From sequence record PZ445451.1: a DNA stretch of 64,000 nt. The stretch is one strand, 5' to 3'. Positions 1 through 64,000 of this stretch are shown here, piece by piece; positions within the stretch are counted from its first letter, which is position 1, and the number at the start of each line of letters is the position of its first letter. Made by a program: the position numbers and the translations under genes. A model generated the notes under the pieces. That model saw only the letters and a list, made by a program, of their open reading frames with translations. It did no database searches and had not been told where the DNA came from. The DNA comes from a phage.

Positions 1-1282
1 TAAATGTGCAACAGATATCCTTCATATATTGAAGGATGTTTTTACCCATTGCTTTTGGATTGGTGTTATTTGGGTATAAAATCTCCATAGCTTCTGCTAA
101 ACCTACATAACCGATACTAATAGAGGCATAACCACCTTCAAATAGTTTACCAATCTCTTCATTAGCTTCTAGTCGAGCTAAAGCCCCTTCCATAAACAAT
201 GTAGGGTTTTGAGATGCTTTGGTATGTCTAATACGGTTAACACGTAGCATATGTGCCTTATACGCCATCTCCATATGTTGTTCCAGCAGTTCAGTAAATA
301 AGATGCCCTTTTCACGGGATTCTGCTGCAATGATAGGTAAGTTTAAAGAAACTACGCCTAAATTGAAACGACCATCATATTTTTCACCTTGCTCTGTTGC
401 ATAGTATGACAAGAAACTACGGCAACCCATGCTTGTGACGCGACCATCTGAAGATCCTGTAACTTCTTTGTTTAAAGGTACAGAGATAAAATCAGGATAA
501 ATGCGTTCAGCACAACACTCCATTGCCAGTTGCTTCAGATCATAGTTTGGATCGCCAGCTTTCATGTTAACACCATCTTCCAAGAAGAAGATAACTTTAG
601 GAAACACAGGAGTTACCCTATCTTTTCCTAATCCTTGTTTGTGCACCATTAGGTAGTTTTTAGTGATCATTCTACCAAAAGCAGAGGTATCCAAACCTAA
701 ACTAATTGTTATAAAAGGTGACTGACCATTTACACTCATTAGGGTGTTCACCTGGTAGATTAAAGTTTGCATTGCATCATAGACCTGTTTATCTACCATA
801 CGCATAGCAATATCATAATCGCCAACATCGGCATATATTTTATTAAAACTTGCTTTAACGTATTGACTAAGCCCAGTATCAATATGTGCACAAGTTTGTC
901 CACCATATTGGCTAGAAGCTACTGCTTGAATAATTTGAGTTAGGACAGTAGTCGCTACACCGATAGACTTTGGTTTTTCAATATGTGCATTACCAATACG
1001 GAAACCGTTCTCAAGCATATCTTGGTAATTTACCAGGCAACAATTAGTTAGAGGTGAGAGTAAATAATCTAAATCGTGAATGTGACCATACCCACTTTTA
1101 TGCCATTCTGCCAGATCTTCCGGTAAAATATGGGTCATTGCCATGTGCTTGCTTAGGATACCTGCTAGTAAGTCTCGGTGAGTATTAACAATCATTGCAG
1201 GTTTGTTTGCATTTTCACGAGTAAATTCTTCGGATGTTTGTTCGAGGAATCCGATTACATCCTCATATAGTTTTTGGGTCAT
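1..1282 (-). CDS. nrdD: Anaerobic ribonucleoside-triphosphate reductase NrdD (class III RNR), N-terminal ~427 aa; 3' end lies beyond window start
   Basis: Manual minus-strand translation from ATG at ~1282 (GGAGGA upstream) gives RDLLAGILSKH..HIHDLDY..NCCLVNYQDMLENGFRIGNAHIEKPKSIG..SSQYGGQT..DPNYDLKQLAMECC..SMGCRSFL..GRFNLGVVSLNLP..FMEGA..YASISIGYVG, co-linear with E. coli NrdD. Absent from ORF track because it runs off the window. Confidence 0.9.
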   Translation of the reverse strand, partial: MTQKLYEDVIGFLEQTSEEFTRENANKPAMIVNTHRDLLAGILSKHMAMTHILPEDLAEWHKSGYGHIHDLDYLLSPLTNCCLVNYQDMLENGFRIGNAHIEKPKSIGVATTVLTQIIQAVASSQYGGQTCAHIDTGLSQYVKASFNKIYADVGDYDIAMRMVDKQVYDAMQTLIYQVNTLMSVNGQSPFITISLGLDTSAFGRMITKNYLMVHKQGLGKDRVTPVFPKVIFFLEDGVNMKAGDPNYDLKQLAMECCAERIYPDFISVPLNKEVTGSSDGRVTSMGCRSFLSYYATEQGEKYDGRFNLGVVSLNLPIIAAESREKGILFTELLEQHMEMAYKAHMLRVNRIRHTKASQNPTLFMEGALARLEANEEIGKLFEGGYASISIGYVGLAEAMEILYPNNTNPKAMGKNILQYMKDICCTF

Positions 1283-1371
1283 TAATCCTCCGTGGAAAAT
1301 AAAAGCCAGCATTAAGCTGGCTTTAGGGTGGATCTTTATTTTAAATCTTTTTCGTAAGATTGTCCTTGATC

Positions 1372-2322
1372 TTAGTCAAGGTTTTTGGTAATACGTGTAC
1401 AACCATCAGAAGTCAAACCGTCAACTTGAGTTTCCCAAGTGCCATGAATATTTCGGAACAATGTTGTTACACCTTTTGGTTCATTAATAATGATTGCCAT
1501 AACAAGTTTAGGATCGATAACAGACATAATCTTTTCCTCAATACCCTCTGTAATAACATTATTACGCACAATATTAATTACATCTTCTTGTACAGAAAGG
1601 GTACTTACGTTCTTAAGAGTATATACCTGCTGCGTAGTGTAAATGATACGAACATAACTTACAGAACGAGTAGGCACAGGTTTACGCGGTCGGCGAAAAC
1701 GTGGTTTTGGTGAAGATTCAGTCTTACTTTCATTTTTTGAATAATACTCCTCAAACAGTTTAGTAAATGTTTTTACATCAACTACAAACCGATCTTTCCT
1801 ATATGGAGAATTCTTATGTGCACCATTAATACCACTGTTTTCATCGAAGAAAGTAATGTTTTCTTCAGTTGAATACATTAGATAATGATCTGCATTTTTC
1901 CAATGTGGTTGTGGACAATGAGGATTACAAACGGAAAGCAAGTAATTAATATTTTCTTCCGTGGCCTCAGTATCAAGGAAACACGTATTATGCACAGTCA
2001 GTTGTACTTTTTCAGCCATATCTTTTTCTTTATCCTCTTTAGCAAGATATTCAGTACGAATAATCTCCAGAAAACCTTCAGGTGTTACTTCCATAAATTT
2101 ATATTCAGGATGAAGCTCCATATATTCAAATCCACAACCATCTAATTGCTGTAGAAAGTTAGGGTAGAAGAACAAATCATTAACACTGTGAATCAGATCA
2201 TTGATTTCTGCTTCAGTTGTGTAACCAAAACTCTTGTGAATTGCTTCGTTAAGAATATGCAGGATACCCATCTCTTCTGCTGCTTTTTTAACTTCCAGTT
2301 TATTAGCGTAAAATGCAATCAT
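1372..2322 (-). CDS. Hypothetical protein (316 aa)
   Basis: Track ORF with AAGGAG SD upstream of ATG; no recognisable motif. Confidence 0.55.
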   Translation of the reverse strand: MIAFYANKLEVKKAAEEMGILHILNEAIHKSFGYTTEAEINDLIHSVNDLFFYPNFLQQLDGCGFEYMELHPEYKFMEVTPEGFLEIIRTEYLAKEDKEKDMAEKVQLTVHNTCFLDTEATEENINYLLSVCNPHCPQPHWKNADHYLMYSTEENITFFDENSGINGAHKNSPYRKDRFVVDVKTFTKLFEEYYSKNESKTESSPKPRFRRPRKPVPTRSVSYVRIIYTTQQVYTLKNVSTLSVQEDVINIVRNNVITEGIEEKIMSVIDPKLVMAIIINEPKGVTTLFRNIHGTWETQVDGLTSDGCTRITKNLD

Positions 2323-2339
2323 TATGTTCTCCTTCTAAA

Positions 2340-2774
2340 TTAGTTTAAAATTTCTTTTGCAATGGTAGAAGCAAGTTTTCCATCATATTGATTCGGATAC
2401 TCTGCTTTAAGGTGTTTCATCATATCTGGCATTTTCTTGCCTGTCAAGGCAAATTCTTCAGCAATAGCTCGAAGATCATCTTCAGATAGCATTTCTGGTA
2501 AATATTTTTCCAGAATGGTGATATCACGCATAGCTCGCTCACATTTGCTAATGGAGGCATTAACTTTCTTAAGCGAGTCTAGTTCCTCTTTAGCGTGTGC
2601 AATACCAATCTTAACAATGTTAATCATAATATCATCTTCTGATTTATTCAGATTTGCCTTTTGAGTACGAGCAAGGTCAAACTCACCAATAATATTAGTT
2701 AACAAAGCAAAAGCACCCTTATCGGTTGTACGTGCTAAGATACGATCTGCTTTCATTTGTGTCACAATAGACAT
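2340..2774 (-). CDS. GatB/YqeY-domain protein
   Basis: Track ORF; C-terminal ..LEKYLPEMLSEDDLRAIAEEF..GKKMPDMMKHLKAEYPNQYDGKLASTIAKEIL resembles YqeY family signature (..YLP..LSE.E...I.... MG..M....G.ADG..). Confidence 0.6.
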   Translation of the reverse strand: MSIVTQMKADRILARTTDKGAFALLTNIIGEFDLARTQKANLNKSEDDIMINIVKIGIAHAKEELDSLKKVNASISKCERAMRDITILEKYLPEMLSEDDLRAIAEEFALTGKKMPDMMKHLKAEYPNQYDGKLASTIAKEILN

Positions 2775-2786
2775 TCTATTCTCCTC

Positions 2787-3359
2787 TTATTTGCTAATGC
2801 TTTGAATCTTATTTACAACACGGTTTATTGCCAGTGAAGCCCTAGGCTCCGCAATACCTGTTGCATAGATATAAGGATGACCTTTTGGAGACTCCCTCAT
2901 ACCGAATGAACCTAATTCTAAACCATATTCATCCTCTACGTCAACCCCAATATTAGTGGGTACTAAATATGTTTTAACTCCATAATAAGTAGAGAAGAAA
3001 CAGCGCATAGCGTTAGCATACTCTTCAATTGTAGCATCAGGGTAGAACTCAATCAACTCCAATTTCAAGAAAATATTAAAATGGGTATCATCTAAATTTT
3101 CTTCTGTGCGGTAACATGGTGTTAGTGCCATATACGGATTACCTACTGCAAATTCAAAACCATCCTTCTCCATTTGCAGGAAAGATTGTTCTGCACTAGC
3201 TACATAGTATTTACCGTTAGGATGCCCTAATGGGCGATCCTCTTTATTTTCTGGTAGTGTATACGCCAGTATATCAGCATCCACGAGATATGGAACTTCT
3301 AACATTTGTGCAAATCGACCATAGTAATCAATAGCTTGAGCTATTACTGCAACATTCAT
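2787..3359 (-). CDS. Hypothetical protein (190 aa)
   Basis: Track ORF in tightly packed co-directional block; no motif recognised. Confidence 0.55.
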   Translation of the reverse strand: MNVAVIAQAIDYYGRFAQMLEVPYLVDADILAYTLPENKEDRPLGHPNGKYYVASAEQSFLQMEKDGFEFAVGNPYMALTPCYRTEENLDDTHFNIFLKLELIEFYPDATIEEYANAMRCFFSTYYGVKTYLVPTNIGVDVEDEYGLELGSFGMRESPKGHPYIYATGIAEPRASLAINRVVNKIQSISK

Positions 3360-3607
3360 GATCGACCTCCATTGCGGAATGCACGTTTAGTAATGTTTGA
3401 CATAGTGATCAAATCTTGAAGCGTCATACCAGGAAAATGCTGTTCAAGAACACCTTCAACAGCGCCTACAATATCTGATAACTCAATAAGTTGCATCAGC
3501 TTGCAATCTTGATCAATAGCATCTTGAAGTTCATAAAGCTCTTCTTGAATCTTAGCAACAGAACCATATTCCTCTTTGCTAATCTCCTTCAAATGATACC
3601 CTGCCAC
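3356..3607 (-). CDS. Hypothetical protein (83 aa)
   Basis: Track ORF overlapping neighbour by 4 nt (translational coupling). Confidence 0.5.
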   Translation of the reverse strand: MAGYHLKEISKEEYGSVAKIQEELYELQDAIDQDCKLMQLIELSDIVGAVEGVLEQHFPGMTLQDLITMSNITKRAFRNGGRS

Positions 3608-3617
3608 TTTAACCCCC

Positions 3618-6392
3618 TTAGTTTATCAGTTTATTTATGTCTGGTAAAAGATTTATTTCACCTAAGAAATCACCTTCACCTTCCTCTAGCCAACTCTCAT
3701 ATGCTTGTGCATGATTATAGTTACCATCAAAAGAATCTGCAACAAATTTTTCTACAGTTTTTCGAGATGTGCCAGCGCCAAATACACCAAGTTTAATACT
3801 ATTGATCGGTAAAGTGGTGCTTGTTGGTACTTTCTCTGTTGCAACACGGTTGATATCTATAATCTCCTGTACGGTTGTGTTCCATTGTAAGCATTTAACA
3901 CAACGGGTATGCGCTACATACAGTAGGTTTCGCTCTGCCTCTTCCAGTCCTACCCATTCACCAGTTTTTTTATCATAATTGGAAGGAAAATCATTAGCAA
4001 CAATAACCTGATCCCACTCCAAACCTTTAGACTTGTGTGCTGTAGTCAATGTGACTTTTGCTGTAGGAGAATTTCTATGCGTTCTAAGTGTATGTGCTAT
4101 AGTGTTTGCCTTGCCAGAAACTACGATGTTTAACAAGCGTTTAGCATCTGGATCAGCCTCTGCACACTCAACAAATTCATTCCAGTCTGCGTAAGGTAAT
4201 ACAGTTTCATGTTTTACTTTCTCAATATCTCCTCTCCGAAGAGCATTAACACTATCTACCATAGAGATAAAATCCCTGGTATCTACGTTAATAATAATTT
4301 CTTCCCCATCTGCAATACGATCCATTGCCTCCATAAGCAAGGTTAAATTCTTGCGAAAGATGATAGTGTAAGGTTTTGTATAGTCTACAACATCTGATTT
4401 GTAGCTACCTACTACAGTATCAAAGCCTTTACCAACCAAAGGATGACGCAAAGGTTCTTTATCGCTTAAAATCATATTGGCAATGTTTGCCACTTTGGGG
4501 CCAAAACGGAAGCAAGCAGTTAATGGAAGCTCTGCCCCATACTTAGCTGTTTCAATCATCATATTAGAGCTACCTCTAAATTGATAAATGCAGTTGTGGC
4601 TAAGAATTTCATTGCCAAAGAAGTTAGCAGTATCCTCTACTTCAATATCATAATAGATACCCTCACTATCTACAATGTCCACAATCTCTTCTGCCGTTAC
4701 AGTATCACCATCTTTTACCAACACAGACATGCCTTTAAACAAACCCGCTGCCGGAATTAAGTTATATTTGGCACTGTTCACAGAGGACATGCATTCTTTT
4801 AAAGATGCAAACGGAACTATTTCAAGGATCTTTTGTGCAAAACTCAATGCTTCACGATAAGAATTGAAATATTTACGTACACGGTAACGACCTTCCAATT
4901 TAGCAGCACTTACGCTTACACCTGCTTTAATCAGTGAAGAATAGATCGGCATTTCACTTTCTGTCCACTCAAAACTAACTTGTGTTCCTTTACAACCTTG
5001 TGCTCGCAAAGTCACTGTTAGCATTTTTCTTTCATCTACTGCACAATTGATGCTGTGCCAGTGTGGATAAGCAAAATGATAATCTTTATCCTCTAAAAGT
5101 TTAAAACCATTTTGTCCGAATTGTTCAAAGATGTTATTGATCCTTTCTTGATTAATGCCGCGTGAACTTGCTTCAAATACACAAGTAGGAATGCCATATT
5201 GTAAACTGTATGCCATTTCTTTTTCCATAGCAGCTTCACGGTTTTCAACAATATCCAACACCCATAATTTCTGTGCTTTTTCAGAACGTGTACGTTGCCC
5301 CAGTTTAGAAAAACCTTCTTTATCATCGAATTTGTTAGTGATCCCTACTCGGAAACCTAAATCTTTCCTCCACATTAGGTATACCACCATCTGATCATCT
5401 TTCAGAACATAGGATGAAGCCCAAATACGATGGTTATGTGTCATATCTAAAGTTTTACCTGTGGCAGTAATAATATTCCTACCTTTTGTACGTGTAGATA
5501 AAGTCTTATTTGTTACTTTTCTAAATGTAATTTTACCATTAGAATAAGACTCTACCTTATCACCGATTTGTAGGTCTTTCATTGTAACCTGACCATTCTC
5601 GGTATTAAGTACCGTGTTTTCCGACACACATTGGAATTCATCGCCCACTACCACAATTTGTTTTGCAGATTTAGCATTTCGCAGAATAGACAAGAATGCA
5701 GGGTTAACATCCTGGAATTCATCACCAAAAATAATGTCATAACCAAGATCAGCACCTGATAACTCAAACAATTTTACATAGGTGTCATGCGTCATCAAAG
5801 TATCTGTGTTAGGATCAATGCGCTCTCGCCACAATTGTTTTGCATACTTAACTACTTCTGTAATTAGTTTGTGTTCGTTAATACCTTTTCTTTTAATATC
5901 TGCAAGATGTACACCAGGGAAATGTTTACGGCTGATAAAAGGATCATCCGAAAATTCAAACTTACCTACGGTTTGCTTGATCATTAAACCAATCATAGCA
6001 CGAGTTAAAAGTGTTTTCCCTCGTTTATCAATAAGATTATTAATCTTAAATTTCTTTGCTATCTCACTACCTGTACCTGCAACGTTAACATACTGTCCTT
6101 CTGGTCGTGACAGTTTTGCACGTAAACGATGATCCAGGAATTGATAGCAAATGGAATGCAATGTACGGCATTCTACATTTGGTGGCATCTTACGCCGTGC
6201 TTCTTCTGCCATGCTTTTATTGAAAGCTAAGTAAAGAATGCGATCTTCTGTACTGTTAGCCAGCAAATAAAGTGTTGACGTTTTGCCTGATCCAGATTTA
6301 GCTTGGATAGTTAAAAAACGATGGTCTGGAAAAGCCTCCTTAATAGCTGTTTGCTCTTCTGTTGGAGTAAAACTCAACTCTTTCTTAGCCAT
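3618..6392 (-). CDS. SF1 UvrD/PcrA-like DNA helicase, intein-containing precursor
   Basis: Track ORF; start moved to MAKKELSF (ATG 6392). Walker A AKSGSGKTSTL, motif II FGDEFQD, motif III GDEFQ|CIYQFRG split by an in-frame insert, C-terminal TTAHKSKGLEWDQVIV..LLYVAHTRCVK. Confidence 0.85.
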   Translation of the reverse strand: MAKKELSFTPTEEQTAIKEAFPDHRFLTIQAKSGSGKTSTLYLLANSTEDRILYLAFNKSMAEEARRKMPPNVECRTLHSICYQFLDHRLRAKLSRPEGQYVNVAGTGSEIAKKFKINNLIDKRGKTLLTRAMIGLMIKQTVGKFEFSDDPFISRKHFPGVHLADIKRKGINEHKLITEVVKYAKQLWRERIDPNTDTLMTHDTYVKLFELSGADLGYDIIFGDEFQDVNPAFLSILRNAKSAKQIVVVGDEFQCVSENTVLNTENGQVTMKDLQIGDKVESYSNGKITFRKVTNKTLSTRTKGRNIITATGKTLDMTHNHRIWASSYVLKDDQMVVYLMWRKDLGFRVGITNKFDDKEGFSKLGQRTRSEKAQKLWVLDIVENREAAMEKEMAYSLQYGIPTCVFEASSRGINQERINNIFEQFGQNGFKLLEDKDYHFAYPHWHSINCAVDERKMLTVTLRAQGCKGTQVSFEWTESEMPIYSSLIKAGVSVSAAKLEGRYRVRKYFNSYREALSFAQKILEIVPFASLKECMSSVNSAKYNLIPAAGLFKGMSVLVKDGDTVTAEEIVDIVDSEGIYYDIEVEDTANFFGNEILSHNCIYQFRGSSNMMIETAKYGAELPLTACFRFGPKVANIANMILSDKEPLRHPLVGKGFDTVVGSYKSDVVDYTKPYTIIFRKNLTLLMEAMDRIADGEEIIINVDTRDFISMVDSVNALRRGDIEKVKHETVLPYADWNEFVECAEADPDAKRLLNIVVSGKANTIAHTLRTHRNSPTAKVTLTTAHKSKGLEWDQVIVANDFPSNYDKKTGEWVGLEEAERNLLYVAHTRCVKCLQWNTTVQEIIDINRVATEKVPTSTTLPINSIKLGVFGAGTSRKTVEKFVADSFDGNYNHAQAYESWLEEGEGDFLGEINLLPDINKLIN
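4593..5630 (-). mobile_element. Intein (346 aa) inserted in helicase motif III
   Basis: Insert begins CVSENTVLNTENG (block A), has TxxH-like MTHNHRI (block B) and ends ..YYDIEVEDTANFFGNEILSHN followed by extein Cys. Removing it restores GDEFQCIYQFRG. Coordinates derived from track residue numbering (residues 268-613). Confidence 0.75.
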
Positions 6393-6393
6393 T

Positions 6394-6870
6394 TCAACCT
6401 CTCTTAATTTGTTTAACAAGCATAGGAACAAAATCTCGTTTTAAAATTTGTTCAATAATGTGATCAGGTAGCTGTTGGAAATTATAATTAAAAGCTACTG
6501 TCTCACCTTTAGGTGTTTCTACCCGCACATATAACATGTTACGAAGTTTATCCACTTGTGCTGTATATTCTAAACCACGTAATTGATGCATTGCAAACAT
6601 CAAATCATCAGGTTCAGTTTGGAATCTATCACTTGTCTGCATCAAGGATAAGGTAAAAGGTAGATTTTCCCTAAGAGCTACCTTCTTAGGCACTAATGAA
6701 GGGAAATACTCCCCAATAACTTCCTGTGTAAGCTGAATACACTCTTTTTCAAGCTGGTTTTGTTCCTTGAGTTCACAAACACTTTTTTGTAAAGTGTTAA
6801 CCTCTTTTTGCAAGGCTGCTAGTTGAGCATTTAACTTTCTTTTTTGATTACGACCAAAACGTTTAGACAT
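6394..6870 (-). CDS. Hypothetical protein (158 aa), coiled-coil N-terminus
   Basis: Track ORF; stop abuts helicase start. Confidence 0.55.
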   Translation of the reverse strand: MSKRFGRNQKRKLNAQLAALQKEVNTLQKSVCELKEQNQLEKECIQLTQEVIGEYFPSLVPKKVALRENLPFTLSLMQTSDRFQTEPDDLMFAMHQLRGLEYTAQVDKLRNMLYVRVETPKGETVAFNYNFQQLPDHIIEQILKRDFVPMLVKQIKRG

Positions 6871-6878
6871 ATTTCCCC

Positions 6879-7394
6879 CTAGTAAAACCCCTTAACAATT
6901 TGTATTAACTCGGCACAACGATTGACCAACTTTTCCTCGTACAATACACGTTGTGGCATATGTTGTATAATATACTCCATTTGCTCATGCCATGTCCACT
7001 TTTCTTTTTTGTCCGGGATAACATCACTAGCACGAGAATTATCTTTTAATGTTTGTATAATCCAATTGCTTGGAAAGTGCTCTCCACCTTTCTTAAATGG
7101 TTTATAGTGGCCTAGAGTGAATTGAGAATCCCCTGTTAGAGCACCCAATTTATTTAGATGGATAATCAAACTACGAAACACGTAGTATTCATAGATGTTA
7201 TCCACCGTATAGCAAGCATAATATTTCAAGATGCCCTTATCTCGCGGATACTTACCAACATCCAGATTGCACCAGTTGACATTTTCTGGATCATAGTGGT
7301 GTTCCTTAAGCCATATTTCTCTTTCATCAAAGTCTGGATATATTACCGCCCTGCTTACAGAGTCAACAAGTGGAGATTGAGCATCAAAAAACAT
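6879..7394 (-). CDS. Hypothetical protein (171 aa)
   Basis: Track ORF in tightly packed co-directional block. Confidence 0.55.
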   Translation of the reverse strand: MFFDAQSPLVDSVSRAVIYPDFDEREIWLKEHHYDPENVNWCNLDVGKYPRDKGILKYYACYTVDNIYEYYVFRSLIIHLNKLGALTGDSQFTLGHYKPFKKGGEHFPSNWIIQTLKDNSRASDVIPDKKEKWTWHEQMEYIIQHMPQRVLYEEKLVNRCAELIQIVKGFY

Positions 7395-7415
7395 TATATT
7401 TTCCTTATTGGTTTG

Positions 7416-7781
7416 TTAAACGTTTTCTAAATCTTTTAAGGCATTACCCAACGTTAGAACAATAACATCGTTTGCTGCCTCTTCCCCATTGATATTGGTG
7501 AAATTTGGTGTGACAAAAGTAACCATATAAAACTCGTCCACCTGGAAGATAGCAATAACACCATCCATCTTAACATCTTGACGAAAGGAAAAACCAATCA
7601 TCTTCTCTTGCAAAGGCATCTCCCCTTCCTTCATTACCGCTAGGGAGTTTTCAGGAATGTTATATTTATCTGCTCCGATGTAGATGTACGTAATGTTATC
7701 TTTATCGTGATGATACAGGGTTGCTTTTTCCATATCTAAACCTGACAGATCAAATACGTTAATTTCTTGTGTAGTCTTCAT
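7416..7781 (-). CDS. Hypothetical protein (121 aa)
   Basis: Track ORF; start moved to MKTTQ (ATG 7781) which has GGGAGGA SD and removes overlap with upstream gene. Confidence 0.5.
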   Translation of the reverse strand: MKTTQEINVFDLSGLDMEKATLYHHDKDNITYIYIGADKYNIPENSLAVMKEGEMPLQEKMIGFSFRQDVKMDGVIAIFQVDEFYMVTFVTPNFTNINGEEAANDVIVLTLGNALKDLENV

Positions 7782-8145
7782 AAATATCCTCCCAAATCCA
7801 ATAATCATCTGTGTAAGTAGGATGCCTTTTATCCCACTCTGTTCTAGCCCAAGCAACCGCTGCTACCAACACATCACCATGACAAGGTTGAGGTGAGCAG
7901 AAGCAAACTAAGTCTTTCCCTTCTAATTCTAACAAATCCTCAAGAGTGATTTTACCACAACGAATTTGTTCCCACAACCACTCTTTATATCTTTGTATAG
8001 TTGATCCTCGTGGTTCATCATCCTTTAACTTGAAAGGATTTGCAAACTTTGAGGCTTTTAACCCCATATGAGGCATAGCTCTGCCAATGTACACTGCACC
8101 TTCAGGTATTACTTTACCTAAGTGGTAAAAATTTAATACTTTCAT
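7759..8145 (-). CDS. DUF4326-like protein
   Basis: Track ORF; ..ANPFKL..YKEWLWEQI..GKDLVCFCSPQPCHGDVL resembles DUF4326 pattern (recalled, not searched). Confidence 0.5.
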   Translation of the reverse strand: MKVLNFYHLGKVIPEGAVYIGRAMPHMGLKASKFANPFKLKDDEPRGSTIQRYKEWLWEQIRCGKITLEDLLELEGKDLVCFCSPQPCHGDVLVAAVAWARTEWDKRHPTYTDDYWIWEDIYEDYTRN

Positions 8146-8146
8146 A

Positions 8147-8497
8147 TTAACCCAAACACATCTGCGCGATCAAGCCTTGTATAAATTTATTAGCTTCTTT
8201 ACTGTCGTAGTCAGTCTCTTCTGGATATCCATCTTCATCGTACACAACTGTACCTTCAATATACCCTGCCTCAATTAAGGCGCGGATCATATCAAATTGC
8301 CAGCATGAGTTACCAAATGGACGTTTACCATTAAAACACTCTTCTTCTCTCCATAACGTAGAGAGTAGTTGTCGGAAATATTCCCGTACAGTGACAGTAC
8401 CAAGATCTGAATCCTCAAACATAACATCCAGGGCATCAGGATTGCTTTTCTCTACATAAGGAATATATTTAACACCATTAATAGTTACATCAAGCAT
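8147..8497 (-). CDS. Hypothetical protein (116 aa)
   Basis: Track ORF in tightly packed block. Confidence 0.5.
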   Translation of the reverse strand: MLDVTINGVKYIPYVEKSNPDALDVMFEDSDLGTVTVREYFRQLLSTLWREEECFNGKRPFGNSCWQFDMIRALIEAGYIEGTVVYDEDGYPEETDYDSKEANKFIQGLIAQMCLG

Positions 8498-8869
8498 TTA
8501 TTTCTCCTTATCATCATATTCTAGGAACATATCTGCACGATATGCTTTACGCTCTTCAAACTTAGCAGGATCTACAACAATAAGCAATACAAGGTTAACA
8601 TCTAAATACTTTTTAACAAATAGAAATAAATCTTTTCCACAGTTAAAACCTACACCAGTATAGGCATCCCCATATTGATCTACTGATTTAATCTTCTTAC
8701 TAACCGTACATTCTATGCTATTCTTTTCTTCTTGGTATAAGGCTTTCCCACCCCAATATGTAAAGAATTTAGTACCGTCAGCACCAAGTTTAAAACCCTC
8801 TGTTGCATGTCCCGCAAATGAAAGTAAGCATAACCAAGTGATCATCAGGTACTTTAGCATTTTAACCAC
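8498..8869 (-). CDS. Putative secreted/periplasmic protein (123 aa)
   Basis: Track ORF; N-terminal MVKMLKYLMITWLCLLSFAGHA looks like a signal peptide. Confidence 0.5.
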   Translation of the reverse strand: MVKMLKYLMITWLCLLSFAGHATEGFKLGADGTKFFTYWGGKALYQEEKNSIECTVSKKIKSVDQYGDAYTGVGFNCGKDLFLFVKKYLDVNLVLLIVVDPAKFEERKAYRADMFLEYDDKEK

Positions 8870-9344
8870 CTAATTGCAAATGTTTAGAAAGAACAATATC
8901 CCACTGATCACCACAACCGTTATCTATGCGGAACATAATGTACGTATCATCTTCTTCTACGACATATAATACCTCATAGGAATTACAACAGCCTTCCCAA
9001 TTTTTAACAGCCTCTGGTGTATCATGTGTAAAAATTTCATTACCATCATATGACCAAAACAAAGGAGTAAGGTTTTCGAACGTCAGTGAAGTAGGGTTCA
9101 CTTCGTCTTTAACTGCTTCCTCATATTCCTTATGCGTTTGTACTGCTTTAGTTAGTGTACTCATGTCTATCTCCTTTTCTCCTTCTTGACTATGGAGGAT
9201 AGCGAACTCTCTAAACTCCACCTCACGCCATGTTTTCAGGTAGTGCTTTATAATTTGATCAACATCTGCCTGTTCAACGTTACTTTTCAAGCAATAGTAG
9301 TCATGGTCTTCACCCATTCTACCCCATATGCTATACATTGTCAT
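8862..9344 (-). CDS. Hypothetical protein (160 aa)
   Basis: Track ORF in tightly packed block. Confidence 0.5.
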   Translation of the reverse strand: MTMYSIWGRMGEDHDYYCLKSNVEQADVDQIIKHYLKTWREVEFREFAILHSQEGEKEIDMSTLTKAVQTHKEYEEAVKDEVNPTSLTFENLTPLFWSYDGNEIFTHDTPEAVKNWEGCCNSYEVLYVVEEDDTYIMFRIDNGCGDQWDIVLSKHLQLGG

Positions 9345-9612
9345 CTGATTGATCCTTCACATTGTTCTTGGCATACACAGGAATAACATCATGGTGATCT
9401 TTATTACTTTCGTCTGTTAAAGCCCAAAACAACTTACCTGCCGGATGTTTAAAGATGTAAGCAATAGGTTCCTCTTCCTGTGCTTCTTTGCTACGGATGC
9501 CATCCCGCCAGGCAAGCCAAGTGTAGATCATCATCTCTTGACGTTCTTCTTCATTAGGCCACAGATGGGGTAGAAAGTTTTTATCAAACCATTGCTTAAA
9601 CTCTTCAGTCAT
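9331..9612 (-). CDS. Hypothetical protein (93 aa)
   Basis: Track ORF in tightly packed block. Confidence 0.5.
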   Translation of the reverse strand: MTEEFKQWFDKNFLPHLWPNEEERQEMMIYTWLAWRDGIRSKEAQEEEPIAYIFKHPAGKLFWALTDESNKDHHDVIPVYAKNNVKDQSDDNV

Positions 9613-9622
9613 AGTCTACTCC

Positions 9623-9787
9623 TTAGCGTACAAAGTTAACTTCTGCTTCTTTCAGCTTTGACACTTCTACATAACCACCATGATCATCTTTAATCCATTC
9701 TTTTCCTTTACGGATGATAACAGGATATGTAGAGTGAGTAAGTTTAGGTACAGATCTTTTTGTTTTAGTGATAGAAATGTTTTGCAT
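9623..9787 (-). CDS. Small hypothetical protein (54 aa, MQNISITKTKRSVPKL..)
   Basis: Manually found ORF below track size cut-off; TAAGGAG SD 7 nt upstream of ATG; fills gap between neighbouring genes. Confidence 0.4.
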   Translation of the reverse strand: MQNISITKTKRSVPKLTHSTYPVIIRKGKEWIKDDHGGYVEVSKLKEAEVNFVR

Positions 9788-9847
9788 AGTAATCTCCTTA
9801 GTAAATTTTACATAGAGTCTAGATTATTTAGTAGGTAGAGTCAATAA

Positions 9848-10114
9848 CTAATTACTGTTAGATCTGTACTCTGTCTTCCATTCACAATGGTAAACTTCAA
9901 CAGGTTCTAACTTCCAGTGTTCAGGAACTAGTTCAGGACAATATCTACAAAAGAGAAATAGATAGATAACTAAGACAGGTATTAAATAGTAAAATGGTAT
10001 ACGATCATAACCATACTTACGAGATAACATGTAGACATATAGATAGGGTATAACAATTAATCCTATAACTATAAGTAAGAAGAGAAGTATAAACCTTAGT
10101 GTAGTAACATCCAT
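9848..10114 (-). CDS. Small membrane protein (88 aa)
   Basis: Track ORF; two strongly hydrophobic segments. Confidence 0.5.
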   Translation of the reverse strand: MDVTTLRFILLFLLIVIGLIVIPYLYVYMLSRKYGYDRIPFYYLIPVLVIYLFLFCRYCPELVPEHWKLEPVEVYHCEWKTEYRSNSN

Positions 10115-10278
10115 AGTATTCTCCTATACAGTAATATACTCTGTTCCTGCCCCTCCATGAGTGACAGGAACAATATCTATAGAGAATACTAACTCGCTTC
10201 GCTCGTCACCTTTCAGGTTTAGGGTAGCATGTTTTTCTGAAAAAGTCAATACTCTCCACAAAACTTTACAAAATACTT

Positions 10279-10551
10279 TTACATAGGTACAACAGAGTCT
10301 GTTTTGAAGTCGTACATATGATTTACACCTGTGATTTTTGACATAGAGATCGCACGTTTAGCACCTGCAATTACCTGGTCTGTCTTCTTAATCTCTTCAC
10401 GGAACTTACGCACAGTTAGAGAGAAGAAACGATGATCCATCCATTGACGATTCACACGATCACGCTTGAAGTGACGGAAATCTTCAATCTGTTTATTGCG
10501 CAATCGGCGCAGTACATGCAATAATTTATAGTAAGGGTGTTTATTTTTCAT
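10279..10551 (-). CDS. Hypothetical basic protein (90 aa)
   Basis: Track ORF. Confidence 0.5.
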   Translation of the reverse strand: MKNKHPYYKLLHVLRRLRNKQIEDFRHFKRDRVNRQWMDHRFFSLTVRKFREEIKKTDQVIAGAKRAISMSKITGVNHMYDFKTDSVVPM

Positions 10552-10554
10552 AAT

Positions 10555-10983
10555 TTATTCTCCAAATCGAAAATCGTCAATATCATCAAACCATACACAA
10601 TGGCGAGTCCTTTCTTTTTCTGTTGCAGACATTGTTTCAACAGCTTTAGGACTAAGCACAACAGGAATGTAACGAACAGGTCGTTCATAGTAGTAGCCAT
10701 ACTTTTCTGTATTAGCTGCCTCAAAGACTTTACGGCGTTCTTCAAGATCTTCTATGGTGAATCCTACCATATAACCATCATGTTTGCTACCCCATCCTTC
10801 CTCACTTTCAACAATCGGGATATAAAAGCCGTTACGCGTCCCTGACGCTGGTTTTTCTTGAGCCTGAAGGCAAGCCTCCCATCCTGCTTTAAAGACGTTA
10901 TAGAGCGATTTACGCACGTTATGAGTGCCGCTTTCGCTTGCTGGATAGAGTTCATTAAATTTATCTTGGATTTGTTGTGTCAT
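10555..10983 (-). CDS. Hypothetical protein (142 aa)
   Basis: Track ORF. Confidence 0.5.
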   Translation of the reverse strand: MTQQIQDKFNELYPASESGTHNVRKSLYNVFKAGWEACLQAQEKPASGTRNGFYIPIVESEEGWGSKHDGYMVGFTIEDLEERRKVFEAANTEKYGYYYERPVRYIPVVLSPKAVETMSATEKERTRHCVWFDDIDDFRFGE

Positions 10984-11126
10984 ACTCGCCCCTTAGTGAT
11001 TATTTGACCAGCTAAACAAATAGCTTGTAGTACAATAAAGAAGTAGCCTAATTTTACACTACCCAATACCCAGAATGCAATGTTTGCAAACAAACAAAAA
11101 GCAATATTAAGTCTAAAGAATAACAT
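10980..11126 (-). CDS. Small hydrophobic peptide (~48 aa)
   Basis: Manual ORF MLFFRLNIAFCLFANIAFWVLG.. whose ATG follows AAGGGG at the stop of the upstream gene and whose stop overlaps the downstream ATG (ATGA). Confidence 0.35.
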   Translation of the reverse strand: MLFFRLNIAFCLFANIAFWVLGSVKLGYFFIVLQAICLAGQIITKGRV

Positions 11127-11327
11127 TTAATCCCCTTCATATTTAGGTAAAGGCATATATGCCACAATAGGAGGGTAATCAAAGTGAAAATGATGGTTCA
11201 CCACAATAATCTTACCAGACATACTTTTATGCACTTCACAATACCCTTTTTCACCATCTTCCATTACCACCACATACTCACCTAGTGGGATATCGTATGG
11301 ATCTTCTACTTTTACCCATTCTGTCAT
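11127..11327 (-). CDS. Hypothetical protein (66 aa)
   Basis: Track ORF. Confidence 0.5.
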   Translation of the reverse strand: MTEWVKVEDPYDIPLGEYVVVMEDGEKGYCEVHKSMSGKIIVVNHHFHFDYPPIVAYMPLPKYEGD

Positions 11328-11593
11328 TTTGGAAATACCTCTTGTCCATCTTCATGCATTTGTAGTAAAGTTTCACAGATTTCATACACATTCTGGTATG
11401 TTACAACTGAGAGATCAGATTCTTGATCTTCGACAAGCATAGCACAAAGAGCTTTAATGTCAATACCTTTACAATGTTCCGTAGCTACACGGTACATTTC
11501 ACCATCCTCCCAAACAATTGGTTGCGGGAGCAAAACATCTGTACCATCTTCACAAGTTACAATGTAGTCTGCAATATTATCACGAATTTTCAT
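11324..11593 (-). CDS. Hypothetical protein (89 aa)
   Basis: Track ORF, 4-nt overlap with neighbours. Confidence 0.5.
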   Translation of the reverse strand: MKIRDNIADYIVTCEDGTDVLLPQPIVWEDGEMYRVATEHCKGIDIKALCAMLVEDQESDLSVVTYQNVYEICETLLQMHEDGQEVFPK

Positions 11594-11847
11594 TGTACTA
11601 CCCCCTTAAATCCAGATGTACTGCCAGTTTTAACTTTTGCTTTAAGATGTTCCAACTCTACCATAGGTGTTGCTACTTGTATAGGATTTTCCTCAACCTC
11701 ATAAATATAATATTCATAATAAGCATACTTACCAATAGAGTGCAGATACTTAATTGCATGTTCAGGCGAATCTGCTTCAACATACCCTAAATCTTTTGTG
11801 GTACGACCTTCGCAATCACCTTCGGTAGTTACATGATAAAGTGTCAT
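11590..11847 (-). CDS. Hypothetical protein (85 aa)
   Basis: Track ORF. Confidence 0.5.
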   Translation of the reverse strand: MTLYHVTTEGDCEGRTTKDLGYVEADSPEHAIKYLHSIGKYAYYEYYIYEVEENPIQVATPMVELEHLKAKVKTGSTSGFKGVVQ

Positions 11848-11996
11848 AAAACCTCCTCATAGTAAGGTAAAGCCTTGATCAGTTGTTCTGAAGTGCCATT
11901 TTGCACCCACGTAACACCATTGTCAACAGAAACATACCCTTTTTTGTCAATAAATTTACGCAGACAGTCAGTGAACTTGTTTTTGTAGATAACCAT
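11844..11996 (-). CDS. Small hypothetical protein (50 aa, MVIYKNKFTDCLRKF..)
   Basis: Manual ORF below size cut-off; AAGGAG SD upstream; stop overlaps downstream ATG (ATGA). Confidence 0.45.
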   Translation of the reverse strand: MVIYKNKFTDCLRKFIDKKGYVSVDNGVTWVQNGTSEQLIKALPYYEEVL

Positions 11997-12010
11997 GTTT
12001 ACTCCTTTGT

Positions 12011-12196
12011 CTATTGTTCTTTCTCAACTTTACGCAGTTCATCTCGGCAATTGTTTTGATATTTTTGATCATTTAGTTCCTCCTTTGTAAGGACTGTAAT
12101 TAGTAGTTCATTAACAAGTTTTGGAATTGATTTCCCTTCTGCCTTTGCGCGATTTAACAACGCGTTATAAGTTGCAGAGTCAAAATTAATATTCAT
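12011..12196 (-). CDS. Small protein, possibly ribbon-helix-helix DNA-binding
   Basis: Track ORF; 61 aa, N-terminal beta-strand-like segment then helices (..NRAKAEGKSIPKLVNELL..); fold assignment is a guess. Confidence 0.45.
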   Translation of the reverse strand: MNINFDSATYNALLNRAKAEGKSIPKLVNELLITVLTKEELNDQKYQNNCRDELRKVEKEQ

Positions 12197-12211
12197 TTGG
12201 TTTTCTCCTTA

Positions 12212-12568
12212 TTACATCCACAGATTATGGAAATACTTAGCAAACAAAATACGACCTTCTAAACGATCTTGCCGTTGTTTTTCATTAACTTCTTCCGGTG
12301 GAGTTGAGTCCTTAAAAGAAGACTCCATTTTTTCAAGAATTTCTAACCAGTGTTCTGCTGCTCGTTCTTCCATATAAGGTAGATAGTCACCTTTAGCGTG
12401 TGGGTACATCCGACGAAGTAACCCACTAGGAATTTTAATATTGTTTGTGGCTATCACTTTTGCACGATACGCAGAAAGTGCATTGTAGATCAGTTTACTT
12501 AGTGTCACATCTAGATCAAGAAGATCACTCTCTTCAAATTGAATTTCATCGTGTACAATTTTCATCAT
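12212..12568 (-). CDS. Hypothetical protein (118 aa)
   Basis: Track ORF. Confidence 0.5.
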   Translation of the reverse strand: MMKIVHDEIQFEESDLLDLDVTLSKLIYNALSAYRAKVIATNNIKIPSGLLRRMYPHAKGDYLPYMEERAAEHWLEILEKMESSFKDSTPPEEVNEKQRQDRLEGRILFAKYFHNLWM

Positions 12569-12849
12569 GCCTTCTCCCGATCTGCGTCTAATTTCAACAA
12601 GAAAGCTGTATACTCTTCCGAACCTTGGTGTAAAAACATGCGATAAGAGCTTACCAGTTTTTTCGTTGTTGTATAACGTTCCATTTCCCCAACAATACCT
12701 CCACCCAGTGTGTAGAGCACAACACCCTCAAACCCAACATGAGTTACTACTTCAACCAAATCTGTGTTATCCCAATGGTAGTTAGGTGACACAATAAGAT
12801 CGCCAACTGTCAGTTTAATGTTTGCTGCTTCGTCTTGTGAATAGTACAT
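12565..12849 (-). CDS. Hypothetical protein (94 aa)
   Basis: Track ORF. Confidence 0.5.
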   Translation of the reverse strand: MYYSQDEAANIKLTVGDLIVSPNYHWDNTDLVEVVTHVGFEGVVLYTLGGGIVGEMERYTTTKKLVSSYRMFLHQGSEEYTAFLLKLDADREKA

Positions 12850-12861
12850 TTTGTTCTCCTC

Positions 12862-13152
12862 TCACATTAAGACACGTTTTGTACCGATGGGAGCATTGTC
12901 GAACATGTTTATCACTTTGTCAAGTTTGTGTACTAACTCGTTCGTAATGTTCCACTCTTTGTATGATCTCCATTGTTTCTTATTCTCACCTACCTGGTGT
13001 AAAACTTTGATTGGTGCATTCAAACGTACATTGCGTTCTTTGTCCTCTTCAAAAGAGGCTAACCATTTTTCGTTATGCCCATGAACAGCAATAATAATGC
13101 CAAAACCATCAAAAGTTTCTGTAATATTCTTAGTTGCTAGTGTGATGTTCAT
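12862..13152 (-). CDS. Hypothetical protein (96 aa)
   Basis: Track ORF; first gene of the minus-strand block, divergent from 13272. Confidence 0.5.
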   Translation of the reverse strand: MNITLATKNITETFDGFGIIIAVHGHNEKWLASFEEDKERNVRLNAPIKVLHQVGENKKQWRSYKEWNITNELVHKLDKVINMFDNAPIGTKRVLM

Positions 13153-13271
13153 ATCTAACCTCTTTTGTTACGATACACACAGAGTACCAGAAATTAATTT
13201 CAGATCAAGTATTGACATACTGTTTTATTGTGCTAATCTTAATGCATACACAAACGAGAGGAGATAAACGA

Positions 13272-13823
13272 ATGCAAAACACCGATCTGACTTGGATAGA
13301 AGCTAAAGAAGCCATGTTAAAAGGCAAACGCGTTAAACATAAATACTTTTGCGAAGGAGAATGGTTTGAAATGCGTAACCGATCCCTTGTAGATGAAAAA
13401 GGGAATGACATGGGACAATGGTTCAAAAATGAAATTTGGCAGGGAACAGGTTGGTCTATAGTTGAAGAGCAGCCTAGCCCAAGCGCACTGTTTAGCCCTA
13501 TTATGTATCGCGTTATCGGTGCTTTAGTTGTTGATCACGGGATTGCAGTGGAAAAAGAATGCTGGGAAGAGGTATCTTTTTTCAACCTGGCTTCTTATGC
13601 AAAAAGCCATATGCACTTGTTTGAAGAAGGGGATGAATTTGTTCTTCGTATGCGATATGGCAAAGAATTCAGATTACCACTTGATAATGATGTAGACACT
13701 GTTGTAAAATGGTTAGCAGAGCATTACGCTTACGATGCAATTTGTGGTCGCAGCTTCGGCAACGAACGCTGGGACATGATTTGTGAAAAATATGATTTTG
13801 AGCCGGAGTACGGAGTTTTATAA
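13272..13823 (+). CDS. DUF2829 (Tad2-like) domain protein with extra C-terminal domain
   Basis: Track ORF; start moved to MQNTDLTW (GGAG SD). N-terminal ..WIEAKEAMLKGKRVKH..W(5)..GTGWSIVEE matches the DUF2829 pattern (..EAL.LLK.GKKV.R.GW ... DWEVVE) recalled from Thoeris anti-defence Tad2. Confidence 0.55.
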   Translation: MQNTDLTWIEAKEAMLKGKRVKHKYFCEGEWFEMRNRSLVDEKGNDMGQWFKNEIWQGTGWSIVEEQPSPSALFSPIMYRVIGALVVDHGIAVEKECWEEVSFFNLASYAKSHMHLFEEGDEFVLRMRYGKEFRLPLDNDVDTVVKWLAEHYAYDAICGRSFGNERWDMICEKYDFEPEYGVL

Positions 13824-14074
13824 TGTTAAGTATCAAACCTAAAATGATAACAGCAGATGAAGCAGACTTTATTTTCAAATGTGGACGTGTATGGAGAGAA
13901 TTCACAAAAGGGAATGAAGTGGTGGTTGTTGTCGAACACAAGATATCTATCCAGGATCTGTTTGGACAATATGTTGATGTTATTAAATTAGGTATTGACA
14001 AGGGTTTAGTTGAGGTGTTAACATTAGATCAAGTTGAAGCAGAGCACCTCGATAAAGTGGTGGTTGAATTTTAA
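13823..14074 (+). CDS. Hypothetical protein (83 aa)
   Basis: Track ORF, start overlaps upstream stop. Confidence 0.5.
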   Translation: MLSIKPKMITADEADFIFKCGRVWREFTKGNEVVVVVEHKISIQDLFGQYVDVIKLGIDKGLVEVLTLDQVEAEHLDKVVVEF

Positions 14075-14094
14075 AATACAGACGGGAGAAAGGT

Positions 14095-14268
14095 ATGAGT
14101 TTCTTTGTTACAGTATTTATGGCTATCTGGATTGTAGTCTCACTCGTTCTTTTCCTGGTGGGTTGTCTGGAAGAGATTAAGAAAGCGGTTATTTGCGGTT
14201 TCTTTGGCTTTATTATCTCTCCTGCCTGGATGTGGTTCTTCATTATGATTGGTTTCCTTAAAAGGTAA
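14095..14268 (+). CDS. Small membrane protein (57 aa, MSFFVTVFMAIWIVVSLVLFLVG..)
   Basis: Manual ORF below size cut-off; GGGAGAAAGG SD; two hydrophobic helices. Confidence 0.4.
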   Translation: MSFFVTVFMAIWIVVSLVLFLVGCLEEIKKAVICGFFGFIISPAWMWFFIMIGFLKR

Positions 14269-14282
14269 GTGAGGAATAAAGA

Positions 14283-14720
14283 ATGAGTAAAACAAACGCA
14301 ATCGCAGATAAAGCAACGGATGTACTTCTGAACATGGTTAACGTCACTATTCAAACAATGAGTGATGTTGTGGAGTTTGGAAAACAACAAATTCCAGAAG
14401 TAATCCATCAATTATTAGTGTGGAAAGCAGTATCCGCAGGTTTATGGCAACTTTTTAGTATTTGCTTTATGCTTATTACTTTTATTGCTGTGCGGAACAT
14501 CGTAAAAGCAATTAAAGATAAAGAATGCCTGTGGTCACGAGATCGTTATGGTGAAGTATCTGCTTTACCTATTGTTGGTCTTGTTGTCTGTGCTTTCTTT
14601 TTCTTTTTAGGGTTTGTTATTTTCTTTTCGAATTTTGATTGGCTAAAAATCATTATTGCACCAAAAGTGTATCTGATTGAATTTGCTGCTGATTTAATTC
14701 GTTCATCTCAACAAAGATAA
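14283..14720 (+). CDS. Membrane protein (145 aa)
   Basis: Track ORF; several hydrophobic segments. Confidence 0.5.
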   Translation: MSKTNAIADKATDVLLNMVNVTIQTMSDVVEFGKQQIPEVIHQLLVWKAVSAGLWQLFSICFMLITFIAVRNIVKAIKDKECLWSRDRYGEVSALPIVGLVVCAFFFFLGFVIFFSNFDWLKIIIAPKVYLIEFAADLIRSSQQR

Positions 14721-14732
14721 AAGGAGTTTAAA

Positions 14733-15860
14733 ATGAAATACACGATTTATGGTGATATTGTAAGTGTAAATAAAGATATGGGCGTGGAATCTAACTATCT
14801 TCCACCTGGATTCTATACTGTTAGTCGTGATCCCCTTGGCAATTATTTTTTAAGCCGTGGTAATCTGACAGGTGTACCGGATGTTCTGTATGGTGAAACA
14901 GAAAAACGAGCAAATCACGTTATTCGTACATTCCATCGCCGGAGTGCACAAGGTAAAAATACAGGCTTGCTTCTGACAGGAACTAAGGGCAGTGGTAAAA
15001 CTATGTTAGCCAAACTCATTAGTCGTGACCTTGTAGAAGAAGGTATTCCAACTATTATGGTTACTCAAGCCTACAGTGATGCTAATTTCATTGAACTTAT
15101 TAGCAAGATCACAGACAAAGCAGTCATTATTTTTGACGAGTTTGATAAAGTATATGAGAAGAAACAAGATCAAGAAGCACTTCTCACTTTATTAGATGGT
15201 ACTGGCAGTGGTAATAAACTGTTTATTCTGACTAAAAACAGTGGTTTTATCTCTGAATTCTTTTTAAATCGTCCTAGTCGTGTGTTTTATAATTTTAATT
15301 ATGATAAAATCTCACTAGAAACTATGATTGACTATTTAGATAAAAACCTGGATAACAAAGCACACTTTGATAATTTCCAAAGACTTTGGGATGTAAGTTT
15401 AGAGTTGTCCTTTGATGTGATCCAAGGTATAGTAGAAGAACTTAATTTCTATCCTGATTTATCCTTTAAAGAATGCATCTCTATGATGGGCGTTTCTTTG
15501 GGTGGTGGTAATAAATGGGATATCAGCAGCGTTGTTATTAATGGAAAACTTCAGAAAGTTAGCTGGGTATCTAGTTGGCATAACTTCACACCTGCAATCT
15601 TTTTAGGTGGTTCGTGCACACTAGACGTGTACTTGTCATCTCCAAGTGATGCAGACTCTAAAGAAGCCCTTGCTAATAGCTCTTACGTGGTTTTTGATGA
15701 TGAAGGCGATGCTCGAATTCCATTGAATGCGACAAAAATGAAAGCAGATCTTATTACAGGCGGTAAAATAGTTGTGTTTAGTGATGATCCAGAAGATTCT
15801 TTCCGTATTGTTCTGGAACCAACTATCACCAATGGTGCAACTTTGGCAAGTGTGTTTTAA
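14733..15860 (+). CDS. AAA+ ATPase
   Basis: Track ORF; Walker A LLLTGTKGSGKTMLAK, Walker B VIIFDEFDKV; followed by rho-independent terminator. Confidence 0.7.
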   Translation: MKYTIYGDIVSVNKDMGVESNYLPPGFYTVSRDPLGNYFLSRGNLTGVPDVLYGETEKRANHVIRTFHRRSAQGKNTGLLLTGTKGSGKTMLAKLISRDLVEEGIPTIMVTQAYSDANFIELISKITDKAVIIFDEFDKVYEKKQDQEALLTLLDGTGSGNKLFILTKNSGFISEFFLNRPSRVFYNFNYDKISLETMIDYLDKNLDNKAHFDNFQRLWDVSLELSFDVIQGIVEELNFYPDLSFKECISMMGVSLGGGNKWDISSVVINGKLQKVSWVSSWHNFTPAIFLGGSCTLDVYLSSPSDADSKEALANSSYVVFDDEGDARIPLNATKMKADLITGGKIVVFSDDPEDSFRIVLEPTITNGATLASVF

Positions 15861-15876
15861 GTAAGCCAGCAAATAA

Positions 15877-15900
15877 AAACCCGCTTCGGCGGGTTTTCTT
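15877..15900 (+). terminator. Rho-independent terminator (CCCGC-TTCG-GCGGG-TTTTCTT)
   Basis: Seen directly after AAA+ ATPase gene. Confidence 0.7.
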
Positions 15901-15934
15901 GTATTAATACCAGATTTAATAAGAGGAGTAATAG

Positions 15935-17338
15935 ATGACAGCACCAAAATCATGGGAACAATATAAAGAAGAATTAACACCCCTTGCTAAAAATCACAAT
16001 ATTCAAATCCTGGGTTATGTTGGGGAATGGAAAGGGAGCAAGACTAAACTTAAACTATCTTGCCCTGATCATGGAGAGTGGGAAAGTACCACAATCGCTA
16101 AATTTAAAACTAAAGGCAGTAAATGTTGCCCCGATTGCAATGGTCGTAGAAAAGTAACAGAAGAAAAGGAATGTATTTCCCTTGTTGATATTGCTAAAGA
16201 AAGAGGGTTTACTTTTATAGGTCTTGCCGAGGAGTGGCGAGGTGTGCGAACAAAAATTCGCATAGTTTGCCCTAAACATGGAGAGTGGAACACCACGCAC
16301 ATTATTGATTTTAGGAATGGACGTGGTTGTCCTATCTGTTCTGGTAAGAAGCCGTTAACATGGGAAACAGAATTACCGATCTTGGCAGAGATAGCACAGA
16401 AGAAGGGGTATCAGGTGTTAGGGTACGTTGGAAAATGGAAAGGGTGTTACACAAAACTTGATTTGTTGTGTCATTGTGGGAACAGATGGGATACTACAAG
16501 TATTAACAGTTTTAAAAATGGCAATGGTTGTCCTTTATGTAGGAGGGAGAATATAAGGAAGGCAAAAACAATATCCGACGATCAACATATTGCAGATTTC
16601 TTTTCTACAGGGAAATTTAAGGAAGGCACTATCTTCACCAATACAGGGAAACGTAGTTGTAGTAAATCAGGAGATATTATCTGGATGATCGAGTGTCCTG
16701 TTTGCTCCCATGATGAATATGTTCAAGCAGGTGTTTGCGATGGTAAATTTTACTCTAGAGGAAGTGATCTTAAACAAGGAAGTATCCCTTGCCGCTGTGC
16801 AACTAGCTATCATTATACAGAAAATCAGATTACCTACAAAGTGAGAAAGGAAATAGAAAAGAAAGGGTATGTCTGGGTAGATTGGATTACCAAACCATCT
16901 TCTATAGGTAAGTTTAAATATCTTTGTCTTGTACATGGGGAGCAGATAGGGAGTGCTCGTAACTTATTAACTCAAGGGTGTGGGTGTTCACAGTGTGCTG
17001 GTCATAGTCAACAGCAATTATATATTAATATTGTTAAAGATAATGATATTACAGTTGCTCTTAAGTTTGGCATAGCTAAAGATAGTGACAGGCGATTAAA
17101 CAGTCAAAATAGCCGTAATCTGTTTTTTATGGAGCGTATTTGTTTATATGATTTTAGTACAGTGAAACAGTGTAAGGCTGCTGAAAGAGCTATAAAGAAA
17201 AAATTAAAAACTGGTATCTTAACAGCAAGAGAGTTGAAAGATGGTTATACAGAAACAGTAAGTGTTTCTGATTTGGAAAATCTTCAAAAAATTATTACAC
17301 AATATGGTGGCAAATTAGTATACAGTAAGGAGATGTAA
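15935..17338 (+). CDS. Multi-zinc-ribbon repeat protein with C-terminal GIY-YIG/T5orf172-like putative nuclease domain
   Basis: Track ORF; about 6 tandem repeats of CP.HGEW.TT.I..F..G.GCP.C.G; C-terminus ..LYINIVKDNDITVALKFGIAKDSDRRLNSQN..FMERI..AERAIKKKL..GYTETVSVS resembles the GIY-YIG-like T5orf172 fold (inference). Confidence 0.6.
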   Translation: MTAPKSWEQYKEELTPLAKNHNIQILGYVGEWKGSKTKLKLSCPDHGEWESTTIAKFKTKGSKCCPDCNGRRKVTEEKECISLVDIAKERGFTFIGLAEEWRGVRTKIRIVCPKHGEWNTTHIIDFRNGRGCPICSGKKPLTWETELPILAEIAQKKGYQVLGYVGKWKGCYTKLDLLCHCGNRWDTTSINSFKNGNGCPLCRRENIRKAKTISDDQHIADFFSTGKFKEGTIFTNTGKRSCSKSGDIIWMIECPVCSHDEYVQAGVCDGKFYSRGSDLKQGSIPCRCATSYHYTENQITYKVRKEIEKKGYVWVDWITKPSSIGKFKYLCLVHGEQIGSARNLLTQGCGCSQCAGHSQQQLYINIVKDNDITVALKFGIAKDSDRRLNSQNSRNLFFMERICLYDFSTVKQCKAAERAIKKKLKTGILTARELKDGYTETVSVSDLENLQKIITQYGGKLVYSKEM

Positions 17339-17890
17339 ATGCGGATTACTGATAAGTATGTGTTCTTCTTTTCAGCAAAAGATGAATTTAGCAACTGGTA
17401 TCTATCATCTTTTATTGAACCTTTAGCACCCAAGTATAATAATTCTATTACAAGTTCTGTTGAATTTACTTGTGTGGAACAATATATGATGTGGAGAAAA
17501 GCATGTTTGTTTTATGATTACAGTATTGCATCTTCTATTTTAACCGGAGATCTAAGATATACAGGAGAAAAAGAACAAGCATATTATAAGCGACTAGGCA
17601 GATTAGTTAAAGATTATGATGAAGATACCTGGACTTCTTTACGGGAGAAGATTGTCAAACGTGGTTTGTATCTTAAATACACACAAAATGAAGATCTCAA
17701 AAATAAACTTATAGCCTACGCAGATAAGGAGTTCGTAGAGGCAAGCCCCTATGATTCTATTTATGGTATCAAAATGGGGATGTGGGATCGTGATGTGGAA
17801 AATAAGGACTGTTGGAAAGGACAAAATCTTTTAGGAAAATGGCATACAGACCTTGCTGTTTATCTAAAAACACAATCTGATATTTCCTGA
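17339..17890 (+). CDS. NADAR (YbiA/DUF1768) family protein
   Basis: Track ORF; FFFSAKDEFSNW..EQYMMWRKA..W..REKIVKRGLYLKYTQNEDLKNKL..EFVEASPYDSIYGIK..CWKGQNLLGK matches NADAR signature. Confidence 0.8.
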   Translation: MRITDKYVFFFSAKDEFSNWYLSSFIEPLAPKYNNSITSSVEFTCVEQYMMWRKACLFYDYSIASSILTGDLRYTGEKEQAYYKRLGRLVKDYDEDTWTSLREKIVKRGLYLKYTQNEDLKNKLIAYADKEFVEASPYDSIYGIKMGMWDRDVENKDCWKGQNLLGKWHTDLAVYLKTQSDIS

Positions 17891-18101
17891 TATTTTGAAA
17901 ATTTTTATTTTTATAAAAAGGGGTGTGGGTTTCATGTACGGAAATTCACCCTCTGCACAGTATATCCAGAGTAAGTAGTATTCTACACCCTGTTAATAAA
18001 GTATTTAATTTGTTTGTTGGACTATGGTATCTGATCTTTAAAAGGCATACTATCTCTTAACTACTACTTATAACAAAACAGTAAAATCATTTTTATAAAA
18101 A

Positions 18102-18307
18102 GGACAAAATTATTTAAAGTTTTTACAGATTTTTGGATACAAATTTTGAAAATGAAAAGTTCAAGTTTGGTCAAAATTATTTAAAGTTTTTGTACGTATT
18201 TCTATCCAGATTTTGAAAATGAAAACTTCAATTTTTTAAAAATTCCCCAGTTTATTTAAAGTTTTTTTGCCTTTTTCCGTAGAAAAATCAAAAATGAAAA
18301 GTTCAAT
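18102..18307. repeat. Three tandem ~65-70 bp direct repeats (TATTTAAAGTTTTT ... TTTTGAAAATGAAAAGTTCAA)
   Basis: Seen directly: copies start near 18109, 18176 and 18249, in a convergent intergenic region. Confidence 0.7.
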
Positions 18308-18330
18308 TTCGTGTTTTTATAGGTGTGCGT

Positions 18331-18442
18331 ATGATAATCATTCTCATTTGTAAATGAGAATCATTATCATTTAATTATGTAAGTGATAATCATTCTCAGT
18401 AAGAGAATGAGAATCATTAGCAAATGAGAATTTTTCTCATTT
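18331..18442. promoter_or_regulatory. Array of 5 alternately oriented Fur-box-like palindromic motifs (TGATAATCATTCTCATT / AATGAGAATCATTATC)
   Basis: Seen directly; motif shares GATAATCATT core with the Fur box consensus GATAATGATAATCATTATC. Confidence 0.55.
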
Positions 18443-18703
18443 AGAGAATAACGCGCAGGGGCGGTGTTTGTCTCGCGCTCCCGTGTCCCCTCGCCATACA
18501 ATAAGAATAGCATAACCAACAACAAAAGCAAGCGATTATTTTTATCTTTACATTTCTTTACAAATTTATTTTAGACGAGCTACCGGCGATCAACCTTCCA
18601 ACCAGTGCCCCCTGGTATGTTAGCCCCGCCTTTACGCCGTGGGGGTGGCGTTTCCTCTTCTGTATGTAAAACAGTATAAGCCCGATCCCTGGGCTTGTCA
18701 AGA

Positions 18704-18970
18704 TTATTTTTTGTTTTCTTGCCAGGAAAGGACACCTAACCAAAAATACATATCGCCCCGCGCCCCTGGCGGGATCTTGCTTTCCCCGCCGCCACTGCAA
18801 GCCCATAAATAACCATCAGCGAACGGATCAAAATGTTCTATCTCTTCCACCTTATGATCGCCCAGGTTGAGAACGGTTTCAATCTTTAAGCCCGTTGCGC
18901 TTGCTACCTGGTGCACCGTGCCGCCTTGCCAGCCCAATGAGTGCATGAGATGTAAAGGAGTATTTGTCAT
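18704..18970 (-). CDS. Hypothetical protein (88 aa) in a GC-rich segment
   Basis: Track ORF with AAAGGAG SD; local GC content clearly higher than the rest of the window. Confidence 0.45.
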   Translation of the reverse strand: MTNTPLHLMHSLGWQGGTVHQVASATGLKIETVLNLGDHKVEEIEHFDPFADGYLWACSGGGESKIPPGARGDMYFWLGVLSWQENKK

Positions 18971-19234
18971 GGTATCGCCCTTTCTTTGATGTGCGCCCTG
19001 GTTGGCGCGGTAGAAAGATAATAGCCGTTTCCTTTATAGATAGCAAGCAAAAAAGAAATGAAAAAAGATTAAAAATGGTTGACGTTACCAGGATAATAAC
19101 ATATTATTCATCTTGTCGAGGGGGGCAAGGCACAACGACAATAAATAAAAGGCGGGTGCAATGCAGGACGGGCAAAGGTGAGGATCTCCATAATCCACCG
19201 TCACAATAACATTACTTATAAAAGGTTGATAACG

Positions 19235-19330
19235 ATGATCAAGAAAGAAAACAGCTTGACGGTTGGAACGATTAACGCTATCATTCTAGCCGTTCCATTT
19301 TGGATTGTAGTAGCGGTTGTTATTTTCTAA
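19235..19330 (+). CDS. Small hydrophobic peptide (31 aa, MIKKENSLTVGTINAIILAVPFWIVVAVVIF)
   Basis: Manual ORF; single TM-like segment; weak SD. Confidence 0.3.
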   Translation: MIKKENSLTVGTINAIILAVPFWIVVAVVIF

Positions 19331-19339
19331 AAAATATTC

Positions 19340-19397
19340 TTGACAACGTTTTTTAATCTGATAAGATGTATCACATAGGGCGGCAATAGTGCCGCTC
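19340..19397 (+). promoter_or_regulatory. sigma70-like promoter (TTGACA/TAAGAT) plus conserved 5' leader hairpin (GGGCGGCAATAGTGCCGCTC)
   Basis: Seen directly upstream of gene 19420. Confidence 0.6.
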
Positions 19398-19419
19398 ATA
19401 ACAGAAGAGAGAAATAATC

Positions 19420-19692
19420 ATGGCATCATATAGCGCATCAATGATCGTAACGGGCATGACTGGTAAACCTATGCGCGGTGGCGGATCTTTCGCTAACATC
19501 AATATTGATGGGCGTTTATCCCTGGATGCAGCGATCACCGTGGCACGGGAAACATTTAAAAAAGAATGTAATTTCAATAAACAAGATTATCTCGGCTTCG
19601 TTATTGAAAAAACAGCGCGCTTTGTTGATTATAAAAGCCCGAAAATGATCGACACTACACTAAAAGCGCAAGATGTAGCATTTTTGCTTTAA
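19420..19692 (+). CDS. Hypothetical protein (90 aa)
   Basis: Track ORF preceded by promoter-hairpin-SD (AGAAGAGAG) unit. Confidence 0.55.
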   Translation: MASYSASMIVTGMTGKPMRGGGSFANINIDGRLSLDAAITVARETFKKECNFNKQDYLGFVIEKTARFVDYKSPKMIDTTLKAQDVAFLL

Positions 19693-19695
19693 GGC

Positions 19696-19755
19696 TTGAC
19701 ACTGAAAAATAATTTAGTAATATATACCACATAGGGCGGGAAATGGTTTCCCGCC
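19696..19755 (+). promoter_or_regulatory. sigma70-like promoter (TTGACA/TAATAT) plus conserved leader hairpin (GGGCGGGAAATGGTTTCCCGCC)
   Basis: Seen directly upstream of gene 19778. Confidence 0.6.
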
Positions 19756-19777
19756 AAATCAAAGAAAGGGTAACACA

Positions 19778-20140
19778 ATGAGCAAGCAAATCAATACTAT
19801 CATGTTAAACCTGGTATCTTTCCGCGATGACGTGAAAAATCTTTCGCGTGATGCAGTGGATGCACGGATCGAAAGCTATCGCACACAGATCGCAACATTA
19901 CCGTTAAAACGTGATCAACATGCCGCTAATATGATGCTTGGTGCTATGATTAAAAAGATGATTCAGTGTGATCTTACCCTGGCTTATGAATATGCTGGCG
20001 ATCTCTTTGTAACGTATAATAAGCCCGTTCCAGGTATGAGCACCACGGAAGAATTGCATGCCTTAAATTTGCGACAAGATGCATGGGATAACATGCGCCG
20101 TGTTATGGTATGGGCCGAAAGCGGTAAAATTTACGAATAA
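19778..20140 (+). CDS. Hypothetical protein (120 aa)
   Basis: Track ORF after promoter-hairpin unit. Confidence 0.55.
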   Translation: MSKQINTIMLNLVSFRDDVKNLSRDAVDARIESYRTQIATLPLKRDQHAANMMLGAMIKKMIQCDLTLAYEYAGDLFVTYNKPVPGMSTTEELHALNLRQDAWDNMRRVMVWAESGKIYE

Positions 20141-20146
20141 AAACGG

Positions 20147-20200
20147 TTGACATTGCACTAAAACCTGATAAGCTATCTTAAAGCGGGAATTGTTCCCGCT
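20147..20200 (+). promoter_or_regulatory. sigma70-like promoter (TTGACA) plus leader hairpin variant (AGCGGGAATTGTTCCCGCT)
   Basis: Seen directly upstream of small gene 20219. Confidence 0.55.
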
Positions 20201-20218
20201 TACATAGGATAAAACTTT

Positions 20219-20365
20219 ATGAAACAATATGTAATGAGTATCCACACCAAAAACGGCGCTACTGTTACGACTCCGGCACGGTTTGCACTTGTAAACCGTT
20301 GCAAGAGACTAAAACGAGAGTTAAAAAATAACCGTGCAACGGGCTTTAAACGCTGGGGAGGATAA
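20219..20365 (+). CDS. Small basic protein (48 aa, MKQYVMSIHTKNGATVTTPARFALVNRCKRLKRE..)
   Basis: Manual ORF below size cut-off; follows promoter-hairpin unit; stop 2 nt before next start. Confidence 0.4.
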   Translation: MKQYVMSIHTKNGATVTTPARFALVNRCKRLKRELKNNRATGFKRWGG

Positions 20366-20367
20366 TC

Positions 20368-20628
20368 TTGTTTTTTCTAAAAGTTTGTGATAATGTGATC
20401 GCTTTTGAACATGCTACAACGTTCGACCTGGCGAGATACGCTATCAGGTTTAAAGATAATGTTTATCCCCGTGCTGGCGGCGGTTACACTATTTTTAATC
20501 ACCGTAACGCTCAATTAACGGATATAACTAATCCAGATCCTGGAGTGTATCGGATAGGCTGGCTACCGTCAAAAGACGCTGCAAGCATGTTTAAGGTGTG
20601 TAAACTACTAACAGAAGAGGCGAACTAA
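20368..20628 (+). CDS. Hypothetical protein (86 aa), probable TTG start
   Basis: Track ORF; start codon TTG preceded by GGGGAGGA SD. Confidence 0.45.
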   Translation: MFFLKVCDNVIAFEHATTFDLARYAIRFKDNVYPRAGGGYTIFNHRNAQLTDITNPDPGVYRIGWLPSKDAASMFKVCKLLTEEAN

Positions 20629-20629
20629 C

Positions 20630-21184
20630 ATGGGGCGTGAATATGTGATCCAGTCCTGGGTAAAGCATGATGCTAATGATCCGCGCATAATACCAGATGA
20701 CATGATCGATCACATGGTAGGGTATAGCGGGGAGCAGATAGGAAATCGAGCGGCAAAGAGCAACGGCAACACCAGGACGCGATCCGTTCGTCCTGGATGG
20801 CTGGCGAATGGTAACGCTGACATTGCAAGCGCCGCAGATCCAAGCGATGACGCTAAAAATAATCCCTTGTACAGCATTGATCCGGCTTTTAAGGTGTTGG
20901 AAGAGTATCCCGCTAAATTAGCCGCACTAGATAAGGCATACGAAGAAAAGCGCATGGCCTGGACTGTATACAACACCGCTAAAATGGTGCTAGATGCAAA
21001 ACTAATTAAAGCCCAGGAGAAGATCAATAAACTTGTTACCATAGCGCAAGAGGAAGACCAGGGCGACCAGGAGGAAGAGGAAGAAATCATGCCTACCCTG
21101 GAAGAGGAAGAGATCCAGCCATACATGCCGACAGAAGAGGAAAAAAGACAAGCCCTAAAAAATTATGAAAATTGCATTGTGTAA
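20630..21184 (+). CDS. Hypothetical protein (184 aa) with acidic C-terminal tail
   Basis: Track ORF; C-terminus EEDQGDQEEEEEIMPTLEEEE. Confidence 0.55.
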   Translation: MGREYVIQSWVKHDANDPRIIPDDMIDHMVGYSGEQIGNRAAKSNGNTRTRSVRPGWLANGNADIASAADPSDDAKNNPLYSIDPAFKVLEEYPAKLAALDKAYEEKRMAWTVYNTAKMVLDAKLIKAQEKINKLVTIAQEEDQGDQEEEEEIMPTLEEEEIQPYMPTEEEKRQALKNYENCIV

Positions 21185-21187
21185 GGC

Positions 21188-21244
21188 TTGACATATGCAA
21201 ACAAGCCCCGTAATATGTACCACATAAAGCGGGGCAACGCCCCA
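21188..21244 (+). promoter_or_regulatory. sigma70-like promoter (TTGACA-N17-TAATAT) plus leader hairpin variant (GCGGGGCAACGCCCC)
   Basis: Seen directly. Confidence 0.55.
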
Positions 21245-21265
21245 TAAGGTGAAATAAAAAATCAC

Positions 21266-21293
21266 TTGACACCTGAAATCAGTAAGCTATAAT
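21266..21293 (+). promoter_or_regulatory. Near-consensus sigma70 promoter (TTGACA-N16-TATAAT), second of a tandem pair
   Basis: Seen directly, about 40 nt upstream of gene 21331. Confidence 0.6.
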
Positions 21294-21330
21294 GCTTATA
21301 TAGATTGAAACATTACTAAGGAATAAAAGC

Positions 21331-21510
21331 ATGGCTATTATTGCAAAGACTGAGATCGTAGGTTTAGATTCTATCATCCTGGCATATGAGGAAGCTATAG
21401 AAATGTATGTGGTTTCCTATGGTGATTATATCCGTGAATATAAATCTATTGATCTAGCTTTTGAATGCTATATTCGCCAGGTCAATAAAGCATATGATGA
21501 TTATCGTTAA
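21331..21510 (+). CDS. Small hypothetical protein (59 aa)
   Basis: Manual ORF just below size cut-off (MAIIAKTEIVGLDSIILAYEE..), downstream of tandem promoters. Confidence 0.45.
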   Translation: MAIIAKTEIVGLDSIILAYEEAIEMYVVSYGDYIREYKSIDLAFECYIRQVNKAYDDYR

Positions 21511-21529
21511 AAGTTTTAGTCTTGTGCTA

Positions 21530-21558
21530 TTGACAACGAACGATAGTACAAGCATAAT
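21530..21558 (+). promoter_or_regulatory. sigma70-like promoter (TTGACA-N17-CATAAT)
   Basis: Seen directly upstream of gene 21606; no leader hairpin in this copy. Confidence 0.5.
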
Positions 21559-21605
21559 AACTTTTATCGGGAATACTCCTAACTAATCAAAAGAGATTAA
21601 AGACT

Positions 21606-21971
21606 ATGGCTAAAAATATCAATGTTTCTGCTTATGCTACCCTGGCTAACACTGCTAAAATTGAACTATCCAGCATTGAAGCGGTACATATTAGCGCCCG
21701 TCGCTGGTTTCAAAAGTCTTATGGTAATACTTATTTCTCTTTGATGGTTGACGTTGAGATCGGCGGTAAACTGATCGAAGTAGTTAACGTTCCGTTTCAA
21801 TATGGTTATGGGGATCATTTTGATACCGTTGCCCTAGAAGAGTTTAGCAAGGTTATCAACCTGGAAGGTAAAGAGTTTTCAAATTATGCTTACCTTTCCC
21901 GCTTTTGCCGTGATAATGGGATCGCTGTATACAGTCATGCAAGCGATGTAAAACGTAAAAAAGATTTATAA
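21606..21971 (+). CDS. Hypothetical protein (121 aa)
   Basis: Track ORF. Confidence 0.55.
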   Translation: MAKNINVSAYATLANTAKIELSSIEAVHISARRWFQKSYGNTYFSLMVDVEIGGKLIEVVNVPFQYGYGDHFDTVALEEFSKVINLEGKEFSNYAYLSRFCRDNGIAVYSHASDVKRKKDL

Positions 21972-21977
21972 AAAGCA

Positions 21978-22036
21978 TTGACAGCACGAATAAAAAGCAT
22001 ATAATACTTATATCGAGAGCGGGAATAGTTCCCGCC
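21978..22036 (+). promoter_or_regulatory. sigma70-like promoter (TTGACA/TATAAT) plus leader hairpin (GCGGGAATAGTTCCCGC)
   Basis: Seen directly upstream of gene 22060. Confidence 0.6.
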
Positions 22037-22059
22037 TCACTGAAAAAGAGATTAACATC

Positions 22060-22299
22060 ATGGCTAAATCTAAAATGTACAACGGTCACAAAAATAAAAC
22101 TCATTGGAATGTAAGCCTTTGGATTAATAATGATGAATCGTTATACTTATACGCTGTAGGTTTAATAAATGAGTGCGGCAATAAAGATAAAGCGGCGGAT
22201 CTGATGTGCTACAGATTAAAACAGGATGGAATCACTCATACACCTGATGGTTTCAAGTATAGTAAAACTGCAATCCGTGCCGCTATGGTAGGAATGTAA
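22060..22299 (+). CDS. Hypothetical protein (79 aa)
   Basis: Track ORF after promoter-hairpin unit. Confidence 0.55.
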   Translation: MAKSKMYNGHKNKTHWNVSLWINNDESLYLYAVGLINECGNKDKAADLMCYRLKQDGITHTPDGFKYSKTAIRAAMVGM

Positions 22300-22308
22300 T
22301 AAAAGCAG

Positions 22309-22368
22309 TTGACAACGTTTTTTAATCTGGTATAGTTTATCGCATAGGGCGGGAAATGGTTTCCCGCC
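22309..22368 (+). promoter_or_regulatory. sigma70-like promoter (TTGACA/TATAGT) plus conserved leader hairpin (GGGCGGGAAATGGTTTCCCGCC)
   Basis: Seen directly; identical hairpin to 19734 copy. Confidence 0.6.
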
Positions 22369-22390
22369 AAATCAAAGAAAGGTTATCATT

Positions 22391-22618
22391 ATGGCTATCG
22401 TTATTGTTCGCGTATCCGGCACGGTTGGAATCTCCCAGGTAGTAGCAGTTATCACCGAGAAGAAAGGGGATGATCTTCACTCCTCATTGAATAGCTGGGC
22501 GGTCGCTAACTTTGGGCAATGGTCGAGCGTTGAGTACATCGAATCCTACCAGGTGCCAACGATTAGCCTGACCGATCTCAACGTTGATCGTCTGTTATGC
22601 CTGGATCAATTAAACTAA
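22391..22618 (+). CDS. Hypothetical protein (75 aa)
   Basis: Track ORF after promoter-hairpin unit. Confidence 0.55.
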   Translation: MAIVIVRVSGTVGISQVVAVITEKKGDDLHSSLNSWAVANFGQWSSVEYIESYQVPTISLTDLNVDRLLCLDQLN

Positions 22619-22626
22619 AAATAATA

Positions 22627-22684
22627 TTGACAAGACAACTAAAATTAGTAAAATGTAATTCATAGGGCGGCAATAGTGCCGCCC
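22627..22684 (+). promoter_or_regulatory. sigma70-like promoter (TTGACA/TAAAAT) plus leader hairpin (GGGCGGCAATAGTGCCGCCC)
   Basis: Seen directly; perfect 8-bp stem. Confidence 0.6.
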
Positions 22685-22705
22685 CTAGTAAGAGAGATTA
22701 TCAAA

Positions 22706-22921
22706 ATGGCTAATATCCGCACCTTGTTAAAAAATGCAAAGCAAGTTTTATTTTCAGATGACGAGTATTTCAACAAAGACATTACAGGCGTGAAAAATTT
22801 AAAAGACGTGAAGGATGTTATCGGTATCCGTGGATCTTTACGTAAAGGTGACATATACGGTAACAAGGTGCAATATAAACTGTCAAAAGATTATGATTTT
22901 ACTTTGACAATTATTTCATAA
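22706..22921 (+). CDS. Hypothetical protein (71 aa)
   Basis: Track ORF; start moved to MANIRT (ATG 22706) because the track start lies inside the leader hairpin. Confidence 0.55.
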   Translation: MANIRTLLKNAKQVLFSDDEYFNKDITGVKNLKDVKDVIGIRGSLRKGDIYGNKVQYKLSKDYDFTLTIIS

Positions 22922-22927
22922 AACTAC

Positions 22928-22988
22928 TTGTAAACCTGGTAAAATAAAGTAAACTATATTCATCAAGGCGGTGGAATAGCCCACCGCC
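22928..22988 (+). promoter_or_regulatory. Weak promoter-like sequence plus leader hairpin variant (GGCGGTGGAATAGCCCACCGCC)
   Basis: Seen directly; stem arms co-vary relative to other copies. Confidence 0.5.
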
Positions 22989-23012
22989 TAACAAAGAGAA
23001 GAGGAAAACATC

Positions 23013-23183
23013 ATGATCACTTTCACTACCCGTGAAGCCGCTCGCAACGTTGCACGTAAAGTTAACGCCGCCAACCTGGGCGCTACGCTTAAAGCCCCGG
23101 TGAAAGATGAATCAGGAAAATGGATCTTTCCTGGTCTGCGTCACGCTGATAAGCTGGGAACATTAACGTTAAAAAATAAATAA
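23013..23183 (+). CDS. Small hypothetical protein (56 aa, MITFTTREAARNVARKVNAANLGATLKAP..)
   Basis: Manual ORF below size cut-off; AGAGAAGAGG SD after hairpin. Confidence 0.45.
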   Translation: MITFTTREAARNVARKVNAANLGATLKAPVKDESGKWIFPGLRHADKLGTLTLKNK

Positions 23184-23190
23184 TATCCGC

Positions 23191-23249
23191 TTGACAGTAG
23201 CATCGTTTATAAGTAAAGTAACAACAACGGCGGGAAATGGTTTCCCGCC
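23191..23249 (+). promoter_or_regulatory. sigma70-like promoter (TTGACA/TAAAGT) plus leader hairpin (GGCGGGAAATGGTTTCCCGCC)
   Basis: Seen directly upstream of gene 23270. Confidence 0.6.
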
Positions 23250-23269
23250 ATCAATAAAGAGATAAGATT

Positions 23270-23629
23270 ATGAAATCAGTAAAAGCAATTAAAACTTACA
23301 TTGTGTCGGCTATTTCTTTTGATGGTACTACAACCGAAAAAGAAAAAATCACCGAACTGATGCGCCGTTTTAACTCTGAATACTGGTATCAATCTAATCG
23401 TGATCGTTATAATAACAATATGGTACAAGCTGTTAAAAGCTGGTTACAAGGTTTACCGTCAGATATCAATATCGCTTTTAATTATAACGAGATCGATCAA
23501 TTATTAATTGAATGGAAGTACATAAAAGAAACAAGCAAAGAAACAACCGTTACCCGTGAGCGGGAAAATTATTGGTTATATATTGCAAGCATGATCGTAA
23601 CTTTGGCAAAATATCATAACGTAGCGTAA
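23270..23629 (+). CDS. Hypothetical protein (119 aa)
   Basis: Track ORF after promoter-hairpin unit. Confidence 0.55.
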   Translation: MKSVKAIKTYIVSAISFDGTTTEKEKITELMRRFNSEYWYQSNRDRYNNNMVQAVKSWLQGLPSDINIAFNYNEIDQLLIEWKYIKETSKETTVTRERENYWLYIASMIVTLAKYHNVA

Positions 23630-23643
23630 TCGAGAGGAAAAAC

Positions 23644-23781
23644 ATGAACGCATCACAGCAGATCGAAAAATTCAACCGCAACAAAGCGAGTAAAGATTGG
23701 AACGAAGAGATCACCAAGAAAGGCGACAAGCGGAACAAAACAAAAAGAGATCGCAGCAGCAAAAGATACTGGAACGAATAA
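23644..23781 (+). CDS. Small basic protein (45 aa)
   Basis: Manual ORF; GAGAGGAAAAAC-ATG SD; followed directly by terminator. Confidence 0.4.
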   Translation: MNASQQIEKFNRNKASKDWNEEITKKGDKRNKTKRDRSSKRYWNE

Positions 23782-23782
23782 C

Positions 23783-23809
23783 AAAAAAGGGCGCAATAAG
23801 CGCCCTTTT
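23783..23809 (+). terminator. Rho-independent terminator (GGGCGC-AATAA-GCGCCC-TTTT)
   Basis: Seen directly. Confidence 0.65.
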
Positions 23810-23899
23810 AGCTTATATAGAGGCTTGTTGCTTATAGGCAAGGGTAACGCCAGGATAAGCCTATAAACCACGTTAGACGGCTTTACAGGAGCTTTAAAA

Positions 23900-24082
23900 A
23901 TGAAATTAGAGGAAATAAGCAAGGCACTAGCCCAGGGGCAAAGGTTATGCGCCCGATATCGTGATCAATATGGCTTCATAACTAGCGGCGTGATCCTGGG
24001 GATGGAAGGCAATAAGATTTTTATTGACACGTTGAAAAACGTTGTATATAGTGACAATATAATCTCAATAAAACATATATGA
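23900..24082 (+). CDS. Hypothetical protein (60 aa)
   Basis: Track ORF; GGAG SD. Confidence 0.45.
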   Translation: MKLEEISKALAQGQRLCARYRDQYGFITSGVILGMEGNKIFIDTLKNVVYSDNIISIKHI

Positions 24083-24090
24083 GGCAAGAA

Positions 24091-24492
24091 ATGAAAAAAT
24101 TATTGATCGCTGGTTTACTCTCTTTTGGCATGGTTGGAACATCTAGCGCGGCGATATCCTCCACAGTAGCAGAATTAAGCGCCGTTGATGCAATGGAAAA
24201 CGTCATGATCATTAATAATGCGATCCCCGATGAAATCATGGAGGATTCACACATGATCGCTTATGGTGCTGTTACACAACTAACGGCAAAAATAGATAAA
24301 TCTATTGTTAATGGCTTAAATGAAGATGTACCATGTGAAATTATTACCAGTGTGCTCACTACTCAAAATTTTACGCCGTGGCTAAAAAGTATTCAAAAAG
24401 TACACAGTACAGCCGCAGATCGTAGCAATGAAAAACTAGTGTCAGCACTTGCAACGTATACCCTAGCAAAATGCACCGAAATAAAAGATTGA
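24091..24492 (+). CDS. Putative secreted protein (133 aa)
   Basis: Track ORF; start moved to MKKLLIAGLLSFGMVGTSSA (signal-peptide-like) with GAGG SD. Confidence 0.55.
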   Translation: MKKLLIAGLLSFGMVGTSSAAISSTVAELSAVDAMENVMIINNAIPDEIMEDSHMIAYGAVTQLTAKIDKSIVNGLNEDVPCEIITSVLTTQNFTPWLKSIQKVHSTAADRSNEKLVSALATYTLAKCTEIKD

Positions 24493-24517
24493 CAACATAG
24501 AAAGCACGTTATAAGAT
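24489..24517 (+). promoter_or_regulatory. sigma70-like promoter (TTGACA-N17-TAAGAT)
   Basis: Seen directly; -35 overlaps stop of upstream gene. Confidence 0.5.
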
Positions 24518-24539
24518 ACACACAACAAAGGAGAACTAC

Positions 24540-24842
24540 ATGAACGGCATAGCTAAAACGTTTTTTCTTTTTTCTGGTGTAAATGATCCATCAATAAAAG
24601 TCGATAGCGTAAAAGAAAACAATACTATCACCGCTAAATTGTTTCAAGATGAAACAAATAACGTGCTAATCATTAATCTTAAAGAAATAACAAAAGGTTA
24701 TTATACTATTGCTTACCATGCGATCTATAATGCTGGTACTAGTGAGGAAGTGCAAACAAGCAACAACGAAAGCGCGGCGCTACCTGGTGATCTGGTGCTG
24801 GGCGTTATCAGTTTAATTGTCAATGATTTTTTTAAGGAGTAA
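24540..24842 (+). CDS. Hypothetical protein (100 aa)
   Basis: Track ORF; AAAGGAG SD. Confidence 0.5.
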   Translation: MNGIAKTFFLFSGVNDPSIKVDSVKENNTITAKLFQDETNNVLIINLKEITKGYYTIAYHAIYNAGTSEEVQTSNNESAALPGDLVLGVISLIVNDFFKE

Positions 24843-25100
24843 AACCATGCCCTATTTACATTTATTTTTCGGTATCTTATTGACAGGATCTTTTTTCTTC
24901 TGTATGCTTGTTTCTATTGTAAACCACGTTTTAAAACATTAAGGAAACAGCATGAAAATTATTCCCGTACAGTATAGCGTAATAAATCCAGCATATGAGG
25001 AAGGAAGGAAAACAAGCATGGCTTTATGTTGTATTGCTACTATAGCCATGTTATTATACACTGTGTTTTAATAGGTTTTATAGTTGTACGCTTTAAAGGC

Positions 25101-25153
25101 TTGACAATTTTTTGTTATGCTTTAAAATATATCTTGAAAACGGCAAAGGCCGC
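25101..25153 (+). promoter_or_regulatory. sigma70-like promoter (TTGACA/TAAAAT) plus short leader hairpin (CGGCAAAGGCCG)
   Basis: Seen directly upstream of gene 25172. Confidence 0.5.
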
Positions 25154-25171
25154 AAACAAAAGGGTAAAATT

Positions 25172-25495
25172 ATGAAATCTGTGATCGGTGTTTATTTGGA
25201 TAATTCTGATTTTTTCTATCATCGCGCTCGTTTCCTTGATGCTATTGATATGATAGAATCAGGCTTTAAAGAATACCGCCTTGCACATGATGACCTGGAA
25301 GCATTACAGGGCAATAGTGTTTTTACATTGCAAGCGAAAGCACTATGTAAAAGCCGGATCGACATTGCGAGCAAAAAGATAGAACGCGGCATGTCCTGGT
25401 TGCGCACCGCAGAAATCAACATGGGGCAATGGTACGGCAAAAACTTAGAAAATAAACATACCTTTGTCAATGTAGAAAATATTGAAGATTATTGA
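25172..25495 (+). CDS. Hypothetical protein (107 aa)
   Basis: Track ORF; start moved to MKSVIGVY downstream of the promoter. Confidence 0.55.
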   Translation: MKSVIGVYLDNSDFFYHRARFLDAIDMIESGFKEYRLAHDDLEALQGNSVFTLQAKALCKSRIDIASKKIERGMSWLRTAEINMGQWYGKNLENKHTFVNVENIEDY

Positions 25496-25558
25496 TTGAC
25501 AGCACATCTAACGAGTAGTATATTGTATCTCATAGAGCGGGGAAATGGTTTCCCCGCC
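25496..25558 (+). promoter_or_regulatory. sigma70-like promoter (TTGACA-N17-TATATT) plus leader hairpin (GCGGGGAAATGGTTTCCCCGC)
   Basis: Seen directly; stem lengthened by one compensated G-C pair. Confidence 0.6.
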
Positions 25559-25577
25559 TTAAAAGAAGAGATAAGCT

Positions 25578-25862
25578 ATGAAGATCACAAAAGCACTTTC
25601 CAACTATGCAGCACGTCGCGGATTATGCTTATCCGTTGAAAACTTAGGGAAAGAAGATTTTTTGTGTTTTTGGGAGCTTGAAAATGAAAGTGAATGGTTG
25701 TTCTCTTATTCTATCTGCGAAGATCAAAACGGTTGTTTGTTAACCTGGCGCGGTAATATCTATCTACCGGAAGAAATCAAAGAAGAATTGCCAGGCACGA
25801 TCATGACTGAGAAACAGCTTAAGGAAGTGATTAATTTTGTAGGGCAAAACATTAAAAAATAA
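25578..25862 (+). CDS. Hypothetical protein (94 aa)
   Basis: Track ORF after promoter-hairpin unit. Confidence 0.55.
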   Translation: MKITKALSNYAARRGLCLSVENLGKEDFLCFWELENESEWLFSYSICEDQNGCLLTWRGNIYLPEEIKEELPGTIMTEKQLKEVINFVGQNIKK

Positions 25863-25863
25863 T

Positions 25864-25922
25864 TTGACACTAGGCAAACAACGTAGTAAAGTTTATCACA
25901 TAGGGCGGCAATAGTGCCGCTC
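25864..25922 (+). promoter_or_regulatory. sigma70-like promoter (TTGACA-N17-TAAAGT) plus leader hairpin (GGGCGGCAATAGTGCCGCTC)
   Basis: Seen directly; same hairpin variant as 19379. Confidence 0.6.
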
Positions 25923-25943
25923 ATAACAGAAGAGAAACAAATC

Positions 25944-26114
25944 ATGATCCCGACTATGTTTTATGTATCGCGCAAAGGTCACAATATTTTTTGGTCTGAA
26001 GATTTAAATGAAGCCATGACGTTTGCCCGTGATCGTGTTGCTATCGGTGGCGTTAACATTACTGTAACCGATGAAAACGGCATTGAATACTATAACGGCG
26101 ACGATGAAGAGTAA
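25944..26114 (+). CDS. Hypothetical protein (56 aa)
   Basis: Track ORF; start moved to MIPTMFYV because the track start lies in the hairpin. Confidence 0.5.
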   Translation: MIPTMFYVSRKGHNIFWSEDLNEAMTFARDRVAIGGVNITVTDENGIEYYNGDDEE

Positions 26115-26121
26115 TTAATAA

Positions 26122-26142
26122 GGCGGGGGAGTATTCCCCGCC
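26122..26142 (+). promoter_or_regulatory. Leader-type hairpin (GGCGGGGGAGTATTCCCCGCC) without an upstream promoter
   Basis: Seen directly between genes 25944 and 26162. Confidence 0.5.
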
Positions 26143-26161
26143 GTCAATAAAGAGGTAAATC

Positions 26162-26431
26162 ATGAAAATATCTTTGGACGTTGCAATCAAGGCCATCGAA
26201 TCCGGTTACACCCTGGTAAAAGATGATAAGGCTAAAATAGTGCATCATGTTAACAAGGAAACAGGCGAAAGCATGATCACATATAAAGCCGCCTACTTTC
26301 TCCAATCAGTAGCAGATCCGCGCGTACAACGCCAGGTTACAGCGGCTATTGCTAAAAAATTATGTGCTTTACAGGGCACAAGTTTTAACGAGATCGCCCC
26401 GTGTTTTGACTGGTCGAGCTTGAAAAAATAG
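26162..26431 (+). CDS. Hypothetical protein (89 aa)
   Basis: Track ORF; AAAGAGG SD after hairpin. Confidence 0.55.
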   Translation: MKISLDVAIKAIESGYTLVKDDKAKIVHHVNKETGESMITYKAAYFLQSVADPRVQRQVTAAIAKKLCALQGTSFNEIAPCFDWSSLKK

Positions 26432-26432
26432 T

Positions 26433-26494
26433 TTGACAATATGCTGTTATCTGGTAAAGTGTACGACATAGGGCGAGGCAATAAGGCAACGCCC
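26433..26494 (+). promoter_or_regulatory. sigma70-like promoter (TTGACA/TAAAGT) plus divergent leader hairpin (GGGCGAGGCAATAAGGCAACGCCC)
   Basis: Seen directly. Confidence 0.5.
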
Positions 26495-26513
26495 ATTAAT
26501 GAGGGGTAGAATC

Positions 26514-26618
26514 ATGTTAGAGAAAATTTTCACGGTTGTAATAGTGGGCCTGGCGTTATCGGTTGGATTGGTTGCAACTATGGCTAACATGATCCTATCT
26601 TCCCACGGTATTGGATAA
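26514..26618 (+). CDS. Small hydrophobic peptide (34 aa, MLEKIFTVVIVGLALSVGLVATMANMILSSHGIG)
   Basis: Manual ORF; GAGGGG SD; first ORF after the promoter-hairpin unit. Confidence 0.3.
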   Translation: MLEKIFTVVIVGLALSVGLVATMANMILSSHGIG

Positions 26619-26628
26619 GGTGAATCAA

Positions 26629-26844
26629 ATGATCACGAATAAGACAGGTAAAACAGAATTTTTACGCAGCTTGCAAATAGGTAAACCTGAGATCTGGCAT
26701 TGCACTAAATCCGCGCATAATGAAATGAAAGATTTTACCGCTACTTTACAACGTGTTAAAATATCTATCACACAGAAAAAAGCCTTGTTAGTAGTAGAAA
26801 ACGAGATCCCGCAAACCATTATTATTGTCGAGCGTACAGCATGA
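26629..26844 (+). CDS. Hypothetical protein (71 aa)
   Basis: Track ORF; start moved to MITNKTGK (AAGGTGA SD). Confidence 0.5.
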   Translation: MITNKTGKTEFLRSLQIGKPEIWHCTKSAHNEMKDFTATLQRVKISITQKKALLVVENEIPQTIIIVERTA

Positions 26845-27227
26845 AAACTGAAATCATTAACGAAATGATCAACGGCTATAAAGAAGCCTTTATTTTTGCC
26901 GAACCAGCGACGGATCACAATGGGGAATATATTGAGAATCTAGACGATTATGATTTTTCTCCTAGCGCCCTGAAACGTATTACCAGCGATGTGACCGCCT
27001 TTTGTAGTGCCAATGTTGCCGCTATCTCTGAGGCAATGAGCGACGGCGCTACAGCAAACCAGATCGGGAATGATTTACATTTTACCCGTAACGGTCACGG
27101 CGTAGGTTTTTGGGATCGCCCTGAAATATACACTACTAACACCGCCAACCGTTTAACTGATGCAGCTAAATTAATGCCATTGGTGCATGCTTACATTGGT
27201 GAAGATAATTTGATTTATATTGACTAA
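26841..27227 (+). CDS. Hypothetical protein (128 aa)
   Basis: Track ORF; ATGA overlap with upstream gene. Confidence 0.55.
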   Translation: MKTEIINEMINGYKEAFIFAEPATDHNGEYIENLDDYDFSPSALKRITSDVTAFCSANVAAISEAMSDGATANQIGNDLHFTRNGHGVGFWDRPEIYTTNTANRLTDAAKLMPLVHAYIGEDNLIYID

Positions 27228-27232
27228 AAGTG

Positions 27233-27291
27233 TTGACACCGATCCCCAATATGTTATTATTTACCACGTAAGCGGGAAATGGTTTCCCGCC
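27233..27291 (+). promoter_or_regulatory. sigma70-like promoter (TTGACA/TATTAT) plus leader hairpin (GCGGGAAATGGTTTCCCGC)
   Basis: Seen directly. Confidence 0.6.
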
Positions 27292-27314
27292 AGGTAATCA
27301 AAAAGGTAAATACT

Positions 27315-27704
27315 ATGCGCAACCTGGTTTCTGTTTCTAACGTTGAAAAATTTCAATCTTTACAGGGTATCGTTAACAACGTAGCGCCTTTTTTAGTCAA
27401 CGGCTTGATTGCAAAGATGAAAAATAAACATCATGCGGCATGGTCTGCTTACTGCTTTGATAATGATGAAAAAGCGGCTGAAATGATGCTAAATATGCTG
27501 TTAGACAGTGTAGAATCATCTTTACCGGAAAACATCGCAGAAGAGATCACCTATCGTTATAATATGGCGATCACTTACCAGGAGGTTGCGCAATTTAATA
27601 TGATGGACGATGACGAACAACAGGATCAGGAAATGTTTTGGGAGTATGCTGATCGTCAATCGGCTTTTGATGAAAAATTAGCGATGTATTATAACGAATA
27701 TTAA
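27315..27704 (+). CDS. Hypothetical protein (129 aa)
   Basis: Track ORF; start moved to MRNLVSVS downstream of hairpin. Confidence 0.55.
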   Translation: MRNLVSVSNVEKFQSLQGIVNNVAPFLVNGLIAKMKNKHHAAWSAYCFDNDEKAAEMMLNMLLDSVESSLPENIAEEITYRYNMAITYQEVAQFNMMDDDEQQDQEMFWEYADRQSAFDEKLAMYYNEY

Positions 27705-27714
27705 TACACGGTAA

Positions 27715-27745
27715 AAGAAAGGGGCGCACTAAGCGCCCTTTTTTG
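27715..27745 (+). terminator. Rho-independent terminator (GGGGCGC-ACTAA-GCGCCC-TTTTTT)
   Basis: Seen directly. Confidence 0.7.
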
Positions 27746-28089
27746 TATTCTTTTTTCACGATGGAAACAACACGTAAAGAATAGGCGTAAAGGTGGCGTA
27801 AAACCATCTAAAACCGACTGTAACCGCTTAAACAAGGTAGGAATGATTAATCACCTTACCAGGGTGAAAAAGCTGTTATAAAGCTACCTAGAGCGTTTAA
27901 AGCACATAGGGAATAATTTGCTTTTTATCTTGCCTTTTATCCTGCTTTTGATTATTATTATGGAACGGGCGGCACCTGGGGACAGGGGAAGATAATCACC
28001 GGAAGATCCCGCTATATATTGATAGCTAATACCTATTAAACAACAAAACATCAAAGGAATAAACTATCAAATCTTTACAATCCTACCTA

Positions 28090-28150
28090 TTGACACAGGA
28101 TCACCCTTATACTAATATGTATCCCGTAGGGCGGGAAATGGTTTCCCGCT
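28090..28150 (+). promoter_or_regulatory. sigma70-like promoter (TTGACA-N17-TAATAT) plus leader hairpin (GGGCGGGAAATGGTTTCCCGCT)
   Basis: Seen directly. Confidence 0.6.
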
Positions 28151-28168
28151 TGATATAGGAATCATACC

Positions 28169-28402
28169 ATGATCGAACAAATTAAAAGCACTACACCAAA
28201 TGTTAACGGCAATGTTTCACACTTTATCGGTGATAATGAAAGGGGCACACCATACGCCGCCGTAACCGTGCAACCTAATGGCGATTATTGGTTTACCGTG
28301 TACGGATCATACTCTTTCGGACGCCCGGCACATGATAAGATCTTGCAAGCGGTTAAACCTGCGGGGAAGAATATCACAGCAGAAAAATTTTATAAAAAAT
28401 AG
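28169..28402 (+). CDS. Hypothetical protein (77 aa)
   Basis: Track ORF after promoter-hairpin unit. Confidence 0.55.
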   Translation: MIEQIKSTTPNVNGNVSHFIGDNERGTPYAAVTVQPNGDYWFTVYGSYSFGRPAHDKILQAVKPAGKNITAEKFYKK

Positions 28403-28403
28403 C

Positions 28404-28432
28404 TTGCTTTATTTCTTCTGTTAACTTATAGT
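28404..28432 (+). promoter_or_regulatory. sigma70-like promoter (TTGCTT-N17-TATAGT)
   Basis: Seen directly; leader hairpin degenerate here. Confidence 0.45.
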
Positions 28433-28477
28433 TATCGCGTAGGGCAAACAATTTTAAACGGTAAACGAGGAATCACC

Positions 28478-28861
28478 ATGAGCAATATCATCAACCTGGC
28501 AGCGACTGTAAACGGTAAAGATTTTAACGGCGCTGTAGACCGTGATCCTATGTGGTGCTTATCAGTGTTTAAAGGCGACCTGGTTGAAGTTAGAACAACC
28601 GAAGGCTATAGCGATGATTATAAATGCGAGATCCATTTACATAACTGGTACACGGGGAAAACTTATGCGCTGAATCACGCATTTATCGGGAAAATTGAAT
28701 ATCGCGAAATGATCGACGAAGAAACGGGGCAAGATTTTAGCGATTATGTTTATATCCGTTCAGAAACATTAGCCGAACGCTTGATCGAGAAAATGAAAGC
28801 AAAAAATAAAATTAATTTAGCTCATTGGCTTGATATAACAAATGATCCGGCTTACAAGTAA
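28478..28861 (+). CDS. Hypothetical protein (127 aa)
   Basis: Track ORF; ACGAGGAA SD. Confidence 0.55.
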   Translation: MSNIINLAATVNGKDFNGAVDRDPMWCLSVFKGDLVEVRTTEGYSDDYKCEIHLHNWYTGKTYALNHAFIGKIEYREMIDEETGQDFSDYVYIRSETLAERLIEKMKAKNKINLAHWLDITNDPAYK

Positions 28862-28876
28862 ATAACATTTCACACC

Positions 28877-28903
28877 AGGGCGCACAAAGCGCCCTTTCTT
28901 TTT
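28877..28903 (+). terminator. Rho-independent terminator (AGGGCGC-ACAAA-GCGCCCT-TTCTTTTT)
   Basis: Seen directly; ends the small-gene array. Confidence 0.7.
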
Positions 28904-29106
28904 ACCTAAATAAAGATGATAGCTTTTACCTATCAAAAACGTTCACCGAAAAAAGTGAATAGATCGCGGTATCGAGCTAATCAAGGAGCAGATGAACAAC
29001 CATACCATGAAGATCATAAGGCGCTTACAACGTGTTTTAGACCGCTTATTTTTAATTTCTCAATGTAACTATCGGGCAAAAACAGCCTTTTTCTTGTCTT
29101 TCCTCT

Positions 29107-29184
29107 TAAATGATAATCATTCTTATTTATAGCTGATTATTTATGCAATAAACTGCATAATGCAATAATGATAATCATTCTTAA
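29107..29184. promoter_or_regulatory. Two Fur-box-like sites (AAATGATAATCATTCTTA; ATAATGATAATCATTCTTA)
   Basis: Seen directly; second copy matches 16 of 18 positions of Fur consensus ATAATGATAATCATTATC. Confidence 0.55.
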
Positions 29185-29542
29185 CTTATGACCATCTAAC
29201 CTATAAAATAATAAGTTATCTAACTAAATTAAAACTAATTATCCCACCTTTATTTATAACTTACTTTTACTATCTCATTGATAACCTTATATTAAACAAC
29301 AATAACCAATATAAATCATTACTAAGCTAACTATAATCTATCTAACCCTTAAAACTATAACTATAATCTATCGAATTGTTGCACAAAGTAACTATTAAAT
29401 TGTTAGTAACTTTACTAAATAATTAATATCCTATCTATTTATGATCTAATCTTTACCTTACTATCTATTACCTAAATAACCATTTCATACAGAAATTATT
29501 TCATACAATAACTATAACAAGAAATATAATTCGCAAGCGTAT

Positions 29543-29703
29543 CATTAGCAGCCTATGCCGGACACATAGGCGGCTAATAATAACGCAACTACACACCCCA
29601 CATAATAACCATCACCGATAGTTATTATTTGTGCTTATGTAGCTTGCAACAATTGCAAGCGCAACAATATACATGGTATATTGTATCCCTTACATTGTTG
29701 CGG
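29543..29703. repeat. Cluster of nested inverted repeats (13-bp stem ATTAGCAGCCTATG/CATAGGCGGCTAAT; CTTGCAACAATTGCAAG; CGCAACAAT...ATTGTTGCG enclosing ATATAC-ATG-GTATAT)
   Basis: Seen directly in the 1.8-kb non-coding region. Confidence 0.6.
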
Positions 29704-30042
29704 TGCGTTATTATTAGCTAATGTTTGGAACATTGGCTATAATATAAGCTACATATAATAAGCTATACAATAATAAACATAATGAATAATGACACTGATG
29801 ATCATAATGCGCCACCTTCCAGGGGGCGCTATGTGAACACAAAGAAATCTTTCTTGTCAAGAAAAATATCACCATTATTGCGCAAAATTATTTATATCTG
29901 AACAGATGATTTTTCATACTATTGCCCCCTATAGTATCCCTATTTGTTGTAATGTATTCCCCTATTTGTTGAGCCTACTCTCTTAAAAGCGCAATAAATT
30001 AGAATTATCTTGATTTTTAGGTAGTTTTATAGTATAGAAAAT

Positions 30043-30066
30043 ATGCAAATGATAATCATTATCAGC
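30043..30066. promoter_or_regulatory. Fur-box-like site (GCAAATGATAATCATTATC)
   Basis: Seen directly; AATGATAATCATTATC is a 16/16 match to the 3' part of the Fur consensus. Confidence 0.6.
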
Positions 30067-30229
30067 TATCTTCCACAGGTGGCACTATTTCACGCCAGAT
30101 CATTTCATTTGGCAAGGTGTATATAGATGTTTAGAAATGCCAAGCCATTGATTTACTTAGAATTTATCTGTTTTGTTGTGAGTAGTGCCTTTCTTGCTCA
30201 GAAAATAATCAAAAGTCTTATAAGTCATT

Positions 30230-30264
30230 GAATGATAATGCAAATGATAATTATTCTCATTGAT
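30230..30264. promoter_or_regulatory. Fur-box-like site (GAATGATAATGCAAATGATAATTATTCTCATT)
   Basis: Seen directly. Confidence 0.5.
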
Positions 30265-30378
30265 ATTTGAGGGGGACGGTCGGCAGAAATCGGGGGCGCT
30301 AAAAATCGCGTTAAGCACCTCTCGCAAGCGAGCAGTATTTTGCGGCAAGTTATTGATATTATTGGCTTTACGCTTATG

Positions 30379-30485
30379 GAAAGGGGGTGTGTCGAAATAA
30401 ATCGGGTATACCGGAAAATTTTTGTGGCATAGATATTTATTTGTCTATATTATGTACAAAGGGGTGTGTTAAAAATAATAGGTAT
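30379..30485. repeat. Two copies of AAAGGGGTGTGT..AAATAA..GGTATA motif about 73 bp apart
   Basis: Seen directly; third partial copy at ~17919. Confidence 0.45.
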
Positions 30486-30717
30486 ATATAGAATAATTGA
30501 TAGGGAAATCCTATACTAATCCCTCCATTAATGATGTTCCTAGGTTGCTGTTCTTGTAACAGATGAAAAGACGCTGTATGATGTGTGGCATGAGACGTAA
30601 ATTTATAAGATGCAAATAATGCTTGCATTGAATAGAAATGTCTGTATAGTGGTTTGCATACCGCGCACGACGCGTTTCCATTTTCAATAAAATGTTAGCA
30701 TTATGGGGAGGTAGAAA

Positions 30718-31179
30718 ATGAGACAACTATCTATACTGGAAGCACATGTGCAATGTGTTGCAGATTATGTCAAAGAACACTCAAGTTTGTTGGATGTAAC
30801 CTGTGCAGTGCAAAATGATGTAGGTATTGTCTGTGTGCGACATATCTTATCTGAAACTCGTTATGAAGTATTTCGTGCCAAGTTGTTTGGATGTGATCAA
30901 GTGCATGTAAACTTCTTGGATTCCAATTTTCGTTATGCTTTAGAAAATATTGATGATTATCTTCCTTGCTCTCCGACCGGATATGTGATGATAGCAGCAA
31001 ATGAAGTAACACCAAACAACAGTGAGCGGGAAACTTTGTTACGGAAGAAAATACGCCAACTGCAAGTGTTGAATGAACTGAAAGAAGAGATTGAAAAAGA
31101 ACTGAAAGAAGATTTTGGTATGCTTCCAAAAGACGCTTTGAAATGGTTTGATGAACTAGGAGAGGAAAGTTATGAATAA
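30718..31179 (+). CDS. Hypothetical protein (153 aa); N-terminus paralogous to 36932 gene
   Basis: Track ORF; GGGGAGG SD; shares ..H.SLL.V...V....G.V.V.H.LS.T.Y.VF....... with 36932..37183. Confidence 0.55.
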   Translation: MRQLSILEAHVQCVADYVKEHSSLLDVTCAVQNDVGIVCVRHILSETRYEVFRAKLFGCDQVHVNFLDSNFRYALENIDDYLPCSPTGYVMIAANEVTPNNSERETLLRKKIRQLQVLNELKEEIEKELKEDFGMLPKDALKWFDELGEESYE

Positions 31180-31348
31180 AGAAACTACTGTGTACTTAGT
31201 AACAAAGAATACCCCAGGCTGGAGCCAATGCAGCACTGTCCCTTACAAGATCTGTGCAACATTAGAACTAGCACAACGTGCAGAAGCAGAAGTGAATGCC
31301 ATGCAATACAGCTATGGTGAAATCATTCCTTTTACTCTTGAACAATAA
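31172..31348 (+). CDS. Small hypothetical protein (58 aa)
   Basis: Manual ORF below size cut-off; GGAGAGGAAAG SD; overlaps upstream stop. Confidence 0.4.
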   Translation: MNKETTVYLVTKNTPGWSQCSTVPYKICATLELAQRAEAEVNAMQYSYGEIIPFTLEQ

Positions 31349-31359
31349 GGAGTTGTGTA

Positions 31360-31812
31360 ATGTTTGAAATTGGTAAAGTGTATCGTTTTAAAAACCCATC
31401 TTATATCCGTAAGTTTGCTAACGTGTCTGAGTGCAATAGCAGGATTGCTTCTTTTTTAGGTGATTCATATTTTCGTGTATTAGATGTGGATGATTGGTAT
31501 GGTGTCACTGCTTTGCAATCCTTAGCAGGAGAACAAGAAATTATCGCTCAAAATGAAGGAGACTTTCTTCAGTGTTACACGTTGCTTGCAAAAAGTGAGT
31601 TTGAGTATTTTGTAGAAGTCTTAGAGGAAGCACCAAAAAGTAAACACGAAGAGAAATACCTGCTTGTAGTGGATGGAGTTCCGATCATGGAAACCATCTC
31701 CCGTGAGGAAGTTGAAAAAGAGGCGAAACGTTACAAGCTGGATCGTACACAGAGTGTAGTTGAAGTCTATTCTCTTGTTGGTGTTGCAGATATTAGTGTG
31801 AACATCGTATAA
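31360..31812 (+). CDS. Hypothetical protein (150 aa)
   Basis: Track ORF; AAGGAG SD. Confidence 0.55.
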   Translation: MFEIGKVYRFKNPSYIRKFANVSECNSRIASFLGDSYFRVLDVDDWYGVTALQSLAGEQEIIAQNEGDFLQCYTLLAKSEFEYFVEVLEEAPKSKHEEKYLLVVDGVPIMETISREEVEKEAKRYKLDRTQSVVEVYSLVGVADISVNIV

Positions 31813-31815
31813 TAT

Positions 31816-32028
31816 ATGTGTAATGACAGATACATTCTTCGTGTATCTGATAAGTCTCCTATGTTTGACTGGCGGGGTTGGTGGCTACTAGCTCCGATGC
31901 AAGGTCTGACAGACGTGGAAAAGGAGGCTTATGTGTATACAAAAGAAGAGATAGAAGATAGCCTTTATTTGACAGATAACATTAAGAATGGTATCTTTGA
32001 GTGTAAATTGAAAGGAGAGGAAGAATGA
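31816..32028 (+). CDS. Hypothetical protein (70 aa)
   Basis: Track ORF. Confidence 0.45.
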   Translation: MCNDRYILRVSDKSPMFDWRGWWLLAPMQGLTDVEKEAYVYTKEEIEDSLYLTDNIKNGIFECKLKGEEE

Positions 32029-32324
32029 CTATTACAGAAAAACTGCGCTGTATTGCAAAGCAAAGTGGAGAAGGTTTATGGTTTCCTATTGAGGAAATTA
32101 TTCAGGACTGTTATGATCAGGCTAAGACTGGCAAATACTCCAAAGCATTTAAACCATCTGTTTTCGGTTTGGATGACTATCCAAAAAATGAACAAGCAAA
32201 GAAACGACAAGTTGATTTGATTGATCTTGCTATGGAAGCACTACGAGAGCATGGGCTTAGTAAGGTGTATGCTTTAAACACCAAAGAGGGCTTTGTAGAT
32301 TCAGTGATCGTAGACTGGTATTAA
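32025..32324 (+). CDS. Hypothetical protein (99 aa)
   Basis: Track ORF, ATGA overlap. Confidence 0.5.
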   Translation: MTITEKLRCIAKQSGEGLWFPIEEIIQDCYDQAKTGKYSKAFKPSVFGLDDYPKNEQAKKRQVDLIDLAMEALREHGLSKVYALNTKEGFVDSVIVDWY

Positions 32325-32333
32325 GGAGAAGTC

Positions 32334-32702
32334 ATGCAAGAAAATAATAAAGTGTGTAGCATGAAAAGCAGCCCATATTTGCTACAATTTTATGAGTGGT
32401 GGTTAGAACAAGAAGATACAAACTTTAGCAAAAAGCATTATGGTCTTTGCACGTGTCTTGTAGACTTCTTATACAATATTGCTTGGATAAAAGATGTTGA
32501 GAATGTATCAAAGCTCCAATCCTCTGTACGAGAGGAAATGAAGGAACAATTTAAGAAAGCGGGTTTGAACCATTTACATCCGTTTAATACGGATTTCTCG
32601 CACTACTTTACGGAAACAGAGCTAGGCATTGCACACCTTAATAAAGAACGTGTACAATGGGTGATTGATCGTATTCGTGATATGGAGGAATACAATGGTT
32701 AA
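32334..32702 (+). CDS. Hypothetical protein (122 aa); paralog of 33326 gene
   Basis: Track ORF; shares LLQFY..W, LHPFN and HLNKERV.WV motifs with 33326..33910. Confidence 0.55.
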   Translation: MQENNKVCSMKSSPYLLQFYEWWLEQEDTNFSKKHYGLCTCLVDFLYNIAWIKDVENVSKLQSSVREEMKEQFKKAGLNHLHPFNTDFSHYFTETELGIAHLNKERVQWVIDRIRDMEEYNG

Positions 32703-32913
32703 GTTTAAAACTTTCTGTGCAATCACTGTTTGTCTTATTCTTGCATACGTGTTATTCTCTGGTATCGTTCGTTTAGGTGAGTATATGGCAAGAGAAGCTC
32801 GTGAAAGTGCAGCTAAAAAAGAACAGTGTATTGTGTTCAAGCATCAAAGAGATGCTGAAAAGTTTCTCGCACTTGATTGCAATCGTTATGTATCATATCA
32901 AATGTATGAGTAA
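32698..32913 (+). CDS. Small membrane-anchored protein (71 aa); paralog of 37407 gene
   Basis: Track ORF; start moved to MVKFKTF (GGAGGAA SD); shares KE.CI..KH.R.AE.FL...C..Y..Y with 37407..37631. Confidence 0.5.
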   Translation, partial: VKFKTFCAITVCLILAYVLFSGIVRLGEYMAREARESAAKKEQCIVFKHQRDAEKFLALDCNRYVSYQMYE

Positions 32914-32922
32914 GGAGAATTT

Positions 32923-33147
32923 ATGGTAAAACGTTTGGAATGGGATGCGTGTACTGCTCACGCTTGTCACTGCGATATTGTTGAAGATCCTAATGGAGAA
33001 ATGGTGTATTATGAAGATTACGAAGCATTGCACAATGCTGTGATTGCTTTACTGGATGATATTAGCTCACGCTATCCAGGACAACAATTCACGTGTCCAC
33101 ATATCCAACTATTAGCCGAACTTACGGAGTATCCAAGTGTTCCATAA
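32923..33147 (+). CDS. Hypothetical protein (74 aa); weak paralog of 38292 gene
   Basis: Track ORF; shares CDIV.DP.G..V...DY..L. Confidence 0.5.
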   Translation: MVKRLEWDACTAHACHCDIVEDPNGEMVYYEDYEALHNAVIALLDDISSRYPGQQFTCPHIQLLAELTEYPSVP

Positions 33148-33148
33148 T

Positions 33149-33316
33149 ATGGGTGTCCCTGAACAACTGCTCTTTATTGTAGGATTAGTAGGCTTATTGG
33201 CGGCTGGCGCTAAAGCCGCTTCTCACACGCATCACATAATGTTAAGATTTCTATTCCTGCTCCCTTCTATCCTCGTACTACTAGTCATACTGATCGATAA
33301 CATTTTGCATAATTAA
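33149..33316 (+). CDS. Small membrane protein (55 aa)
   Basis: Manual ORF (MGVPEQLLFIVGLVGLLAAGAKAASH..); two hydrophobic helices. Confidence 0.35.
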   Translation: MGVPEQLLFIVGLVGLLAAGAKAASHTHHIMLRFLFLLPSILVLLVILIDNILHN

Positions 33317-33325
33317 GGAGAGGTT

Positions 33326-33910
33326 ATGAGTAAAATTATACCAAGCAGTTATGAATTATTACAGTTTTATGTGTATTATATAGACTGGGTTAGTAGATTG
33401 AATGTTAAAGACAATGCGATGTTTAGTAAAAACATCTGTTTAACAGAAAGTATCTTCCGTTACTGGCACACAGGTAGAAAGTGTACACACAGTGAAGCTA
33501 TGCGCATTGTAGGAGAATATCTGGAGCAATTGCAAAAAGCAGAACTTCCTGTCCTTCACCCATTCAATGAATCTAAAGAAGAATTAGAACAAGAATGTAG
33601 GGAAGGTAAGTGCCATTTGAATGAAAAACGTATCGAATGGGTGAGGCAACGTTTAGCCGATGCAGGGAATCCTCCTAGTGACTCTGACTATACGTGGTAT
33701 GATGTAGAGGGTTTAGTTCAAGGTTTTGAGGCTTGTGCTATAGGTAATACCAACTTTGCCAAAGTTTTATGCGAGGTTTATGATCTGGCAGATAAAATCC
33801 GAAATCACGGATGGAAACAAGAGCATAAAGAATCATATGAACGCCTTGACAAGATTTTCAAACAGATCTATTCTAACCACAAAGAGATGTTCCAAATGGA
33901 GGATGTGTAA
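33326..33910 (+). CDS. Hypothetical protein (194 aa); paralog of 32334 gene
   Basis: Track ORF; AAGGAGAGG SD. Confidence 0.55.
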   Translation: MSKIIPSSYELLQFYVYYIDWVSRLNVKDNAMFSKNICLTESIFRYWHTGRKCTHSEAMRIVGEYLEQLQKAELPVLHPFNESKEELEQECREGKCHLNEKRIEWVRQRLADAGNPPSDSDYTWYDVEGLVQGFEACAIGNTNFAKVLCEVYDLADKIRNHGWKQEHKESYERLDKIFKQIYSNHKEMFQMEDV

Positions 33911-34596
33911 TGAAAGAGATTATGTTTGAAGGGCATCGTTACGAAGTTCCAGACAATGCAAATTTCATGGCTCGTGATATCACTGGAGATGTGTTCTGGT
34001 TTGAAGATGAACCTGTGTTTTCTTCGAACAAACACTGGTTTTCACAACAATCTTCTTCGGAAAATATGACTTTTGGTTATGTAGAACCTAAAGTACGTTG
34101 CAAAGCAGCTTCTTCTTTGGTAAAAATTTCCCAAGATGACCAAGAAAATACTCAAGATGTTGTTAGTGCACTACTGAAGTACATTGCAGAACTTGAAAAT
34201 AAAATTAAAGAAGCAGAAACTAAGGTGAAAGCACGATCAGCAATCATTGAAGCTATGTCTGAACGTATTTTAGAACTAGAAGATTTGTGTGGAGAGGCTT
34301 ATCAAGTGGTTGGGGCACTGGCTTGTGAAGCACAAATGTTTGAAACTTCAGAACAAGTTTCACATATGTTAGATAATTTGAGTGAATGTAAAATGATTCA
34401 TGATGATGTATTGCCATTTTGTTGCAATGTTAACAAAACAGAGCAAACAGAAGATTCAGAAACAGTTTATGTTCCGCTAATGTGTGTTCCAGATCATCTG
34501 AAAGGTGTATTCTCTTGTAAATGGTCACTGTTGAGCGTTAATAATTGTGGTGAAAACTATTCTGCTAACATTGAATTGCTAAAACACGTTAAATAA
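33910..34596 (+). CDS. Hypothetical protein (228 aa) with central coiled coil
   Basis: Track ORF. Confidence 0.55.
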   Translation: MKEIMFEGHRYEVPDNANFMARDITGDVFWFEDEPVFSSNKHWFSQQSSSENMTFGYVEPKVRCKAASSLVKISQDDQENTQDVVSALLKYIAELENKIKEAETKVKARSAIIEAMSERILELEDLCGEAYQVVGALACEAQMFETSEQVSHMLDNLSECKMIHDDVLPFCCNVNKTEQTEDSETVYVPLMCVPDHLKGVFSCKWSLLSVNNCGENYSANIELLKHVK

Positions 34597-34606
34597 GGAG
34601 AGTGAT

Positions 34607-35011
34607 ATGTGGTCTGTTAAAATCAAATATAATGCGCAGTATTATGGTGGAAAACCTTACGAAGTTGTTATTTGTGATTGTATCTCTGAAGAAGTTGCAC
34701 AGCTTTGTGGCGCTGGTGTTAGTGAAGCTATGAACAAAATGCATAACTCGACTGTGCGTTACCTGGATCAAGATATTCCAGAAGATGTAAATGACTATGC
34801 TTACGAAGTTATTTATAGTGAAGGTAAGAAGCTCTCTATTGAAGATGCACTTAAAGCACTACCTGCTATGTGCAACCCGACACCAGAAGCAGTTAAAGAG
34901 ATTTTACCAGAATCCAACCCCGATGAATATGCTGCTATGGTTGCTTCAGACATGTGGAATCTCTGTCGAGAAACTATGATTAAAAATCTGGTGGAAATGG
35001 CACATGAGTAA
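34607..35011 (+). CDS. Hypothetical acidic protein (134 aa)
   Basis: Track ORF; AAGGAGAG SD. Confidence 0.55.
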   Translation: MWSVKIKYNAQYYGGKPYEVVICDCISEEVAQLCGAGVSEAMNKMHNSTVRYLDQDIPEDVNDYAYEVIYSEGKKLSIEDALKALPAMCNPTPEAVKEILPESNPDEYAAMVASDMWNLCRETMIKNLVEMAHE

Positions 35012-35222
35012 AACGCACTTTATACATCCGTTTGATCCAAGGAACAAGGCGGTTATACACCGCCGTTGGACTGAAACGCGCATTACAAAATGTCCTGTGC
35101 CAGCAGCACAGGAATATAACAAAACATATAAAGCAGAATTTGTGGAGTACACCTTTGTAAATAACAAAGGGAAGGAGGTTTATGTTCCAGAATACTGCCT
35201 TTGGATAAAATGGGAGGAATAA
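35004..35222 (+). CDS. Hypothetical protein (72 aa)
   Basis: Track ORF. Confidence 0.5.
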   Translation: MSKTHFIHPFDPRNKAVIHRRWTETRITKCPVPAAQEYNKTYKAEFVEYTFVNNKGKEVYVPEYCLWIKWEE

Positions 35223-35389
35223 TGCAAACATTTTTTATCGACAAGTTCAATAAAAATATGAACACGTGGATGGCAACATTCACTATGCAATTTGCATCGT
35301 TTAAAGAAGCTCAAGAATGGTGCGATCAACACAAGGATTTTGACTTTTACTATCAAATCAATCCGAATCTCTCTCCAGAGGAGAAATAA
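35222..35389 (+). CDS. Hypothetical protein (55 aa)
   Basis: Track ORF; start moved to MQTFFIDKF (GGGAGGAA SD). Confidence 0.45.
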   Translation: MQTFFIDKFNKNMNTWMATFTMQFASFKEAQEWCDQHKDFDFYYQINPNLSPEEK

Positions 35390-35390
35390 T

Positions 35391-35735
35391 ATGTTGGCTG
35401 ATATTGAAATCCTTATGTACCGACAAGGTATGATCAAAATGTGGCTAGATTCTTTTAGCAACATATACTGCACAGTACGATCAGCAGACGAGCGTAAAAC
35501 GCTTATTTTATCTGCTATTGTTGATAAACAACGTTTCTTCAAAGAAATTTTGCAAACAGGCTTCTCCGATGCAGGAGTAGAGATTGCAACGCTTAGTCTT
35601 GGAGTGCTGTCTTACTTGGAATCCGTTGTTTTATATGTCTTCTCTTTAGAAGAACACTTGCAATTTGAAGCATTAAAACTTATCTTAGATGCTGCAATTG
35701 ACATAGAACAAAATCGAATTGATTCTTTTGAATAA
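35391..35735 (+). CDS. Hypothetical protein (114 aa)
   Basis: Track ORF; start moved to MLADIEIL (GAGGAGAAA SD). Confidence 0.5.
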   Translation: MLADIEILMYRQGMIKMWLDSFSNIYCTVRSADERKTLILSAIVDKQRFFKEILQTGFSDAGVEIATLSLGVLSYLESVVLYVFSLEEHLQFEALKLILDAAIDIEQNRIDSFE

Positions 35736-35751
35736 AAATAAGGAGGAAACT

Positions 35752-36210
35752 ATGCAAGAGGTTAAACATTATCCACATGGTCGTAGTTTTGTAGCTGTAT
35801 GGCATGTTCCTGCTCGTAATGAACTATTTTGTGCATCTTTTCATTACAAAGATGGACAATATTTCACCTATGACGAGACGATGGATGATTTTATCCCAGA
35901 GTGCGATCATGGGTATACACCAATGTTCTTTAAACGTATGAAAGCTCGTTTCTTCGTTACAGATGTTGATGGTGAACCTACTTGGCACATCGAAGAAGAT
36001 TGGCAAGATTCTGTGGATATTAAAGAAGCCCCAGAATGGGCTACATTACTGGTACACGTCAAAACCCCTACTCTTGACGTTATGGCGTGGGTTAATCATG
36101 ATGATACCCATTACCAATACATAAATGGTAGCACAGAGATTTCTGGTGAGATTATTGGTCGTTGGAAGCCTACGAATCAGGTTGCTATTGTCGGGTATAA
36201 GACAGTATAA
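35752..36210 (+). CDS. Hypothetical protein (152 aa)
   Basis: Track ORF; start moved to MQEVKHYP (AAGGAGGAA SD). Confidence 0.55.
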   Translation: MQEVKHYPHGRSFVAVWHVPARNELFCASFHYKDGQYFTYDETMDDFIPECDHGYTPMFFKRMKARFFVTDVDGEPTWHIEEDWQDSVDIKEAPEWATLLVHVKTPTLDVMAWVNHDDTHYQYINGSTEISGEIIGRWKPTNQVAIVGYKTV

Positions 36211-36211
36211 T

Positions 36212-36406
36212 ATGAAAAAGAGTGTAGATTGGGATGATTTATCCGATTTTGAAAAATGGTTCTTAGGTAGTGGTTGTTATGCAGATGGGGATCTCGAAAG
36301 AGATCCTTCTGGAAACTACACTATGCCATTAACCCAAGGTTTTTATGAGTGCTGGTGCGCAGCACAAAACAACGTACTGAATAAGGAGACAACACAATGC
36401 AATTAA
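36212..36406 (+). CDS. Hypothetical protein (64 aa)
   Basis: Track ORF; start moved to MKKSVDWDD to remove overlap with upstream gene. Confidence 0.45.
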   Translation: MKKSVDWDDLSDFEKWFLGSGCYADGDLERDPSGNYTMPLTQGFYECWCAAQNNVLNKETTQCN

Positions 36407-36636
36407 ACATCGGACAACCAATTTTTGATGCAGATACTGGTCAATATGCAGTGATTGTTGCTCGTATGAGCGGTGATGACCTTATTGTTTCAGAACTACT
36501 CGGATCCGATCCGCAACTGCGCGTAGTATGTGACCTATATCTTCGAGACGAAAGTGATCGCATTGCACTGAAAGAAGATGGTATGCTCTACTACACCTGG
36601 ACTAGAGATCCTGGGGTAACGGAGGTAGAGGTATAA
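36397..36636 (+). CDS. Hypothetical protein (79 aa)
   Basis: Track ORF. Confidence 0.5.
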   Translation: MQLNIGQPIFDADTGQYAVIVARMSGDDLIVSELLGSDPQLRVVCDLYLRDESDRIALKEDGMLYYTWTRDPGVTEVEV

Positions 36637-36935
36637 TGGTAAGGAATAGGGGTTTACATAAAAGAAGACACCTTACTTACTGGCATCGTAAAGTACATGA
36701 ACCTGTATCAAAGAAAGAATGGCAATATCTGCCTTATGGGAAGGAGCGAAGAAAGTATTTGTTAGCTCATTTAAGGGTACATGGTTCTCTTCCTGTTAAC
36801 AGTAAGTGGCAATTGCAAACAGCTTATGACGAAGATATGAAATATCTGTTAAAGAGAGGCATTATTTGCCTTGTTAAGATTGGACGATGGAAATCTCGTC
36901 AATCTTATATCGTACTTAAACAGGAGAAACGATGA
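36636..36935 (+). CDS. Hypothetical basic protein (99 aa)
   Basis: Track ORF. Confidence 0.5.
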   Translation: MVRNRGLHKRRHLTYWHRKVHEPVSKKEWQYLPYGKERRKYLLAHLRVHGSLPVNSKWQLQTAYDEDMKYLLKRGIICLVKIGRWKSRQSYIVLKQEKR

Positions 36936-37183
36936 ATATCAAAGATGTTGTAGCATACGTAGAAGATGAAGTTAAAAACCATACAAGTTTACTGAAAGTA
37001 ATGGTTGTGGTTAAAGATGGTATTGGACAAGTAAACGTACAACATGTCTTATCTGACACTGTATATAATGTGTTTGAATGTAAAGAAACACCTCATGGAG
37101 TACGTGTGGTTTATATTGATAACAATTTCAAAGAATGTGTGAGACATACCTTAGAAAATGAACTAAGGATCACAATCTTATGA
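36932..37183 (+). CDS. Hypothetical protein (83 aa); paralog of N-terminus of 30718 gene
   Basis: Track ORF. Confidence 0.5.
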   Translation: MNIKDVVAYVEDEVKNHTSLLKVMVVVKDGIGQVNVQHVLSDTVYNVFECKETPHGVRVVYIDNNFKECVRHTLENELRITIL

Positions 37184-37353
37184 GTTATTATGTTGTACCT
37201 TATGCCAATAAGTGGAGAGTAAGAGAAACTTGTTTTCTATTCTCCTGGTGGGCTACGTTCGGAGATGGTTGTGGGAATGATACAGGAAAGCCTGTAGAGT
37301 ACGACACAAAAGAAGAATGTGAACAGTGGATAAAATTAACACAAAGATGTTGA
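37180..37353 (+). CDS. Small Cys-containing protein (57 aa)
   Basis: Manual ORF (MSYYVVPYANKWRVRETCFLFSWWATFGDGCGND..); ATGA overlap with upstream stop. Confidence 0.35.
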   Translation: MSYYVVPYANKWRVRETCFLFSWWATFGDGCGNDTGKPVEYDTKEECEQWIKLTQRC

Positions 37354-37406
37354 CACGATCTTAACTTCTTGTTAGTATCAATGTGTACTAACGATAAGGA
37401 GGGTTT

Positions 37407-37631
37407 ATGAAGTCTGTAAACAAGTTGCAACAATTTTTGTTATCAACAGCAATCTTTTTGCTTTTGTTGATTGGTATTCTGTATGGTGCATCTAATTTGT
37501 ACAATCTACATAATGATGTAGAACAGAACAAAGAGAAGTGCATCATTCTGAAACACAAGAGACAAGCAGAAGATTTCTTAAAGAATAAGTGTTACAACTA
37601 CATTGATTATGAGGAGACAAACAATGATTAA
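37407..37631 (+). CDS. Small membrane-anchored protein (74 aa); paralog of 32698 gene
   Basis: Track ORF; AAGGAGGG SD. Confidence 0.5.
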   Translation: MKSVNKLQQFLLSTAIFLLLLIGILYGASNLYNLHNDVEQNKEKCIILKHKRQAEDFLKNKCYNYIDYEETNND

Positions 37632-37866
37632 AGAATTAGGTATGCGAGTATACAGTGAGTGGACTCCAAGCAATGGCCCAGGAGTTGTTGCAGCTAAATG
37701 TATCAATGGTCGTATTGAGTACCTGGAAGGGTATGAAGATAATGAAGAGTTAGTAGATTATGCTAAATCTTTTATTGAAGATGATACAGACTTTATTGTG
37801 TTATATGATACAGGAGAGTTAGAGTATGGATATGATGGAGATGGGGATATCTTTGAACTTCAATAA
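37624..37866 (+). CDS. Hypothetical acidic protein (80 aa)
   Basis: Track ORF; start moved to MIKELGMRVY. Confidence 0.5.
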   Translation: MIKELGMRVYSEWTPSNGPGVVAAKCINGRIEYLEGYEDNEELVDYAKSFIEDDTDFIVLYDTGELEYGYDGDGDIFELQ

Positions 37867-38073
37867 GAGTAGTAAGTAAGGTATAAAGAGTATATAGTTA
37901 GTTATAGAGTTAGTAACATTACATATACTCTTTCCATGTATAACATGGAATATTCTCTACCTCGCTATCGCTCGGTATATAAGATTAGGGTAGCATGTTT
38001 TTTACGAAAAGTAAAACTGTTTATACCGATTGATAGCAGGTTTTTAATAGATTCTATCTATGAGGAGTAGAAA

Positions 38074-38292
38074 GTGTACAAATTATATAAAGGAAAAGAT
38101 AAGTTTACGGGTAATACATCTGGTTTCTATGTAACACCACGTGGTGTTGCTGTGTTCGATTGGATCTCTGGTACGCCAGATCGTGAAATGATCTCTCTTG
38201 TAAAACTGTCAGAACAAGATTATACTTACGGTGACATTACAACATTCTATTCTCGTGCAGAAAATCCAAAACTGATTGCGGAGTGGGAATAA
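38074..38292 (+). CDS. Hypothetical protein (72 aa), GTG start
   Basis: Track ORF; GAGGAG SD before GTG. Confidence 0.5.
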   Translation: MYKLYKGKDKFTGNTSGFYVTPRGVAVFDWISGTPDREMISLVKLSEQDYTYGDITTFYSRAENPKLIAEWE

Positions 38293-38555
38293 TGGTTACA
38301 CGATATGATTTAGAGGTGTACAGCCAAGGTGCTGCTGGTCAATGTGATATTGTACCAGATCCAGAAGGAGACTATGTTCTTCTTGCTGATTACAACAAGC
38401 TAGAAGAAAGACTTCTGGCTGTGTATGCTAAAGAGAACAAAACAATCTGCCCTTATTGCAATGGAATGGGTTGGGTGGTTGCAGATGTTGGACAAATGTA
38501 TGAATGTGTACCGTGTAAAACCACAGGATTTATTGAAAAGGATACTGACAAATGA
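38292..38555 (+). CDS. Cys-rich hypothetical protein (87 aa); weak paralog of 32923 gene
   Basis: Track ORF; start moved to MVTRYDLEV (ATG 38292); CPYCNG..C..C motif. Confidence 0.5.
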   Translation: MVTRYDLEVYSQGAAGQCDIVPDPEGDYVLLADYNKLEERLLAVYAKENKTICPYCNGMGWVVADVGQMYECVPCKTTGFIEKDTDK

Positions 38556-38800
38556 CTGTAGCAGATAAAATGAGAGAACTGGCAGAAAACGCAGAACTTA
38601 ACAAAGCAAAAGAGAGTTTACAAAGCATCTACGCGTATATTGAAAGAGCAGCTAAAGATGGAGACAGAGAAGCTGCTATATACACGCTTTATCCAACTTT
38701 CGTAAAAGTTAGCTTGGATGCTGAAGGTTTTTCAACTTTTATTGATACAGAAACATCTCATTACGATGAAAACTTTACTCGAATAGTTATTCGATGGTAA
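38552..38800 (+). CDS. Hypothetical protein (82 aa)
   Basis: Track ORF. Confidence 0.5.
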   Translation: MTVADKMRELAENAELNKAKESLQSIYAYIERAAKDGDREAAIYTLYPTFVKVSLDAEGFSTFIDTETSHYDENFTRIVIRW

Positions 38801-38905
38801 ATTTCTGATATTTATGCGCCCTGGCTACCTGGGCGTAATAAATTCAGCTTATATTTGATCCGCGCCTTCGGCGCTTAGGCAAAGCCACGCCACACAGGAG
38901 AGTTT

Positions 38906-39316
38906 ATGTTCAAATGGTTAAAAGAGTTTCTAACATCTTTGGCAGAACCTAAGCAAGATGTTATTAAAAGCTCTATCACAGGAAAACCGCTTGTTATAGT
39001 TACAGGCGGCTTTGGTCATGGGTTTTCTCTTAAACAAACAGATATAGGTTTACAGGGATCTTTGATTAGTTTTAGAATCACCCAACTAGGAGATAATAGA
39101 CAAACAATCTTAGACCTTTTCAATGGGGAATTTGATGACTATTTATCTAAGAGTGGTAAAGAACGTCTGATCGAGCATATAAAACACCGCTATGAGCATG
39201 GTGGTTACTACTTAGATACAAAACGTAATGCACAAGGTGATCTTGACATAGTTCGTATAGCGTGGGATAATGAATTTAAAACTAAACTTGGTAAACTTCT
39301 GGAGGAGTTATGGTAA
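38906..39316 (+). CDS. Hypothetical protein (136 aa)
   Basis: Track ORF; GGAGAG SD. Confidence 0.55.
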   Translation: MFKWLKEFLTSLAEPKQDVIKSSITGKPLVIVTGGFGHGFSLKQTDIGLQGSLISFRITQLGDNRQTILDLFNGEFDDYLSKSGKERLIEHIKHRYEHGGYYLDTKRNAQGDLDIVRIAWDNEFKTKLGKLLEELW

Positions 39317-39492
39317 ATATTAAAACAGGTGATATTGTACGTCTTGCCAGTGAAGAAATGTTAATGACTGTAATGGTATCTACTTACGATACTTGCGAAG
39401 TGGTGTGGTTTGATGTTAATGAGCAACTACAGAAAGCTACATTTGATAAACGTATGCTTCGTAAAGTTGAAGAAGTGAAGGAGGAAGAATAA
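39310..39492 (+). CDS. Hypothetical protein (60 aa)
   Basis: Track ORF. Confidence 0.5.
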   Translation: MVNIKTGDIVRLASEEMLMTVMVSTYDTCEVVWFDVNEQLQKATFDKRMLRKVEEVKEEE

Positions 39493-39493
39493 T

Positions 39494-39706
39494 ATGGGAA
39501 TGTTGCTTCGTGTTTTTGTGTTTCTTATGTTCTGGATTATCGTTGGTAACGGTATTGTATTTTTGATTTTTCCTGAAGTGATGACAGGTAATGAAAATAA
39601 GGCAGTGCCTTACATTATGCTTATCGGTTACGGTATTGGTACACTTGGACTACTGTTTGCTGATTGGTTAATCAATACTTTGTTCTCTAAGTACAGGAAC
39701 AACTAA
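39494..39706 (+). CDS. Small membrane protein (70 aa)
   Basis: Track ORF; two hydrophobic helices. Confidence 0.5.
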   Translation: MGMLLRVFVFLMFWIIVGNGIVFLIFPEVMTGNENKAVPYIMLIGYGIGTLGLLFADWLINTLFSKYRNN

Positions 39707-39707
39707 T

Positions 39708-39980
39708 ATGTCGGAAAACTTACCTAATGTTTTCTTTTGTTTTGTAGATTGTGTTACACAAGAAATTATAGTTGACGAAGAAGGTATGTTTACTTATTTT
39801 GCATCTGAAGAAGAGGCAAAACTATCAGTTATGAAATGTATAAGCCAACTATCAGTACCTGCTGTCAACAGGTTCGGTATTGCACAGGTGTATAAAACAG
39901 TAACAGAGTTTACACCAGATCGAAAACTAACTTTTCTTAACGTTCACTTTGTTTGTAAGTTTAGTGAACTACGACATTAA
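39708..39980 (+). CDS. Hypothetical protein (90 aa)
   Basis: Track ORF. Confidence 0.5.
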   Translation: MSENLPNVFFCFVDCVTQEIIVDEEGMFTYFASEEEAKLSVMKCISQLSVPAVNRFGIAQVYKTVTEFTPDRKLTFLNVHFVCKFSELRH

Positions 39981-39993
39981 ATCAGGAGTAAAA

Positions 39994-40593
39994 ATGAAAG
40001 AATATTGGAGTGGTGAGAAGGGCTTACTAAAGCCAGGAATGCTTTTACGAGTAAAGAACATGTTGATCACACAAGATTACATAATGCCTAATCCTGGAGC
40101 ATTAGTAGAATTCCTTACTGCGCGAGATCAACCTGGGATTGGTGAAATGTGGATTGTAACGTGGATATCTCTCGATGGTAAATTGCGCGTTGCTCCTATT
40201 GACCCAAAACACTTAGAATCTCCTTACGCCAGTATTGATCCTCGGATCATAGATTTGGCTAGAGTTTATAAAGCTCGGACTGGTGTAGAATTAAATGTGG
40301 AAATTTTAAATCAATGTATTGACTTCTTACCGGAAAAAGTGCATAATGCTCAACAAGAAGGTAACGGTTTAGAAGTTGTTCTTCTTAATGATGGGATGTT
40401 CTCTGGTTTGGCATCCGTAGATTTTCCAATAACATTAAGATTGTTACCTGGAGAATATGTACTGGATGAAGATACTATTGCTATATCCTCTAAAATTTTA
40501 GAACTCATTCCAGGTGCAAGGTGTGTTGGTGATACATCTTCCTTGCTGTTTACTCTGAATGAAGAAGCCATTATAGTTAAAAAGGAGAAGTAA
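39994..40593 (+). CDS. Hypothetical protein (199 aa)
   Basis: Track ORF; start moved to MKEYWSGEKG (CAGGAG SD). Confidence 0.55.
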   Translation: MKEYWSGEKGLLKPGMLLRVKNMLITQDYIMPNPGALVEFLTARDQPGIGEMWIVTWISLDGKLRVAPIDPKHLESPYASIDPRIIDLARVYKARTGVELNVEILNQCIDFLPEKVHNAQQEGNGLEVVLLNDGMFSGLASVDFPITLRLLPGEYVLDEDTIAISSKILELIPGARCVGDTSSLLFTLNEEAIIVKKEK

Positions 40594-40698
40594 ATGATGA
40601 CGTTTATTGTTGGTGTTGTTGTTGGTTATTTTGGTCACAAGTACCAAGATGTTATCATCGATAAAGTTGACGAAGTAATCGAAAAATTTAAACACTAA
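40594..40698 (+). CDS. Small hydrophobic peptide (34 aa)
   Basis: Manual ORF (MMTFIVGVVVGYFGHKYQDV..); AAGGAGAAG SD. Confidence 0.3.
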   Translation: MMTFIVGVVVGYFGHKYQDVIIDKVDEVIEKFKH

Positions 40699-40748
40699 TT
40701 TTTAAAAGGCTGTACTGCTGTGCAGCCTATCTTTCAAAGGAGAGTAAA

Positions 40749-40922
40749 ATGTTCAAAGATACCCATTATAAATGTGTACATTGTGGTAAATCTTTTGGTG
40801 ATCACAAAGCTAAAACATTCAATTGTCCACGAAAAGGGCGAGGTAGCTTTAAAGGTTTTAATCCATCCCACGTTTATTCTCCCAACTACGAGAAACCAGA
40901 AGAAGAAAAATTTGTAATCTGA
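40749..40922 (+). CDS. Small zinc-ribbon-like protein (57 aa)
   Basis: Manual ORF MFKDTHYKCVHCGKSFGDHKAKTFNCPRKG.. with AAAGGAG SD; preferred over overlapping track ORF 40720..40917 in another frame. Confidence 0.45.
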   Translation: MFKDTHYKCVHCGKSFGDHKAKTFNCPRKGRGSFKGFNPSHVYSPNYEKPEEEKFVI

Positions 40923-40931
40923 GGAGGCAAT

Positions 40932-41219
40932 ATGGAACTAGTGCAAGAAGTTTATGAAAAACTGAAAGAAGAGAATCTTGATTGGCCTGAACATGCTCTT
41001 ATTGTCGTCAAAGATACTAATGGTGAAATAAAATTCTCAAGTGTAAGTGAAGATGATGTTGTTTTAAGTCCTACAGGATATTATATGAGAGGTGTTACGT
41101 GTCTATTCAACACCAAAGTGTATCCTGAAATTAAACTTAGTTACGGTGAACCTGATCATCCAGAAATCGTTACACGTAATGAATATGAAAATTATTATTT
41201 TGCTCGTGAAAGCAAATAA
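40932..41219 (+). CDS. Hypothetical protein (95 aa)
   Basis: Track ORF; GAGGAGG SD. Confidence 0.55.
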   Translation: MELVQEVYEKLKEENLDWPEHALIVVKDTNGEIKFSSVSEDDVVLSPTGYYMRGVTCLFNTKVYPEIKLSYGEPDHPEIVTRNEYENYYFARESK

Positions 41220-41227
41220 GGAAAACT

Positions 41228-41551
41228 ATGCAAAAAATAAACACTGGTTCTCGTCCTAAACAGAAGCAAACAAAAGCAAGGGTATCTTATGTTGACAACT
41301 CTTGTTATAATTTCAAAAATGTTAAAGAAGTTATCATTGATGAAAAAGAAGGTTTGATTCACATTTCATCTGAACGTTTGAAAGGTAGTGTTACTCTTCG
41401 TGAGAATGTATCTATACCTATGAAATTTGTGGCTACACTCTGTGTTGATAAACCAGATGTTGTTAACTACTATGTGTTCCGTGATAGTTGTATTTCATTA
41501 CATAATAAGATTTTTAAATCTTCGCACGTTAAAACAAAACACATTGTATAA
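41228..41551 (+). CDS. Hypothetical protein (107 aa)
   Basis: Track ORF. Confidence 0.55.
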   Translation: MQKINTGSRPKQKQTKARVSYVDNSCYNFKNVKEVIIDEKEGLIHISSERLKGSVTLRENVSIPMKFVATLCVDKPDVVNYYVFRDSCISLHNKIFKSSHVKTKHIV

Positions 41552-41556
41552 CACAT

Positions 41557-41580
41557 AAACCCGCTTCGGCGGGTTTTCTT
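41557..41580 (+). terminator. Rho-independent terminator (CCCGC-TTCG-GCGGG-TTTTCTT)
   Basis: Seen directly; same ~26-nt sequence as terminator at 15877. Confidence 0.7.
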
Positions 41581-41625
41581 GTATATGTGTTTTTATTTGT
41601 CTTAGCCTAAATAATAGGAGGTATT

Positions 41626-41847
41626 ATGTCTGTAGTTGTAGAAGGTAGTATTGGTTTCTTAGTAGATAACCCTCACCCTTTCGTGGTTAAGGTTCATATT
41701 CAAGAAAAGGTAAGCAACAATACGTGGTTGTGCTTGTTAGATAGTAAGATACACTCTTATACAGAGGTTTATCTTCATACTTGGCAAATTGGTACGATAA
41801 CAGCAGAGGATGAATTGATAATTGAATTATATGAACGAGATCTATAG
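41626..41847 (+). CDS. Hypothetical protein (73 aa)
   Basis: Track ORF; AGGAGG SD. Confidence 0.5.
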   Translation: MSVVVEGSIGFLVDNPHPFVVKVHIQEKVSNNTWLCLLDSKIHSYTEVYLHTWQIGTITAEDELIIELYERDL

Positions 41848-41926
41848 ATGACTTTACTAGAGAGTATCGTAGTGTTAATCATCTTTATCATTGTTGTCAT
41901 AGGATATTTTACAGAAGACTAAAATA

Positions 41927-41960
41927 AAGCCCCTAGAATCGCTTCTAGGGGCTTTTGTTT
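41927..41960 (+). terminator. Rho-independent terminator (AGCCCCTAGAA-TCGC-TTCTAGGGGCT-TTTGTTTG)
   Basis: Seen directly; end of plus-strand block. Confidence 0.65.
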
Positions 41961-42022
41961 GCATTAGATAGGGAAACGTATTACTAAAATAAAAAGTGCG
42001 TTAGAATTCGTTACAGGAGGTT

Positions 42023-42280
42023 TTAGGAATGCATAAAATCTTCTTCAGGGCAGGTTGAGAGATAAGAGATGCACGTTGGGACAACAACAACATTGTCTTT
42101 AAGGTTTTCAACCAAGCCTTTTGTAATCCCAGCCACTGCCCCGTTAATATCTGCTTGACGGATACCAAAGCCTTGTTGTGCGGATAGATAACAAAATCCC
42201 TCACCTTTCTGTTGATTGTTATTGAAGTAATAAACGTAGTGCATCATAAAATGGTCTTTAACGATTTGTTCTGTGGTCAT
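42023..42280 (-). CDS. Hypothetical protein (85 aa)
   Basis: Track ORF. Confidence 0.5.
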   Translation of the reverse strand: MTTEQIVKDHFMMHYVYYFNNNQQKGEGFCYLSAQQGFGIRQADINGAVAGITKGLVENLKDNVVVVPTCISYLSTCPEEDFMHS

Positions 42281-42286
42281 AATATT

Positions 42287-42312
42287 CTCCTATAAGAAAA
42301 GGGGCTTTCGCC
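42287..42312 (-). terminator. Rho-independent terminator (GGGGGCGAAAGCCCC-TTTTCTT on minus strand)
   Basis: Seen directly downstream of Sir2-like gene. Confidence 0.6.
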
Positions 42313-42324
42313 CCCTTGGTTAAG

Positions 42325-43137
42325 TTATTTAGTCAAATGATCTTCTATCATTTTTATGAAAGCAGGATTGCTAAAAGCATCTGCGGCCTTTTCTCGATAA
42401 ACAAAAACTCCTCTATCTTCGTAAAGAAGAGTTTCTTCGTAATTAATTCCTGGGTTAACAACAATCATTTTTGTACCCATACTAAGTGCAGGGAATAATT
42501 CCCAATTAAAATTGATAACTTGGTTTGAACATCCTACTACAACAACCAAATCTTGCATGGTCAAAGTATCAAACAAGTGAGCCATATCTGCATACAAAGG
42601 TGCAGCCTCACCAAAAAATACAACATTAGGCTTCACCCAGTTGTAATCATCTATGTTTATACTGTTGTAACCAATATCTACCAGTGTTTTGTAGTCCCCA
42701 GGATGCATACGGTAAACTACTTCAGGAAGATATCCGTGCACGTGGATAACAGAATCCCTGTCTACACCTGCTCGCTCTAGTAGATCATCAACGTTTGTTG
42801 TCAAGTTTACTACTTGGTTAGGATATTCCTTAAACCACTTTGCTATTTGAATATGTGCAGCATTAGGTTGTACATCTTTAAGCTCAACACGTCTTTTGTT
42901 ATAAAATTCGTGTGTTTTGGCATACAAATCCATACCGTTTTCGTCTACACCACCAACCACTGGAAGATCTGGTGATGTTCTCACACGATAACCTGCTTGG
43001 AAAGCTCCAATATCGCAGATCTCTTCTAAATCCCATTCTTCCCATAGGGCACGACCACTATCTGTGTCTGTTCGGAATGTTCGAATCCCACTGTCTGCAC
43101 TTAAACCAGCTCCACTAACAAAAATTACTCTTCGCAT
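42325..43137 (-). CDS. Sir2-family (sirtuin-like) NAD-dependent deacylase/ADP-ribosyltransferase, zinc-less
   Basis: Track ORF; VIFVSGAGLSADSGIRTFR (GAGIS..SGIP.FR), TTNVDDLLERAG (QN.D.LH..AG), IHVHG (catalytic His), KPNVVFFGE, VVVGCS; no CxxC zinc ribbon between HG and FGE. Confidence 0.75.
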   Translation of the reverse strand: MRRVIFVSGAGLSADSGIRTFRTDTDSGRALWEEWDLEEICDIGAFQAGYRVRTSPDLPVVGGVDENGMDLYAKTHEFYNKRRVELKDVQPNAAHIQIAKWFKEYPNQVVNLTTNVDDLLERAGVDRDSVIHVHGYLPEVVYRMHPGDYKTLVDIGYNSINIDDYNWVKPNVVFFGEAAPLYADMAHLFDTLTMQDLVVVVGCSNQVINFNWELFPALSMGTKMIVVNPGINYEETLLYEDRGVFVYREKAADAFSNPAFIKMIEDHLTK

Positions 43138-43694
43138 TCAATATCCTCTTCGTAATCATCATCCCAAGAAGATGCGTCGTAACGCTCTTCCTCTTCGAAA
43201 TCCCAGTTAATTTCTACCCCAAAATCTAAAAACAATTTAACAATGTTTTCTGTAGAGTAGTATTTATCATAAGCATTAGCTAGTTCCCAATACTTATCAC
43301 TCAATTTTTTATAAGTAGGATCATTATAGTCATAATCTACTTTATAACTATAGTCATACATCTCTTGTTCAGCTTTAAGCATAGCTTCTGGTGTAAGAAG
43401 ATTAGGGGACGGACGATTTCTTTCTTTTAACTTAGAAGCGATCCAGTTTGCAACATTCGCCACTTCACCATCTCGATTATCACCTAAACAACTTGCATAA
43501 TCTCCATCTTCGTAAGTGCCTAAATCCCCATTTACTTCATGTACAATAGATGAATACGATCCACACGTTTCACAATCTGAAAAAGTGTCTACTGTTGTAA
43601 TATCAATAGATAAAACTGGTAAAGCCATAGCTTCTTTCACACAAGCCTCCTCATATAATAACATATCATCAAAACCCATATATCCTCCACACAA
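43125..43694 (-). CDS. Hypothetical acidic protein (189 aa)
   Basis: Track ORF. Confidence 0.5.
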   Translation of the reverse strand: MCGGYMGFDDMLLYEEACVKEAMALPVLSIDITTVDTFSDCETCGSYSSIVHEVNGDLGTYEDGDYASCLGDNRDGEVANVANWIASKLKERNRPSPNLLTPEAMLKAEQEMYDYSYKVDYDYNDPTYKKLSDKYWELANAYDKYYSTENIVKLFLDFGVEINWDFEEEERYDASSWDDDYEEDIECEE

Positions 43695-43733
43695 ATAAAG
43701 CCCCTGATTGGGGCTTTGGTTAAGTTTTACGGA

Positions 43734-44342
43734 TTATACCAGACTTTTAAGGTACTTGTCAAGGGCTTCTTGATCACCTTGACAAACATAGCAACGGAAG
43801 TCTTGAGCAGAAGGTTCTTTGTCCTCGTCCCAATCCCAATAAACCGTACCTTTATAACGTGAACCTGGGAACTCGAAATATGCTGTATGAGTAATATGAT
43901 GTGGGCCACCCCAAAACTGTGTAAAAGTAAATTGAGGATACGCTGCTTTAACTGTATTTTCAAACCAAGTTTTACGATCTAATGCTTCGTTTATAAAATA
44001 AGCATGGCGTTCCATTTCATCCCAGTTTTTCCAAACGCATTTTTCATCCAGAGAAAAAACAAAATCTTCACTGTTGAATTCATCTGTATCTTCCAAAGTA
44101 TCATAATCATGTGCACTAGGTATCCACCATCCAGCTTCTAATAGTGCTTTCACGGGTACAAAACCTTTTTCAGCATATTGATCAAATTCTTTTACTCTAC
44201 GTACAGTGCAGTATTCATCTTCACCACCAATGTCCAGTAGACAAGCGCCTCTGCGTCTTGCTGCAAGACCATGTGTATCAAAAACTACAACGCTACCTTC
44301 ACCATCTTCACGATCTACTTGATATGCAACTTTTTGAGTCAT
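43734..44342 (-). CDS. Hypothetical protein (202 aa)
   Basis: Track ORF. Confidence 0.55.
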   Translation of the reverse strand: MTQKVAYQVDREDGEGSVVVFDTHGLAARRRGACLLDIGGEDEYCTVRRVKEFDQYAEKGFVPVKALLEAGWWIPSAHDYDTLEDTDEFNSEDFVFSLDEKCVWKNWDEMERHAYFINEALDRKTWFENTVKAAYPQFTFTQFWGGPHHITHTAYFEFPGSRYKGTVYWDWDEDKEPSAQDFRCYVCQGDQEALDKYLKSLV

Positions 44343-44343
44343 A

Positions 44344-44466
44344 TTACCCCCAATGTATATGGGAAATTACCCAAAAGATAAATTCCCAAAAACACCAACC
44401 AAGAAAAGTTAATGGAATTATAAAAGCTATCAGAGCAGTCTTCCAGCCTTTCCACAATGTTTCCAT
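44344..44466 (-). CDS. Small hydrophobic peptide (40 aa, METLWKGWKTALIAFIIPLTFLGWCFWEFIFWVISHIHWG)
   Basis: Manual ORF; start overlaps stop of methyltransferase gene (TAATG), stop 2 nt before next ATG. Confidence 0.35.
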   Translation of the reverse strand: METLWKGWKTALIAFIIPLTFLGWCFWEFIFWVISHIHWG

Positions 44467-45455
44467 TATTCCCCCATAGATTTAAGAATATGTGCAATGA
44501 CAGGTATAGTCCAACCGTTGCCTAACATCTTATATGCTTGTGTGTTACTACTCACTTTAAAGTAATCATCTGGAACACCTTGTAAGCGGCAACACTCTTT
44601 AACCGTTAACTTTCTATAATGTACGCCTTCACTCAATTTTTCAAAGGCATCTAGATATTTTCCAGGTGGAATGTAAGCTAGTAGTACGTCTTTAGGCACA
44701 GTCGTGAGGCAACGAGTTTTTTCACTGTCCTGAACTTCCAAACAATGTACCAAACGATCAGTTTTAGATGTACTACGTTTGCCATTTTCATTAATTCTAC
44801 GCCCATATATTGCTGCCGGATAAAAAACCAGTTGTCTGCGACTCTTTTCAAAATACTGTTCTATATTACCACCTTTGGCATAATTTGCATCTATGCAATA
44901 AGCCTTATCTCTGTCTACAATACTATCATCTTCAATGATATCTTGCAACACTTCATTGGTAATATTCCAAGGTTTTATTTCCCAATTGCACCAGTATAAA
45001 CGTTGCCTATTCTGTGCAGTGAAATCTGCGGAGTTAATGAATACGGGATCAACACCTAAGTAACTTGTGATCACGTTTTCCCACTCCACCTTCATCTTAA
45101 CGTTCTCAAGCATGAACTTAACATTAGGGTTAAACTTTTTAATATGTTCAAGAATTTCAACATACTCAAAGAACAGTTTAGATCGCGGATCTTGAAAGTT
45201 CAAACCCTTACCAGAAGAAGAGAAGCCTTGGCACGGGCTACCACCTAACAAAAGATCAATTTCTCCCCACGGGATATTCCATTCTCTCCATTTTGTAACA
45301 TCACCTAATTGAACAATATCTGGAAAATTGGCTTGGCTTTCAGCTATGGCAAATTTGTCTAATTCTGAAGCATAATACTTATCTACTTCAATACCTGCGC
45401 TTTTTAGTGCAAGCATTCCTCCTGACATACCATCAAAAAGACTTAAAACTTTCAT
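44466..45455 (-). CDS. DNA (cytosine-5)-methyltransferase
   Basis: Track ORF; motif I LSLFDGMSGG, motif IV GGSPCQGFS, motif VI FMLENVK, motif VIII QNRQR, motif X GNGWTIPVIAHI. Confidence 0.85.
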   Translation of the reverse strand: MKVLSLFDGMSGGMLALKSAGIEVDKYYASELDKFAIAESQANFPDIVQLGDVTKWREWNIPWGEIDLLLGGSPCQGFSSSGKGLNFQDPRSKLFFEYVEILEHIKKFNPNVKFMLENVKMKVEWENVITSYLGVDPVFINSADFTAQNRQRLYWCNWEIKPWNITNEVLQDIIEDDSIVDRDKAYCIDANYAKGGNIEQYFEKSRRQLVFYPAAIYGRRINENGKRSTSKTDRLVHCLEVQDSEKTRCLTTVPKDVLLAYIPPGKYLDAFEKLSEGVHYRKLTVKECCRLQGVPDDYFKVSSNTQAYKMLGNGWTIPVIAHILKSMGE

Positions 45456-45868
45456 TATTGCTTCTTCTCCTTAACACTAGCTGGTAACTCTACCTTGAGG
45501 CAGAAGTTTAAACGGTAAGCCTCATTCTCATTTAAAAGTACAGATTCACACGATAACCAGAACAAGAGATCCTCAATACCAGGGCTGTTAAGCCAACAGT
45601 GCAGAAGAGAATGTTGTTCTATATCAATGTAATTTAGTAACAAGGCTTGTAAGGCATAACTAGTTCCTGTCGTTTTTGCTTTTTCAAGGATGATATTGTG
45701 TTTACTAACAACTTTCTTCCTAAGACCAAACCATTTATTAACAACAACAGTCTCCTCTTGTAGTTGTTTTCTTATTTTCTCACATTCTTTAACTACAATC
45801 TGCATCTTATCCACTGCTGATTGAAGTTGTTCTTTTGTTGGGTTTACAAAATAGTCACTATAGTACAT
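45455..45868 (-). CDS. Hypothetical protein (137 aa)
   Basis: Track ORF. Confidence 0.5.
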   Translation of the reverse strand: MYYSDYFVNPTKEQLQSAVDKMQIVVKECEKIRKQLQEETVVVNKWFGLRKKVVSKHNIILEKAKTTGTSYALQALLLNYIDIEQHSLLHCWLNSPGIEDLLFWLSCESVLLNENEAYRLNFCLKVELPASVKEKKQ

Positions 45869-45925
45869 GCTAATCTTCTCCTCTTCTGTTTTTCTGTAGT
45901 TTATTTGAAAAAACTGGTCTTGTCA

Positions 45926-45952
45926 ACAAAAAACCCGCCGAAGCGGGTTTAT
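45926..45952 (-). terminator. Rho-independent terminator (CCCGC-TTCG-GCGGG-TTTTTTGTT on minus strand)
   Basis: Seen directly. Confidence 0.6.
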
Positions 45953-45953
45953 A

Positions 45954-46211
45954 TTATTCTACAGGAACTTCTTCACCAAGAGAAACTTCTAAACGGAATG
46001 CTTTACTTTCAATACACTCACTACCTTTTAGAAAATCAAATTGCACTATAGACTGACTTAATAGAATAGATAGAATCACATCGCAATCTTCACTAGGAGC
46101 TAGATGTTTGTATTCTTCCTTCAAGGTAACATCATAAAAACATAAATCCCCTACTCCTAGTTCATCCCATCCTTCCCACGCATCTACAAAGTTAAACTCT
46201 AAACCTTTCAT
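45954..46211 (-). CDS. Hypothetical protein (85 aa)
   Basis: Track ORF. Confidence 0.5.
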   Translation of the reverse strand: MKGLEFNFVDAWEGWDELGVGDLCFYDVTLKEEYKHLAPSEDCDVILSILLSQSIVQFDFLKGSECIESKAFRLEVSLGEEVPVE

Positions 46212-46732
46212 ACAACCTCCTCGTAATTGTTATTGTGTTTTACTGTCTCAACATACAATAAAGATTCCATCTGTAATACATTACCAGAAATAATAAACCC
46301 ATAAGCCATTTCAGATGTGTCTATATCATATGCCCCGTCTTCCGGTTTAGCAAAGTGTAAAACTATTTCATCTGGGTTTTCTTCATCCCATATTTTAGAA
46401 ATTTTTCGAACCAGAATATTAGCTAAAATAGTTGACATTCGGGATAAAGCTGTATCCTCGTATCTTTTAAAACCTAACCAATAGAGGTTAAGAATTTCTA
46501 CTTCTTCTTGTGTTAAGTTTTTGTCTAAAGTAATCAGATCTGTAGGATACATCGTTTTTGTTGAACCTACTATTACAAAACCTGGAGTGTTATGAAAAAC
46601 AATCTTAACTTTATCACGTATGAAGTTTAAACCTTGTGCCTCAACTATATATTGTATTGTAGGTACAATATCGTTTGTTACATCAATAAAGCTATCTTTA
46701 ATGACGCTTATATTATTTCTGGACAAGACCAT
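46208..46732 (-). CDS. Hypothetical protein (174 aa)
   Basis: Track ORF. Confidence 0.55.
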   Translation of the reverse strand: MVLSRNNISVIKDSFIDVTNDIVPTIQYIVEAQGLNFIRDKVKIVFHNTPGFVIVGSTKTMYPTDLITLDKNLTQEEVEILNLYWLGFKRYEDTALSRMSTILANILVRKISKIWDEENPDEIVLHFAKPEDGAYDIDTSEMAYGFIISGNVLQMESLLYVETVKHNNNYEEVV

Positions 46733-47291
46733 TCTCCTCTAAAATAGGTTTAATAAATTCGAAGATTTGTTTTTTACTTTTACCTCGAATATTAAAACAA
46801 GGAACATTAAACTTTTTAGCCAACATCCAAGCTGTTCTTGTACCACCTAAAGGATCTCCATTTTTATCTGTATTTGCACAAGCTAAAAGAAAACAAGATG
46901 GTTTTGGATTCTCAAGATCTCTGCCAAGAACTTGGTGGATATTTCTTTGATGTAATTTTTTAGCACCTTGAGATAATCTGTCCCAAGCTGGATGCAATTC
47001 TTTTGCATATTGCAAGGTTAGAGCATAGTTTACACTATCTGGTCTGTCAAGAACAATAACCTCTCCTTCTATCTCATTACCTTTAAACGAAGGCCAAGGA
47101 ATGTATATTTCTTTCTTTGTATTGTTTCCACTATCATATACCCCGCATTCAAATGCGGAATCTGCACCTTCTGCTTTACCAGATCGCAAAATGAACCATG
47201 TAGATAACCATTTTGCAACAGCTACCATAGTGTCCCATTCTTCGTCTGTAATATCTCTGCTACCAACACCTGTGTAGAATAAATCGCTCAT
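46713..47291 (-). CDS. DprA/Smf-like (SLOG superfamily) Rossmann-fold protein
   Basis: Track ORF; start moved to MSDLFYTGVGSRD (AAGGAG SD). YTGVGSRDIT..LRSGKAEGADSAFECG resembles DprA core (GSR..Y...SG.A.GID.A.H). Confidence 0.55.
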   Translation of the reverse strand: MSDLFYTGVGSRDITDEEWDTMVAVAKWLSTWFILRSGKAEGADSAFECGVYDSGNNTKKEIYIPWPSFKGNEIEGEVIVLDRPDSVNYALTLQYAKELHPAWDRLSQGAKKLHQRNIHQVLGRDLENPKPSCFLLACANTDKNGDPLGGTRTAWMLAKKFNVPCFNIRGKSKKQIFEFIKPILEENGLVQK

Positions 47292-47301
47292 GGTTTTCTC
47301 C

Positions 47302-47622
47302 TTAACAAGTAATATTGGGAATAATACTGGGAGTAACAATTGGAGTAATAGGGTACGTAAACCAAGGGCTTCCAATTTCCCAAGGACTATAAGGTGTACG
47401 AGGATCAAATGGAGGCGTTACTTGAGGCTTTTTCCAAATCTCCGCTAGTTGTTTCTTCCATTTATCCCTTGCTGTATCGTTATCTTCATCCAACTGTTCG
47501 TCATTATCTTTTATTTCTGATTTTGGAAATAAAAGCTCTTTGACTAACTCAACGTCTTCCGTTTCAATAGTAGTTTCTTTCGTAATATTCCCTACCGTCT
47601 CTTTAATTGTGACTTTATACAT
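47302..47622 (-). CDS. Hypothetical protein (106 aa)
   Basis: Track ORF. Confidence 0.5.
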   Translation of the reverse strand: MYKVTIKETVGNITKETTIETEDVELVKELLFPKSEIKDNDEQLDEDNDTARDKWKKQLAEIWKKPQVTPPFDPRTPYSPWEIGSPWFTYPITPIVTPSIIPNITC

Positions 47623-48368
47623 TAGTCCTCCTCTAAAGTAGAATAAAATTGTAACGTATTTGAATCATCAAAATATGCAAAGGTTAAATTACCATTGAAG
47701 CAAGATCCTGTATCCATATATACCCTATTACTGCTAATTACAGGTTTAGGAACATAAGAATGCCCGTGAAATACATAATCTACTCCTGAAACTCTAGGAA
47801 GAAGAATCCCTTCAAGGGCGCAATCTATCATATCACGATCCCACATTAAAGATTCTGTGAATCGAGATACTTGCTCTTTATTCATATTCAAACAAAATGG
47901 CAAAACTTCTGTCACTGGTAAATGTTCCAAAACTGAAGGATACCCACCGTGAATAAAGCCTAGTTTCATATCACGATAATTGACAACAAGTACAACAGGT
48001 AAATCTTCTAGCATCAAAGCAAGAGCAGTTGCACCCTCTTCTCCACACTCGTCTAGAACTGTATGGCCTCCGTTCTGAAACCAACATTCGTAATATCGTC
48101 TATCACCTTCTAGCAACCCTTTAATCATCATATCTTCATGATTTCCACGAATACCATAACGATTTAGCTTTCTGGTGAATTCAACAACACAACGAAAATT
48201 CTGCTTGCCGCGATCTGTAAGATCTCCTAAAGATACAACAACATCTTGATCTCGGATACCTAAAGTATTAACACCTTTCTGGTACAAATCAAAGCAACCA
48301 TGTAAATCACCAATAATAAACAGGTCTTGATCATCTTTTACACTAATTTCTTGATATACTAGCATCAA
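47622..48368 (-). CDS. Ser/Thr protein phosphatase (PPP/metallophosphoesterase family, lambda-PPase-like)
   Basis: Track ORF; GDLHG, GDLTDRG, GNHE motifs in canonical order. Confidence 0.8.
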   Translation of the reverse strand: MMLVYQEISVKDDQDLFIIGDLHGCFDLYQKGVNTLGIRDQDVVVSLGDLTDRGKQNFRCVVEFTRKLNRYGIRGNHEDMMIKGLLEGDRRYYECWFQNGGHTVLDECGEEGATALALMLEDLPVVLVVNYRDMKLGFIHGGYPSVLEHLPVTEVLPFCLNMNKEQVSRFTESLMWDRDMIDCALEGILLPRVSGVDYVFHGHSYVPKPVISSNRVYMDTGSCFNGNLTFAYFDDSNTLQFYSTLEED

Positions 48369-48691
48369 CTCTCCTCAAAATCCATAAGTATAAAGATATT
48401 AACTTTACCTTCTATATTATGTTCTACAACAAGATCTGCAAATTCTTTGTAGGCTTTTTCTTCTATTTGTTCAATGTGAGACGCTACATCTTTGTATATA
48501 GCGTCACCATCTACTTTAACAAGGAGGAATAGAGATCTTACTTCAATCTCTTTATTTTTACGGGGTAGAAAATCGACGGCTTCTTGTATACGCCAGCCGA
48601 GATACCCTGGAGTCCTTTGAATATCCTCCAAATGACTTTCTAAGATTTCCCTTCCTTTGTCTATTAAAGCCTGTTCTGTCGTTATTTTCAT
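48365..48691 (-). CDS. Hypothetical protein (108 aa)
   Basis: Track ORF. Confidence 0.5.
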   Translation of the reverse strand: MKITTEQALIDKGREILESHLEDIQRTPGYLGWRIQEAVDFLPRKNKEIEVRSLFLLVKVDGDAIYKDVASHIEQIEEKAYKEFADLVVEHNIEGKVNIFILMDFEES

Positions 48692-48701
48692 CCCCTTCTC
48701 C

Positions 48702-49274
48702 TTAATGTGTTAATGAAACTGCATAACTAAACACAGGTTCAGATATTACATCGGCTACAGTAATAAAAACGTCCTCGTCTTGCGTTGTTTCTACACGACA
48801 TACAGTTACACCATTTACCACGAATTCAACGCAATGTGGAATATCTTCACAAACGAAGGTAGTGTAAGTAACACCCAAAGCATCATACAAAGATTTAACA
48901 GTGTTTGCAAGTGCCGCAGTTTCTTCTTTTTCTGAGACAATGAATGCTGTAACAATAAGATTGTTTGCATAGTTTAGACTGTCCTCTATAGCCAATGATT
49001 TACAAGGTAGTAATGCAAAATATTTACCTGGTTTAATCAGACCTGCTTCCCATTGATTCAAAATTGCCTGGGATGGTTTAGTAATATAAAATAGATTTTC
49101 ACTTGGGTTATCAATATTACTTCTGGCGATACAACGTGAAGGATTATTAATATCAAATACATGATCAAAATCTACACAAACAGGTAAACTGAAAGGTGTA
49201 AATTTTTTACCTAATAATCCTATGGCTGATAATATGTTTGCTGTGCTTATCTTCCCGTTAAAAGCTAAACGCAT
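48702..49274 (-). CDS. Hypothetical protein (190 aa)
   Basis: Track ORF. Confidence 0.55.
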   Translation of the reverse strand: MRLAFNGKISTANILSAIGLLGKKFTPFSLPVCVDFDHVFDINNPSRCIARSNIDNPSENLFYITKPSQAILNQWEAGLIKPGKYFALLPCKSLAIEDSLNYANNLIVTAFIVSEKEETAALANTVKSLYDALGVTYTTFVCEDIPHCVEFVVNGVTVCRVETTQDEDVFITVADVISEPVFSYAVSLTH

Positions 49275-49285
49275 ATTTAACTCCT

Positions 49286-49489
49286 TTAACTAGCGACCGT
49301 AACTTCCGAACTTTCTTCTTTCGTACTGTCTACGATATGCCTGGTGGCAATATACGAGACTTGCCAGTTACCATCTGGTGTAGTCTCAATAAGTACCCTA
49401 TCTACTTCGAGAAAATGCAAAAATTCCACCATCGCTCGCTTCGATAGGAATTGTTTTTTAACAGTCTCCTCAAAAGATTGAACTGCCAT
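49286..49489 (-). CDS. Hypothetical protein (67 aa)
   Basis: Track ORF. Confidence 0.5.
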   Translation of the reverse strand: MAVQSFEETVKKQFLSKRAMVEFLHFLEVDRVLIETTPDGNWQVSYIATRHIVDSTKEESSEVTVAS

Positions 49490-49498
49490 GTTTCCTCC

Positions 49499-50161
49499 TT
49501 ATTTAATATTCAATTTTGCACAAAGACGTTGTACCGCTTTGGCATCGAACAAACTCCCACGAATAGTTCTCTTTCCTGATTCATTCAGATGCTTTGCAAT
49601 CGTCATATATGGCGTTTTACAAGCTCTGTATGCAACTAAAGAATCTTTTAAAGAAAGCGCAAACTCTCTTGAGCGTTTTGCTTCTTCCGTTTTCGTATAG
49701 TCTGTTCTTTTGTATTTAGGGTTTGCTGCACCAAGAAGCGTTCCCTTCGCTTTTGCTACCTTAAGGCTCTTCTTAACACGATCAGATATTGCACGAGCCT
49801 CTTCTTCTGCCAGAACTGCTAAAATATTTATTATCATATTTTCAGCGGAGGGCATAGTTGCTATTCGTACATTAATCATCTCTAACAAGGTTGCAACAGA
49901 AGCTGTGTTACGTCCAAGACGGTCAACCTTAGCAACAACAAGTGTAGCACCTGTTTCTTTGCAAAGATTAACAGCTTTTACAAGCTCTCTACGTTGCTTC
50001 CAATCGCCTTTACCCGAATAAAACTCTGCAAAGCTACCTACAATAGTATAATTTTCTTGTGAATCCAGGAAGCGTTGAATATCTGCTTCCTGTGATTCTA
50101 TACCATACTGGTTGCCTTGTTGTTTCTTCTTAGAAAGTCGATGATATAGTACAAACTTCAT
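49499..50161 (-). CDS. Small serine recombinase (resolvase/invertase family) with C-terminal HTH
   Basis: Track ORF; N-terminal YHRLSKKKQ (catalytic Ser), VAKVDRLGRN, EEEARAISDRVK, C-terminal HTH ..YMTIAKHLNESGKRTIRGSLF. Confidence 0.8.
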   Translation of the reverse strand: MKFVLYHRLSKKKQQGNQYGIESQEADIQRFLDSQENYTIVGSFAEFYSGKGDWKQRRELVKAVNLCKETGATLVVAKVDRLGRNTASVATLLEMINVRIATMPSAENMIINILAVLAEEEARAISDRVKKSLKVAKAKGTLLGAANPKYKRTDYTKTEEAKRSREFALSLKDSLVAYRACKTPYMTIAKHLNESGKRTIRGSLFDAKAVQRLCAKLNIK

Positions 50162-50218
50162 AATACCCTCCTGTTCTGTTACAGGAAGTATGCACTACCT
50201 TAATGTTAAAGTCAACAG

Positions 50219-50434
50219 TTAAGTAGTGGTAATATCATCCTCTTGAATACCAGGGTCAACTTCTGCAAAGATAGCCTCTACAGGAATTTCTTCACCTGCT
50301 ATTCTAGAAAGAAGCACTGAACCAATAGCTTTTGCGTGTTCTTCGGATTCCGCATAAACATTAGTTCCTGTGTCTTTTTTCTTAGTTTCGTTAAAATATA
50401 CCAGATAGTAATTGTATGCCATTATTCTTCCCAA
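50219..50434 (-). CDS. Hypothetical protein (71 aa)
   Basis: Track ORF. Confidence 0.5.
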   Translation of the reverse strand: MGRIMAYNYYLVYFNETKKKDTGTNVYAESEEHAKAIGSVLLSRIAGEEIPVEAIFAEVDPGIQEDDITTT

Positions 50435-50673
50435 TCGTTGTTACGAGCACTTTCAAGAACCTTGACAACTTCTGCATACTCTACAGCTAAACCAGCACAC
50501 ACTTCAGCTTGTTTTGCAATTGCTTGTTTAAAGAACATAGCGATTGCAACACTCTGTGTTGTGTGAATGTTATCTGCTTTAGTTGATACATGAAGATCAA
50601 AATCTTCTTCATCAAAGGTGAGTTCCATAGTAACAATAAATTTCTCGGTCATAAAAATGCTCCTCTTAAACAA
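50422..50673 (-). CDS. Hypothetical protein (83 aa)
   Basis: Track ORF. Confidence 0.5.
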   Translation of the reverse strand: MFKRSIFMTEKFIVTMELTFDEEDFDLHVSTKADNIHTTQSVAIAMFFKQAIAKQAEVCAGLAVEYAEVVKVLESARNNDWEE

Positions 50674-51175
50674 AATAGAAAGGTTGAGTTAAACCCAGCC
50701 TGTTTTTTGGGTCGTAGACGTACCAAGCATATGCTGTCTTATCAGTACCACCTGCAACAAAAGATGGTCGTTCAGCAAGAACAATCAAATTTGTTGGTGG
50801 ATTCTGTTTATGGAATTCCCTTCGTTTAATAGACTCTAGGAACCCAAGACGCAACAAGTATATGCAAACGTCTGCTTCTTTTAAGCTCTTTTGCAAGAAC
50901 TCAAGTGCAAGTCTGAATGGTGGATTTGTGATTATAATATCCGGCTTAGTATGCCATTCGTGGTTAAAATAATCCTTCCCTTCTTCTAACTCACAATATT
51001 CTGATCCTTCTGGAAAATGTTGATAAATTGCAGCAGCAGCGCCTTTACACGGTTCTGCAAAAATAAAACCTTCTTCTTTAAGGTTATTAAAATCTATTAC
51101 ACTAAATAATGCATTTATACATTTTTGTGGAGTAGGATAGTAATCAGTTGGTGGACGATCATACTTATTTGCCAC
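50666..51175 (-). CDS. Putative DNA amino-methyltransferase (N6-adenine or N4-cytosine)
   Basis: Track ORF; DYYPTP near N-terminus, AdoMet-like FAEPCKGAAAA, catalytic IIITNPPF (D/N-PP-F/Y) motif. Confidence 0.65.
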   Translation of the reverse strand: MANKYDRPPTDYYPTPQKCINALFSVIDFNNLKEEGFIFAEPCKGAAAAIYQHFPEGSEYCELEEGKDYFNHEWHTKPDIIITNPPFRLALEFLQKSLKEADVCIYLLRLGFLESIKRREFHKQNPPTNLIVLAERPSFVAGGTDKTAYAWYVYDPKNRLGLTQPFYFV

Positions 51176-51593
51176 TATTTAAAATCTCCTCTTTTGTGAT
51201 TTCAGGGTTTTCTTCAAAAACCATAATATCTCTTAAGAACGTTAATTCTTCCATAGATACTGGTATTGTATCTTCTTCTGTTTTTCGTTTACATAAATCG
51301 TCAAGAAAGTTTTTAACGCTTTCTGACACATCGTAAAATTTCAACAGTTGATAATCACAGGAGAAGATCCTATCTAGTTCTAACATTCTTTCTAAGATAT
51401 TTTCTGTGTTGCCGTACAACACACGAACCTCTCCGAAAGGGTTGACTAAATATTGTGAATTTCTGAACCATCCCTTTTTAGATACAGTGTAACGCTGTTC
51501 TGCTAAACTTTCAATAAAATTTTTAGCCCTTTTACAGTTTTGTTCTAAAGAGTAGTAGGCTTTTTCTACAAAGATTACAGGTACTGGTAACAT
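51165..51593 (-). CDS. Hypothetical protein (142 aa)
   Basis: Track ORF. Confidence 0.5.
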   Translation of the reverse strand: MLPVPVIFVEKAYYSLEQNCKRAKNFIESLAEQRYTVSKKGWFRNSQYLVNPFGEVRVLYGNTENILERMLELDRIFSCDYQLLKFYDVSESVKNFLDDLCKRKTEEDTIPVSMEELTFLRDIMVFEENPEITKEEILNSGK

Positions 51594-51633
51594 ATCTCCT
51601 CCTAATAACCCCCGTGAGGGGGTTTATGTTAGA

Positions 51634-52287
51634 TTAATTATCAGAGGATACTTTATCAAGTTTTTCAGAGACTGTCAATACTTTTTCTTGTGATTCTTTC
51701 ATTTCTGCTAAAATACTTTCAGCTTCATCACTATCAGGATCACCAGTCAACAGCATACTAATTAGTTGCTCCTTGCTGAAGTTCAGAATATCTTCCGCTG
51801 TTAGCTCCAGTTGTTCTTCAATCTCTTCGACAAAAGTTTCACCGCCTGAAAAAGCATCTCGTAGTTTTGCAACTTCCATCGCTTCTTCTGGGGTTGCCCC
51901 AGCGTCTAAAGCTGCTAAAGCAAAATCTGCCCCACTACCAACAGCATAGTAATCTTCAGTTAAAGGATATGCTCGCGTTGGATTATTACCCTCGTGCATA
52001 TAAATTTTACCGTCTGGGTGAACAACCAATGCCACAAACTCTTCATCTTCTTTATCAGGATCTGACTGGATCACCAAACCTGGGATTGTCTCTTGTGCTG
52101 CCTGGCACTGTAAGTTTTGTTCGAACCAAGAAAAGAAAGTCAGGATAGAAGACAGACGTCCTGCACCACCAACAAGGTAATCCCCAATTTTACGCACTTT
52201 CTTAAAATTTAAAGTGTCTACTCGATTACCTACTGTTACTTTACCGTCAGATAGAATTTTGTTATGTGTTGCAATAATTGTTGTCAT
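51634..52287 (-). CDS. HslV-like / proteasome beta-type Ntn-hydrolase peptidase with acidic C-terminal extension
   Basis: Track ORF; MTTIIATHNKILSDGKVTVGNRV..KKVRKIGDYLVGGAG..AVGSGADFALAALDAG parallels E. coli HslV (MTTIVSVRR..GDGQATLGNTV..KKVRRL..AGFAG..AIGSGGPYA), N-terminal Thr after Met. Confidence 0.7.
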   Translation of the reverse strand: MTTIIATHNKILSDGKVTVGNRVDTLNFKKVRKIGDYLVGGAGRLSSILTFFSWFEQNLQCQAAQETIPGLVIQSDPDKEDEEFVALVVHPDGKIYMHEGNNPTRAYPLTEDYYAVGSGADFALAALDAGATPEEAMEVAKLRDAFSGGETFVEEIEEQLELTAEDILNFSKEQLISMLLTGDPDSDEAESILAEMKESQEKVLTVSEKLDKVSSDN

Positions 52288-52778
52288 TGTACTTCCTCCT
52301 GTAGTGTTTTAAGGACTGCTTTACCACCGCTTACATACTTACGGAGGTAATCAATAGCTCTTAGTGTTTCTTTATCCACAAGAATTTTATTAGTTCTTGT
52401 CAATGGATGATTCAGTAAGTCACTGCAATTTCTTACTAACATAGATTTCTTGTGAAAGATACTGCTAAGAAAAAGAAGTTTAGAATCTTCTTCATCAATC
52501 AGGAGTAATTCTGAATTAGACCCAGCTACATTTATTATACACTCAAACAAGCCTTCTTGACTATCAGATAATTCCTGGTAATATTTAGTTAGCCAATCCT
52601 CTCCTTTTAACCAACTAAAAAACATCTGAACTTTTTGCAAAGTTGTCATGTTCTCTAAACGAAGAGATATTTCTTTTTCAATCTTGTCAATATAAATCTG
52701 TCTAAACTCATTCGGCTTAACTAAGCCAGCTTGATAGCATTCATCAATACCATTGCGATCAATCTCAATTAGCGTCAT
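52284..52778 (-). CDS. Hypothetical protein (164 aa)
   Basis: Track ORF. Confidence 0.5.
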   Translation of the reverse strand: MTLIEIDRNGIDECYQAGLVKPNEFRQIYIDKIEKEISLRLENMTTLQKVQMFFSWLKGEDWLTKYYQELSDSQEGLFECIINVAGSNSELLLIDEEDSKLLFLSSIFHKKSMLVRNCSDLLNHPLTRTNKILVDKETLRAIDYLRKYVSGGKAVLKTLQEEVQ

Positions 52779-52814
52779 TTAACCTCCATAATAGGCATCC
52801 TTGCCTTGTAATTA

Positions 52815-53567
52815 TTAATATACTTCCGTGATGAACTGAGACAAACGGGAACGTTGGTTATCAGCAGTTGTCATTTCAACATAACCAATAAAATCTACAA
52901 TAGCTTCCCTTTCTCCTTCTTCGTTAATAGGAACAACACGATCTAACAAATCACCTAACCCGTTAGCTCTTCGTTTAATTGCATATGTTTGATTAACATC
53001 GCCCATAATGACAATACGTGTATTAAGACCTGCTCGCTCAAGGAGAAGTTTTACTGTGTTTGGTGACATAAGTTGAACTTCATCAATAAGAATAATGCTG
53101 TTATCCCACGTAGCACCTAGTGCATAGTTCGGAATATTAAGTTCAATTTTGCCACTTGCAATATCGTTTTCCAATTTATTTGCAGTCATAAACTGTTGGA
53201 AAATTCTTTTAGTTGACTCGTAGTGTGCTGCTAGTTTATCAGTCTTATCTCCAGATAAGAAACCGATTTGGTCATCACCTACTTCTGTCGGGTTTTTAAG
53301 GAAAATCAACTTTCTGAAGTCACCAGCTTTAAGCATTTGCAATGCTTTCCATAGTGCTGTTGTCGTTTTTCCTGTTCCTGCTGGGGCATTAACAATGGTT
53401 AAATCATTCCAAACCATGCTTCTTACAATAGCTTCTTGATTCCCAACAGGGGTAAATTCATCAAGACGGTAATCATCATTTCCTACTGCTTTAGCCGCAT
53501 AACGACTGGCACGTTTGTCATCATTGGCTGCTGATTGACGACGAGCCTTTGCGGTTTTATTTCCCAT
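52815..53567 (-). CDS. phoH: PhoH-like ATPase
   Basis: Track ORF; Walker A NAPAGTGKTTTA, Walker B/PhoH motif IILIDEVQ..RIVIMGDVNQT. Confidence 0.8.
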   Translation of the reverse strand: MGNKTAKARRQSAANDDKRASRYAAKAVGNDDYRLDEFTPVGNQEAIVRSMVWNDLTIVNAPAGTGKTTTALWKALQMLKAGDFRKLIFLKNPTEVGDDQIGFLSGDKTDKLAAHYESTKRIFQQFMTANKLENDIASGKIELNIPNYALGATWDNSIILIDEVQLMSPNTVKLLLERAGLNTRIVIMGDVNQTYAIKRRANGLGDLLDRVVPINEEGEREAIVDFIGYVEMTTADNQRSRLSQFITEVY

Positions 53568-53583
53568 GTTTGCACTCCTTATA

Positions 53584-53606
53584 AAAGGGGCTTTCGCCCC
53601 TTTGTT
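53584..53606 (-). terminator. GC hairpin plus T-run (AGGGGCGAAAGCCCCT-TTTAT), bidirectional terminator-like
   Basis: Seen directly between lysozyme and phoH. Confidence 0.5.
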
Positions 53607-54106
53607 TAGTTATAAGCGTCTAATGTTCCAGTTTTAAGCACCTGAATTACACGCTCTGCGCGATTAGGCGTTTGGCGATACCATTTACTTTTACGTAAAT
53701 TTATAGAGGCTTGAGTATAATATGAATTACTCACTAAAGTCAAGCTATTTTTGAAAGATTCTGCACCTTTCAATCCCATTTGAAATACCATATTAATAAT
53801 AGCCATTTTACGATTAGAACTTACTTTATCGTAAATAGGAGATAATATGGTGCTTGAATGGATTTGTTGTATCGCTTTCTTTACGTCACTCTCAAAGATT
53901 CTTCTAGCTTCCGCTTCAGTAATAACTCCATTGGTTTTTCTACCTACTAAGTTATCAAGAATGCGTATAGCTTCTGCTTTATCTTTGAGTTTTGTCAGAA
54001 GGTGTCCAATACCAACTGTCCAATACCCTTCGGTATCAGGATATACAGTTAGCTTTAGTCCTTCATCAAAACGTAACATATCAAACACATCAACTACTTT
54101 AGCCAT
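53606..54106 (-). CDS. e: T4-type lysozyme (endolysin, glycoside hydrolase family 24)
   Basis: Track ORF; [66 protein letters not shown] is near co-linear with T4 gpe ([32 protein letters not shown]...NQTPNRAKRVI..GTWDAY). Confidence 0.9.
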   Translation of the reverse strand: [166 protein letters not shown]

Positions 54107-54118
54107 GTTTTCCTTATA

Positions 54119-54262
54119 TTAGTCGCCATCCCCATGATCTAGCTCTTGAAACAGTAGGTGTTCAGGAGACATTTCACGTTTAGGCTTCGTCTTTTTAGTT
54201 TGGGACTTAAGCTCTGTTGCCAAAGCACGAGAAAAGATCTTACGTTTCTGTTTACCTTTCAT
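54119..54262 (-). CDS. Small basic protein (47 aa)
   Basis: Manual ORF MKGKQKRKIFSRALATELKSQTKKTKPKREMSP..; GGAG SD. Confidence 0.35.
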   Translation of the reverse strand: MKGKQKRKIFSRALATELKSQTKKTKPKREMSPEHLLFQELDHGDGD

Positions 54263-54266
54263 ATTG

Positions 54267-54533
54267 TTACTCCGCAATCTGAGCCATGAATTCACGTAGT
54301 TCAGAAAAACCTCCTACGTGGGTTAGCTGTTCACCATCTTCCACAAAAATCTGAGGAAATGTGCGTGGTAGAACACCTGTTTTCTCTAAAACCAGATTCT
54401 GAATCTGATCTAAAGAATAGTCTTCATCTAAGGTAAGGTATTTAAAATCCTGTTCACGCTGTTCCAGTAGAATCTTAGCGTTAGTGCAGAAAGGACAATT
54501 TGGTTTACCGTAGATAATAAAATTCATTTTCAC
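54267..54533 (-). CDS. nrdC: NrdC-like thioredoxin/glutaredoxin
   Basis: Track ORF; 88 aa, IIYGKPNCPFCTNAKILL..FPQIFVEDGEQLTHVGGFSELREF parallels T4 NrdC (VYGYD..CVYCDNAKRLL..QVFAPDGSHIGGFDQLREY). Confidence 0.8.
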   Translation of the reverse strand: MKMNFIIYGKPNCPFCTNAKILLEQREQDFKYLTLDEDYSLDQIQNLVLEKTGVLPRTFPQIFVEDGEQLTHVGGFSELREFMAQIAE

Positions 54534-55360
54534 TCCTTGTTTAAAAGTATAGTTAAAGTTCTTACAATACCGCTATCAACACTTCGCGGATTTAAAGTAG
54601 GATCTGTTTTTAAATAAGATGTTGCTGGTCTGACTGCTTTGGAATTATAGGTTGAAGCAGATACAGGATTAACTGTAACAGACAAATCTATAACAAGAAA
54701 TATCTTTCGTGCAAAATCATACCAAGAAATATAATCTGCACCTGCATAGTGTACAATTTTACTATTTACACCATCTTTTACAAGTTTAAAAATTGTTTCT
54801 GCAAGATCAGGTGCATAAGTAGGACATGATAAATGATCACATACTACATTAAATTCTTTTTGACCACCGTTGTAGCGTTCCAACATAGTTTTCAAAAAGT
54901 TATGTCCAAATTCACTATAAACAGAAGCTGTTCTGATAATAAGTGCTGTAGGACAAACTGCTTGTACTAAAGTTTCACCTAATTGTTTACTGTAACCGTA
55001 GGTGTTCAAGGGGTTTGTTTTACTCTCTTCTGTGCCAGCAACATGTCCATCAAAAACATAGTCTGTTGAAATATGTACAAACTGTATCAGTAAATCATTA
55101 CATGCTTTGGCAATGTTTGTTGCACCGTATGCATTAACATTTATACAGGTGTTAACATCTTCTTCAGCTTTATCTACTGCCGTGTAAGCCGCACAATTCA
55201 CAACAACATCAGGCACGTGCTGTACAAGACTATTCATAACATCTTTAAAGTTGGTAATGTCTATATCACTTGCTTCAATCAAAATAACATCTTCGGGCGC
55301 AACTTTTGCCAAAGACTGTCCTAATTGACCTTTTGAACCAAAGACTAAAAATTTTGTCAA
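54530..55360 (-). CDS. rmlD: dTDP-4-dehydrorhamnose reductase
   Basis: Track ORF; N-terminal LVFGSKGQLGQSL Rossmann motif, size and operon position after rmlC. Confidence 0.8.
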   Translation of the reverse strand: MTKFLVFGSKGQLGQSLAKVAPEDVILIEASDIDITNFKDVMNSLVQHVPDVVVNCAAYTAVDKAEEDVNTCINVNAYGATNIAKACNDLLIQFVHISTDYVFDGHVAGTEESKTNPLNTYGYSKQLGETLVQAVCPTALIIRTASVYSEFGHNFLKTMLERYNGGQKEFNVVCDHLSCPTYAPDLAETIFKLVKDGVNSKIVHYAGADYISWYDFARKIFLVIDLSVTVNPVSASTYNSKAVRPATSYLKTDPTLNPRSVDSGIVRTLTILLNKE

Positions 55361-55911
55361 AATATGATCTCCTTTAGTGTTTTGGCTTCCTGATCTTTTT
55401 GTGACAAGATAGGTTTAAAATTAATATCATTAAAGATTAAATCAAAACCCCAATCTATATTGATATCTGGATCATTCCACGCAAGACTACACTCTGAAGT
55501 CGGATCGTAATATTCCGTACATTTGTATTCAAAATCAGCAATATCACTAATCACAACAAAACCATGAGCGAAACCAGGAGGAATCCAAAATTGTGTTTTA
55601 TTCTTTTCAGATAAGAGAACACCTACCCATTCTCCAAATGTTGGACTACCAACTCTAATATCTACAGCAACATCATAAACTTCACCACGAACACAACGTA
55701 CTAACTTCCCTTGTGGGTTTTTCTTTTGAAAATGAAGCCCACGTAGAACTCCTCGGATAGAACGTGAATGGTTATCTTGGACAAAGTTTTGTTTACCTAT
55801 GTATTGATCATATAAAGCCTGATTAAAACTTTCTAAGAAAAAGCCACGTTCATCTCCGTAAACGTCAGGTTGAATGATCAACAAATCTTCGATTTTTGTT
55901 GCTTGAATCAT
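55357..55911 (-). CDS. rmlC: dTDP-4-dehydrorhamnose 3,5-epimerase
   Basis: Track ORF; ..DERGFFLESF..RGLHFQ..QGKLVRCVRGEVYDVAVDIR..PPGFAHGF typical RmlC cupin motifs. Confidence 0.85.
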   Translation of the reverse strand: MIQATKIEDLLIIQPDVYGDERGFFLESFNQALYDQYIGKQNFVQDNHSRSIRGVLRGLHFQKKNPQGKLVRCVRGEVYDVAVDIRVGSPTFGEWVGVLLSEKNKTQFWIPPGFAHGFVVISDIADFEYKCTEYYDPTSECSLAWNDPDINIDWGFDLIFNDINFKPILSQKDQEAKTLKEIIF

Positions 55912-55923
55912 TTAATTCCCCCT

Positions 55924-56793
55924 TTATTTTAATTTAAGTAAATACTTACCGTAGTCTGTTTTACTTAAAACCTCTCCAGAACTTTTTACAGAGTCTAAAG
56001 TAATCCATTCATTTTTAAAAGCAATCTCTTCCAGGCATGCAACCTTCATACCTTGTTGCTTCTCTATTGCATGAACAAATTGAGATGCTTCCATAAGACT
56101 TTCATGTGTTCCTGTATCCAGCCAAGTGAAACCTCTTCCTAGTTTACAGACACGTAAAGTCTTTTCTTTCCAGTACATCTCATTTATATCCGTAATCTCT
56201 AACTCCCCTCTAGCAGAAGGTTTAACGCTCTTAGCTTTCTGTATAACAGAATTATCGTAAAAGTACAAGCCTGTGATTGCGTAGTTGCTTTTTGGTGTTT
56301 TTGGTTTTTCTTCAATACTCACCACTGTACCTTCAGAATCAAACTCAACAACACCAAATCTTTCAGGATCATTTACGTGATACCCAAAAATATTAGCTCC
56401 ACCATTCTTTTCAATATGTTCTTTAGCAGAATCTAAAATGCTACCAAAACTCTGACCAAAGAACAAATTATCACCTAGAACAAGTGCTACAGAATCTTCA
56501 CCAATAAAGTTCTCACCAATAATAAATGCTTCTGCTAAACCTTTTGGGCTGTTCTGTACTGCATACTGTAGGGAAATACCAAAAGAAGAACCATCACCTA
56601 AAAGATTTACAAAATTAATTTGATCTTCTGGTGTTGTAATTATTAGTATTTCCCTAATTCCAGAAAGCATTAGGACAGAGAGTGGATAATAAATCATAGG
56701 CTTATCGTAAATTGGTAATAGTTGTTTACTAACCCCTTTAGTAACTGGGTAAAGTCTTGTTCCGCTACCACCTGCTAAGATAATACCTTTCAT
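55924..56793 (-). CDS. rmlA: Glucose-1-phosphate thymidylyltransferase
   Basis: Track ORF; [36 protein letters not shown]. Confidence 0.9.
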
Positions 56794-56801
56794 ACTCCTC
56801 C

Positions 56802-57791
56802 TTAAACTTTATTTTCCCACCACTCTTTGTTATCTACATACCAATCAATGGTTGAATAAAGTTTTTCTTCAAATGTGCCTTTAGCTTTCCACCCTAATTC
56901 CTTTTCAATCTTATAAGGATTCACTTCATATCTTAGATCATGTCCAGGTCTATCTGTAACCATCTCAATTAGGCTACAAGCATCTGTTTCAGATGGATAC
57001 ACCGCATCCATATAATCACAAATCATATAGATTACATCAATATTAGTTCTAGGGTTTCTGCTCCCAATATTATATGTTTCTCCAGATTTGCCTTTAGTTA
57101 CTACTAGGTGTAATGCTTCTGCGTGATCGTCAACGTATAACCAGTCTCTTACTTGAAGACCATTGCCATAAACAGGGATTGGTTTATTCATCAAGATATT
57201 TGTTATCGTTTTAGGTATCAGTTTTTCTGGATGATGATATGCTCCAAAATTATTTGAACAATTTGTTATAACTGTCGGAATACCATAAGTACGATGCCAC
57301 GCTCTTACCAAATGATCGCTTGCTGCCTTAGATGCAGCATATGGACTACTTGGCTTATAAGGATTCTGTTCTGTAAACGGATAATCCCCTTCTTCCATAT
57401 CACCATACACTTCATCTGTTGAAATATGATGAAACATTTTAAGATTTGATTTATCTCCCATTAAACGAACAGCTTCTAGAAGATTAAATGTTCCAACAAT
57501 ATTTGAATTTATAAAAACACTCGGTGATGCTATTGAATTATCTACGTGACTTTCTGCTGCAAGATGCATTATATAATCTGGGTTAACATCTGCCACAATC
57601 TTAGCAGTTAACTGAGCATTTGTCAAGTCAACACGACAAAACTTTACATTAGGTGTTTCTGATAAATTTCTAGGGTCTGAAGCGTAACCCCATTTATCTA
57701 TAACGTAAATATCATTCTTAGTATTTTTAGCCAGGAAACGAACTACTGCACTTCCAATAAAGCCTAAACCACCTGTTACTAAGTATTTCAT
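56802..57791 (-). CDS. rmlB: dTDP-glucose 4,6-dehydratase
   Basis: Track ORF; [31 protein letters not shown] (YxxxK), HISTDEVYG. Confidence 0.9.
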
Positions 57792-58078
57792 TTAGTCTCC
57801 TTCCAATTATTCCCTTCAGTAAAAATAATACCTTCATAAAACAACCATCTGGAACCTTTTTCAACAGGAACAGGAATCTCTTCTTCAGTAAAGTTATAAA
57901 CCTCTCTAGCATCTTCTAAAAGTGATGCAAATGTTTTTGGACTTACTGTTACGCGAGGAGCATTGATCAGTTGATCTAGCATCATTCTACTATCCTCCTT
58001 ACCAAACGTGTTGAGAAATAATAGTTTCCGTTTCAATGTTATATTTTTCAAGAAGTTGTGCGTAGGCTTCTTTTGCAT
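57788..58078 (-). CDS. Hypothetical protein (96 aa)
   Basis: Track ORF. Confidence 0.5.
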   Translation of the reverse strand: MQKKPTHNFLKNITLKRKLLFLNTFGKEDSRMMLDQLINAPRVTVSPKTFASLLEDAREVYNFTEEEIPVPVEKGSRWLFYEGIIFTEGNNWKETK

Positions 58079-58325
58079 TCTTATTTAGTTGCTCAAGATC
58101 TACAGCTATACTTCCTTCGCCACCTTCTAAATAAATGCCATATATGCAATAAGATTCATCAGCATCATAGAAAGGAGAGATACGGCTTAAATCAAGACCT
58201 TCTTGTAAGAACCAATTAAAATCTCCATCAAATTCTTCTTCAATTCTAGGATCTTCTCCTACAGCCTCTTCCCATTTATTAAAAGGTGCACCCTGTAACA
58301 TACGCCATTCAGTGGCAACTCCCAT
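57999..58325 (-). CDS. Hypothetical protein (108 aa)
   Basis: Track ORF; GAGGAGG SD 5 nt upstream of ATG 58325. Confidence 0.5.
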   Translation of the reverse strand: MGVATEWRMLQGAPFNKWEEAVGEDPRIEEEFDGDFNWFLQEGLDLSRISPFYDADESYCIYGIYLEGGEGSIAVDLEQLNKNAKEAYAQLLEKYNIETETIISQHVW

Positions 58326-58461
58326 TATCTTCCTCCTCTTCTTTTTCTTCCGTGTGAACGAAGCCTAAACCGTTACAATTCCAACACGGAATAAATTGTT
58401 CCATACTAACAATAAAATTCCCAGTACCACCGCAGATAGGACAAATACTTACATCATCCAT
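58309..58461 (-). CDS. Mini zinc-finger protein with DnaJ-type CxxCxGxG repeats (50 aa)
   Basis: Manual ORF MDDVSICPICGGTGNFIVSMEQFIPCWNCNGLGFVHTEEKEEEEDNGSCH; GAGGAG SD; overlaps next gene by ~17 nt in another frame. Confidence 0.45.
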   Translation of the reverse strand: MDDVSICPICGGTGNFIVSMEQFIPCWNCNGLGFVHTEEKEEEEDNGSCH

Positions 58462-58463
58462 TA

Positions 58464-58646
58464 TTAAAGCTCCTCAATCTTTTCTAACATCTGTTTTAAC
58501 TCATTCTCTGTTAACAGAATTTCTGTGATACCATCATAAGTTTCTACCATCAGAGTAAAACATTTTTCTCCATCTGAACACACAAAAGCACCACCTTCAT
58601 CTTCTGTTAAGTCAGAATTAATATCCACATCAACAAAATCAATCAT
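58464..58646 (-). CDS. Hypothetical acidic protein (60 aa)
   Basis: Track ORF; start moved to MIDFVDVD (AAGGAG SD). Confidence 0.45.
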   Translation of the reverse strand: MIDFVDVDINSDLTEDEGGAFVCSDGEKCFTLMVETYDGITEILLTENELKQMLEKIEEL

Positions 58647-58857
58647 CTTTTTCTCCTTTGATAATTTCAAACTTGGCTACACCATTAACTATAATGTGAC
58701 CGCAAGACATAACTCCTAGCCAATGATCACCATTCTTTTTTAAACGTTTACCGTAAACATCACAGAAACCATTCTGTAATTCGGAAGCCTCATAAGAGGC
58801 TCCCTTTTCGAAAACGTCTTTGAAGTCAGAAATTAATCCAACACAAAGTAGTTTCAT
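58639..58857 (-). CDS. Hypothetical protein (72 aa)
   Basis: Track ORF immediately downstream of nrdB. Confidence 0.5.
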   Translation of the reverse strand: MKLLCVGLISDFKDVFEKGASYEASELQNGFCDVYGKRLKKNGDHWLGVMSCGHIIVNGVAKFEIIKGEKDD

Positions 58858-59942
58858 TAGAAGTCTAACTCCTCGTCATCACTTACATCTTTATTTGCTG
58901 AATTCAGTTTGTAAGCTGTAATTTGGATCTCCTGTGCTGCTGCTTGAATTTGATCTGGATTTAACCAAACATCCATCCAAGGCAGTGGACTTTTCTTCGG
59001 TGCACGGAATTTGTGTTTCATTTTCAGTCTGCGATAGATAGGCGCGGCATTGAAGTAAACCCAAAGTTTGAACAACTCTGCGTTACCACCAACGATAACC
59101 CTTCCTTCACTAAACAGATAGTCACACCAATCTTCCTCTTGTCCAACTACCGTATCAAGAATTTCTGTCAGAACGTCGATATTATCTTCGTATACTTTTC
59201 TCCAGACAGGATCTTTCAGCAGTGCATCAATAATAGCATAATCCATTTTAACGTGCAATAGTTCATCCAACATAATTTTTTGAATAAGTTTAGCTGCACC
59301 TACAAACAGTTGCTGCTCTGCTAAGGCAAATGTTGCAGCAAAAGATGATATGAATTGAATGCCTTCCAGACCGATAAGTGCAATCATTCCTTTCAGAATC
59401 AGTAGACGAAGGTTATCATCCTTCTCAATCAGACCTAGAGCATATTTATGTCCTGCCTCTGCCAGATCACTCATTATCTCTTCAACTATACCCATCCTCT
59501 GGAAGATTCTTTCGTTCTCCATAATCTGATCGATAACTTCATTTGGATTAGGGATACACTGACGAATAATTTCAGAATATGTCAAAGCGTGTAAAACTTC
59601 CATTTCTGATTGCTTCATCATCATTGCACATGCTTCGTTGTTGCTTAAAAATGGTGCAAACAAAGTGATGATTGATTTAGCAAGTGAATCATTTTCCCAC
59701 TGGAAAGATAGGTTTTTGATCATAACATCATAGTTGCTTTTAGAACAAGCTACGAAATCTTTTCGTGTCTGATCTAAGTTTACTTCGTTTTCATCCCAAT
59801 CTTGCTGTTTTTGTAGTTTGTACAGGCGATGCATTTCTGGGTATGTTACGTTAATAGAATCAAAAATACCTAACTGTTCGCCCAAAAATACAGGGTAGAA
59901 ACCTTCTTTGTAAGTGTCGTTGTATAAATTAATTGCTGCCAT
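58857..59942 (-). CDS. nrdB: Ribonucleoside-diphosphate reductase small subunit (class Ia NrdB)
   Basis: Track ORF; 361 aa, ferritin-like di-iron ligand helices (..EVLHALTYSEII.., ..LEGIQFISSFAATFAL..), acidic C-terminal tail DDEELDF; continuous ORF with no intron. Confidence 0.9.
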   Translation of the reverse strand: MAAINLYNDTYKEGFYPVFLGEQLGIFDSINVTYPEMHRLYKLQKQQDWDENEVNLDQTRKDFVACSKSNYDVMIKNLSFQWENDSLAKSIITLFAPFLSNNEACAMMMKQSEMEVLHALTYSEIIRQCIPNPNEVIDQIMENERIFQRMGIVEEIMSDLAEAGHKYALGLIEKDDNLRLLILKGMIALIGLEGIQFISSFAATFALAEQQLFVGAAKLIQKIMLDELLHVKMDYAIIDALLKDPVWRKVYEDNIDVLTEILDTVVGQEEDWCDYLFSEGRVIVGGNAELFKLWVYFNAAPIYRRLKMKHKFRAPKKSPLPWMDVWLNPDQIQAAAQEIQITAYKLNSANKDVSDDEELDF

Positions 59943-60264
59943 TTAAATCCTCCACAATATCACACATTGCTTTTATTGTATCAATGTGTTCTCTCTCCAT
60001 ACCATTCTCTATGTAAGCCTTCTCTAATGCGTTCCATACACTCTTTGTGAGTAGTACAGTAACCTCTCCCTCATATCTTGCCCTGGTTAAAGCATACCAG
60101 GTAGCTTCGGGATCATTGGAAGCCCATATTTCAACACTGGAAAATTGAAAACCTGCAATATGATGACAACACCAATCGAATGTAAAATCTTTACTATCTA
60201 CCAGTGTATAATTGCCCCAACGCCTTTGTGGTGTTGCCCCAGGTAATACAACTAATGTAGGCAT
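59929..60264 (-). CDS. Hypothetical protein (111 aa)
   Basis: Track ORF; start moved to MPTLVVLPG (AAGGAGG SD) so that the GC hairpin after nrdA is not coding. Confidence 0.5.
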   Translation of the reverse strand: MPTLVVLPGATPQRRWGNYTLVDSKDFTFDWCCHHIAGFQFSSVEIWASNDPEATWYALTRARYEGEVTVLLTKSVWNALEKAYIENGMEREHIDTIKAMCDIVEDLNGSN

Positions 60265-60305
60265 ATTCCTCCTTAAGAAATGGGGGACAAAGCCCCCTAG
60301 CTTCA

Positions 60306-62567
60306 TTACATCTTACAAGACTCACAACCGGATTCTTCATCCTCTTGAGCGAGTGAGGTTGCTGATTTTGTTCGACTATTTAGATAGTACAAAGATTTAC
60401 CACCAAGTTTTGCAAACTGAAGGATATATTGCATTTCTGATTTAATGGATAAACGACCACCTTCCATCTTAGAATAGTCAATCCACTTGTCACATGATGC
60501 ACCTTGATCTAAGAATTTAGTCAACAGTCCATATGCTTCAGCCATATCTTTATCTGGCGTATCCCAAGCCGATTGGTAAATATCTTTTAGTTTATCGTAA
60601 TCTGGCACAATAAACAAGACATTACCTTTTTGGCTTTGTTTATAAACTATAGTATCACGTACAGGATACACAGAGTTAGTCGTATTACTTACAAGACTAC
60701 TGGACTCATTCGGAGCAATAGCTGCTAATACACTATTTCGGATACCACCTTGTGCAATTATATCTTGTCGTAAACCTTCCCAATCCATTTTAAGTTTAAA
60801 ATTGCCAATATCGTCTACAGCTTTAGCGTAGGTATCAATAGGCAACCATCCTTCAGGCCATTTGGTTTTATGCATCCATTCTGCATTACCTTTCTCTTTT
60901 GCCAAACGAAGAGAAGCTCTTGCTAACCAGTAATAATGTATTTCTGCTAATTCGTGAATTAGTTTTTTGCCGTAAGGATCTGAATAAGTAACAAAATTAC
61001 TTGCCAGATAATGTGCAAGGTTTGTAATACCTACACCGATAGACCTACGTGCTTTAGCAGTGATTTCGTTATGTTTAAACGGATACTGCATTGTTTCAAT
61101 CACATTATCAATAGTTAGAACGGTATAATATGCAACATCTTCATATTCTTCTGGTGTAACACGACCAGCTACAATAGAAGACAGGAAGCATAATGCCAAT
61201 TCTTGGTCTTCTGTATTCTCACCTGTGAAAAGATCAGTCATATTGTGAAATGCTTTCGTAGGTAAGAAAATTTCTTGGCACAAGTTTGACTGGTAAATAA
61301 CATCCTTAAACGGAGTATGCTTATTAACATTATCCGCAAAGAACATATAAATACGTCCTGTTTCTGCTCTTTGTGTAATAATTTCTGCCAGAAGATCTCG
61401 TGCTTTTACAAACTTCTTCTTAATTCGTTTGCGACTAACTTTTTCATATACTTCTTCAAACTCTTCCTCGCTTTTATAAAGCGCCTCATAGAGTTCTGGT
61501 GCTTCGTCATAACTGACTAGCATCCAATCTTTACCTTTTGCTGCACGGCGCAGGAAAGCATTGTTTACTACAATAGAGTAATCAAGTTTATCTACTCGTT
61601 TTTCACTAACAGTAGTTGGATTTTTCAAACGTACCAGATCTTCAAAATCAGGTTCCAATATTGTAAACGTTACTGTTGCACTTCCACCACGGCTTGCTTG
61701 TTTTGATGCTCCAACACTTGTTTCCATCCATTTCAGATATGGTAAAAGACCACCGTGAACTATACGGTTGTTCTTAACACCTTGTCCTGTAGCACGGGTT
61801 TGGAGGTTAACACCAATACCTGCATTATTCAATGTATATTCATGAGCAAGATAGTTAGCAATTGCTAAAGATTCTGCTGTATCATCTGCTCTAAACAGAC
61901 AACAAGAAGCACTACCTTTAATCTTAGTACGCAAAGTTGTTAAATAAGGTGATGGTAAATTAATCTTAAGATCACTTACGTAGGTATATAGACGTTTAAT
62001 GTCTTCTACTCTGCGATCTTTTGGTTGAATTTCCATTACCTTCATTGCTACACCAATGAATAAAAACTGTGGTGATTCAAAAACCACATCATTGATCGCA
62101 TCTTTCACAAGATACTTATCAACCATCTGGCGCAGTACGGAATAACCATAAGTTAGGTTTTTATCATGATTGATAATTTTACCAATCTCAATAATTTCTT
62201 CTTCTGTATAATCCATTTTCCCCCAATAGCCTTTACTTACAGACATATTGTAGAAATCCAGGAGGGAGGGGATATTGTGATATCCCCCATGAGCCTGTTT
62301 ATAGATCATACCAAGAAGTAACCGACCTGCCATATCACTATATGCCTGATCTTTCTTATCAATACATGCTGCTATCATAGCTTTATGTAAATCACGAGTA
62401 GGCACACCGTCGTAACAACGTTTAACAGCTTCGAGTTCAATTTCAGACCAATTTAATTTACCAGCAGCAAACTCTGACCATTTACGAAGTTTTTCTGGAT
62501 TAAATTCTTCTTTCTTGCCGTTTGTTTTTGTTACATAACGGATAGATTTGCTTAGATACTGAGTCAC
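60306..62567 (-). CDS. nrdA: Ribonucleoside-diphosphate reductase large subunit (class Ia NrdA)
   Basis: Track ORF; 753 aa, N-terminal ATP-cone-like segment, C-terminal Cys pair ..SGCESCKM, gene order nrdA-nrdB. Confidence 0.9.
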   Translation of the reverse strand: MTQYLSKSIRYVTKTNGKKEEFNPEKLRKWSEFAAGKLNWSEIELEAVKRCYDGVPTRDLHKAMIAACIDKKDQAYSDMAGRLLLGMIYKQAHGGYHNIPSLLDFYNMSVSKGYWGKMDYTEEEIIEIGKIINHDKNLTYGYSVLRQMVDKYLVKDAINDVVFESPQFLFIGVAMKVMEIQPKDRRVEDIKRLYTYVSDLKINLPSPYLTTLRTKIKGSASCCLFRADDTAESLAIANYLAHEYTLNNAGIGVNLQTRATGQGVKNNRIVHGGLLPYLKWMETSVGASKQASRGGSATVTFTILEPDFEDLVRLKNPTTVSEKRVDKLDYSIVVNNAFLRRAAKGKDWMLVSYDEAPELYEALYKSEEEFEEVYEKVSRKRIKKKFVKARDLLAEIITQRAETGRIYMFFADNVNKHTPFKDVIYQSNLCQEIFLPTKAFHNMTDLFTGENTEDQELALCFLSSIVAGRVTPEEYEDVAYYTVLTIDNVIETMQYPFKHNEITAKARRSIGVGITNLAHYLASNFVTYSDPYGKKLIHELAEIHYYWLARASLRLAKEKGNAEWMHKTKWPEGWLPIDTYAKAVDDIGNFKLKMDWEGLRQDIIAQGGIRNSVLAAIAPNESSSLVSNTTNSVYPVRDTIVYKQSQKGNVLFIVPDYDKLKDIYQSAWDTPDKDMAEAYGLLTKFLDQGASCDKWIDYSKMEGGRLSIKSEMQYILQFAKLGGKSLYYLNSRTKSATSLAQEDEESGCESCKM

Positions 62568-62578
62568 TTCCTCTCCTA

Positions 62579-62839
62579 TTAATTGTGCATGTTTAGAACA
62601 TCTACATCATAACCGCCACGCATCTCATTATATAAGCCATTTGCGTATAGAAAACCTTCAAAATGATCTATACCTTCAAAACCTTTTGCCTTTGCTTTGC
62701 GGTCTGCTTCTTGTCTTTTTGGGGATAATCTTTTAGATGTATCAAGGATAACTGTTACATTGCAACCTAATGTTTCATCAAAATAGACTTCAATTTCACA
62801 GCCTTCATATTTATTACTTTCTGTCATTTGGCCTCTCAA
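62579..62839 (-). CDS. Hypothetical protein (86 aa)
   Basis: Track ORF. Confidence 0.5.
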   Translation of the reverse strand: MRGQMTESNKYEGCEIEVYFDETLGCNVTVILDTSKRLSPKRQEADRKAKAKGFEGIDHFEGFLYANGLYNEMRGGYDVDVLNMHN

Positions 62840-63250
62840 TTAGAATTCAGAATCATCATCTCGTGATGGATCATGTTCATTTCCGAAGTCTTCCATTTTG
62901 ATATGAGAGCTACCCCAACCTGTAAAATCTTCTTCTCCAAAGTGCAAAATATCTACACCTTGATAGATTCGCTTATATTTATAGTCTTGTCGAACTGGGA
63001 AAGTATACAATGTAGTATTTGCAAACACCACACGTCGATTGTTGTTACTACGAATATTAACACCACGTTCTACTGTATAATGTCCATCGGTAGACATACC
63101 AAGCATTACTAATGCTGCTCGCAATGTAGTGTTATGATACTCGTGAGGAATTTTTCCTCCGTGTTTTTTAGCCATTTCTTTCCAGATCGGTGTAGCCTTA
63201 ATGGTAGACATACTTACGGTCGCCCAAACGGTTGTATTAATTAGTGACAT
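62840..63250 (-). CDS. Hypothetical protein (136 aa)
   Basis: Track ORF. Confidence 0.5.
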   Translation of the reverse strand: MSLINTTVWATVSMSTIKATPIWKEMAKKHGGKIPHEYHNTTLRAALVMLGMSTDGHYTVERGVNIRSNNNRRVVFANTTLYTFPVRQDYKYKRIYQGVDILHFGEEDFTGWGSSHIKMEDFGNEHDPSRDDDSEF

Positions 63251-63348
63251 AAATTCTCCTTCTCTCTTTTTAAGGAGAGCTACGCTCTCCTAACGTTAGC
63301 CTATACTACACGAATCTCAATTAAAAGTCAACTATAATTTTAAGTTGA

Positions 63349-64000
63349 TCACCATTTTGTATGGTTAGTCAAAAGTTGACGATGTTGAATCCAACCACAG
63401 AAGTTTCCACTCCACAAACGATGTTTACGATCCATATGTGTAATACCTTCTTCCCAAGAGGTAGGGAACGGAGGAATATTAATACCACCTTTCTGTTGTT
63501 TTAATCCTGACAAATCCATTTCTTTCATTGGCGTTGCCTGGTGTTCAAACGGAGATGCATGTACCTTTTGTCCAGACAGCAAACGAGAATAGATATCCAA
63601 TGCTTTATCTTTGGTATCATTCAATTTACGATAACTTACCTGAGCGCAACAAGAAGCTGAAATAGCTTTTGCTTCCTCTTCTGTCAACATTTTCTCGTTG
63701 GAGAAGGTTTCACCCAAGAAATAACGGATCATACCAGTTTCTGGATCTCGATCACGATTAACGTAAGGTGTATGCCATTCCCCTGGGAAAAGAAGATATG
63801 GTTCAGAAGATTCATACAGTTTTTTAATTTCTTTAGCAAGAGCCTCAATAGTAGGATCTGCATCAGCATCTACGCGCAACCACAAGAAGTTTTCTAGCTC
63901 TGTAGTGGTTACTACAGTCTTCATACGCTGGAATGGTTCTAGTAGGCGGTTTGCAACCTGTTTATGATAACCAGCAAGGGCAAACTCTTCTGCAAAACGT
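63349..64000 (-). CDS. Putative flavin-dependent thymidylate synthase (ThyX-like), 5' end beyond window
   Basis: Track ORF stays open in-frame to the window edge (..RFAEEFALAGYHKQVANRLLEPFQRMKTVVTTTELENFLWLR..). Segments resemble ThyX motifs (ANRLLEP..TVVTT..NFLWLR; HASPFEH; RKHRLWS) but order and spacing are atypical; no ThyA motifs. Confidence 0.4.
   Translation of the reverse strand, partial: RFAEEFALAGYHKQVANRLLEPFQRMKTVVTTTELENFLWLRVDADADPTIEALAKEIKKLYESSEPYLLFPGEWHTPYVNRDRDPETGMIRYFLGETFSNEKMLTEEEAKAISASCCAQVSYRKLNDTKDKALDIYSRLLSGQKVHASPFEHQATPMKEMDLSGLKQQKGGINIPPFPTSWEEGITHMDRKHRLWSGNFCGWIQHRQLLTNHTKW

Follow-up and report, generated by a model that had tools for sequence, protein, structure and literature searches.

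A zinc-less sirtuin from a nearly phage-only branch in Escherichia phage PaulScherrer

Escherichia phage PaulScherrer (Bas60, phi92-like, Stephanstirmvirinae; host E. coli) encodes a canonical (PF02146) sirtuin of the CobB/class-III lineage that belongs to a nearly phage-only branch. The gene, bas60_0185, is an open reading frame of 270 amino acids with an ATG start, located at 42325..43137 on the minus strand (stop codon counted in) of the window, the whole stretch of 64,000 nt that was analysed. The window is 100% identical to PaulScherrer, a virulent phage, in agreement with the first-pass annotation of this DNA, which had assigned it to a lytic phage. We have little doubt that the protein is a zinc-less sirtuin of the phage clade, and one with predicted catalytic competence.

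The gene family is already known, and bas60_0185 is an annotated gene rather than a discovery. It carries the annotation "sirtuin family protein" in PaulScherrer, the T5 member of the clade is annotated "Sir2-like protein/cobB", and the phage sirtuin clade, including those of T5, rV5, Mydo and SP15, was described by Iyer, Burroughs, Anantharaman and Aravind in 2022, who predicted for it a Tpt1/KptA-like role in RNA repair (PMC9503650). The first-pass annotation had missed the existing annotation, the published clade and its RNA-repair prediction. The text of Iyer et al. is silent on the loss of zinc and on the Gln-to-Thr change described below, its lone match to "zinc" being "zincin" (PMC9503650).

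Fold, family and active site

To PHROG 2162 the protein matched over its full length (residues 1-269, E=7e-104), to Pfam SIR2 (PF02146) with 80 bits (E=2.8e-22; gathering cut-off 24 bits), and its top PDB sequence match was E. coli CobB (1s5p, E=6e-18). The AlphaFold2 model (pLDDT 91, pTM 0.88) has the canonical sirtuin fold, with a Rossmann large domain and a small domain. The best Foldseek match was again CobB 1s5p (TM 0.84, normalised to CobB; E=6e-17), and the top 50 were all canonical deacylases (CobB, archaeal Sir2, SIRT5, SIRT2 and Hst2). The scores against the NCBIfam CobB-type models were all below the curated cut-offs (NF001753, 104.6 against 243; NF040867, 84.3 against 320; NF001755, 81.8 against 318). 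The protein is single-domain and stand-alone, with no sensor or oligomerisation domain, and is acidic (pI 4.8, 40 Asp+Glu versus 25 Lys+Arg; the clade median pI is 5.0).

CobB (1S5P, 6RXJ), a class III deacetylase, desuccinylase and lipoamidase, is thus the closest known enzyme in both sequence and structure. The two proteins share the Rossmann and small-domain fold, the catalytic His, the Tyr-x-x-Arg pair, the FGE loop and a zinc module of similar length. However, bas60_0185 is only 26-28% identical to CobB and far more acidic, has TTNVD in place of TQNID and GCS in place of GTS, and carries an insertion of 23-27 residues at about residues 47-73.

The first-pass annotation had recognised the family from four motifs, GAGLSADSGIRTFR, NVDDLLERAG, HVHG and VVFFGE, and all four are there (the last three at residues 115-124, 132-135 and 172-177), the family being confirmed by the Pfam, PHROG and CobB matches. 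The first is the NAD-binding loop (43072..43113, minus strand; residues 9-22), so that the GAGxSxxSGIxxFR loop and the xHG catalytic His of canonical sirtuins are both present; its residues G9, A10, G11, S13, S16, G17, F21 and R22 are at least 90% conserved in phage and cellular relatives. The catalytic His134 (codon at 42736..42738, minus strand) aligns with CobB His147 and is conserved in 376 of 376 aligned relatives. A GxS motif (GCS, residues 202-204) and Asn228 are also retained. The TQN(I/V)D motif is found in a derived form, TTNVDD (42784..42801, minus strand), which lacks the canonical Gln, replaced by Thr114, and retains Asn115 and Asp117. This Gln contacts the nicotinamide ribose in sirtuins. 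All of the zinc-less clade members that were examined, 152 in number, have Thr at this position. Taken together, all residues predicted to serve in NAD+ binding and nicotinamide cleavage (GAGxS...FR, Asn115, Asp117, His134, GxS and Asn228) are kept.

The substrate side is similarly conserved. Tyr79-Asn-Lys-Arg82 (42892..42903, minus strand) is the class-III Tyr-x-x-Arg pair, equivalent to Y92/R95 of CobB and Y102/R105 of SIRT5, in which it binds an anionic group and recognises acidic acyl groups. Among 160 sequences bearing Thr114, Y79 was found in 159 and R82 in 152. The acyl-pocket residues of CobB (I131, V187 and H147) are matched in the alignment by V116, V172 and H134, and the substrate-binding (FGE) loop, VVFFGE (42607..42624, minus strand), is part of a region in which F175, A179, P180 and Y182 are common to cellular relatives at 90% or more. 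A total of 45 columns were invariant across 64 homologues (54-91% identical). The positions peculiar to the phage clade number only about seven, an argument that neither the chemistry nor the mode of binding has changed.

The zinc module

The first-pass annotation had described the CxxC...CxxC zinc ribbon between the catalytic His and the FGE motif as absent, and had proposed structure prediction as a check. This holds for the ligands and not for the module. C41 and C203 are the sole cysteines of the protein, with none from His134 to VVFFGE (residues 135-171), and the four ligands of the structural zinc site are therefore absent from the sequence. The intervening segment YLPEVVYRMHPGDYKTLVDIGYNSINIDDYNWVK (42631..42732, minus strand; residues 136-169) still has (D)IGY and W-x-KPN, both of them conserved motifs, and its 34 residues compare with 33-40 in relatives with four cysteines. 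AlphaFold2 modelled it at a pLDDT of about 95 as a beta-hairpin (strands at residues 135-143 and 151-154). In one alignment (A2), the first CxxC corresponds to Tyr142/His145 and the second falls in a gap after Asp164, i.e., is deleted; in the CobB alignment, Tyr142, Ile160 and Ile162/Asp163 stand where CobB has its zinc cysteines C155, C174 and C176/177. From the residue check, the alignment and the model, the zinc module is predicted to be remodelled, not missing, the ligands having been lost and a small beta module retained. Across the clade, the loss of zinc goes with the Gln-to-Thr change in the TQNxD motif.

The nearest cellular relatives are small bacterial sirtuins with four cysteines (Helicobacter, Malacoplasma and Verrucomicrobiota; 36-40% identity), which are uncharacterised and annotated as "SIR2 family NAD-dependent protein deacylase". 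They resemble bas60_0185 in the IGY of the zinc module, in KPN-VVFFGE and in overall length, but unlike it they retain CxxC...CxxC and TQN(I/V)D. Canonical-type sirtuins described as "unusual" and predicted in silico to be zinc-less have been reported from acetic acid bacteria (Gluconobacter, Kozakia and Novacetimonas; PMC11820453); these are cellular proteins known only in silico, whereas bas60_0185 is from a phage.

The locus and its counterparts in other phages

Upstream of the sirtuin lies bas60_0186 (43125..43679, minus strand), which encodes an acidic orphan protein of 184 amino acids, and whose last 13 nt overlap the start of the sirtuin gene, suggesting translational coupling. A perfect sigma-70 promoter (TTGACA-18 nt-TATAAT with an extended -10 TG; 43733..43762, minus strand) overlaps the 3' end of bas60_0187. 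No other site on the minus strand of the window matches at 12/12 positions, and the whole window has three perfect matches, where we estimate that its base composition would give about 0.1 at random. A GC-rich hairpin, AAAGCCCC-aatca-GGGGCTTT (43697..43717, minus strand), lies between the promoter and the Shine-Dalgarno sequence GGAGG of bas60_0186; it either terminates the genes upstream weakly or is a hairpin of the 5' UTR. Downstream, a terminator-like hairpin with a T-rich tail (AAGGGG-gcgaaag-CCCCTT; 42299..42317, minus strand) starts 8 nt past the sirtuin stop codon. It is followed by bas60_0184 (42023..42280, minus strand; 85 amino acids, unknown function, PHROG 15991), the last gene of the leftward block, and by a putative bidirectional terminator hairpin with a 13-bp stem (41926..41955), where leftward and rightward transcription converge. 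From this layout, bas60_0186 and bas60_0185 are predicted to form a two-gene unit behind the perfect sigma-70 promoter, which probably acts early.

The partner gene was a dead end for assigning a function to the sirtuin. bas60_0186 belongs to PHROG 9509 (unknown function), and its homologues form only five clusters, all in Stephanstirmvirinae-type loci. Its AlphaFold2 model is of moderate confidence (pLDDT 80.5). Pfam and NCBIfam gave no significant match, PDB profiles gave none at all, and Foldseek against the PDB gave nothing below E=0.24. There is no support for the name under which it was deposited, "putative aminoacyl-tRNA synthetase", and the protein is not similar to bas60_0197, the other gene product named "aminoacyl-tRNA synthetase". 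It has four invariant cysteines (C13, C36-x-x-C39 and C64); a zinc site that these might supply in trans could not account for the entire clade.

Homologues of PHROG 2162 were found in 983 of 50,697 phage records (about 2%), T5 included. As a full-length PHROG 2162 protein of a phage infecting Proteobacteria, bas60_0185 is a member of the clade of Iyer et al. by profile and by identity; it is 47-68% identical to proteins of Vequintavirinae, phAPEC8-type and T5-like phages, and 51.8% identical to the T5 orthologue (T5 positions 56447-57265). A scan of 185,579 species genomes with family-specific patterns, strict enough that distant members may be missed, gave a single match, on a Bacilli MAG contig (L086; 41% identity), and we thus reject a cellular origin of the zinc-less clade within the reach of those patterns. 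In the T5-like phage DT57C the gene is fragmentary, the match being limited to residues 193-228. A second protein annotated as "Sir2" in the T5-like phage bombadil (gp062) is not a sirtuin: its DIDGVL motif is of the HAD type, and it does not resemble bas60_0185.

In relatives, the sirtuin gene is accompanied by RNA-repair and nucleotide-processing genes. The gene order in Vequintavirinae is metallophosphoesterase, RNA_lig_T4_1, cREC (PF20274, E=4e-14), kinase, sirtuin and DNA ligase; in an unrelated jumbo-phage contig of 360 kb it is 2H/Acb1-like, sirtuin, Nudix, cREC (E=8e-25) and PIN-PhoH; and one T5-like phage encodes, 300 nt downstream of the sirtuin, a protein of the HAD type (motif DIDGVL). 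In phage AlexBoehm (Bas56), too, the sirtuin gene is embedded in the RNA-repair cluster. Among 25 dereplicated zinc-less groups, a metallophosphoesterase was a neighbour in nine, a kinase in six, an RNA ligase in six and cREC in six (in clusters of four and two groups), counts that are inflated by synteny shared among related phages. A DprA/SLOG-like gene was near the sirtuin in 8 of the 25 groups, and one (PHROG 768) is found at 46713..47291 in PaulScherrer.

The PaulScherrer gene differs from its published clade in lying outside such a neighbourhood, where it has a promoter to itself and a partner restricted to its lineage. None of the accompanying genes (RNA ligase, cREC, kinase, MazG, phosphoesterase, 2H, Nudix and HAD) adjoins it as they do in relatives; a calcineurin-like phosphoesterase 4.5 kb upstream is the only such RNA-end gene nearby. 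The phage does encode a full cluster of cREC, phosphoesterase, RNA ligase and PNK, located outside the window at 31-34 kb from the sirtuin. Its cREC gene is bas60_0247, and bas60_0245, which was considered for this role, had no Pfam match. For NAD salvage, PaulScherrer encodes Nampt and PRPP synthetase, and its sole macrodomain gene, bas60_0070, is about 46 kb from the sirtuin. In the window, no macrodomain, GcvH-L or LplA gene adjoins bas60_0185.

The likely activity and its alternatives

We tentatively consider bas60_0185 most likely to be an NAD+-dependent lysine deacylase acting on an acyl-lysine substrate. This reading draws on the CobB-type fold, the conserved acyl pocket, Tyr79 and Arg82, the FGE loop, and the ordinary bacterial sirtuins that are its four-cysteine relatives. 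The 983 phage records with a homologue and the invariance of the catalytic residues indicate long-term selection. In the proposed course of events, host RNA polymerase would express the gene early; the protein would bind NAD+, and an oxygen nucleophile near Tyr79/Arg82 would attack C1' of the nicotinamide ribose; His134 would then activate the ribose 2'-OH, resolving the intermediate. The nucleophile would most likely be the acyl-lysine carbonyl oxygen on a host or phage protein, making bas60_0185 a zinc-independent deacylase that possibly favours acidic acyl groups, e.g., succinyl or malonyl. Nampt and PRPP synthetase would replace the NAD+ used, and the macrodomain gene would clear O-acyl-ADP-ribose.

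Several observations count against a deacylase. The zinc ligands are gone although the zinc module is reported to be required for deacetylation by canonical sirtuins (PMC12700824), the NCBIfam CobB scores are below the cut-offs, and the Gln of TQNxD is replaced. In addition, host CobB restricts T4 and lambda-vir (PMC4271551), so that mimicry of CobB is not obviously useful to a phage. The cREC, RNA ligase, kinase, 2H and Nudix neighbours in other phages point instead to a phosphate or RNA substrate.

A Tpt1/KptA-like activity, in which the sirtuin transfers ADP-ribose from NAD+ to an RNA phosphate, is the main rival, and we regard it as doubtful. Tyr79 and Arg82 would hold the substrate, which would be a 2'-phosphate, internal or terminal, that remains once a cleaved tRNA has been healed; a 5'-phosphate is a further possibility. 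His134 would activate the ribose 2''-OH to attack phosphorus, giving a 2'-OH RNA and ADP-ribose 1'',2''-cyclic phosphate, the latter then degraded by cREC or 2H enzymes, a Nudix enzyme or a macrodomain. Tpt1/KptA itself uses NAD+ and passes through an ADP-ribosyl-phosphate intermediate, which the ribose 2''-OH resolves (PMC9503650), but its fold is of the unrelated ART superfamily and that of bas60_0185 is a sirtuin fold, so it could only be a functional analogue. The published prediction (PMC9503650) speaks for this activity, and we confirmed the underlying gene neighbourhoods in Vequintavirinae, the jumbo phage and the T5-like phage; the neighbour counts in the 25 zinc-less groups agree, inflated as they are by shared synteny, and PaulScherrer itself has the full RNA-repair cluster. 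The Tyr-x-x-Arg pair is an anion binder, and cyclic-phosphodiesterase neighbours suit an ADP-ribose cyclic phosphate product better than O-acyl-ADP-ribose. On the other hand, the PaulScherrer sirtuin is 31-34 kb away from that cluster, behind its own promoter and with an unrelated partner. Most T5-like carriers of the sirtuin had no detectable Rnl1 or cREC: among Salmonella phage records, the sirtuin was found in 289, the ligase in 14 and cREC in 14. Clade-specific residues are few, and the strong acidity (pI 4.8), weak evidence as it is, would be unusual for an RNA-binding enzyme. To our knowledge, the T4-type Pnkp/Rnl1 pathway leaves no 2'-phosphate, which also counts against a Tpt1-like step. 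The literature searched gave no biochemical or genetic test of any phage sirtuin of the PHROG 2162 clade.

The same doubtful standing applies to the broader claim that the zinc-less, Thr-for-Gln phage sirtuins (of bas60_0185, T5, rV5 and the jumbo phage) are non-deacylases, the first sirtuins acting on nucleic-acid or nucleotide phosphates and convergent analogues of Tpt1/KptA. If it were true, they would carry out NAD+-driven removal or capping of RNA 2'- or 5'-phosphates with release of ADP-ribose cyclic phosphate, by which attacks of the host on tRNA or mRNA would be undone, and the loss of the zinc ribbon would reflect RNA having replaced a peptide as the substrate.

The first-pass annotation had also raised ADP-ribosyltransferase activity beside deacylation, and with the predicted NAD pocket and the catalytic His intact either is a reasonable suggestion. 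Mono-ADP-ribosylation of a protein or small molecule for host takeover, in the manner of SirTM or SIRT4/6, is nonetheless unlikely. Sirtuin chemistry permits ADP-ribosyl transfer, and SirTM (class M, macrodomain-linked), a canonical sirtuin fold repurposed for robust protein ADP-ribosylation, is a precedent for non-deacylase chemistry in the family (PMC4518038). The altered TQNxD motif could favour transfer over deacylation, and the macrodomain gene of the same genome could reverse or tidy the modification. T4 Alt and Mod are host-takeover enzymes, and the predicted early expression of bas60_0185 from a host-type promoter resembles theirs. However, SirTM retains the zinc domain and has Gln137 and Arg192 (in SpySirTM) in place of the catalytic His, the reverse of bas60_0185, in which His134 is invariant and zinc is lost; we therefore reject a SirTM-type enzyme. 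SirTM is encoded beside a macrodomain and GcvH-L, whereas bas60_0185 has no adjoining macrodomain, GcvH-L or LplA partner, and its acyl-pocket residues are conserved.

It is improbable that the protein acts as an NAD+ glycohydrolase or manipulator of NAD-based immunity, depleting or reshaping the NAD+/ADP-ribose pool or degrading or mimicking Thoeris- or DSR-type signals. Such a link, drawn in the first-pass annotation from defence-type Sir2 effectors, has a basis in the many defence systems with Sir2 domains as NADase effectors (PMC9503650; PMC12700824) and in the DprA/SLOG-like gene near the sirtuin in 8 of the 25 groups, SLOG domains being binders of ADP-ribose-derived signals (PMC9503650). 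The defence Sir2 NADases (ThsA, DSR1/DSR2, SIR2-HerA and SPARSA; SIR2_2) and vertebrate FAM118 share the Sir2 Rossmann core and NAD+ use and have no zinc module (PMC12700824), but the defence enzymes form a separate branch, in which the whole module is absent and sensor or oligomerisation domains are present, whereas bas60_0185 has a ligand-free module and stands alone. It matched no defence model in PADLOC (PDC-S65 came closest, with 37 residues aligned at E=0.0066), the Foldseek top 50 included neither SIR2_2 nor a defence sirtuin, and no fusion or operon with SLOG, HerA, pAgo or a long C-terminal domain was found, bas60_0186 matching none of these. We thus reject a defence-type Sir2 NADase: there is no PADLOC match, the top structures are all deacylases and a sensor domain is lacking. 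Depletion of NAD+ also fits poorly with a phage that invests in NAD+ salvage, as Nampt and PRPP synthetase are better matched to NAD use, and a plain hydrolase would not need a conserved acyl/anion pocket.

That the gene is an inactive or decaying remnant kept by hitch-hiking is scarcely credible, as the fragmentary copy in at least one T5-like phage (DT57C), suggestive of dispensability, is set against 45 invariant columns in 64 homologues, a fully conserved catalytic His, a confident AlphaFold2 model and a consensus promoter of its own.

NAD+ is a central battleground of phages and bacteria, and bas60_0185 is a predicted NAD+-spending phage enzyme in genomes that also rebuild NAD+. Carriers of this sirtuin include T5, several phages of the BASEL collection and many phages that are candidates for therapy against E. 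coli, Salmonella and Klebsiella. Either outcome for its activity is within reach of existing phages and standard assays. If the enzyme acts on RNA phosphates, this would be a new substrate class for sirtuin biochemistry and a new step in phage RNA repair. If it is a deacylase, as we tentatively favour, these phages would edit the host acyl-proteome early in infection, and a canonical sirtuin would work without zinc.

Identity and zinc module of the phage sirtuin

The 813-nt ORF at 42325..43137 (minus strand) encodes 270 aa and is 100% identical to a gene of Escherichia phage PaulScherrer (MZ501100.1, BASEL collection Bas60; Stephanstirmvirinae, Justusliebigvirus, phi92-like), in which the record position minus 64,675 gives the window position. 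Another 91 phage records matched the ORF at a nucleotide identity of at least 80%. GenBank names the locus (bas60_0185) "sirtuin family protein", and its counterparts in sister phages are named "Sir2 NAD-dependent deacetylase", "cobB" or "Sir2-like transferase". All four sirtuin motifs listed in the first-pass annotation were found (residues 9-22, 115-124, 132-135 and 172-177). The protein matched Pfam SIR2 (E=2.8e-22, 80 bits; cut-off 24 bits), PHROG 2162 "Sir2 (NAD-dependent deacetylase)" over its full length (E=7e-104) and E. coli CobB (1s5p; E=6e-18); at these scores, membership of the family cannot plausibly be due to chance. The NCBIfam CobB-type models all matched well under their curated cut-offs (104.6 vs 243, 84 vs 320), so bas60_0185 belongs to the CobB-like lineage without being a CobB equivalog.

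The first-pass annotation had described the zinc ribbon as absent, which held for the ligands and not for the module. The two cysteines of the protein, C41 and C203, both fall outside the stretch from the catalytic His134 to VVFFGE, so the zinc ligands are missing. The module itself is still there: residues 136-169 make up 34 residues, compared with 33-40 in 4-Cys relatives (sirtuins that retain the CxxC...CxxC ligands), and retain the internal (D)IGY motif and a KPN motif ahead of the strand. The MAFFT alignment with the 4-Cys relatives placed Tyr142 and His145 opposite the first CxxC, and the second CxxC in a gap following Asp164. In the HMMER alignment to CobB, C155, C174 and C176/177 corresponded to Tyr142, Ile160 and Ile162/Asp163. 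Structure prediction, proposed earlier to confirm the loss of the ribbon, argued against its absence, as the AlphaFold2 model (64-sequence alignment, mean pLDDT 91, pTM 0.88) contains the module at pLDDT about 95 with strands at 135-143 and 151-154. Taken together, bas60_0185 is zinc-less by sequence, and its zinc ribbon is predicted to be remodelled, not absent.

The top Foldseek match of the model was E. coli CobB (TM 0.84 normalised to CobB, E=6e-17), followed by Archaeoglobus Sir2-Af1/Af2, SIRT5, SIRT2, Hst2 and Thermotoga Sir2; the best structural matches are all canonical deacylases. The zinc module of canonical sirtuins is reported to be necessary for deacetylation, and SIR2_2 defence sirtuins are reported without it (PMC12700824). 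Canonical sirtuins lacking zinc are also described, in silico, from some acetic acid bacteria (PMC11820453). SirTM is the reverse of the phage protein: it keeps zinc and has Gln in place of the catalytic His (PMC4518038), whereas bas60_0185 keeps His134 and has lost the zinc ligands.

Signature and distribution of the zinc-less clade

Searched exhaustively with HMMER, 1.84 billion cluster representatives yielded 2,052 relatives (only 23 at E up to 1e-30); the close matches were zinc-less and more distant ones had CxxC...IGY...CxxC. A search seeded with one 4-Cys protein retrieved ordinary bacterial sirtuins (Helicobacter, Malacoplasma, Verrucomicrobiota). Among 376 aligned relatives (raw counts, kinship ignored), 152 combined Thr114 (TTNVD, not TQN[I/V]D) with at most one module cysteine and 189 combined Gln at this position with at least three. 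Mixed types (Thr with at least three, or Gln with at most one) numbered 17, and the other 18 had neither Thr nor Gln at 114, or had exactly two cysteines. The same Thr/zinc-less versus Gln/Cys split was seen in 38 dereplicated viral loci.

The catalytic His was kept in 376/376 relatives. Tyr79 and Arg82, the class-III Tyr-x-x-Arg pair (Y92/R95 in CobB), are conserved in the zinc-less and 4-Cys groups alike, and the NAD loop, Asn115, Asp117 and the FGE-loop residues F175, A179, P180 and Y182 are common to both groups at 90% or more. What sets the zinc-less clade apart is only about seven positions (T114, F46, N111, V201, F210, F255 and R3). Given so few specific positions and the shared NAD and FGE-loop residues, the chemistry and binding mode of the clade look largely unchanged. 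The clade is acidic (median pI 5.0), as is bas60_0185 (pI 4.8; 40 Asp+Glu vs 25 Lys+Arg).

Homologues were detected by tblastn in 983/50,697 phage records, including, by organism name, phages of Escherichia (376), Salmonella (289), Klebsiella (131) and Vibrio (50), and spanned phi92-like, phAPEC8-like, Vequintavirinae, Mydovirus-like, T5-like and jumbo phages. The phage T5 copy (T5 positions 56447-57265) has 51.8% identity to the query, and all four T5 records annotate it as a Sir2-like protein or deacetylase, or cobB. Two records named Campylobacter phage A110a and A12a (MG065689.1, MG065666.1) also carry sirtuins: one shares 98.9% identity with the E. coli phi92-like protein and the other, rV5-like, has 46.9% identity. 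Their host labels look doubtful. Among 185,579 bacterial and archaeal species (one genome each) scanned with phage-family-specific patterns, a single relative was found, at 6001..6546 of a 43-kb Bacilli MAG contig (JBOFGC010000083.1). It is also zinc-less (TTNVDD, a single module Cys), and the contig may be phage sequence that was binned with the MAG. With one match in so many species genomes, the zinc-less clade appears essentially phage-specific.

Gene neighbourhoods of the sirtuin

Iyer, Burroughs, Anantharaman and Aravind (Viruses 2022, PMC9503650) assigned most viral sirtuins to "a distinct clade", with zinc going undiscussed, and described three conserved neighbourhoods: 2H, Nudix, cREC and PIN genes in jumbo phages; T4-like RNA ligase, cREC, kinase, MazG and calcineurin-like phosphoesterase in rV5 and Mydo; and a HAD phosphatase in the T5-like SP15. 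On this basis, they predicted a KptA/Tpt1-like role for the sirtuin in taking 2'-phosphates off RNA. The published neighbourhoods were borne out in the genomes compared here. Vequintavirus AlexBoehm encodes PNK, phosphoesterase, RNA ligase (PF09511), cREC (PF20274, E=4e-14) and sirtuin, with DNA ligase further on, and Seunavirus SSE121 has metallophosphoesterase, RNA ligase, cREC (E=2e-14), kinase, sirtuin and DNA ligase, with a MazG-like gene further on. A 360-kb jumbo phage contig with a quite different backbone has 2H/Acb1-like, sirtuin, hypothetical, Nudix, cREC (E=8e-25) and PIN-PhoH genes. A second "Sir2" in the T5-like Salmonella phage bombadil (gp062, 6120..6635) was rejected: it is HAD-type with an FLDIDGVLN motif and has no similarity to the sirtuin, and its name, "Sir2 (NAD-dependent deacetylase)", is a mis-annotation, probably one that has spread among T5-like phages.

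In 25 dereplicated zinc-less groups (80% identity), genes within 8 kb on either side of the sirtuin included metallophosphoesterase (9), DNA ligase, Nampt and DprA/SLOG-like protein (8 each), MazG (7), kinase, RNA ligase and cREC (6 each) and PRPP synthetase (5). PaulScherrer has the full cluster, made up of cREC (bas60_0247, deposited as "hypothetical protein"; HMM E=4e-35), phosphoesterase, RNA ligase and PNK genes, but outside the window, 31-34 kb from the sirtuin. Salmonella phages, mostly T5-like, had 289 sirtuin records versus 14 each for RNA ligase and cREC at tblastn sensitivity. Linkage of the sirtuin to RNA-repair genes is not universal.

Within the window, the only 12/12 sigma-70 match on the minus strand, with an extended -10 (TTGACA-18-TGgTATAAT), lies at 43762..43733; the whole window has three perfect matches, against an estimate of about 0.1 expected by chance from base composition. 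A GC hairpin (43717..43697, minus strand) sits between this promoter and the Shine-Dalgarno GGAGG of bas60_0186 (43679..43125, minus strand). This gene shares 13 nt with the start of the sirtuin gene (ATG at 43137), suggesting translational coupling. The sirtuin stop codon (42327..42325) is followed by a terminator-like hairpin (42317..42299, minus strand) before bas60_0184, and a bidirectional terminator hairpin with a perfect 13-bp stem and flanking T-runs on both strands (41926..41955) marks the meeting point of the rightward and leftward gene blocks. We infer that bas60_0186 and the sirtuin are a two-gene unit, which host polymerase would transcribe early from the sigma-70 promoter. Elsewhere, nine near-consensus sigma-70 promoters (11-12 of 12; perfect at 21266 and 21978) cluster at 21266..27260 (plus strand), probably a host-polymerase-dependent early region of small genes.

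The bas60_0186 product (184 aa) is acidic, with a very acidic C-terminal tail, and its homologues are confined to Stephanstirmvirinae-type phages. Its four invariant cysteines (C13, C36-x-x-C39, C64) could form a zinc site. It had no family match and its predicted fold no PDB match, so the deposited name "putative aminoacyl-tRNA synthetase" is unsupported. A second gene with this name (48702..49274, minus strand; PHROG 4806), near the sirtuin in 7/25 groups, encodes a dissimilar product; neither had a significant Pfam/NCBIfam match, and this annotation also looks unsupported.

A DprA/SLOG-like gene (PHROG 768; 46713..47291) and a calcineurin-like phosphoesterase gene (47622..48365; Pfam E=5e-13; near the sirtuin in 7/25 groups), both on the minus strand, lie 3.6-5 kb upstream of the sirtuin, and a Dcm methyltransferase gene is also found upstream of bas60_0186. 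SLOG domains are predicted to bind or process ADP-ribose derivatives (PMC9503650). Outside the window, MZ501100.1 has consecutive genes for a macrodomain protein, a phosphoribosyltransferase and a HAD-like protein (59888..62103). Its cREC-to-PNK cluster, with PRPP synthetase and Nampt genes after it, occupies 138358..145839. With the macrodomain, phosphoribosyltransferase, HAD-like, PRPP synthetase and Nampt genes, the phage has a full NAD/ADP-ribose toolkit. The small ORF between two class I ribonucleotide reductase genes (59929..60264, minus strand) is Bas60_220 (Ksap2), shown experimentally to trigger the Klebsiella immune sensor Avs2 (PMC11564622).

Candidate reactions and relation to the known clade

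By its residues, bas60_0185 keeps an intact sirtuin NAD pocket, the catalytic His, the conserved anion-binding Tyr/Arg pair and the FGE loop, and the gene has a dedicated promoter. The protein would cleave NAD+ and pass ADP-ribose to an oxygen nucleophile. We tentatively rank acyl-lysine first as the substrate, with deacylation as the outcome, because homology, fold, pocket residues and the few clade-specific changes point to unchanged chemistry. Host CobB, however, restricts T4 and lambda-vir (PMC4271551).

The published Tpt1-like reaction on RNA phosphates comes second and is possible, if rather unlikely. The adjacency to cREC recurs in two unrelated genome architectures, and a product such as ADP-ribose cyclic phosphate would suit the cyclic-phosphodiesterase neighbours. 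However, PaulScherrer and most T5-like carriers lack the RNA-repair linkage, the protein is very acidic, and the T4-type healing pathway is not known to leave a 2'-phosphate. Transfer of ADP-ribose to proteins is improbable. Still less probable is a role as NADase or in immune manipulation; ThsA, DSR2, SIR2-HerA and SPARSA structures were not among the best 50 structural matches, and no PADLOC model was significant. We give almost no credence to an inactive remnant.

We found no experimental test of zinc-less phage sirtuins in the literature. GenBank, PHROGs and the literature already contain the gene, its family and a hypothesis for its function. The clade-wide loss of zinc ligands with the module kept, coupled to the Gln-to-Thr change, appears to be unstated before, and the two together refine the known phage sirtuin clade.

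Follow-up and report, generated by a model that had tools for sequence, protein, structure and literature searches.

bas60_0189 of the phi92-like phage PaulScherrer (Bas60), a predicted solitary C5-cytosine DNA methyltransferase with a plausible role in restriction protection

Orphan DNA methyltransferases of phages are generally seen as anti-restriction devices (Murphy et al. 2013, as cited in PMC8256090). The group closest to the locus described here is formed by gp043 of phage phi92 and its orthologues in the genus Justusliebigvirus (97-100% identity, 55 records), which are annotated as DNA or cytosine methyltransferases. Simple virus-encoded enzymes that group with Dnmt3, such as M.CviAIV, are already known (PMC3227630), and a set of phage C5-methyltransferases coupled to TET enzymes was shown to be specific for GpC[C/T], its subclades being told apart by an insert in the recognition region (Burke et al. 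2021, PMC8256090). The restriction sensitivity of E. coli phages was surveyed with six restriction-modification (RM) systems, a pair from each of the types I, II and III, namely EcoKI, EcoCFT_I, EcoRI, EcoRV, EcoP1_I and EcoCFT_II (Maffei et al. 2021, PMC8594841). [quoted passage not shown] No report on methylation in Bas60, phi92 or any phi92-like phage was found in the searched literature; the Aionostat preprint (10.1101/2025.04.16.649189) uses Bas60 and is silent on methylation.

The gene under study lies at 44466..45455 on the minus strand of the 64-kb window, i.e. the whole stretch of phage DNA analysed (64,000 nucleotides), and runs from an ATG start to a TAA stop, encoding a protein of 329 residues. 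A 4-kb stretch around it matches, at 100% identity, Escherichia phage PaulScherrer (Bas60, MZ501100.1), a member of the genus Justusliebigvirus, the phi92-like E. coli phages, in the BASEL collection; window position p corresponds to position p+64675 of MZ501100.1. The gene is deposited there as bas60_0189 (QXV83924.1), the orthologue of phi92 gp043, and labelled "Dcm-like C5 cytosine methyltransferase", while gp043 is annotated "putative site-specific DNA-methylase". Both bas60_0189 and its general annotation are already public, and the gene is real, ordinary and known. At 95% protein identity or more the methyltransferase was found in 55 phage records, and no phage record fell between 60 and 95%.

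The first-pass annotation had described a complete C5 methyltransferase, and every motif that it listed is indeed in place. Motif I is FDGMSGG (residues 7-13), motif IV is PCQ (74-76), motif VI is ENV (117-119) and motif VIII is QNRQR (148-152). Beyond the recognition region follow motif IX, RKLTVKECCRLQ (281-292), and motif X, GNGWTIPVI, starting at residue 312 (GNG at 312-314), so that the order I, IV, VI, VIII, recognition region, IX, X is the canonical one. Such a motif set goes far beyond what chance would produce. The Pfam model PF00145 matched over practically its full length (E=4.1e-44, 151.8 bits for a cut-off of 22; protein residues 1-328 on model positions 1-323 of 324), and TIGR00675 scored 140.9 bits, above its cut-off of 100.65. 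The codon of the catalytic cysteine, Cys75 of PCQ, was read at 45231..45233 (minus strand), and this residue is invariant in an alignment of 81 sequences. The other catalytic or SAM-binding residues invariant across the 81 relatives are E31, D33, the remainder of P74-C75-Q76, E117-N118-V119, R150 and R152.

The protein was also modelled with AF2 (pLDDT 87.6, pTM 0.85), with low confidence in the catalytic loop and in a single loop of the recognition region. The model predicts the two-domain fold of C5-methyltransferases. Its top Foldseek matches were the catalytic domains of DNMT3A/B and M.HhaI (E 7.5e-20 for DNMT3B, 7.3e-17 for M.HhaI), and a fold search of BFVD returned generic viral C5-methyltransferases only. 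The bacterial enzymes M.HhaI (GCGC) and M.HaeIII (GGCC) share with bas60_0189 the motif order I-X, the catalytic Cys, Glu and Arg and the fold (phmmer against PDB sequences, E about 1e-22 to 1e-23; Foldseek TM about 0.65). However, only the catalytic core aligns, the recognition regions are unrelated, and bas60_0189 lacks a partner restriction enzyme. The catalytic domain of DNMT3A/3B is nominally the best match of solved structure (phmmer 1.1e-24, target-normalised TM 0.74-0.78) and has in common with bas60_0189 an FDG-type motif I and a GxxW(S/T)(I/V)PVI motif X. In contrast to DNMT3, bas60_0189 consists of the catalytic domain only, without PWWP or ADD domains, and its recognition region is about 75 residues longer. 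A special affinity to DNMT3 was rejected, given that the lead over M.HhaI is marginal (90 versus 85 bits in sequence; query-normalised TM 0.66 versus 0.65), that PWWP and ADD are absent and that there is no sign of CpG specificity.

The relation to E. coli Dcm and M.EcoRII (CCWGG), suggested by the depositors' label, goes as far as the superfamily. The Dcm subfamily model NF007772 gave 29 bits against a cut-off of 710, from the C-terminal motif only, and BLASTP aligned bas60_0189 with E. coli Dcm at 24% identity in the core motifs only, leaving the recognition region unaligned. A Vsr-like neighbour was sought by Pfam in the flanking ORFs and none was found. Despite its label, bas60_0189 is not a Dcm orthologue.

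The target-recognition region is placed by the motif positions between motifs VIII and IX (residues 157-280; 44616..44987, minus strand). Searched alone against PDB sequences, it returned chance hits only (E ~1); since it matches nothing of known specificity, the target is not inferable from the sequence. The family to which the protein belongs is very large, with at least 8000 candidates, all at E<=1e-10 and mostly metagenomic, many of them 50-63% identical to bas60_0189. In an alignment of 80 relatives, a variable module stands out within the recognition region (residues 212-275; 44631-44822, minus strand), which is deleted, replaced or enlarged by inserts of 20-58 residues. The median identity among these relatives is 39% in the module versus 69% in the N-terminal core, and the conserved core of the family comprises residues 1-211 and 276-329. 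The module looks like a swappable recognition module, a feature similar to that of the TET-coupled phage enzymes.

The methyltransferase gene probably belongs to a short unit in which it is co-transcribed with two small genes of unassigned function. Upstream in the same unit is bas60_0190 (45455..45868, minus strand; 137 aa), which matches PHROG 16551, of unknown function, and downstream is bas60_0187 (43734..44342, minus strand; 202 aa), likewise assigned to a PHROG of unknown function. Consensus scans placed a terminator-like hairpin (45931-45950) and, directly after it, a match to a sigma70-like promoter, TTGACA-17-TAAACT (45926-45898), in front of bas60_0190 (together 45898..45950, minus strand); the annotation of phage Paula marks terminators at the position of this hairpin. 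Another terminator-like hairpin just 3' of bas60_0187 (43697..43717, minus strand) is the probable end of the unit. These matches suggest a short unit read by the host RNA polymerase from a host-type promoter and bounded by the two hairpins. Across seven Justusliebigvirus genomes, the differences in bas60_0189 comprise 56 synonymous and 16 nonsynonymous ones (pN/pS 0.07), compared with a pN/pS of 0.11-0.14 for the flanking genes (0.14 for bas60_0190). The methyltransferase protein is under strong purifying selection.

Solitary status was assessed in the phage itself and among its relatives. Pfam returned no hits for the two flanking ORFs, and no nuclease fold was apparent in the downstream 202-aa protein as modelled. 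In phAPEC8, of the sister genus Phapecoctavirus, homologues of both flanking genes are present (25% identity, E 7e-10, for bas60_0190; 68% for bas60_0187), and the position between them is held by an unrelated gene, the methyltransferase being absent. A methyltransferase 83% identical to bas60_0189 on metagenomic contigs (L005/L006) has other immediate neighbours. More generally, at nine metagenomic places (loci L005-L009 and L011-L013) and 80 IMG/VR loci the relatives lie in phage replication or early modules among unrelated neighbours, and ORFs of the HNH or GIY-YIG homing type adjoin them only occasionally at the nine metagenomic places. Among the 138 nearest ORFs of the 80 viral loci, the commonest Pfam family was the phage PDDEXK_15 (4 of 138), the others including terminases, helicases and SSB. 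No restriction-enzyme or TET family recurs among the 25 commonest neighbour families, and none beyond these 25 turns up more than once. On plasmids, the closest relatives share 44-46% identity and none exceeds 47%; the remaining ones are at ~31% or below, and no close relative embedded in an RM system emerged from the plasmid search. A type II restriction-modification system was considered and rejected, as there is neither an adjacent cognate endonuclease nor a nuclease family that co-occurs across relatives. The earlier proposal that the enzyme has no partner endonuclease is borne out by flanking genes that carry no nuclease signature and both have homologues in the methyltransferase-less phAPEC8, and the "orphan" status of bas60_0189 and its clade is well supported.

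A hydrophobic 40-aa ORF downstream of the methyltransferase (bas60_0188, phi92 gp042; 44344..44466, minus strand) had been proposed to be translationally coupled to it. The overlap exists, the ATG of the ORF and the stop of the methyltransferase gene forming TAATG, and a GGGGGA stands upstream. However, the junction upstream of the methyltransferase is also TAATG and the next one TAATATG, so that tight packing characterises the unit as a whole rather than this pair in particular. The ORF is a doubtful gene. It shows one synonymous and six nonsynonymous differences across seven genomes, and at least six nonsynonymous changes out of seven would have a P of 0.001-0.014 under the constraint of the neighbouring genes. 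Codon 5 (W5) became a stop in phage Paula, the ATG start became GTG in inny and VivaForever, and the stop was lost in one phage. The ORF thus evolves neutrally. It was found in Justusliebigvirus only, is absent beside the 83%-identical methyltransferase of L005/L006, and matched nothing in PHROG or Pfam; it was left out by about half of the annotators, and the phi92 record flags 'bad prodigal statistics'. In all likelihood it is no functional partner of the methyltransferase, and possibly not a gene at all. The overlap stands as described while the partner role is not supported, with the neutral changes, the stop in Paula and the absence from L005/L006 against it.

The amino-methyltransferase-like gene noticed in the first pass is bas60_0202 (50666..51175, minus strand; 169 aa). 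Its product carries an NPPF motif at residue 84 and matches PHROG 799 'DNA methyltransferase' (4.7e-56), while Pfam, NCBIfam and PDB searches gave no hit. It is 84% identical in phAPEC8 and thus conserved beyond the genus. This prediction was upheld by the motif and the PHROG match, and the earlier count of two methyltransferases in the phage, both of them predicted, was incomplete: the genome has three, including the Dam-like bas60_0039, which lies outside the window.

The composition of the whole 150,425-bp genome, joined from the window and the MZ501100.1 record, was computed to examine the use of restriction sites. Several palindromes are purged, with observed/expected counts of 0/47 for AAGCTT, 1/33 for CTGCAG, 0/20 for GGTACC, 0/50 for GGWCC and 6/21 for CCSGG, whereas GATC, GCGC, CCWGG (202 observed, 211 expected), GAATTC and GATATC occur at expectation. 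The purging of many palindromes points to avoidance, and not methylation, as the main anti-restriction strategy. The EcoRI and EcoRV sites (GAATTC and GATATC), being at expectation in Bas60, are in line with the reported sensitivity. The target of the methyltransferase was also sought by composition, as a motif spared in Bas60 yet avoided in the methyltransferase-less phAPEC8, of which 50 kb were used. No motif spared only where the methyltransferase is present emerged from this comparison. In both genomes, CCWGG, GCGC and GATC occur as often as expected (CCWGG ratio 0.97 in the 50 kb of phAPEC8); GTAC is less avoided in Bas60 (0.77) than in phAPEC8 (0.35), and AGTACT, GGTACC and CGTACG are purged. 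A CpG deamination signature was rejected, the observed/expected CpG ratios being 0.71 in Bas60 and 0.81 in phAPEC8 with the same TpG and CpA ratios (1.13-1.15 in both).

The hosts give a further indication. Methylation at C-5mC-WGG does not create a purine-5mC substrate of McrBC. The close relatives alia, outra, inny, muut and arall were isolated on wild-type MG1655, which carries McrA, McrBC and Mrr, all deleted by Maffei et al. for their permissive host. Growth of these relatives on McrBC+ MG1655 speaks against a dense methylation in purine-5mC contexts such as GpC, CpG, GGCC or GCGC. A rare site or a pyrimidine-5mC context, e.g. C-5mC-WGG, is the more likely target. By the same token a GpC[C/T] target is indirectly disfavoured, since dense G-5mC would be a substrate of McrBC.

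Taken together, bas60_0189 probably encodes an active solitary SAM-dependent DNA cytosine-5 methyltransferase whose role would be to shield the progeny DNA of the phage from restriction. By analogy with the family, the enzyme would flip the target cytosine out of the helix, Cys75 would attack C6, N3 would be protonated by Glu117 of ENV, and C5 would receive the methyl group from SAM. Residues 157-280 would set the target, a specific short sequence. Replicating phage DNA would be marked at this sequence, and the progeny would then escape those host type II enzymes that are blocked by 5mC there. For a genome that otherwise relies mainly on restriction-site avoidance, methylation would thereby be a narrow additional safeguard. 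Restriction protection by bas60_0189 is plausible, and the anti-restriction role proposed at first can be kept in a reduced form: as phi92-like phages are sensitive to all six RM systems, any protection must be narrow. Two further observations count against the protective reading, namely that 5mC is disadvantageous wherever the host has McrBC, McrA or Mrr, the isolation of close relatives on MG1655 notwithstanding, and that the sister genus, represented by phAPEC8, manages without the methyltransferase.

Within this protective explanation, a variant makes the enzyme an equivalent of Dcm, which would ensure full methylation of CCWGG in fast-replicating phage DNA against enzymes of the EcoRII type. 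The depositors' name 'Dcm-like', the retention of CCWGG at expectation while its siblings GGWCC and CCSGG are purged, and the compatibility of C-5mC-WGG with growth on MG1655 all speak for it, but phAPEC8 keeps CCWGG at expectation without the gene, the subfamily model and the alignment with Dcm fall short as described above, and no vsr gene is linked; this variant is rather unlikely. The mark might instead serve the phage's own biology, for instance by letting a phage nuclease tell self from host DNA or by tuning transcription, replication or packaging. The high restriction sensitivity that phi92-like phages retain would then be unsurprising, as would the position of the gene amid early or accessory genes without assigned function, and Burke et al. 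(PMC8256090) considered short-motif phage C5 methylation unlikely to be broadly protective and other roles possible. Nevertheless, the neighbourhood contains no identifiable methyl-dependent reader or nuclease, and phAPEC8 keeps the flanking genes without the methyltransferase, which is thus dispensable for the core life cycle; such a role is unlikely. A related view takes the enzyme as a member of a phage-restricted clade with a swappable 60-aa module that lays down a short-motif mark, e.g. of the GpC type, for self-marking or regulation and that is tolerated in McrBC+ hosts through some evasion mechanism; it is decidedly improbable.

Far less can be said for the two remaining explanations. 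Methylation could be the first step of a cytosine hypermodification from 5mC via 5hmC to a glycosylated base, using the phage glycosyltransferases and dTDP-rhamnose genes. The genome does encode putative glycosyltransferases and a dTDP-rhamnose pathway, rhamnosylated bases were speculated upon by Olsen et al. (PMC7552041), and TET-linked phage C5-methyltransferases exist (PMC8256090). Contrary to these, bas60_0189 has no TET/JBP or other 2OG oxygenase beside it or among the 20 largest hypothetical proteins that the genome encodes, and neither a TET nor a glycosyltransferase is adjacent to it or recurrent near its relatives, the 80 viral loci included as regards TET. Moreover, the glycosyltransferase genes are located ~58 kb from the methyltransferase, phAPEC8 has the rhamnose pathway without the C5-methyltransferase, and the restriction sensitivity of phi92-like phages does not fit a hypermodified genome. 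This explanation is very improbable, and membership in a TET-coupled hypermodification module was rejected on the absence of TET/JBP from the neighbours and from the same 20 proteins. Finally, an inactive or selfish passenger that has lost DNA methylation could account for the variable slot, which holds an unrelated gene in phAPEC8 and differs in neighbours in L005, and for the homing endonucleases that sometimes flank relatives. It is hardly credible for a gene whose catalytic motifs are all intact, whose pN/pS is equal to or below that of its neighbours and which is conserved in 55 records.

The protective reading, in its narrow form, hence remains the preferred one. Its significance beyond housekeeping is small. 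Knowledge of the target site would shed light on the host range of the phi92-like phages and on their restriction sensitivity. These phages, which are candidates for therapy, evade or provoke RM or type IV systems (such as McrBC) that could then be named. What the analysis changes is a series of corrections: the enzyme is not a Dcm orthologue, methyltransferase genes number three in the genome, restriction is apparently countered mainly by site avoidance, and the 40-aa ORF is most likely no partner gene. Overall, bas60_0189 was found in a phage genome, in a nuclease-free setting and maintained by selection, as is characteristic of an orphan phage DNA methyltransferase. Like the members of the phi92 gp043 group, it is phage-encoded and without a cognate endonuclease; no difference of substance separates it from this group or from orphan phage methyltransferases in general, the gene being the deposited bas60_0189 itself.

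Among the proteins related to the C5-cytosine methyltransferase (bas60_0189, window 44466-45455, minus strand), two of about 560 residues, P0011 and P0044, each contain four PF00145 stretches and are read as putative tandem double C5-methyltransferases. Another, P0113, carries a fused dCMP/cytidine-deaminase zinc-binding domain. In a metagenomic relative (L013:2292-2980), a GIY-YIG (SegE-like) ORF lies 3' of the methyltransferase gene, and the last 17 codons of the methyltransferase are repeated beyond this ORF with 82% identity. The arrangement looks like the footprint of a homing-endonuclease insertion. At the methyltransferase locus, four records referred to as 'Campylobacter phage' A150, A145, C3 and A110a (MG065639, MG065645, MG065656 and MG065689) are 98% identical to phi92-like phages of E. 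coli. These records were probably given a wrong label or represent contaminant genomes.

At the 3' end of the methyltransferase gene, the GenBank CDS of the doubtful 40-residue ORF bas60_0188 starts at an ATA codon (window 44467-44469), 3 nt before its ATG; this start is probably a slip of the annotation. The methyltransferase gene is followed, three genes downstream, by one coding for a Sir2-family protein (window 42325-43137, minus strand; PF02146, E 2.8e-22), conserved in phAPEC8, a phage of the sister genus, and in the relative at metagenomic locus L005. Within window positions 43697-43762 (minus strand), a perfect sigma70 consensus (TTGACA, 18 nt, TG-TATAAT) overlaps the end of bas60_0187, and a terminator-like hairpin directly follows it, before the next gene. 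A 20-nt GC hairpin, AAACCCGCTTCGGCGGGTTT, is present in three copies, one of them as reverse complement, at window 15877, 41557 and 45931. Within the scanned stretch, the copies at 41557 and 45931 are marked as terminator-like, and the hairpins look like bidirectional terminators used more than once.

Outside the window, four 'hypothetical proteins' of MZ501100.1 match TerD, a vWA-TerF-like protein, TelA and TerC. The region 52762-59331 of this record (L003:2762-9331) is predicted to be a phage-borne tellurite-resistance-type (Ter) stress-response cluster. Phosphoribosyltransferase, HAD and macrodomain genes are located near these matches.

In the whole Bas60 genome (window 1-64000 and the rest of MZ501100.1), many 6-bp palindromes are extremely avoided. 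Observed over expected counts are 0/47 for AAGCTT, 1/33 for CTGCAG, 0/21 for CAGCTG, 0/20 for GGTACC, 0/15 for CCATGG, and 0/14 for both TCCGGA and CGATCG; GGWCC (0/50) and CCSGG (6/21) are also depleted. GATC, GCGC, CCWGG, GAATTC and GATATC occur at expectation. The pattern differs in the first 50 kb of phAPEC8, which contain AAGCTT at 47/46 and GTAC at 46/133.

Follow-up and report, generated by a model that had tools for sequence, protein, structure and literature searches.

A stand-alone DprA-like SLOG protein of Escherichia phage PaulScherrer and its possible part in NAD+/ADP-ribose counter-defence

What does a phage do with a small protein that resembles the core of DprA? The question is raised by one gene in a 64,000-nucleotide stretch of phage DNA, referred to here as the window. 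An initial annotation had read the product as a DprA/Smf-like SLOG protein that could assist recombination-dependent replication or bind a nucleotide signal. The gene, its family and the general prediction of an ADP-ribose-related role are already public, and the label 'DprA-like' stands in both GenBank and the PHROGs. What such a label implies for the function of the protein is the subject of the following sections.

The gene, its family and its surroundings

The reading frame lies on the minus strand (Table 1), encodes 192 amino acids with the TAA stop included in the coordinates, and specifies a stand-alone SLOG protein of DprA-clade type. Window positions 46000-48500 are 100% identical to MZ501100.1, Escherichia phage PaulScherrer (Bas60; Stephanstirmvirinae, Justusliebigvirus), a member of the BASEL collection that grows on E. 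coli K-12; a window position equals the MZ501100 record position minus 64,675. The protein itself is 100% identical to PaulScherrer bas60_0193, labelled 'putative DprA-like recombination protein' in GenBank, whose CDS (record 111388..111966) corresponds exactly to the window interval and uses the same ATG. A strong Shine-Dalgarno sequence, AAGGAG, is read 6 nt ahead of the ATG at 47291 and shares bases with the stop codon of the upstream gene (TAA, 47302-47304). A longer frame of 231 amino acids from a TTG at 47408 was discarded as a product of extending the ORF mechanically; it runs through that upstream gene. Both peptide strings quoted in the initial annotation are present in the translation (YTGVGSRDIT, residues 6-15; SGKAEGADSAFECG, residues 37-50), and the gene that it called is borne out by the ORF, the Shine-Dalgarno sequence, the matching GenBank CDS, a PHROG 768 match at E=2.2e-60 and many homologs. 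Thus bas60_0193 is a real gene, closely packed with neighbours on the same strand.

The PHROG 768 match covers nearly the full length, pairing residues 2-186 with positions 2-184 of the 191 in the profile, and the group carries the label phage 'DprA-like DNA recombination-mediator protein'. Most of its members are stand-alone proteins of 160-210 aa. The family is large: at E<=1e-3, 238 homologs are present among the 90%-identity clusters, and searching 1.84 billion representatives with a profile returned 5,983 clusters (50% identity) at the same cut-off and 1,978 at E<=1e-30. By tblastn the family is present in 1,514 of 50,697 phage records (about 3%) as well as 29 plasmids; hosts of these phages include Klebsiella, Pseudomonas, Escherichia, Vibrio, Aeromonas and Acinetobacter, and the family is also carried by conjugative elements. 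Four records described as 'Campylobacter phage' with C. jejuni as host (MG065639, MG065645, MG065656 and MG065689) are 98.6% identical to PaulScherrer, an E. coli phage, over 2.5 kb, and their host assignment looks doubtful.

Table 1. Window coordinates of the SLOG gene, its surroundings and two NAD+/ADP-ribose-related genes
Feature	Position	Strand	Basis
Stand-alone SLOG (DprA-clade) CDS, bas60_0193	46713..47291	-	ORF, PHROG 768, GenBank CDS
Shine-Dalgarno AAGGAG of the SLOG gene	47298..47303	-	read directly
106-aa gene directly upstream, 10 nt from the SLOG start	47302..47622	-	PHROG 15301, no function label
NinI-like Ser/Thr phosphatase (metallophosphoesterase), further upstream	47622..48368	-	public-record annotation
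174-aa gene downstream, 20-nt overlap with the SLOG gene	46208..46732	-	PHROG 8569, no function label
85-aa gene, last before the terminator-like hairpin	45954..46211	-	PHROG 4991, no function label
Terminator-like hairpin, 8 bp with 5 G-C pairs, then a T-run; AAACCCGCTTCGGCGGGTTT	45931..45950	-	
Promoter-like TTGACA-N17-TAAACT directly after the hairpin	45926-45898	-	
Sir2-family gene bas60_0185, 3.6 kb downstream of the SLOG gene	42325..43137	-	PF02146, E=2.8e-22
NADAR (YbiA-like) gene bas60_0111, 29 kb from the SLOG gene	17339..17890	+	PF08719, E=3.5e-36

From this arrangement we infer that the 106-aa gene and the SLOG gene form one transcription unit. The 174-aa gene is probably coupled to the SLOG gene in translation, since the two overlap; its product has no Pfam match and no PDB sequence match. 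A neighbour cluster of about 173 aa, which is probably the family of the 174-aa gene, occurs at several offsets in related loci, and this suggests paralogs. The hairpin likely marks the 3' end of the unit that contains the SLOG gene, terminator-like sites being more frequent than expected (4 observed against 1.2). Together with the promoter-like sequence, of a kind whose sites do not exceed the shuffled expectation (10 against 10.8), it looks like a boundary between the SLOG block and the block of a Dcm-like methyltransferase.

Several other features of this genome deserve mention in their own right. Three DNA methyltransferases are annotated, namely the Dcm-like C5 enzyme (44466-45455, minus strand), an N6-adenine enzyme (about 50666-51175, minus strand) and a Dam-like enzyme (MZ501100 38298-39029), and they suggest extensive self-methylation against restriction. 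A serine recombinase or DNA-invertase-like gene of 220 aa lies at 49499-50161 (minus strand), and no integrase or lysogeny genes are annotated in the record. An intein-containing UvrD/Rep helicase is annotated at 3618-6392 (minus strand), and the DNA polymerase, outside the window at MZ501100 41715-45029, contains an intein too. A complete dTDP-rhamnose biosynthesis cluster (RmlA-D-like) is annotated at about 54530-57791 (minus strand) in the same leftward array, and possibly serves DNA or surface glycan modification.

Fold, conserved residues and comparison with DprA

An alignment of 38 diverse homologs of the window protein (A1) contains 20 invariant positions, which comprise F69, S132 and four blocks: G10-S11-R12, R36-S37-G38-x-A40-x-G42-x-D44, H114-x-R116-N117-xx-Q120-xx-G123 and G149-G150-T151-xx-A154; W66 and H100 are near-invariant. 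In SLOG proteins of solved structure these positions contact a nucleotide, or ssDNA, at its phosphate, ribose and base. AlphaFold2, given A1, returned one compact domain (mean pLDDT 96.6, pTM 0.92) in which residue 4 opens strand 1 and the chain stops after helix 173-186. The model displays the three-layer alpha/beta Rossmannoid arrangement with ligand-site loops after strands 1-3 that characterizes the SLOG superfamily, and on this model we assign the fold as a SLOG Rossmannoid with high confidence. A Foldseek search against the PDB, a check that had been proposed with the initial annotation, placed H. pylori DprA first (E=2.3e-6), ahead of the Moco-carrier protein (2.6e-5), ShosA (3e-4), LOG proteins (8.3e-4 to 9e-3), the ThsA SLOG (about 1e-3) and YpsA (2.8e-3), a structural ranking that by itself fixes no SLOG clade.

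Sequence comparison does point in one direction. Scanned against Pfam and NCBIfam, the window protein itself produced no match, and none to PF02481 (DprA) even at E<=10. Among the 38 homologs, however, 30 touch PF02481 below threshold, the best at E=3.6e-6, with reported scores of 15.6-20.8 bits against a Pfam gathering threshold of 29.6 bits. The other Pfam SLOG families are represented by LDcluster4 in 3 of the 38; LOG (PF03641), YpsA and YAcAr matches number zero. A phmmer search of PDB sequences yielded one chance match (NSA2, E=0.76), and a search with the family profile ranked designed coiled coils on top, with DprA entries only at E 0.1-1.3. Aligned by hhalign with a five-sequence DprA-core alignment, A1 matched over motifs I-II only (47 columns, 72% probability, E=3.3e-5); against E. 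coli Smf alone the probability was 8.9%. Isoelectric points do not discriminate: the window protein has 6.8, its family spans 5.4-9.4 and DprA cores span 5.8-9.2. Taken together, the sub-threshold PF02481 matches and the forms of the GSR, SGxAxGxD and RN motifs make the sequence lean to the DprA clade. The DprA-like fold and homology called by the initial annotation are upheld, and a placement in the LOG family, which it had named as an example of an outcome that would speak against it, was not seen: no homolog matches PF03641 and the LOG motif is absent.

How much of DprA is left in the phage protein? DprA/Smf (PF02481, COG0758; H. pylori 4LJK/4LJR, S. pneumoniae 3UQZ, R. palustris 3MAJ) shares with it the SLOG Rossmannoid core, the motifs GSR, SGxAxGxD, RN and [SG]G[ST], and an I-Y-x-P segment after strand 3; the core motifs of the window protein (G10-S11-R12, S37-G38-K-A40-E-G42-A-D44, R116-N117 and G149-G150-T151) keep their conserved positions in 38 of 38 sequences. 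Correspondences of the C-terminal motifs with DprA come from a gap-free alignment by eye. HpDprA contacts ssDNA through arginines R52, R143 and R170 (PMC12961424). Mapped via the PDB sequences, R52 and R143 correspond to R12 and R116, both invariant in the family, whereas the counterpart of R170 is the non-conserved M156. The two retained arginines are no proof of DNA binding, because they occupy generic phosphate-binding positions in SLOG proteins that bind mononucleotides. The SAM and winged-helix (DML1) domains of DprA are absent, and no family member scanned has a Pfam match to either. In S. pneumoniae DprA, residues M238, H260, Q264 and L269, whose letters agree with the 3UQZ sequence, were reportedly found by Quevillon-Cheruel and colleagues in 2012 to be needed for RecA binding and dimerisation. 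M238 aligns with the variable K159 of the window protein, and the other three lie in a C-terminal helix and strand that the family has not conserved or that many members lack; on sequence grounds, the DprA dimer/RecA interface is not conserved in the phage SLOG family. The genetic settings differ too: DprA belongs to competence regulons, whereas the phage family is found in virulent phages and mobile elements, where fusions to NADAR, DUF4326 and Macro domains set it apart from DprA/Smf. On our favoured reading, the phage protein shares ancestry with the DprA core but would not load RecA as DprA does.

Domain fusions and the NAD+/ADP-ribose gene set

Fusions were surveyed among the best 150 representatives of the 5,983 clusters. 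Fourteen of these are at least 250 aa long: four are fused to NADAR (P0121, P0122, P0134, P0218), three to DUF4326 (P0185, P0231, P0242), and seven have extensions without a Pfam match. P0074 is DUF4326-fused as well, which brings DUF4326 to four proteins overall. An Erythrobacter plasmid protein has a C-terminal Macro domain, confirmed by Pfam, and a second plasmid match is annotated as macro domain-containing. The SLOG parts of the fusions share 32-48% identity with the window protein and keep all or nearly all of 22 checked conserved positions, with departures only at W66, H114 and S132; at such identity this retention indicates that the fused modules belong to the same family and do not just share its fold. 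Among the proteins surveyed, none was seen to be fused to a recombination domain. The polyvalent protein P0121 (1,475 aa; L092 8001-12428, a 115-kb ENA metagenome contig) joins this DprA-like SLOG to SLOG domains of two other families, YAcAr and LDcluster4, and to NADAR; its gene adjoins ParB_N, SNF2-type helicase, HigBA and RadC genes, a setting that we read as the anti-defence region of a conjugative element.

Gene neighbourhoods were sampled in 80 IMG/VR loci, which group into 38 lineages when the focal proteins are clustered at 65% identity. None of the neighbours is shared by all lineages; the commonest is PhoH (8 of 38). As raw lineage counts within 5 kb, Macro occurs in 5, PRPP-synthetase-like genes in 4, NADAR in 2 and DUF4326 in 1; by raw count, no more than roughly one lineage in four has ADP-ribose-related genes at this distance, and the counts are at most suggestive of a link to ADP-ribose genes. 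Some plasmid copies of the SLOG gene are found near RdgC, DUF1071, SSB, SRAP or RecA genes. On Aromatoleum plasmid 1 an RdgC gene (L090 4681-5625) is 2 kb from the SLOG homolog.

PaulScherrer itself encodes a full set of NAD+/ADP-ribose genes. Besides the Sir2 and NADAR genes of Table 1, a Macro gene (bas60_0070) and a ComF-like PRTase gene (bas60_0071) are situated 51 kb and about 50 kb, respectively, from the SLOG gene and cluster with a HAD hydrolase gene at MZ501100 59888-62103. A pair of PRPP-synthetase-like and NAMPT-like genes (MZ501100 143141-145839) resembles published phage NAD+-reconstitution pathways. The Sir2 gene may be functionally tied to the SLOG gene. NADAR is fused to this SLOG module in other elements, and here bas60_0111 may partner the SLOG protein in trans.

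Comparative studies place these observations in context. Viral SLOG proteins have been described as mostly stand-alone, as co-occurring with Macro, NADAR and Nudix genes, as fused to Macro, NADAR and DUF4326 domains, and as predicted sensors or cleavers of ADPr-derived immune signals, with most of them assigned to a YpsA-like clade (Iyer, Burroughs, Anantharaman and Aravind 2022, PMC9503650). The bas60_0193 family shares with them the stand-alone phage form, the Macro/NADAR/DUF4326 fusions, co-occurrence in genomes with Macro, NADAR and sirtuin genes and a greater frequency in larger phages, and the network described in that study is matched here by the recurrent fusions and by the Macro, NADAR and SIR2 genes of PaulScherrer. 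The family, however, scores nearest to DprA and has no YpsA or YAcAr Pfam match, so that the 2022 prediction may not rest on it.

In the EVADES preprint (10.1101/2025.06.06.658234), a phage protein with the annotation Smf/DprA, ORF83, is listed among inhibitors of type III Avs and predicted to have AMP phosphoribohydrolase activity. By its published description, ORF83 resembles the bas60_0193 family in having a SLOG fold, an RN motif and a pocket Thr, DUF4326-fused relatives and no DprA dimer/RecA residues. It differs in the spacing from RN to T (22 residues against 30-34) and in its best PDB matches, which are LOG proteins and not, as for bas60_0193, HpDprA. Compared by description only, the two may be sister families.

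Competing readings and their implications

The reading that we favour, tentatively and at slightly less than even odds, is that the SLOG protein is a ligand-binding or ligand-processing module in phage NAD+/ADP-ribose counter-defence. Such a role is likelier than RecA loading because relatives of the protein are repeatedly fused to ADP-ribose-processing enzymes. The pocket would bind a ligand that contains ADP-ribose, either an immune signal or toxin that derives from NAD+ and is free in solution, or ssDNA that bears an ADP-ribose adduct. The protein would then sequester this ligand, hand it to other enzymes or process it and, acting in trans with the Macro protein bas60_0070 and the NADAR protein bas60_0111, could blunt NAD+/ADP-ribose-based host defence early in infection. 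Several observations weigh against this account: most members, bas60_0193 included, are stand-alone and the Macro and NADAR genes are far away here; no neighbour recurs in every lineage, and most lineages have no ADP-ribose-related gene close by; the 2022 prediction may concern another SLOG clade; and the plasmid copies near RdgC, DUF1071, SSB, SRAP or RecA genes fit a DNA-centred role equally well. A more general proposition, which we regard as doubtful, has the DprA-clade SLOG recognize the ligand or excise the base within an anti-ADP-ribose counter-defence that is widespread among phages and plasmids. In one version it may read ADP-ribosylated ssDNA (DarT-type damage) for Macro or NADAR glycohydrolases, an attractive idea since it reconciles the DNA and ADP-ribose signals; in the other it may sponge or cleave an ADPr-derived immune signal.

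The GenBank and PHROG label, and one of the two ideas of the initial annotation, imply instead a minimal DprA, which binds and protects phage ssDNA through the GSR/RN pocket or delivers it to a recombinase, be it host RecA or an annealing protein of the phage, in support of recombination-dependent replication or repair. The kept signature motifs, the equivalence of R12 and R116 to HpDprA R52 and R143, the leading Foldseek match and the 30 homologs that touch PF02481 are all in keeping with it. Residues corresponding to R12 and R116 are needed for ssDNA binding in ShosA, some plasmid copies have the DNA-related neighbours noted above, and jumbo-phage DprA-like SLOGs have been suggested to be extra ssDNA-binding proteins (Iyer et al. 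2021, PMC7824862). Nevertheless, we judge this reading unlikely. The window protein fails to reach PF02481 and its homologs stay under the gathering threshold, the hhalign match covers motifs I-II only, the SAM and winged-helix domains and the third ssDNA arginine are missing, the RecA/dimer residues fall on variable K159 and a variable C-terminal helix, and the retained arginines are generic to SLOG pockets. It is NADAR, DUF4326 and Macro fusions that recur, not recombination-domain fusions. Furthermore, no RecA/UvsX is annotated in the PaulScherrer record; there is instead a 'putative recombination protein' (MZ501100 133745-134629; L009 5746-6630) that is RdgC-like (PF04381, E=3.7e-20). RdgC antagonises RecA in E. 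coli. Of the two functions first suggested, recombination is the less probable, and the initial interpretation is borne out in part.

Could the protein be an enzyme of the LOG kind, which splits AMP or a different mononucleotide at the N-glycosidic bond and thereby changes the nucleotide pool or destroys a signal? This would parallel what the EVADES authors predicted for the anti-Avs3 protein ORF83, yet it appears improbable. None of the 38 members matches the LOG Pfam family. LOG proteins carry the motifs GGGxxGxMG and PGGxGTxxE with a catalytic Glu, in place of which the phage family has SGxAxGxD and GGTRTA, and the position of the catalytic Glu (Thr +3) is taken by the invariant A154 in a gap-free motif alignment by eye. 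The catalytic motif of LOG/PpnN phosphoribohydrolases is thus absent from bas60_0193, and there are no Pfam matches here to the LOG/PpnN, Moco-carrier or ThsA SLOG families. The ThsA SLOG is, moreover, fused to a Sir2/TIR-type partner, whereas bas60_0193 has no fused Sir2 or TIR.

A further precedent is ShosA (8ZVA, 9VZO), a DprA-like protein that acts in phage defence through ssDNA and RecA binding (PMC12961424). It shows a DprA-type SLOG core at work in phage-host conflict and has the GSR and RN arginines in common with the phage protein, which might on this basis mimic ShosA and neutralise ShosT-type PRTase toxins once the host antitoxin is lost in infection. We consider this very improbable. 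As an antitoxin ShosA depends on RecA binding, on its dimer interface and on its SAM domain, none of which is recognisable in the window protein, and the window protein resembles ShosA no more closely than it does other SLOG proteins. Nor are helix alpha14, the obligate dimer or the adjoining PRTase toxin ShosT seen for bas60_0193, which is a single domain with a phosphatase and proteins without function label as neighbours and no adjoining PRTase. The probability that is left after these readings falls to something else.

What are the implications of NAD+/ADP-ribose counter-defence for the family as a whole? The 'recombination mediator' label probably misleads, because the domain fusions point to NAD+/ADP-ribose conflict, and it is under this label that about 3% of sequenced phage records carry the family. 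If the SLOG protein is indeed an ADP-ribose counter-defence module, this would provide a first function for about 6,000 sequence clusters that are now mis-annotated, and would link the ssDNA pocket of DprA evolutionarily to the handling of nucleotide signals.
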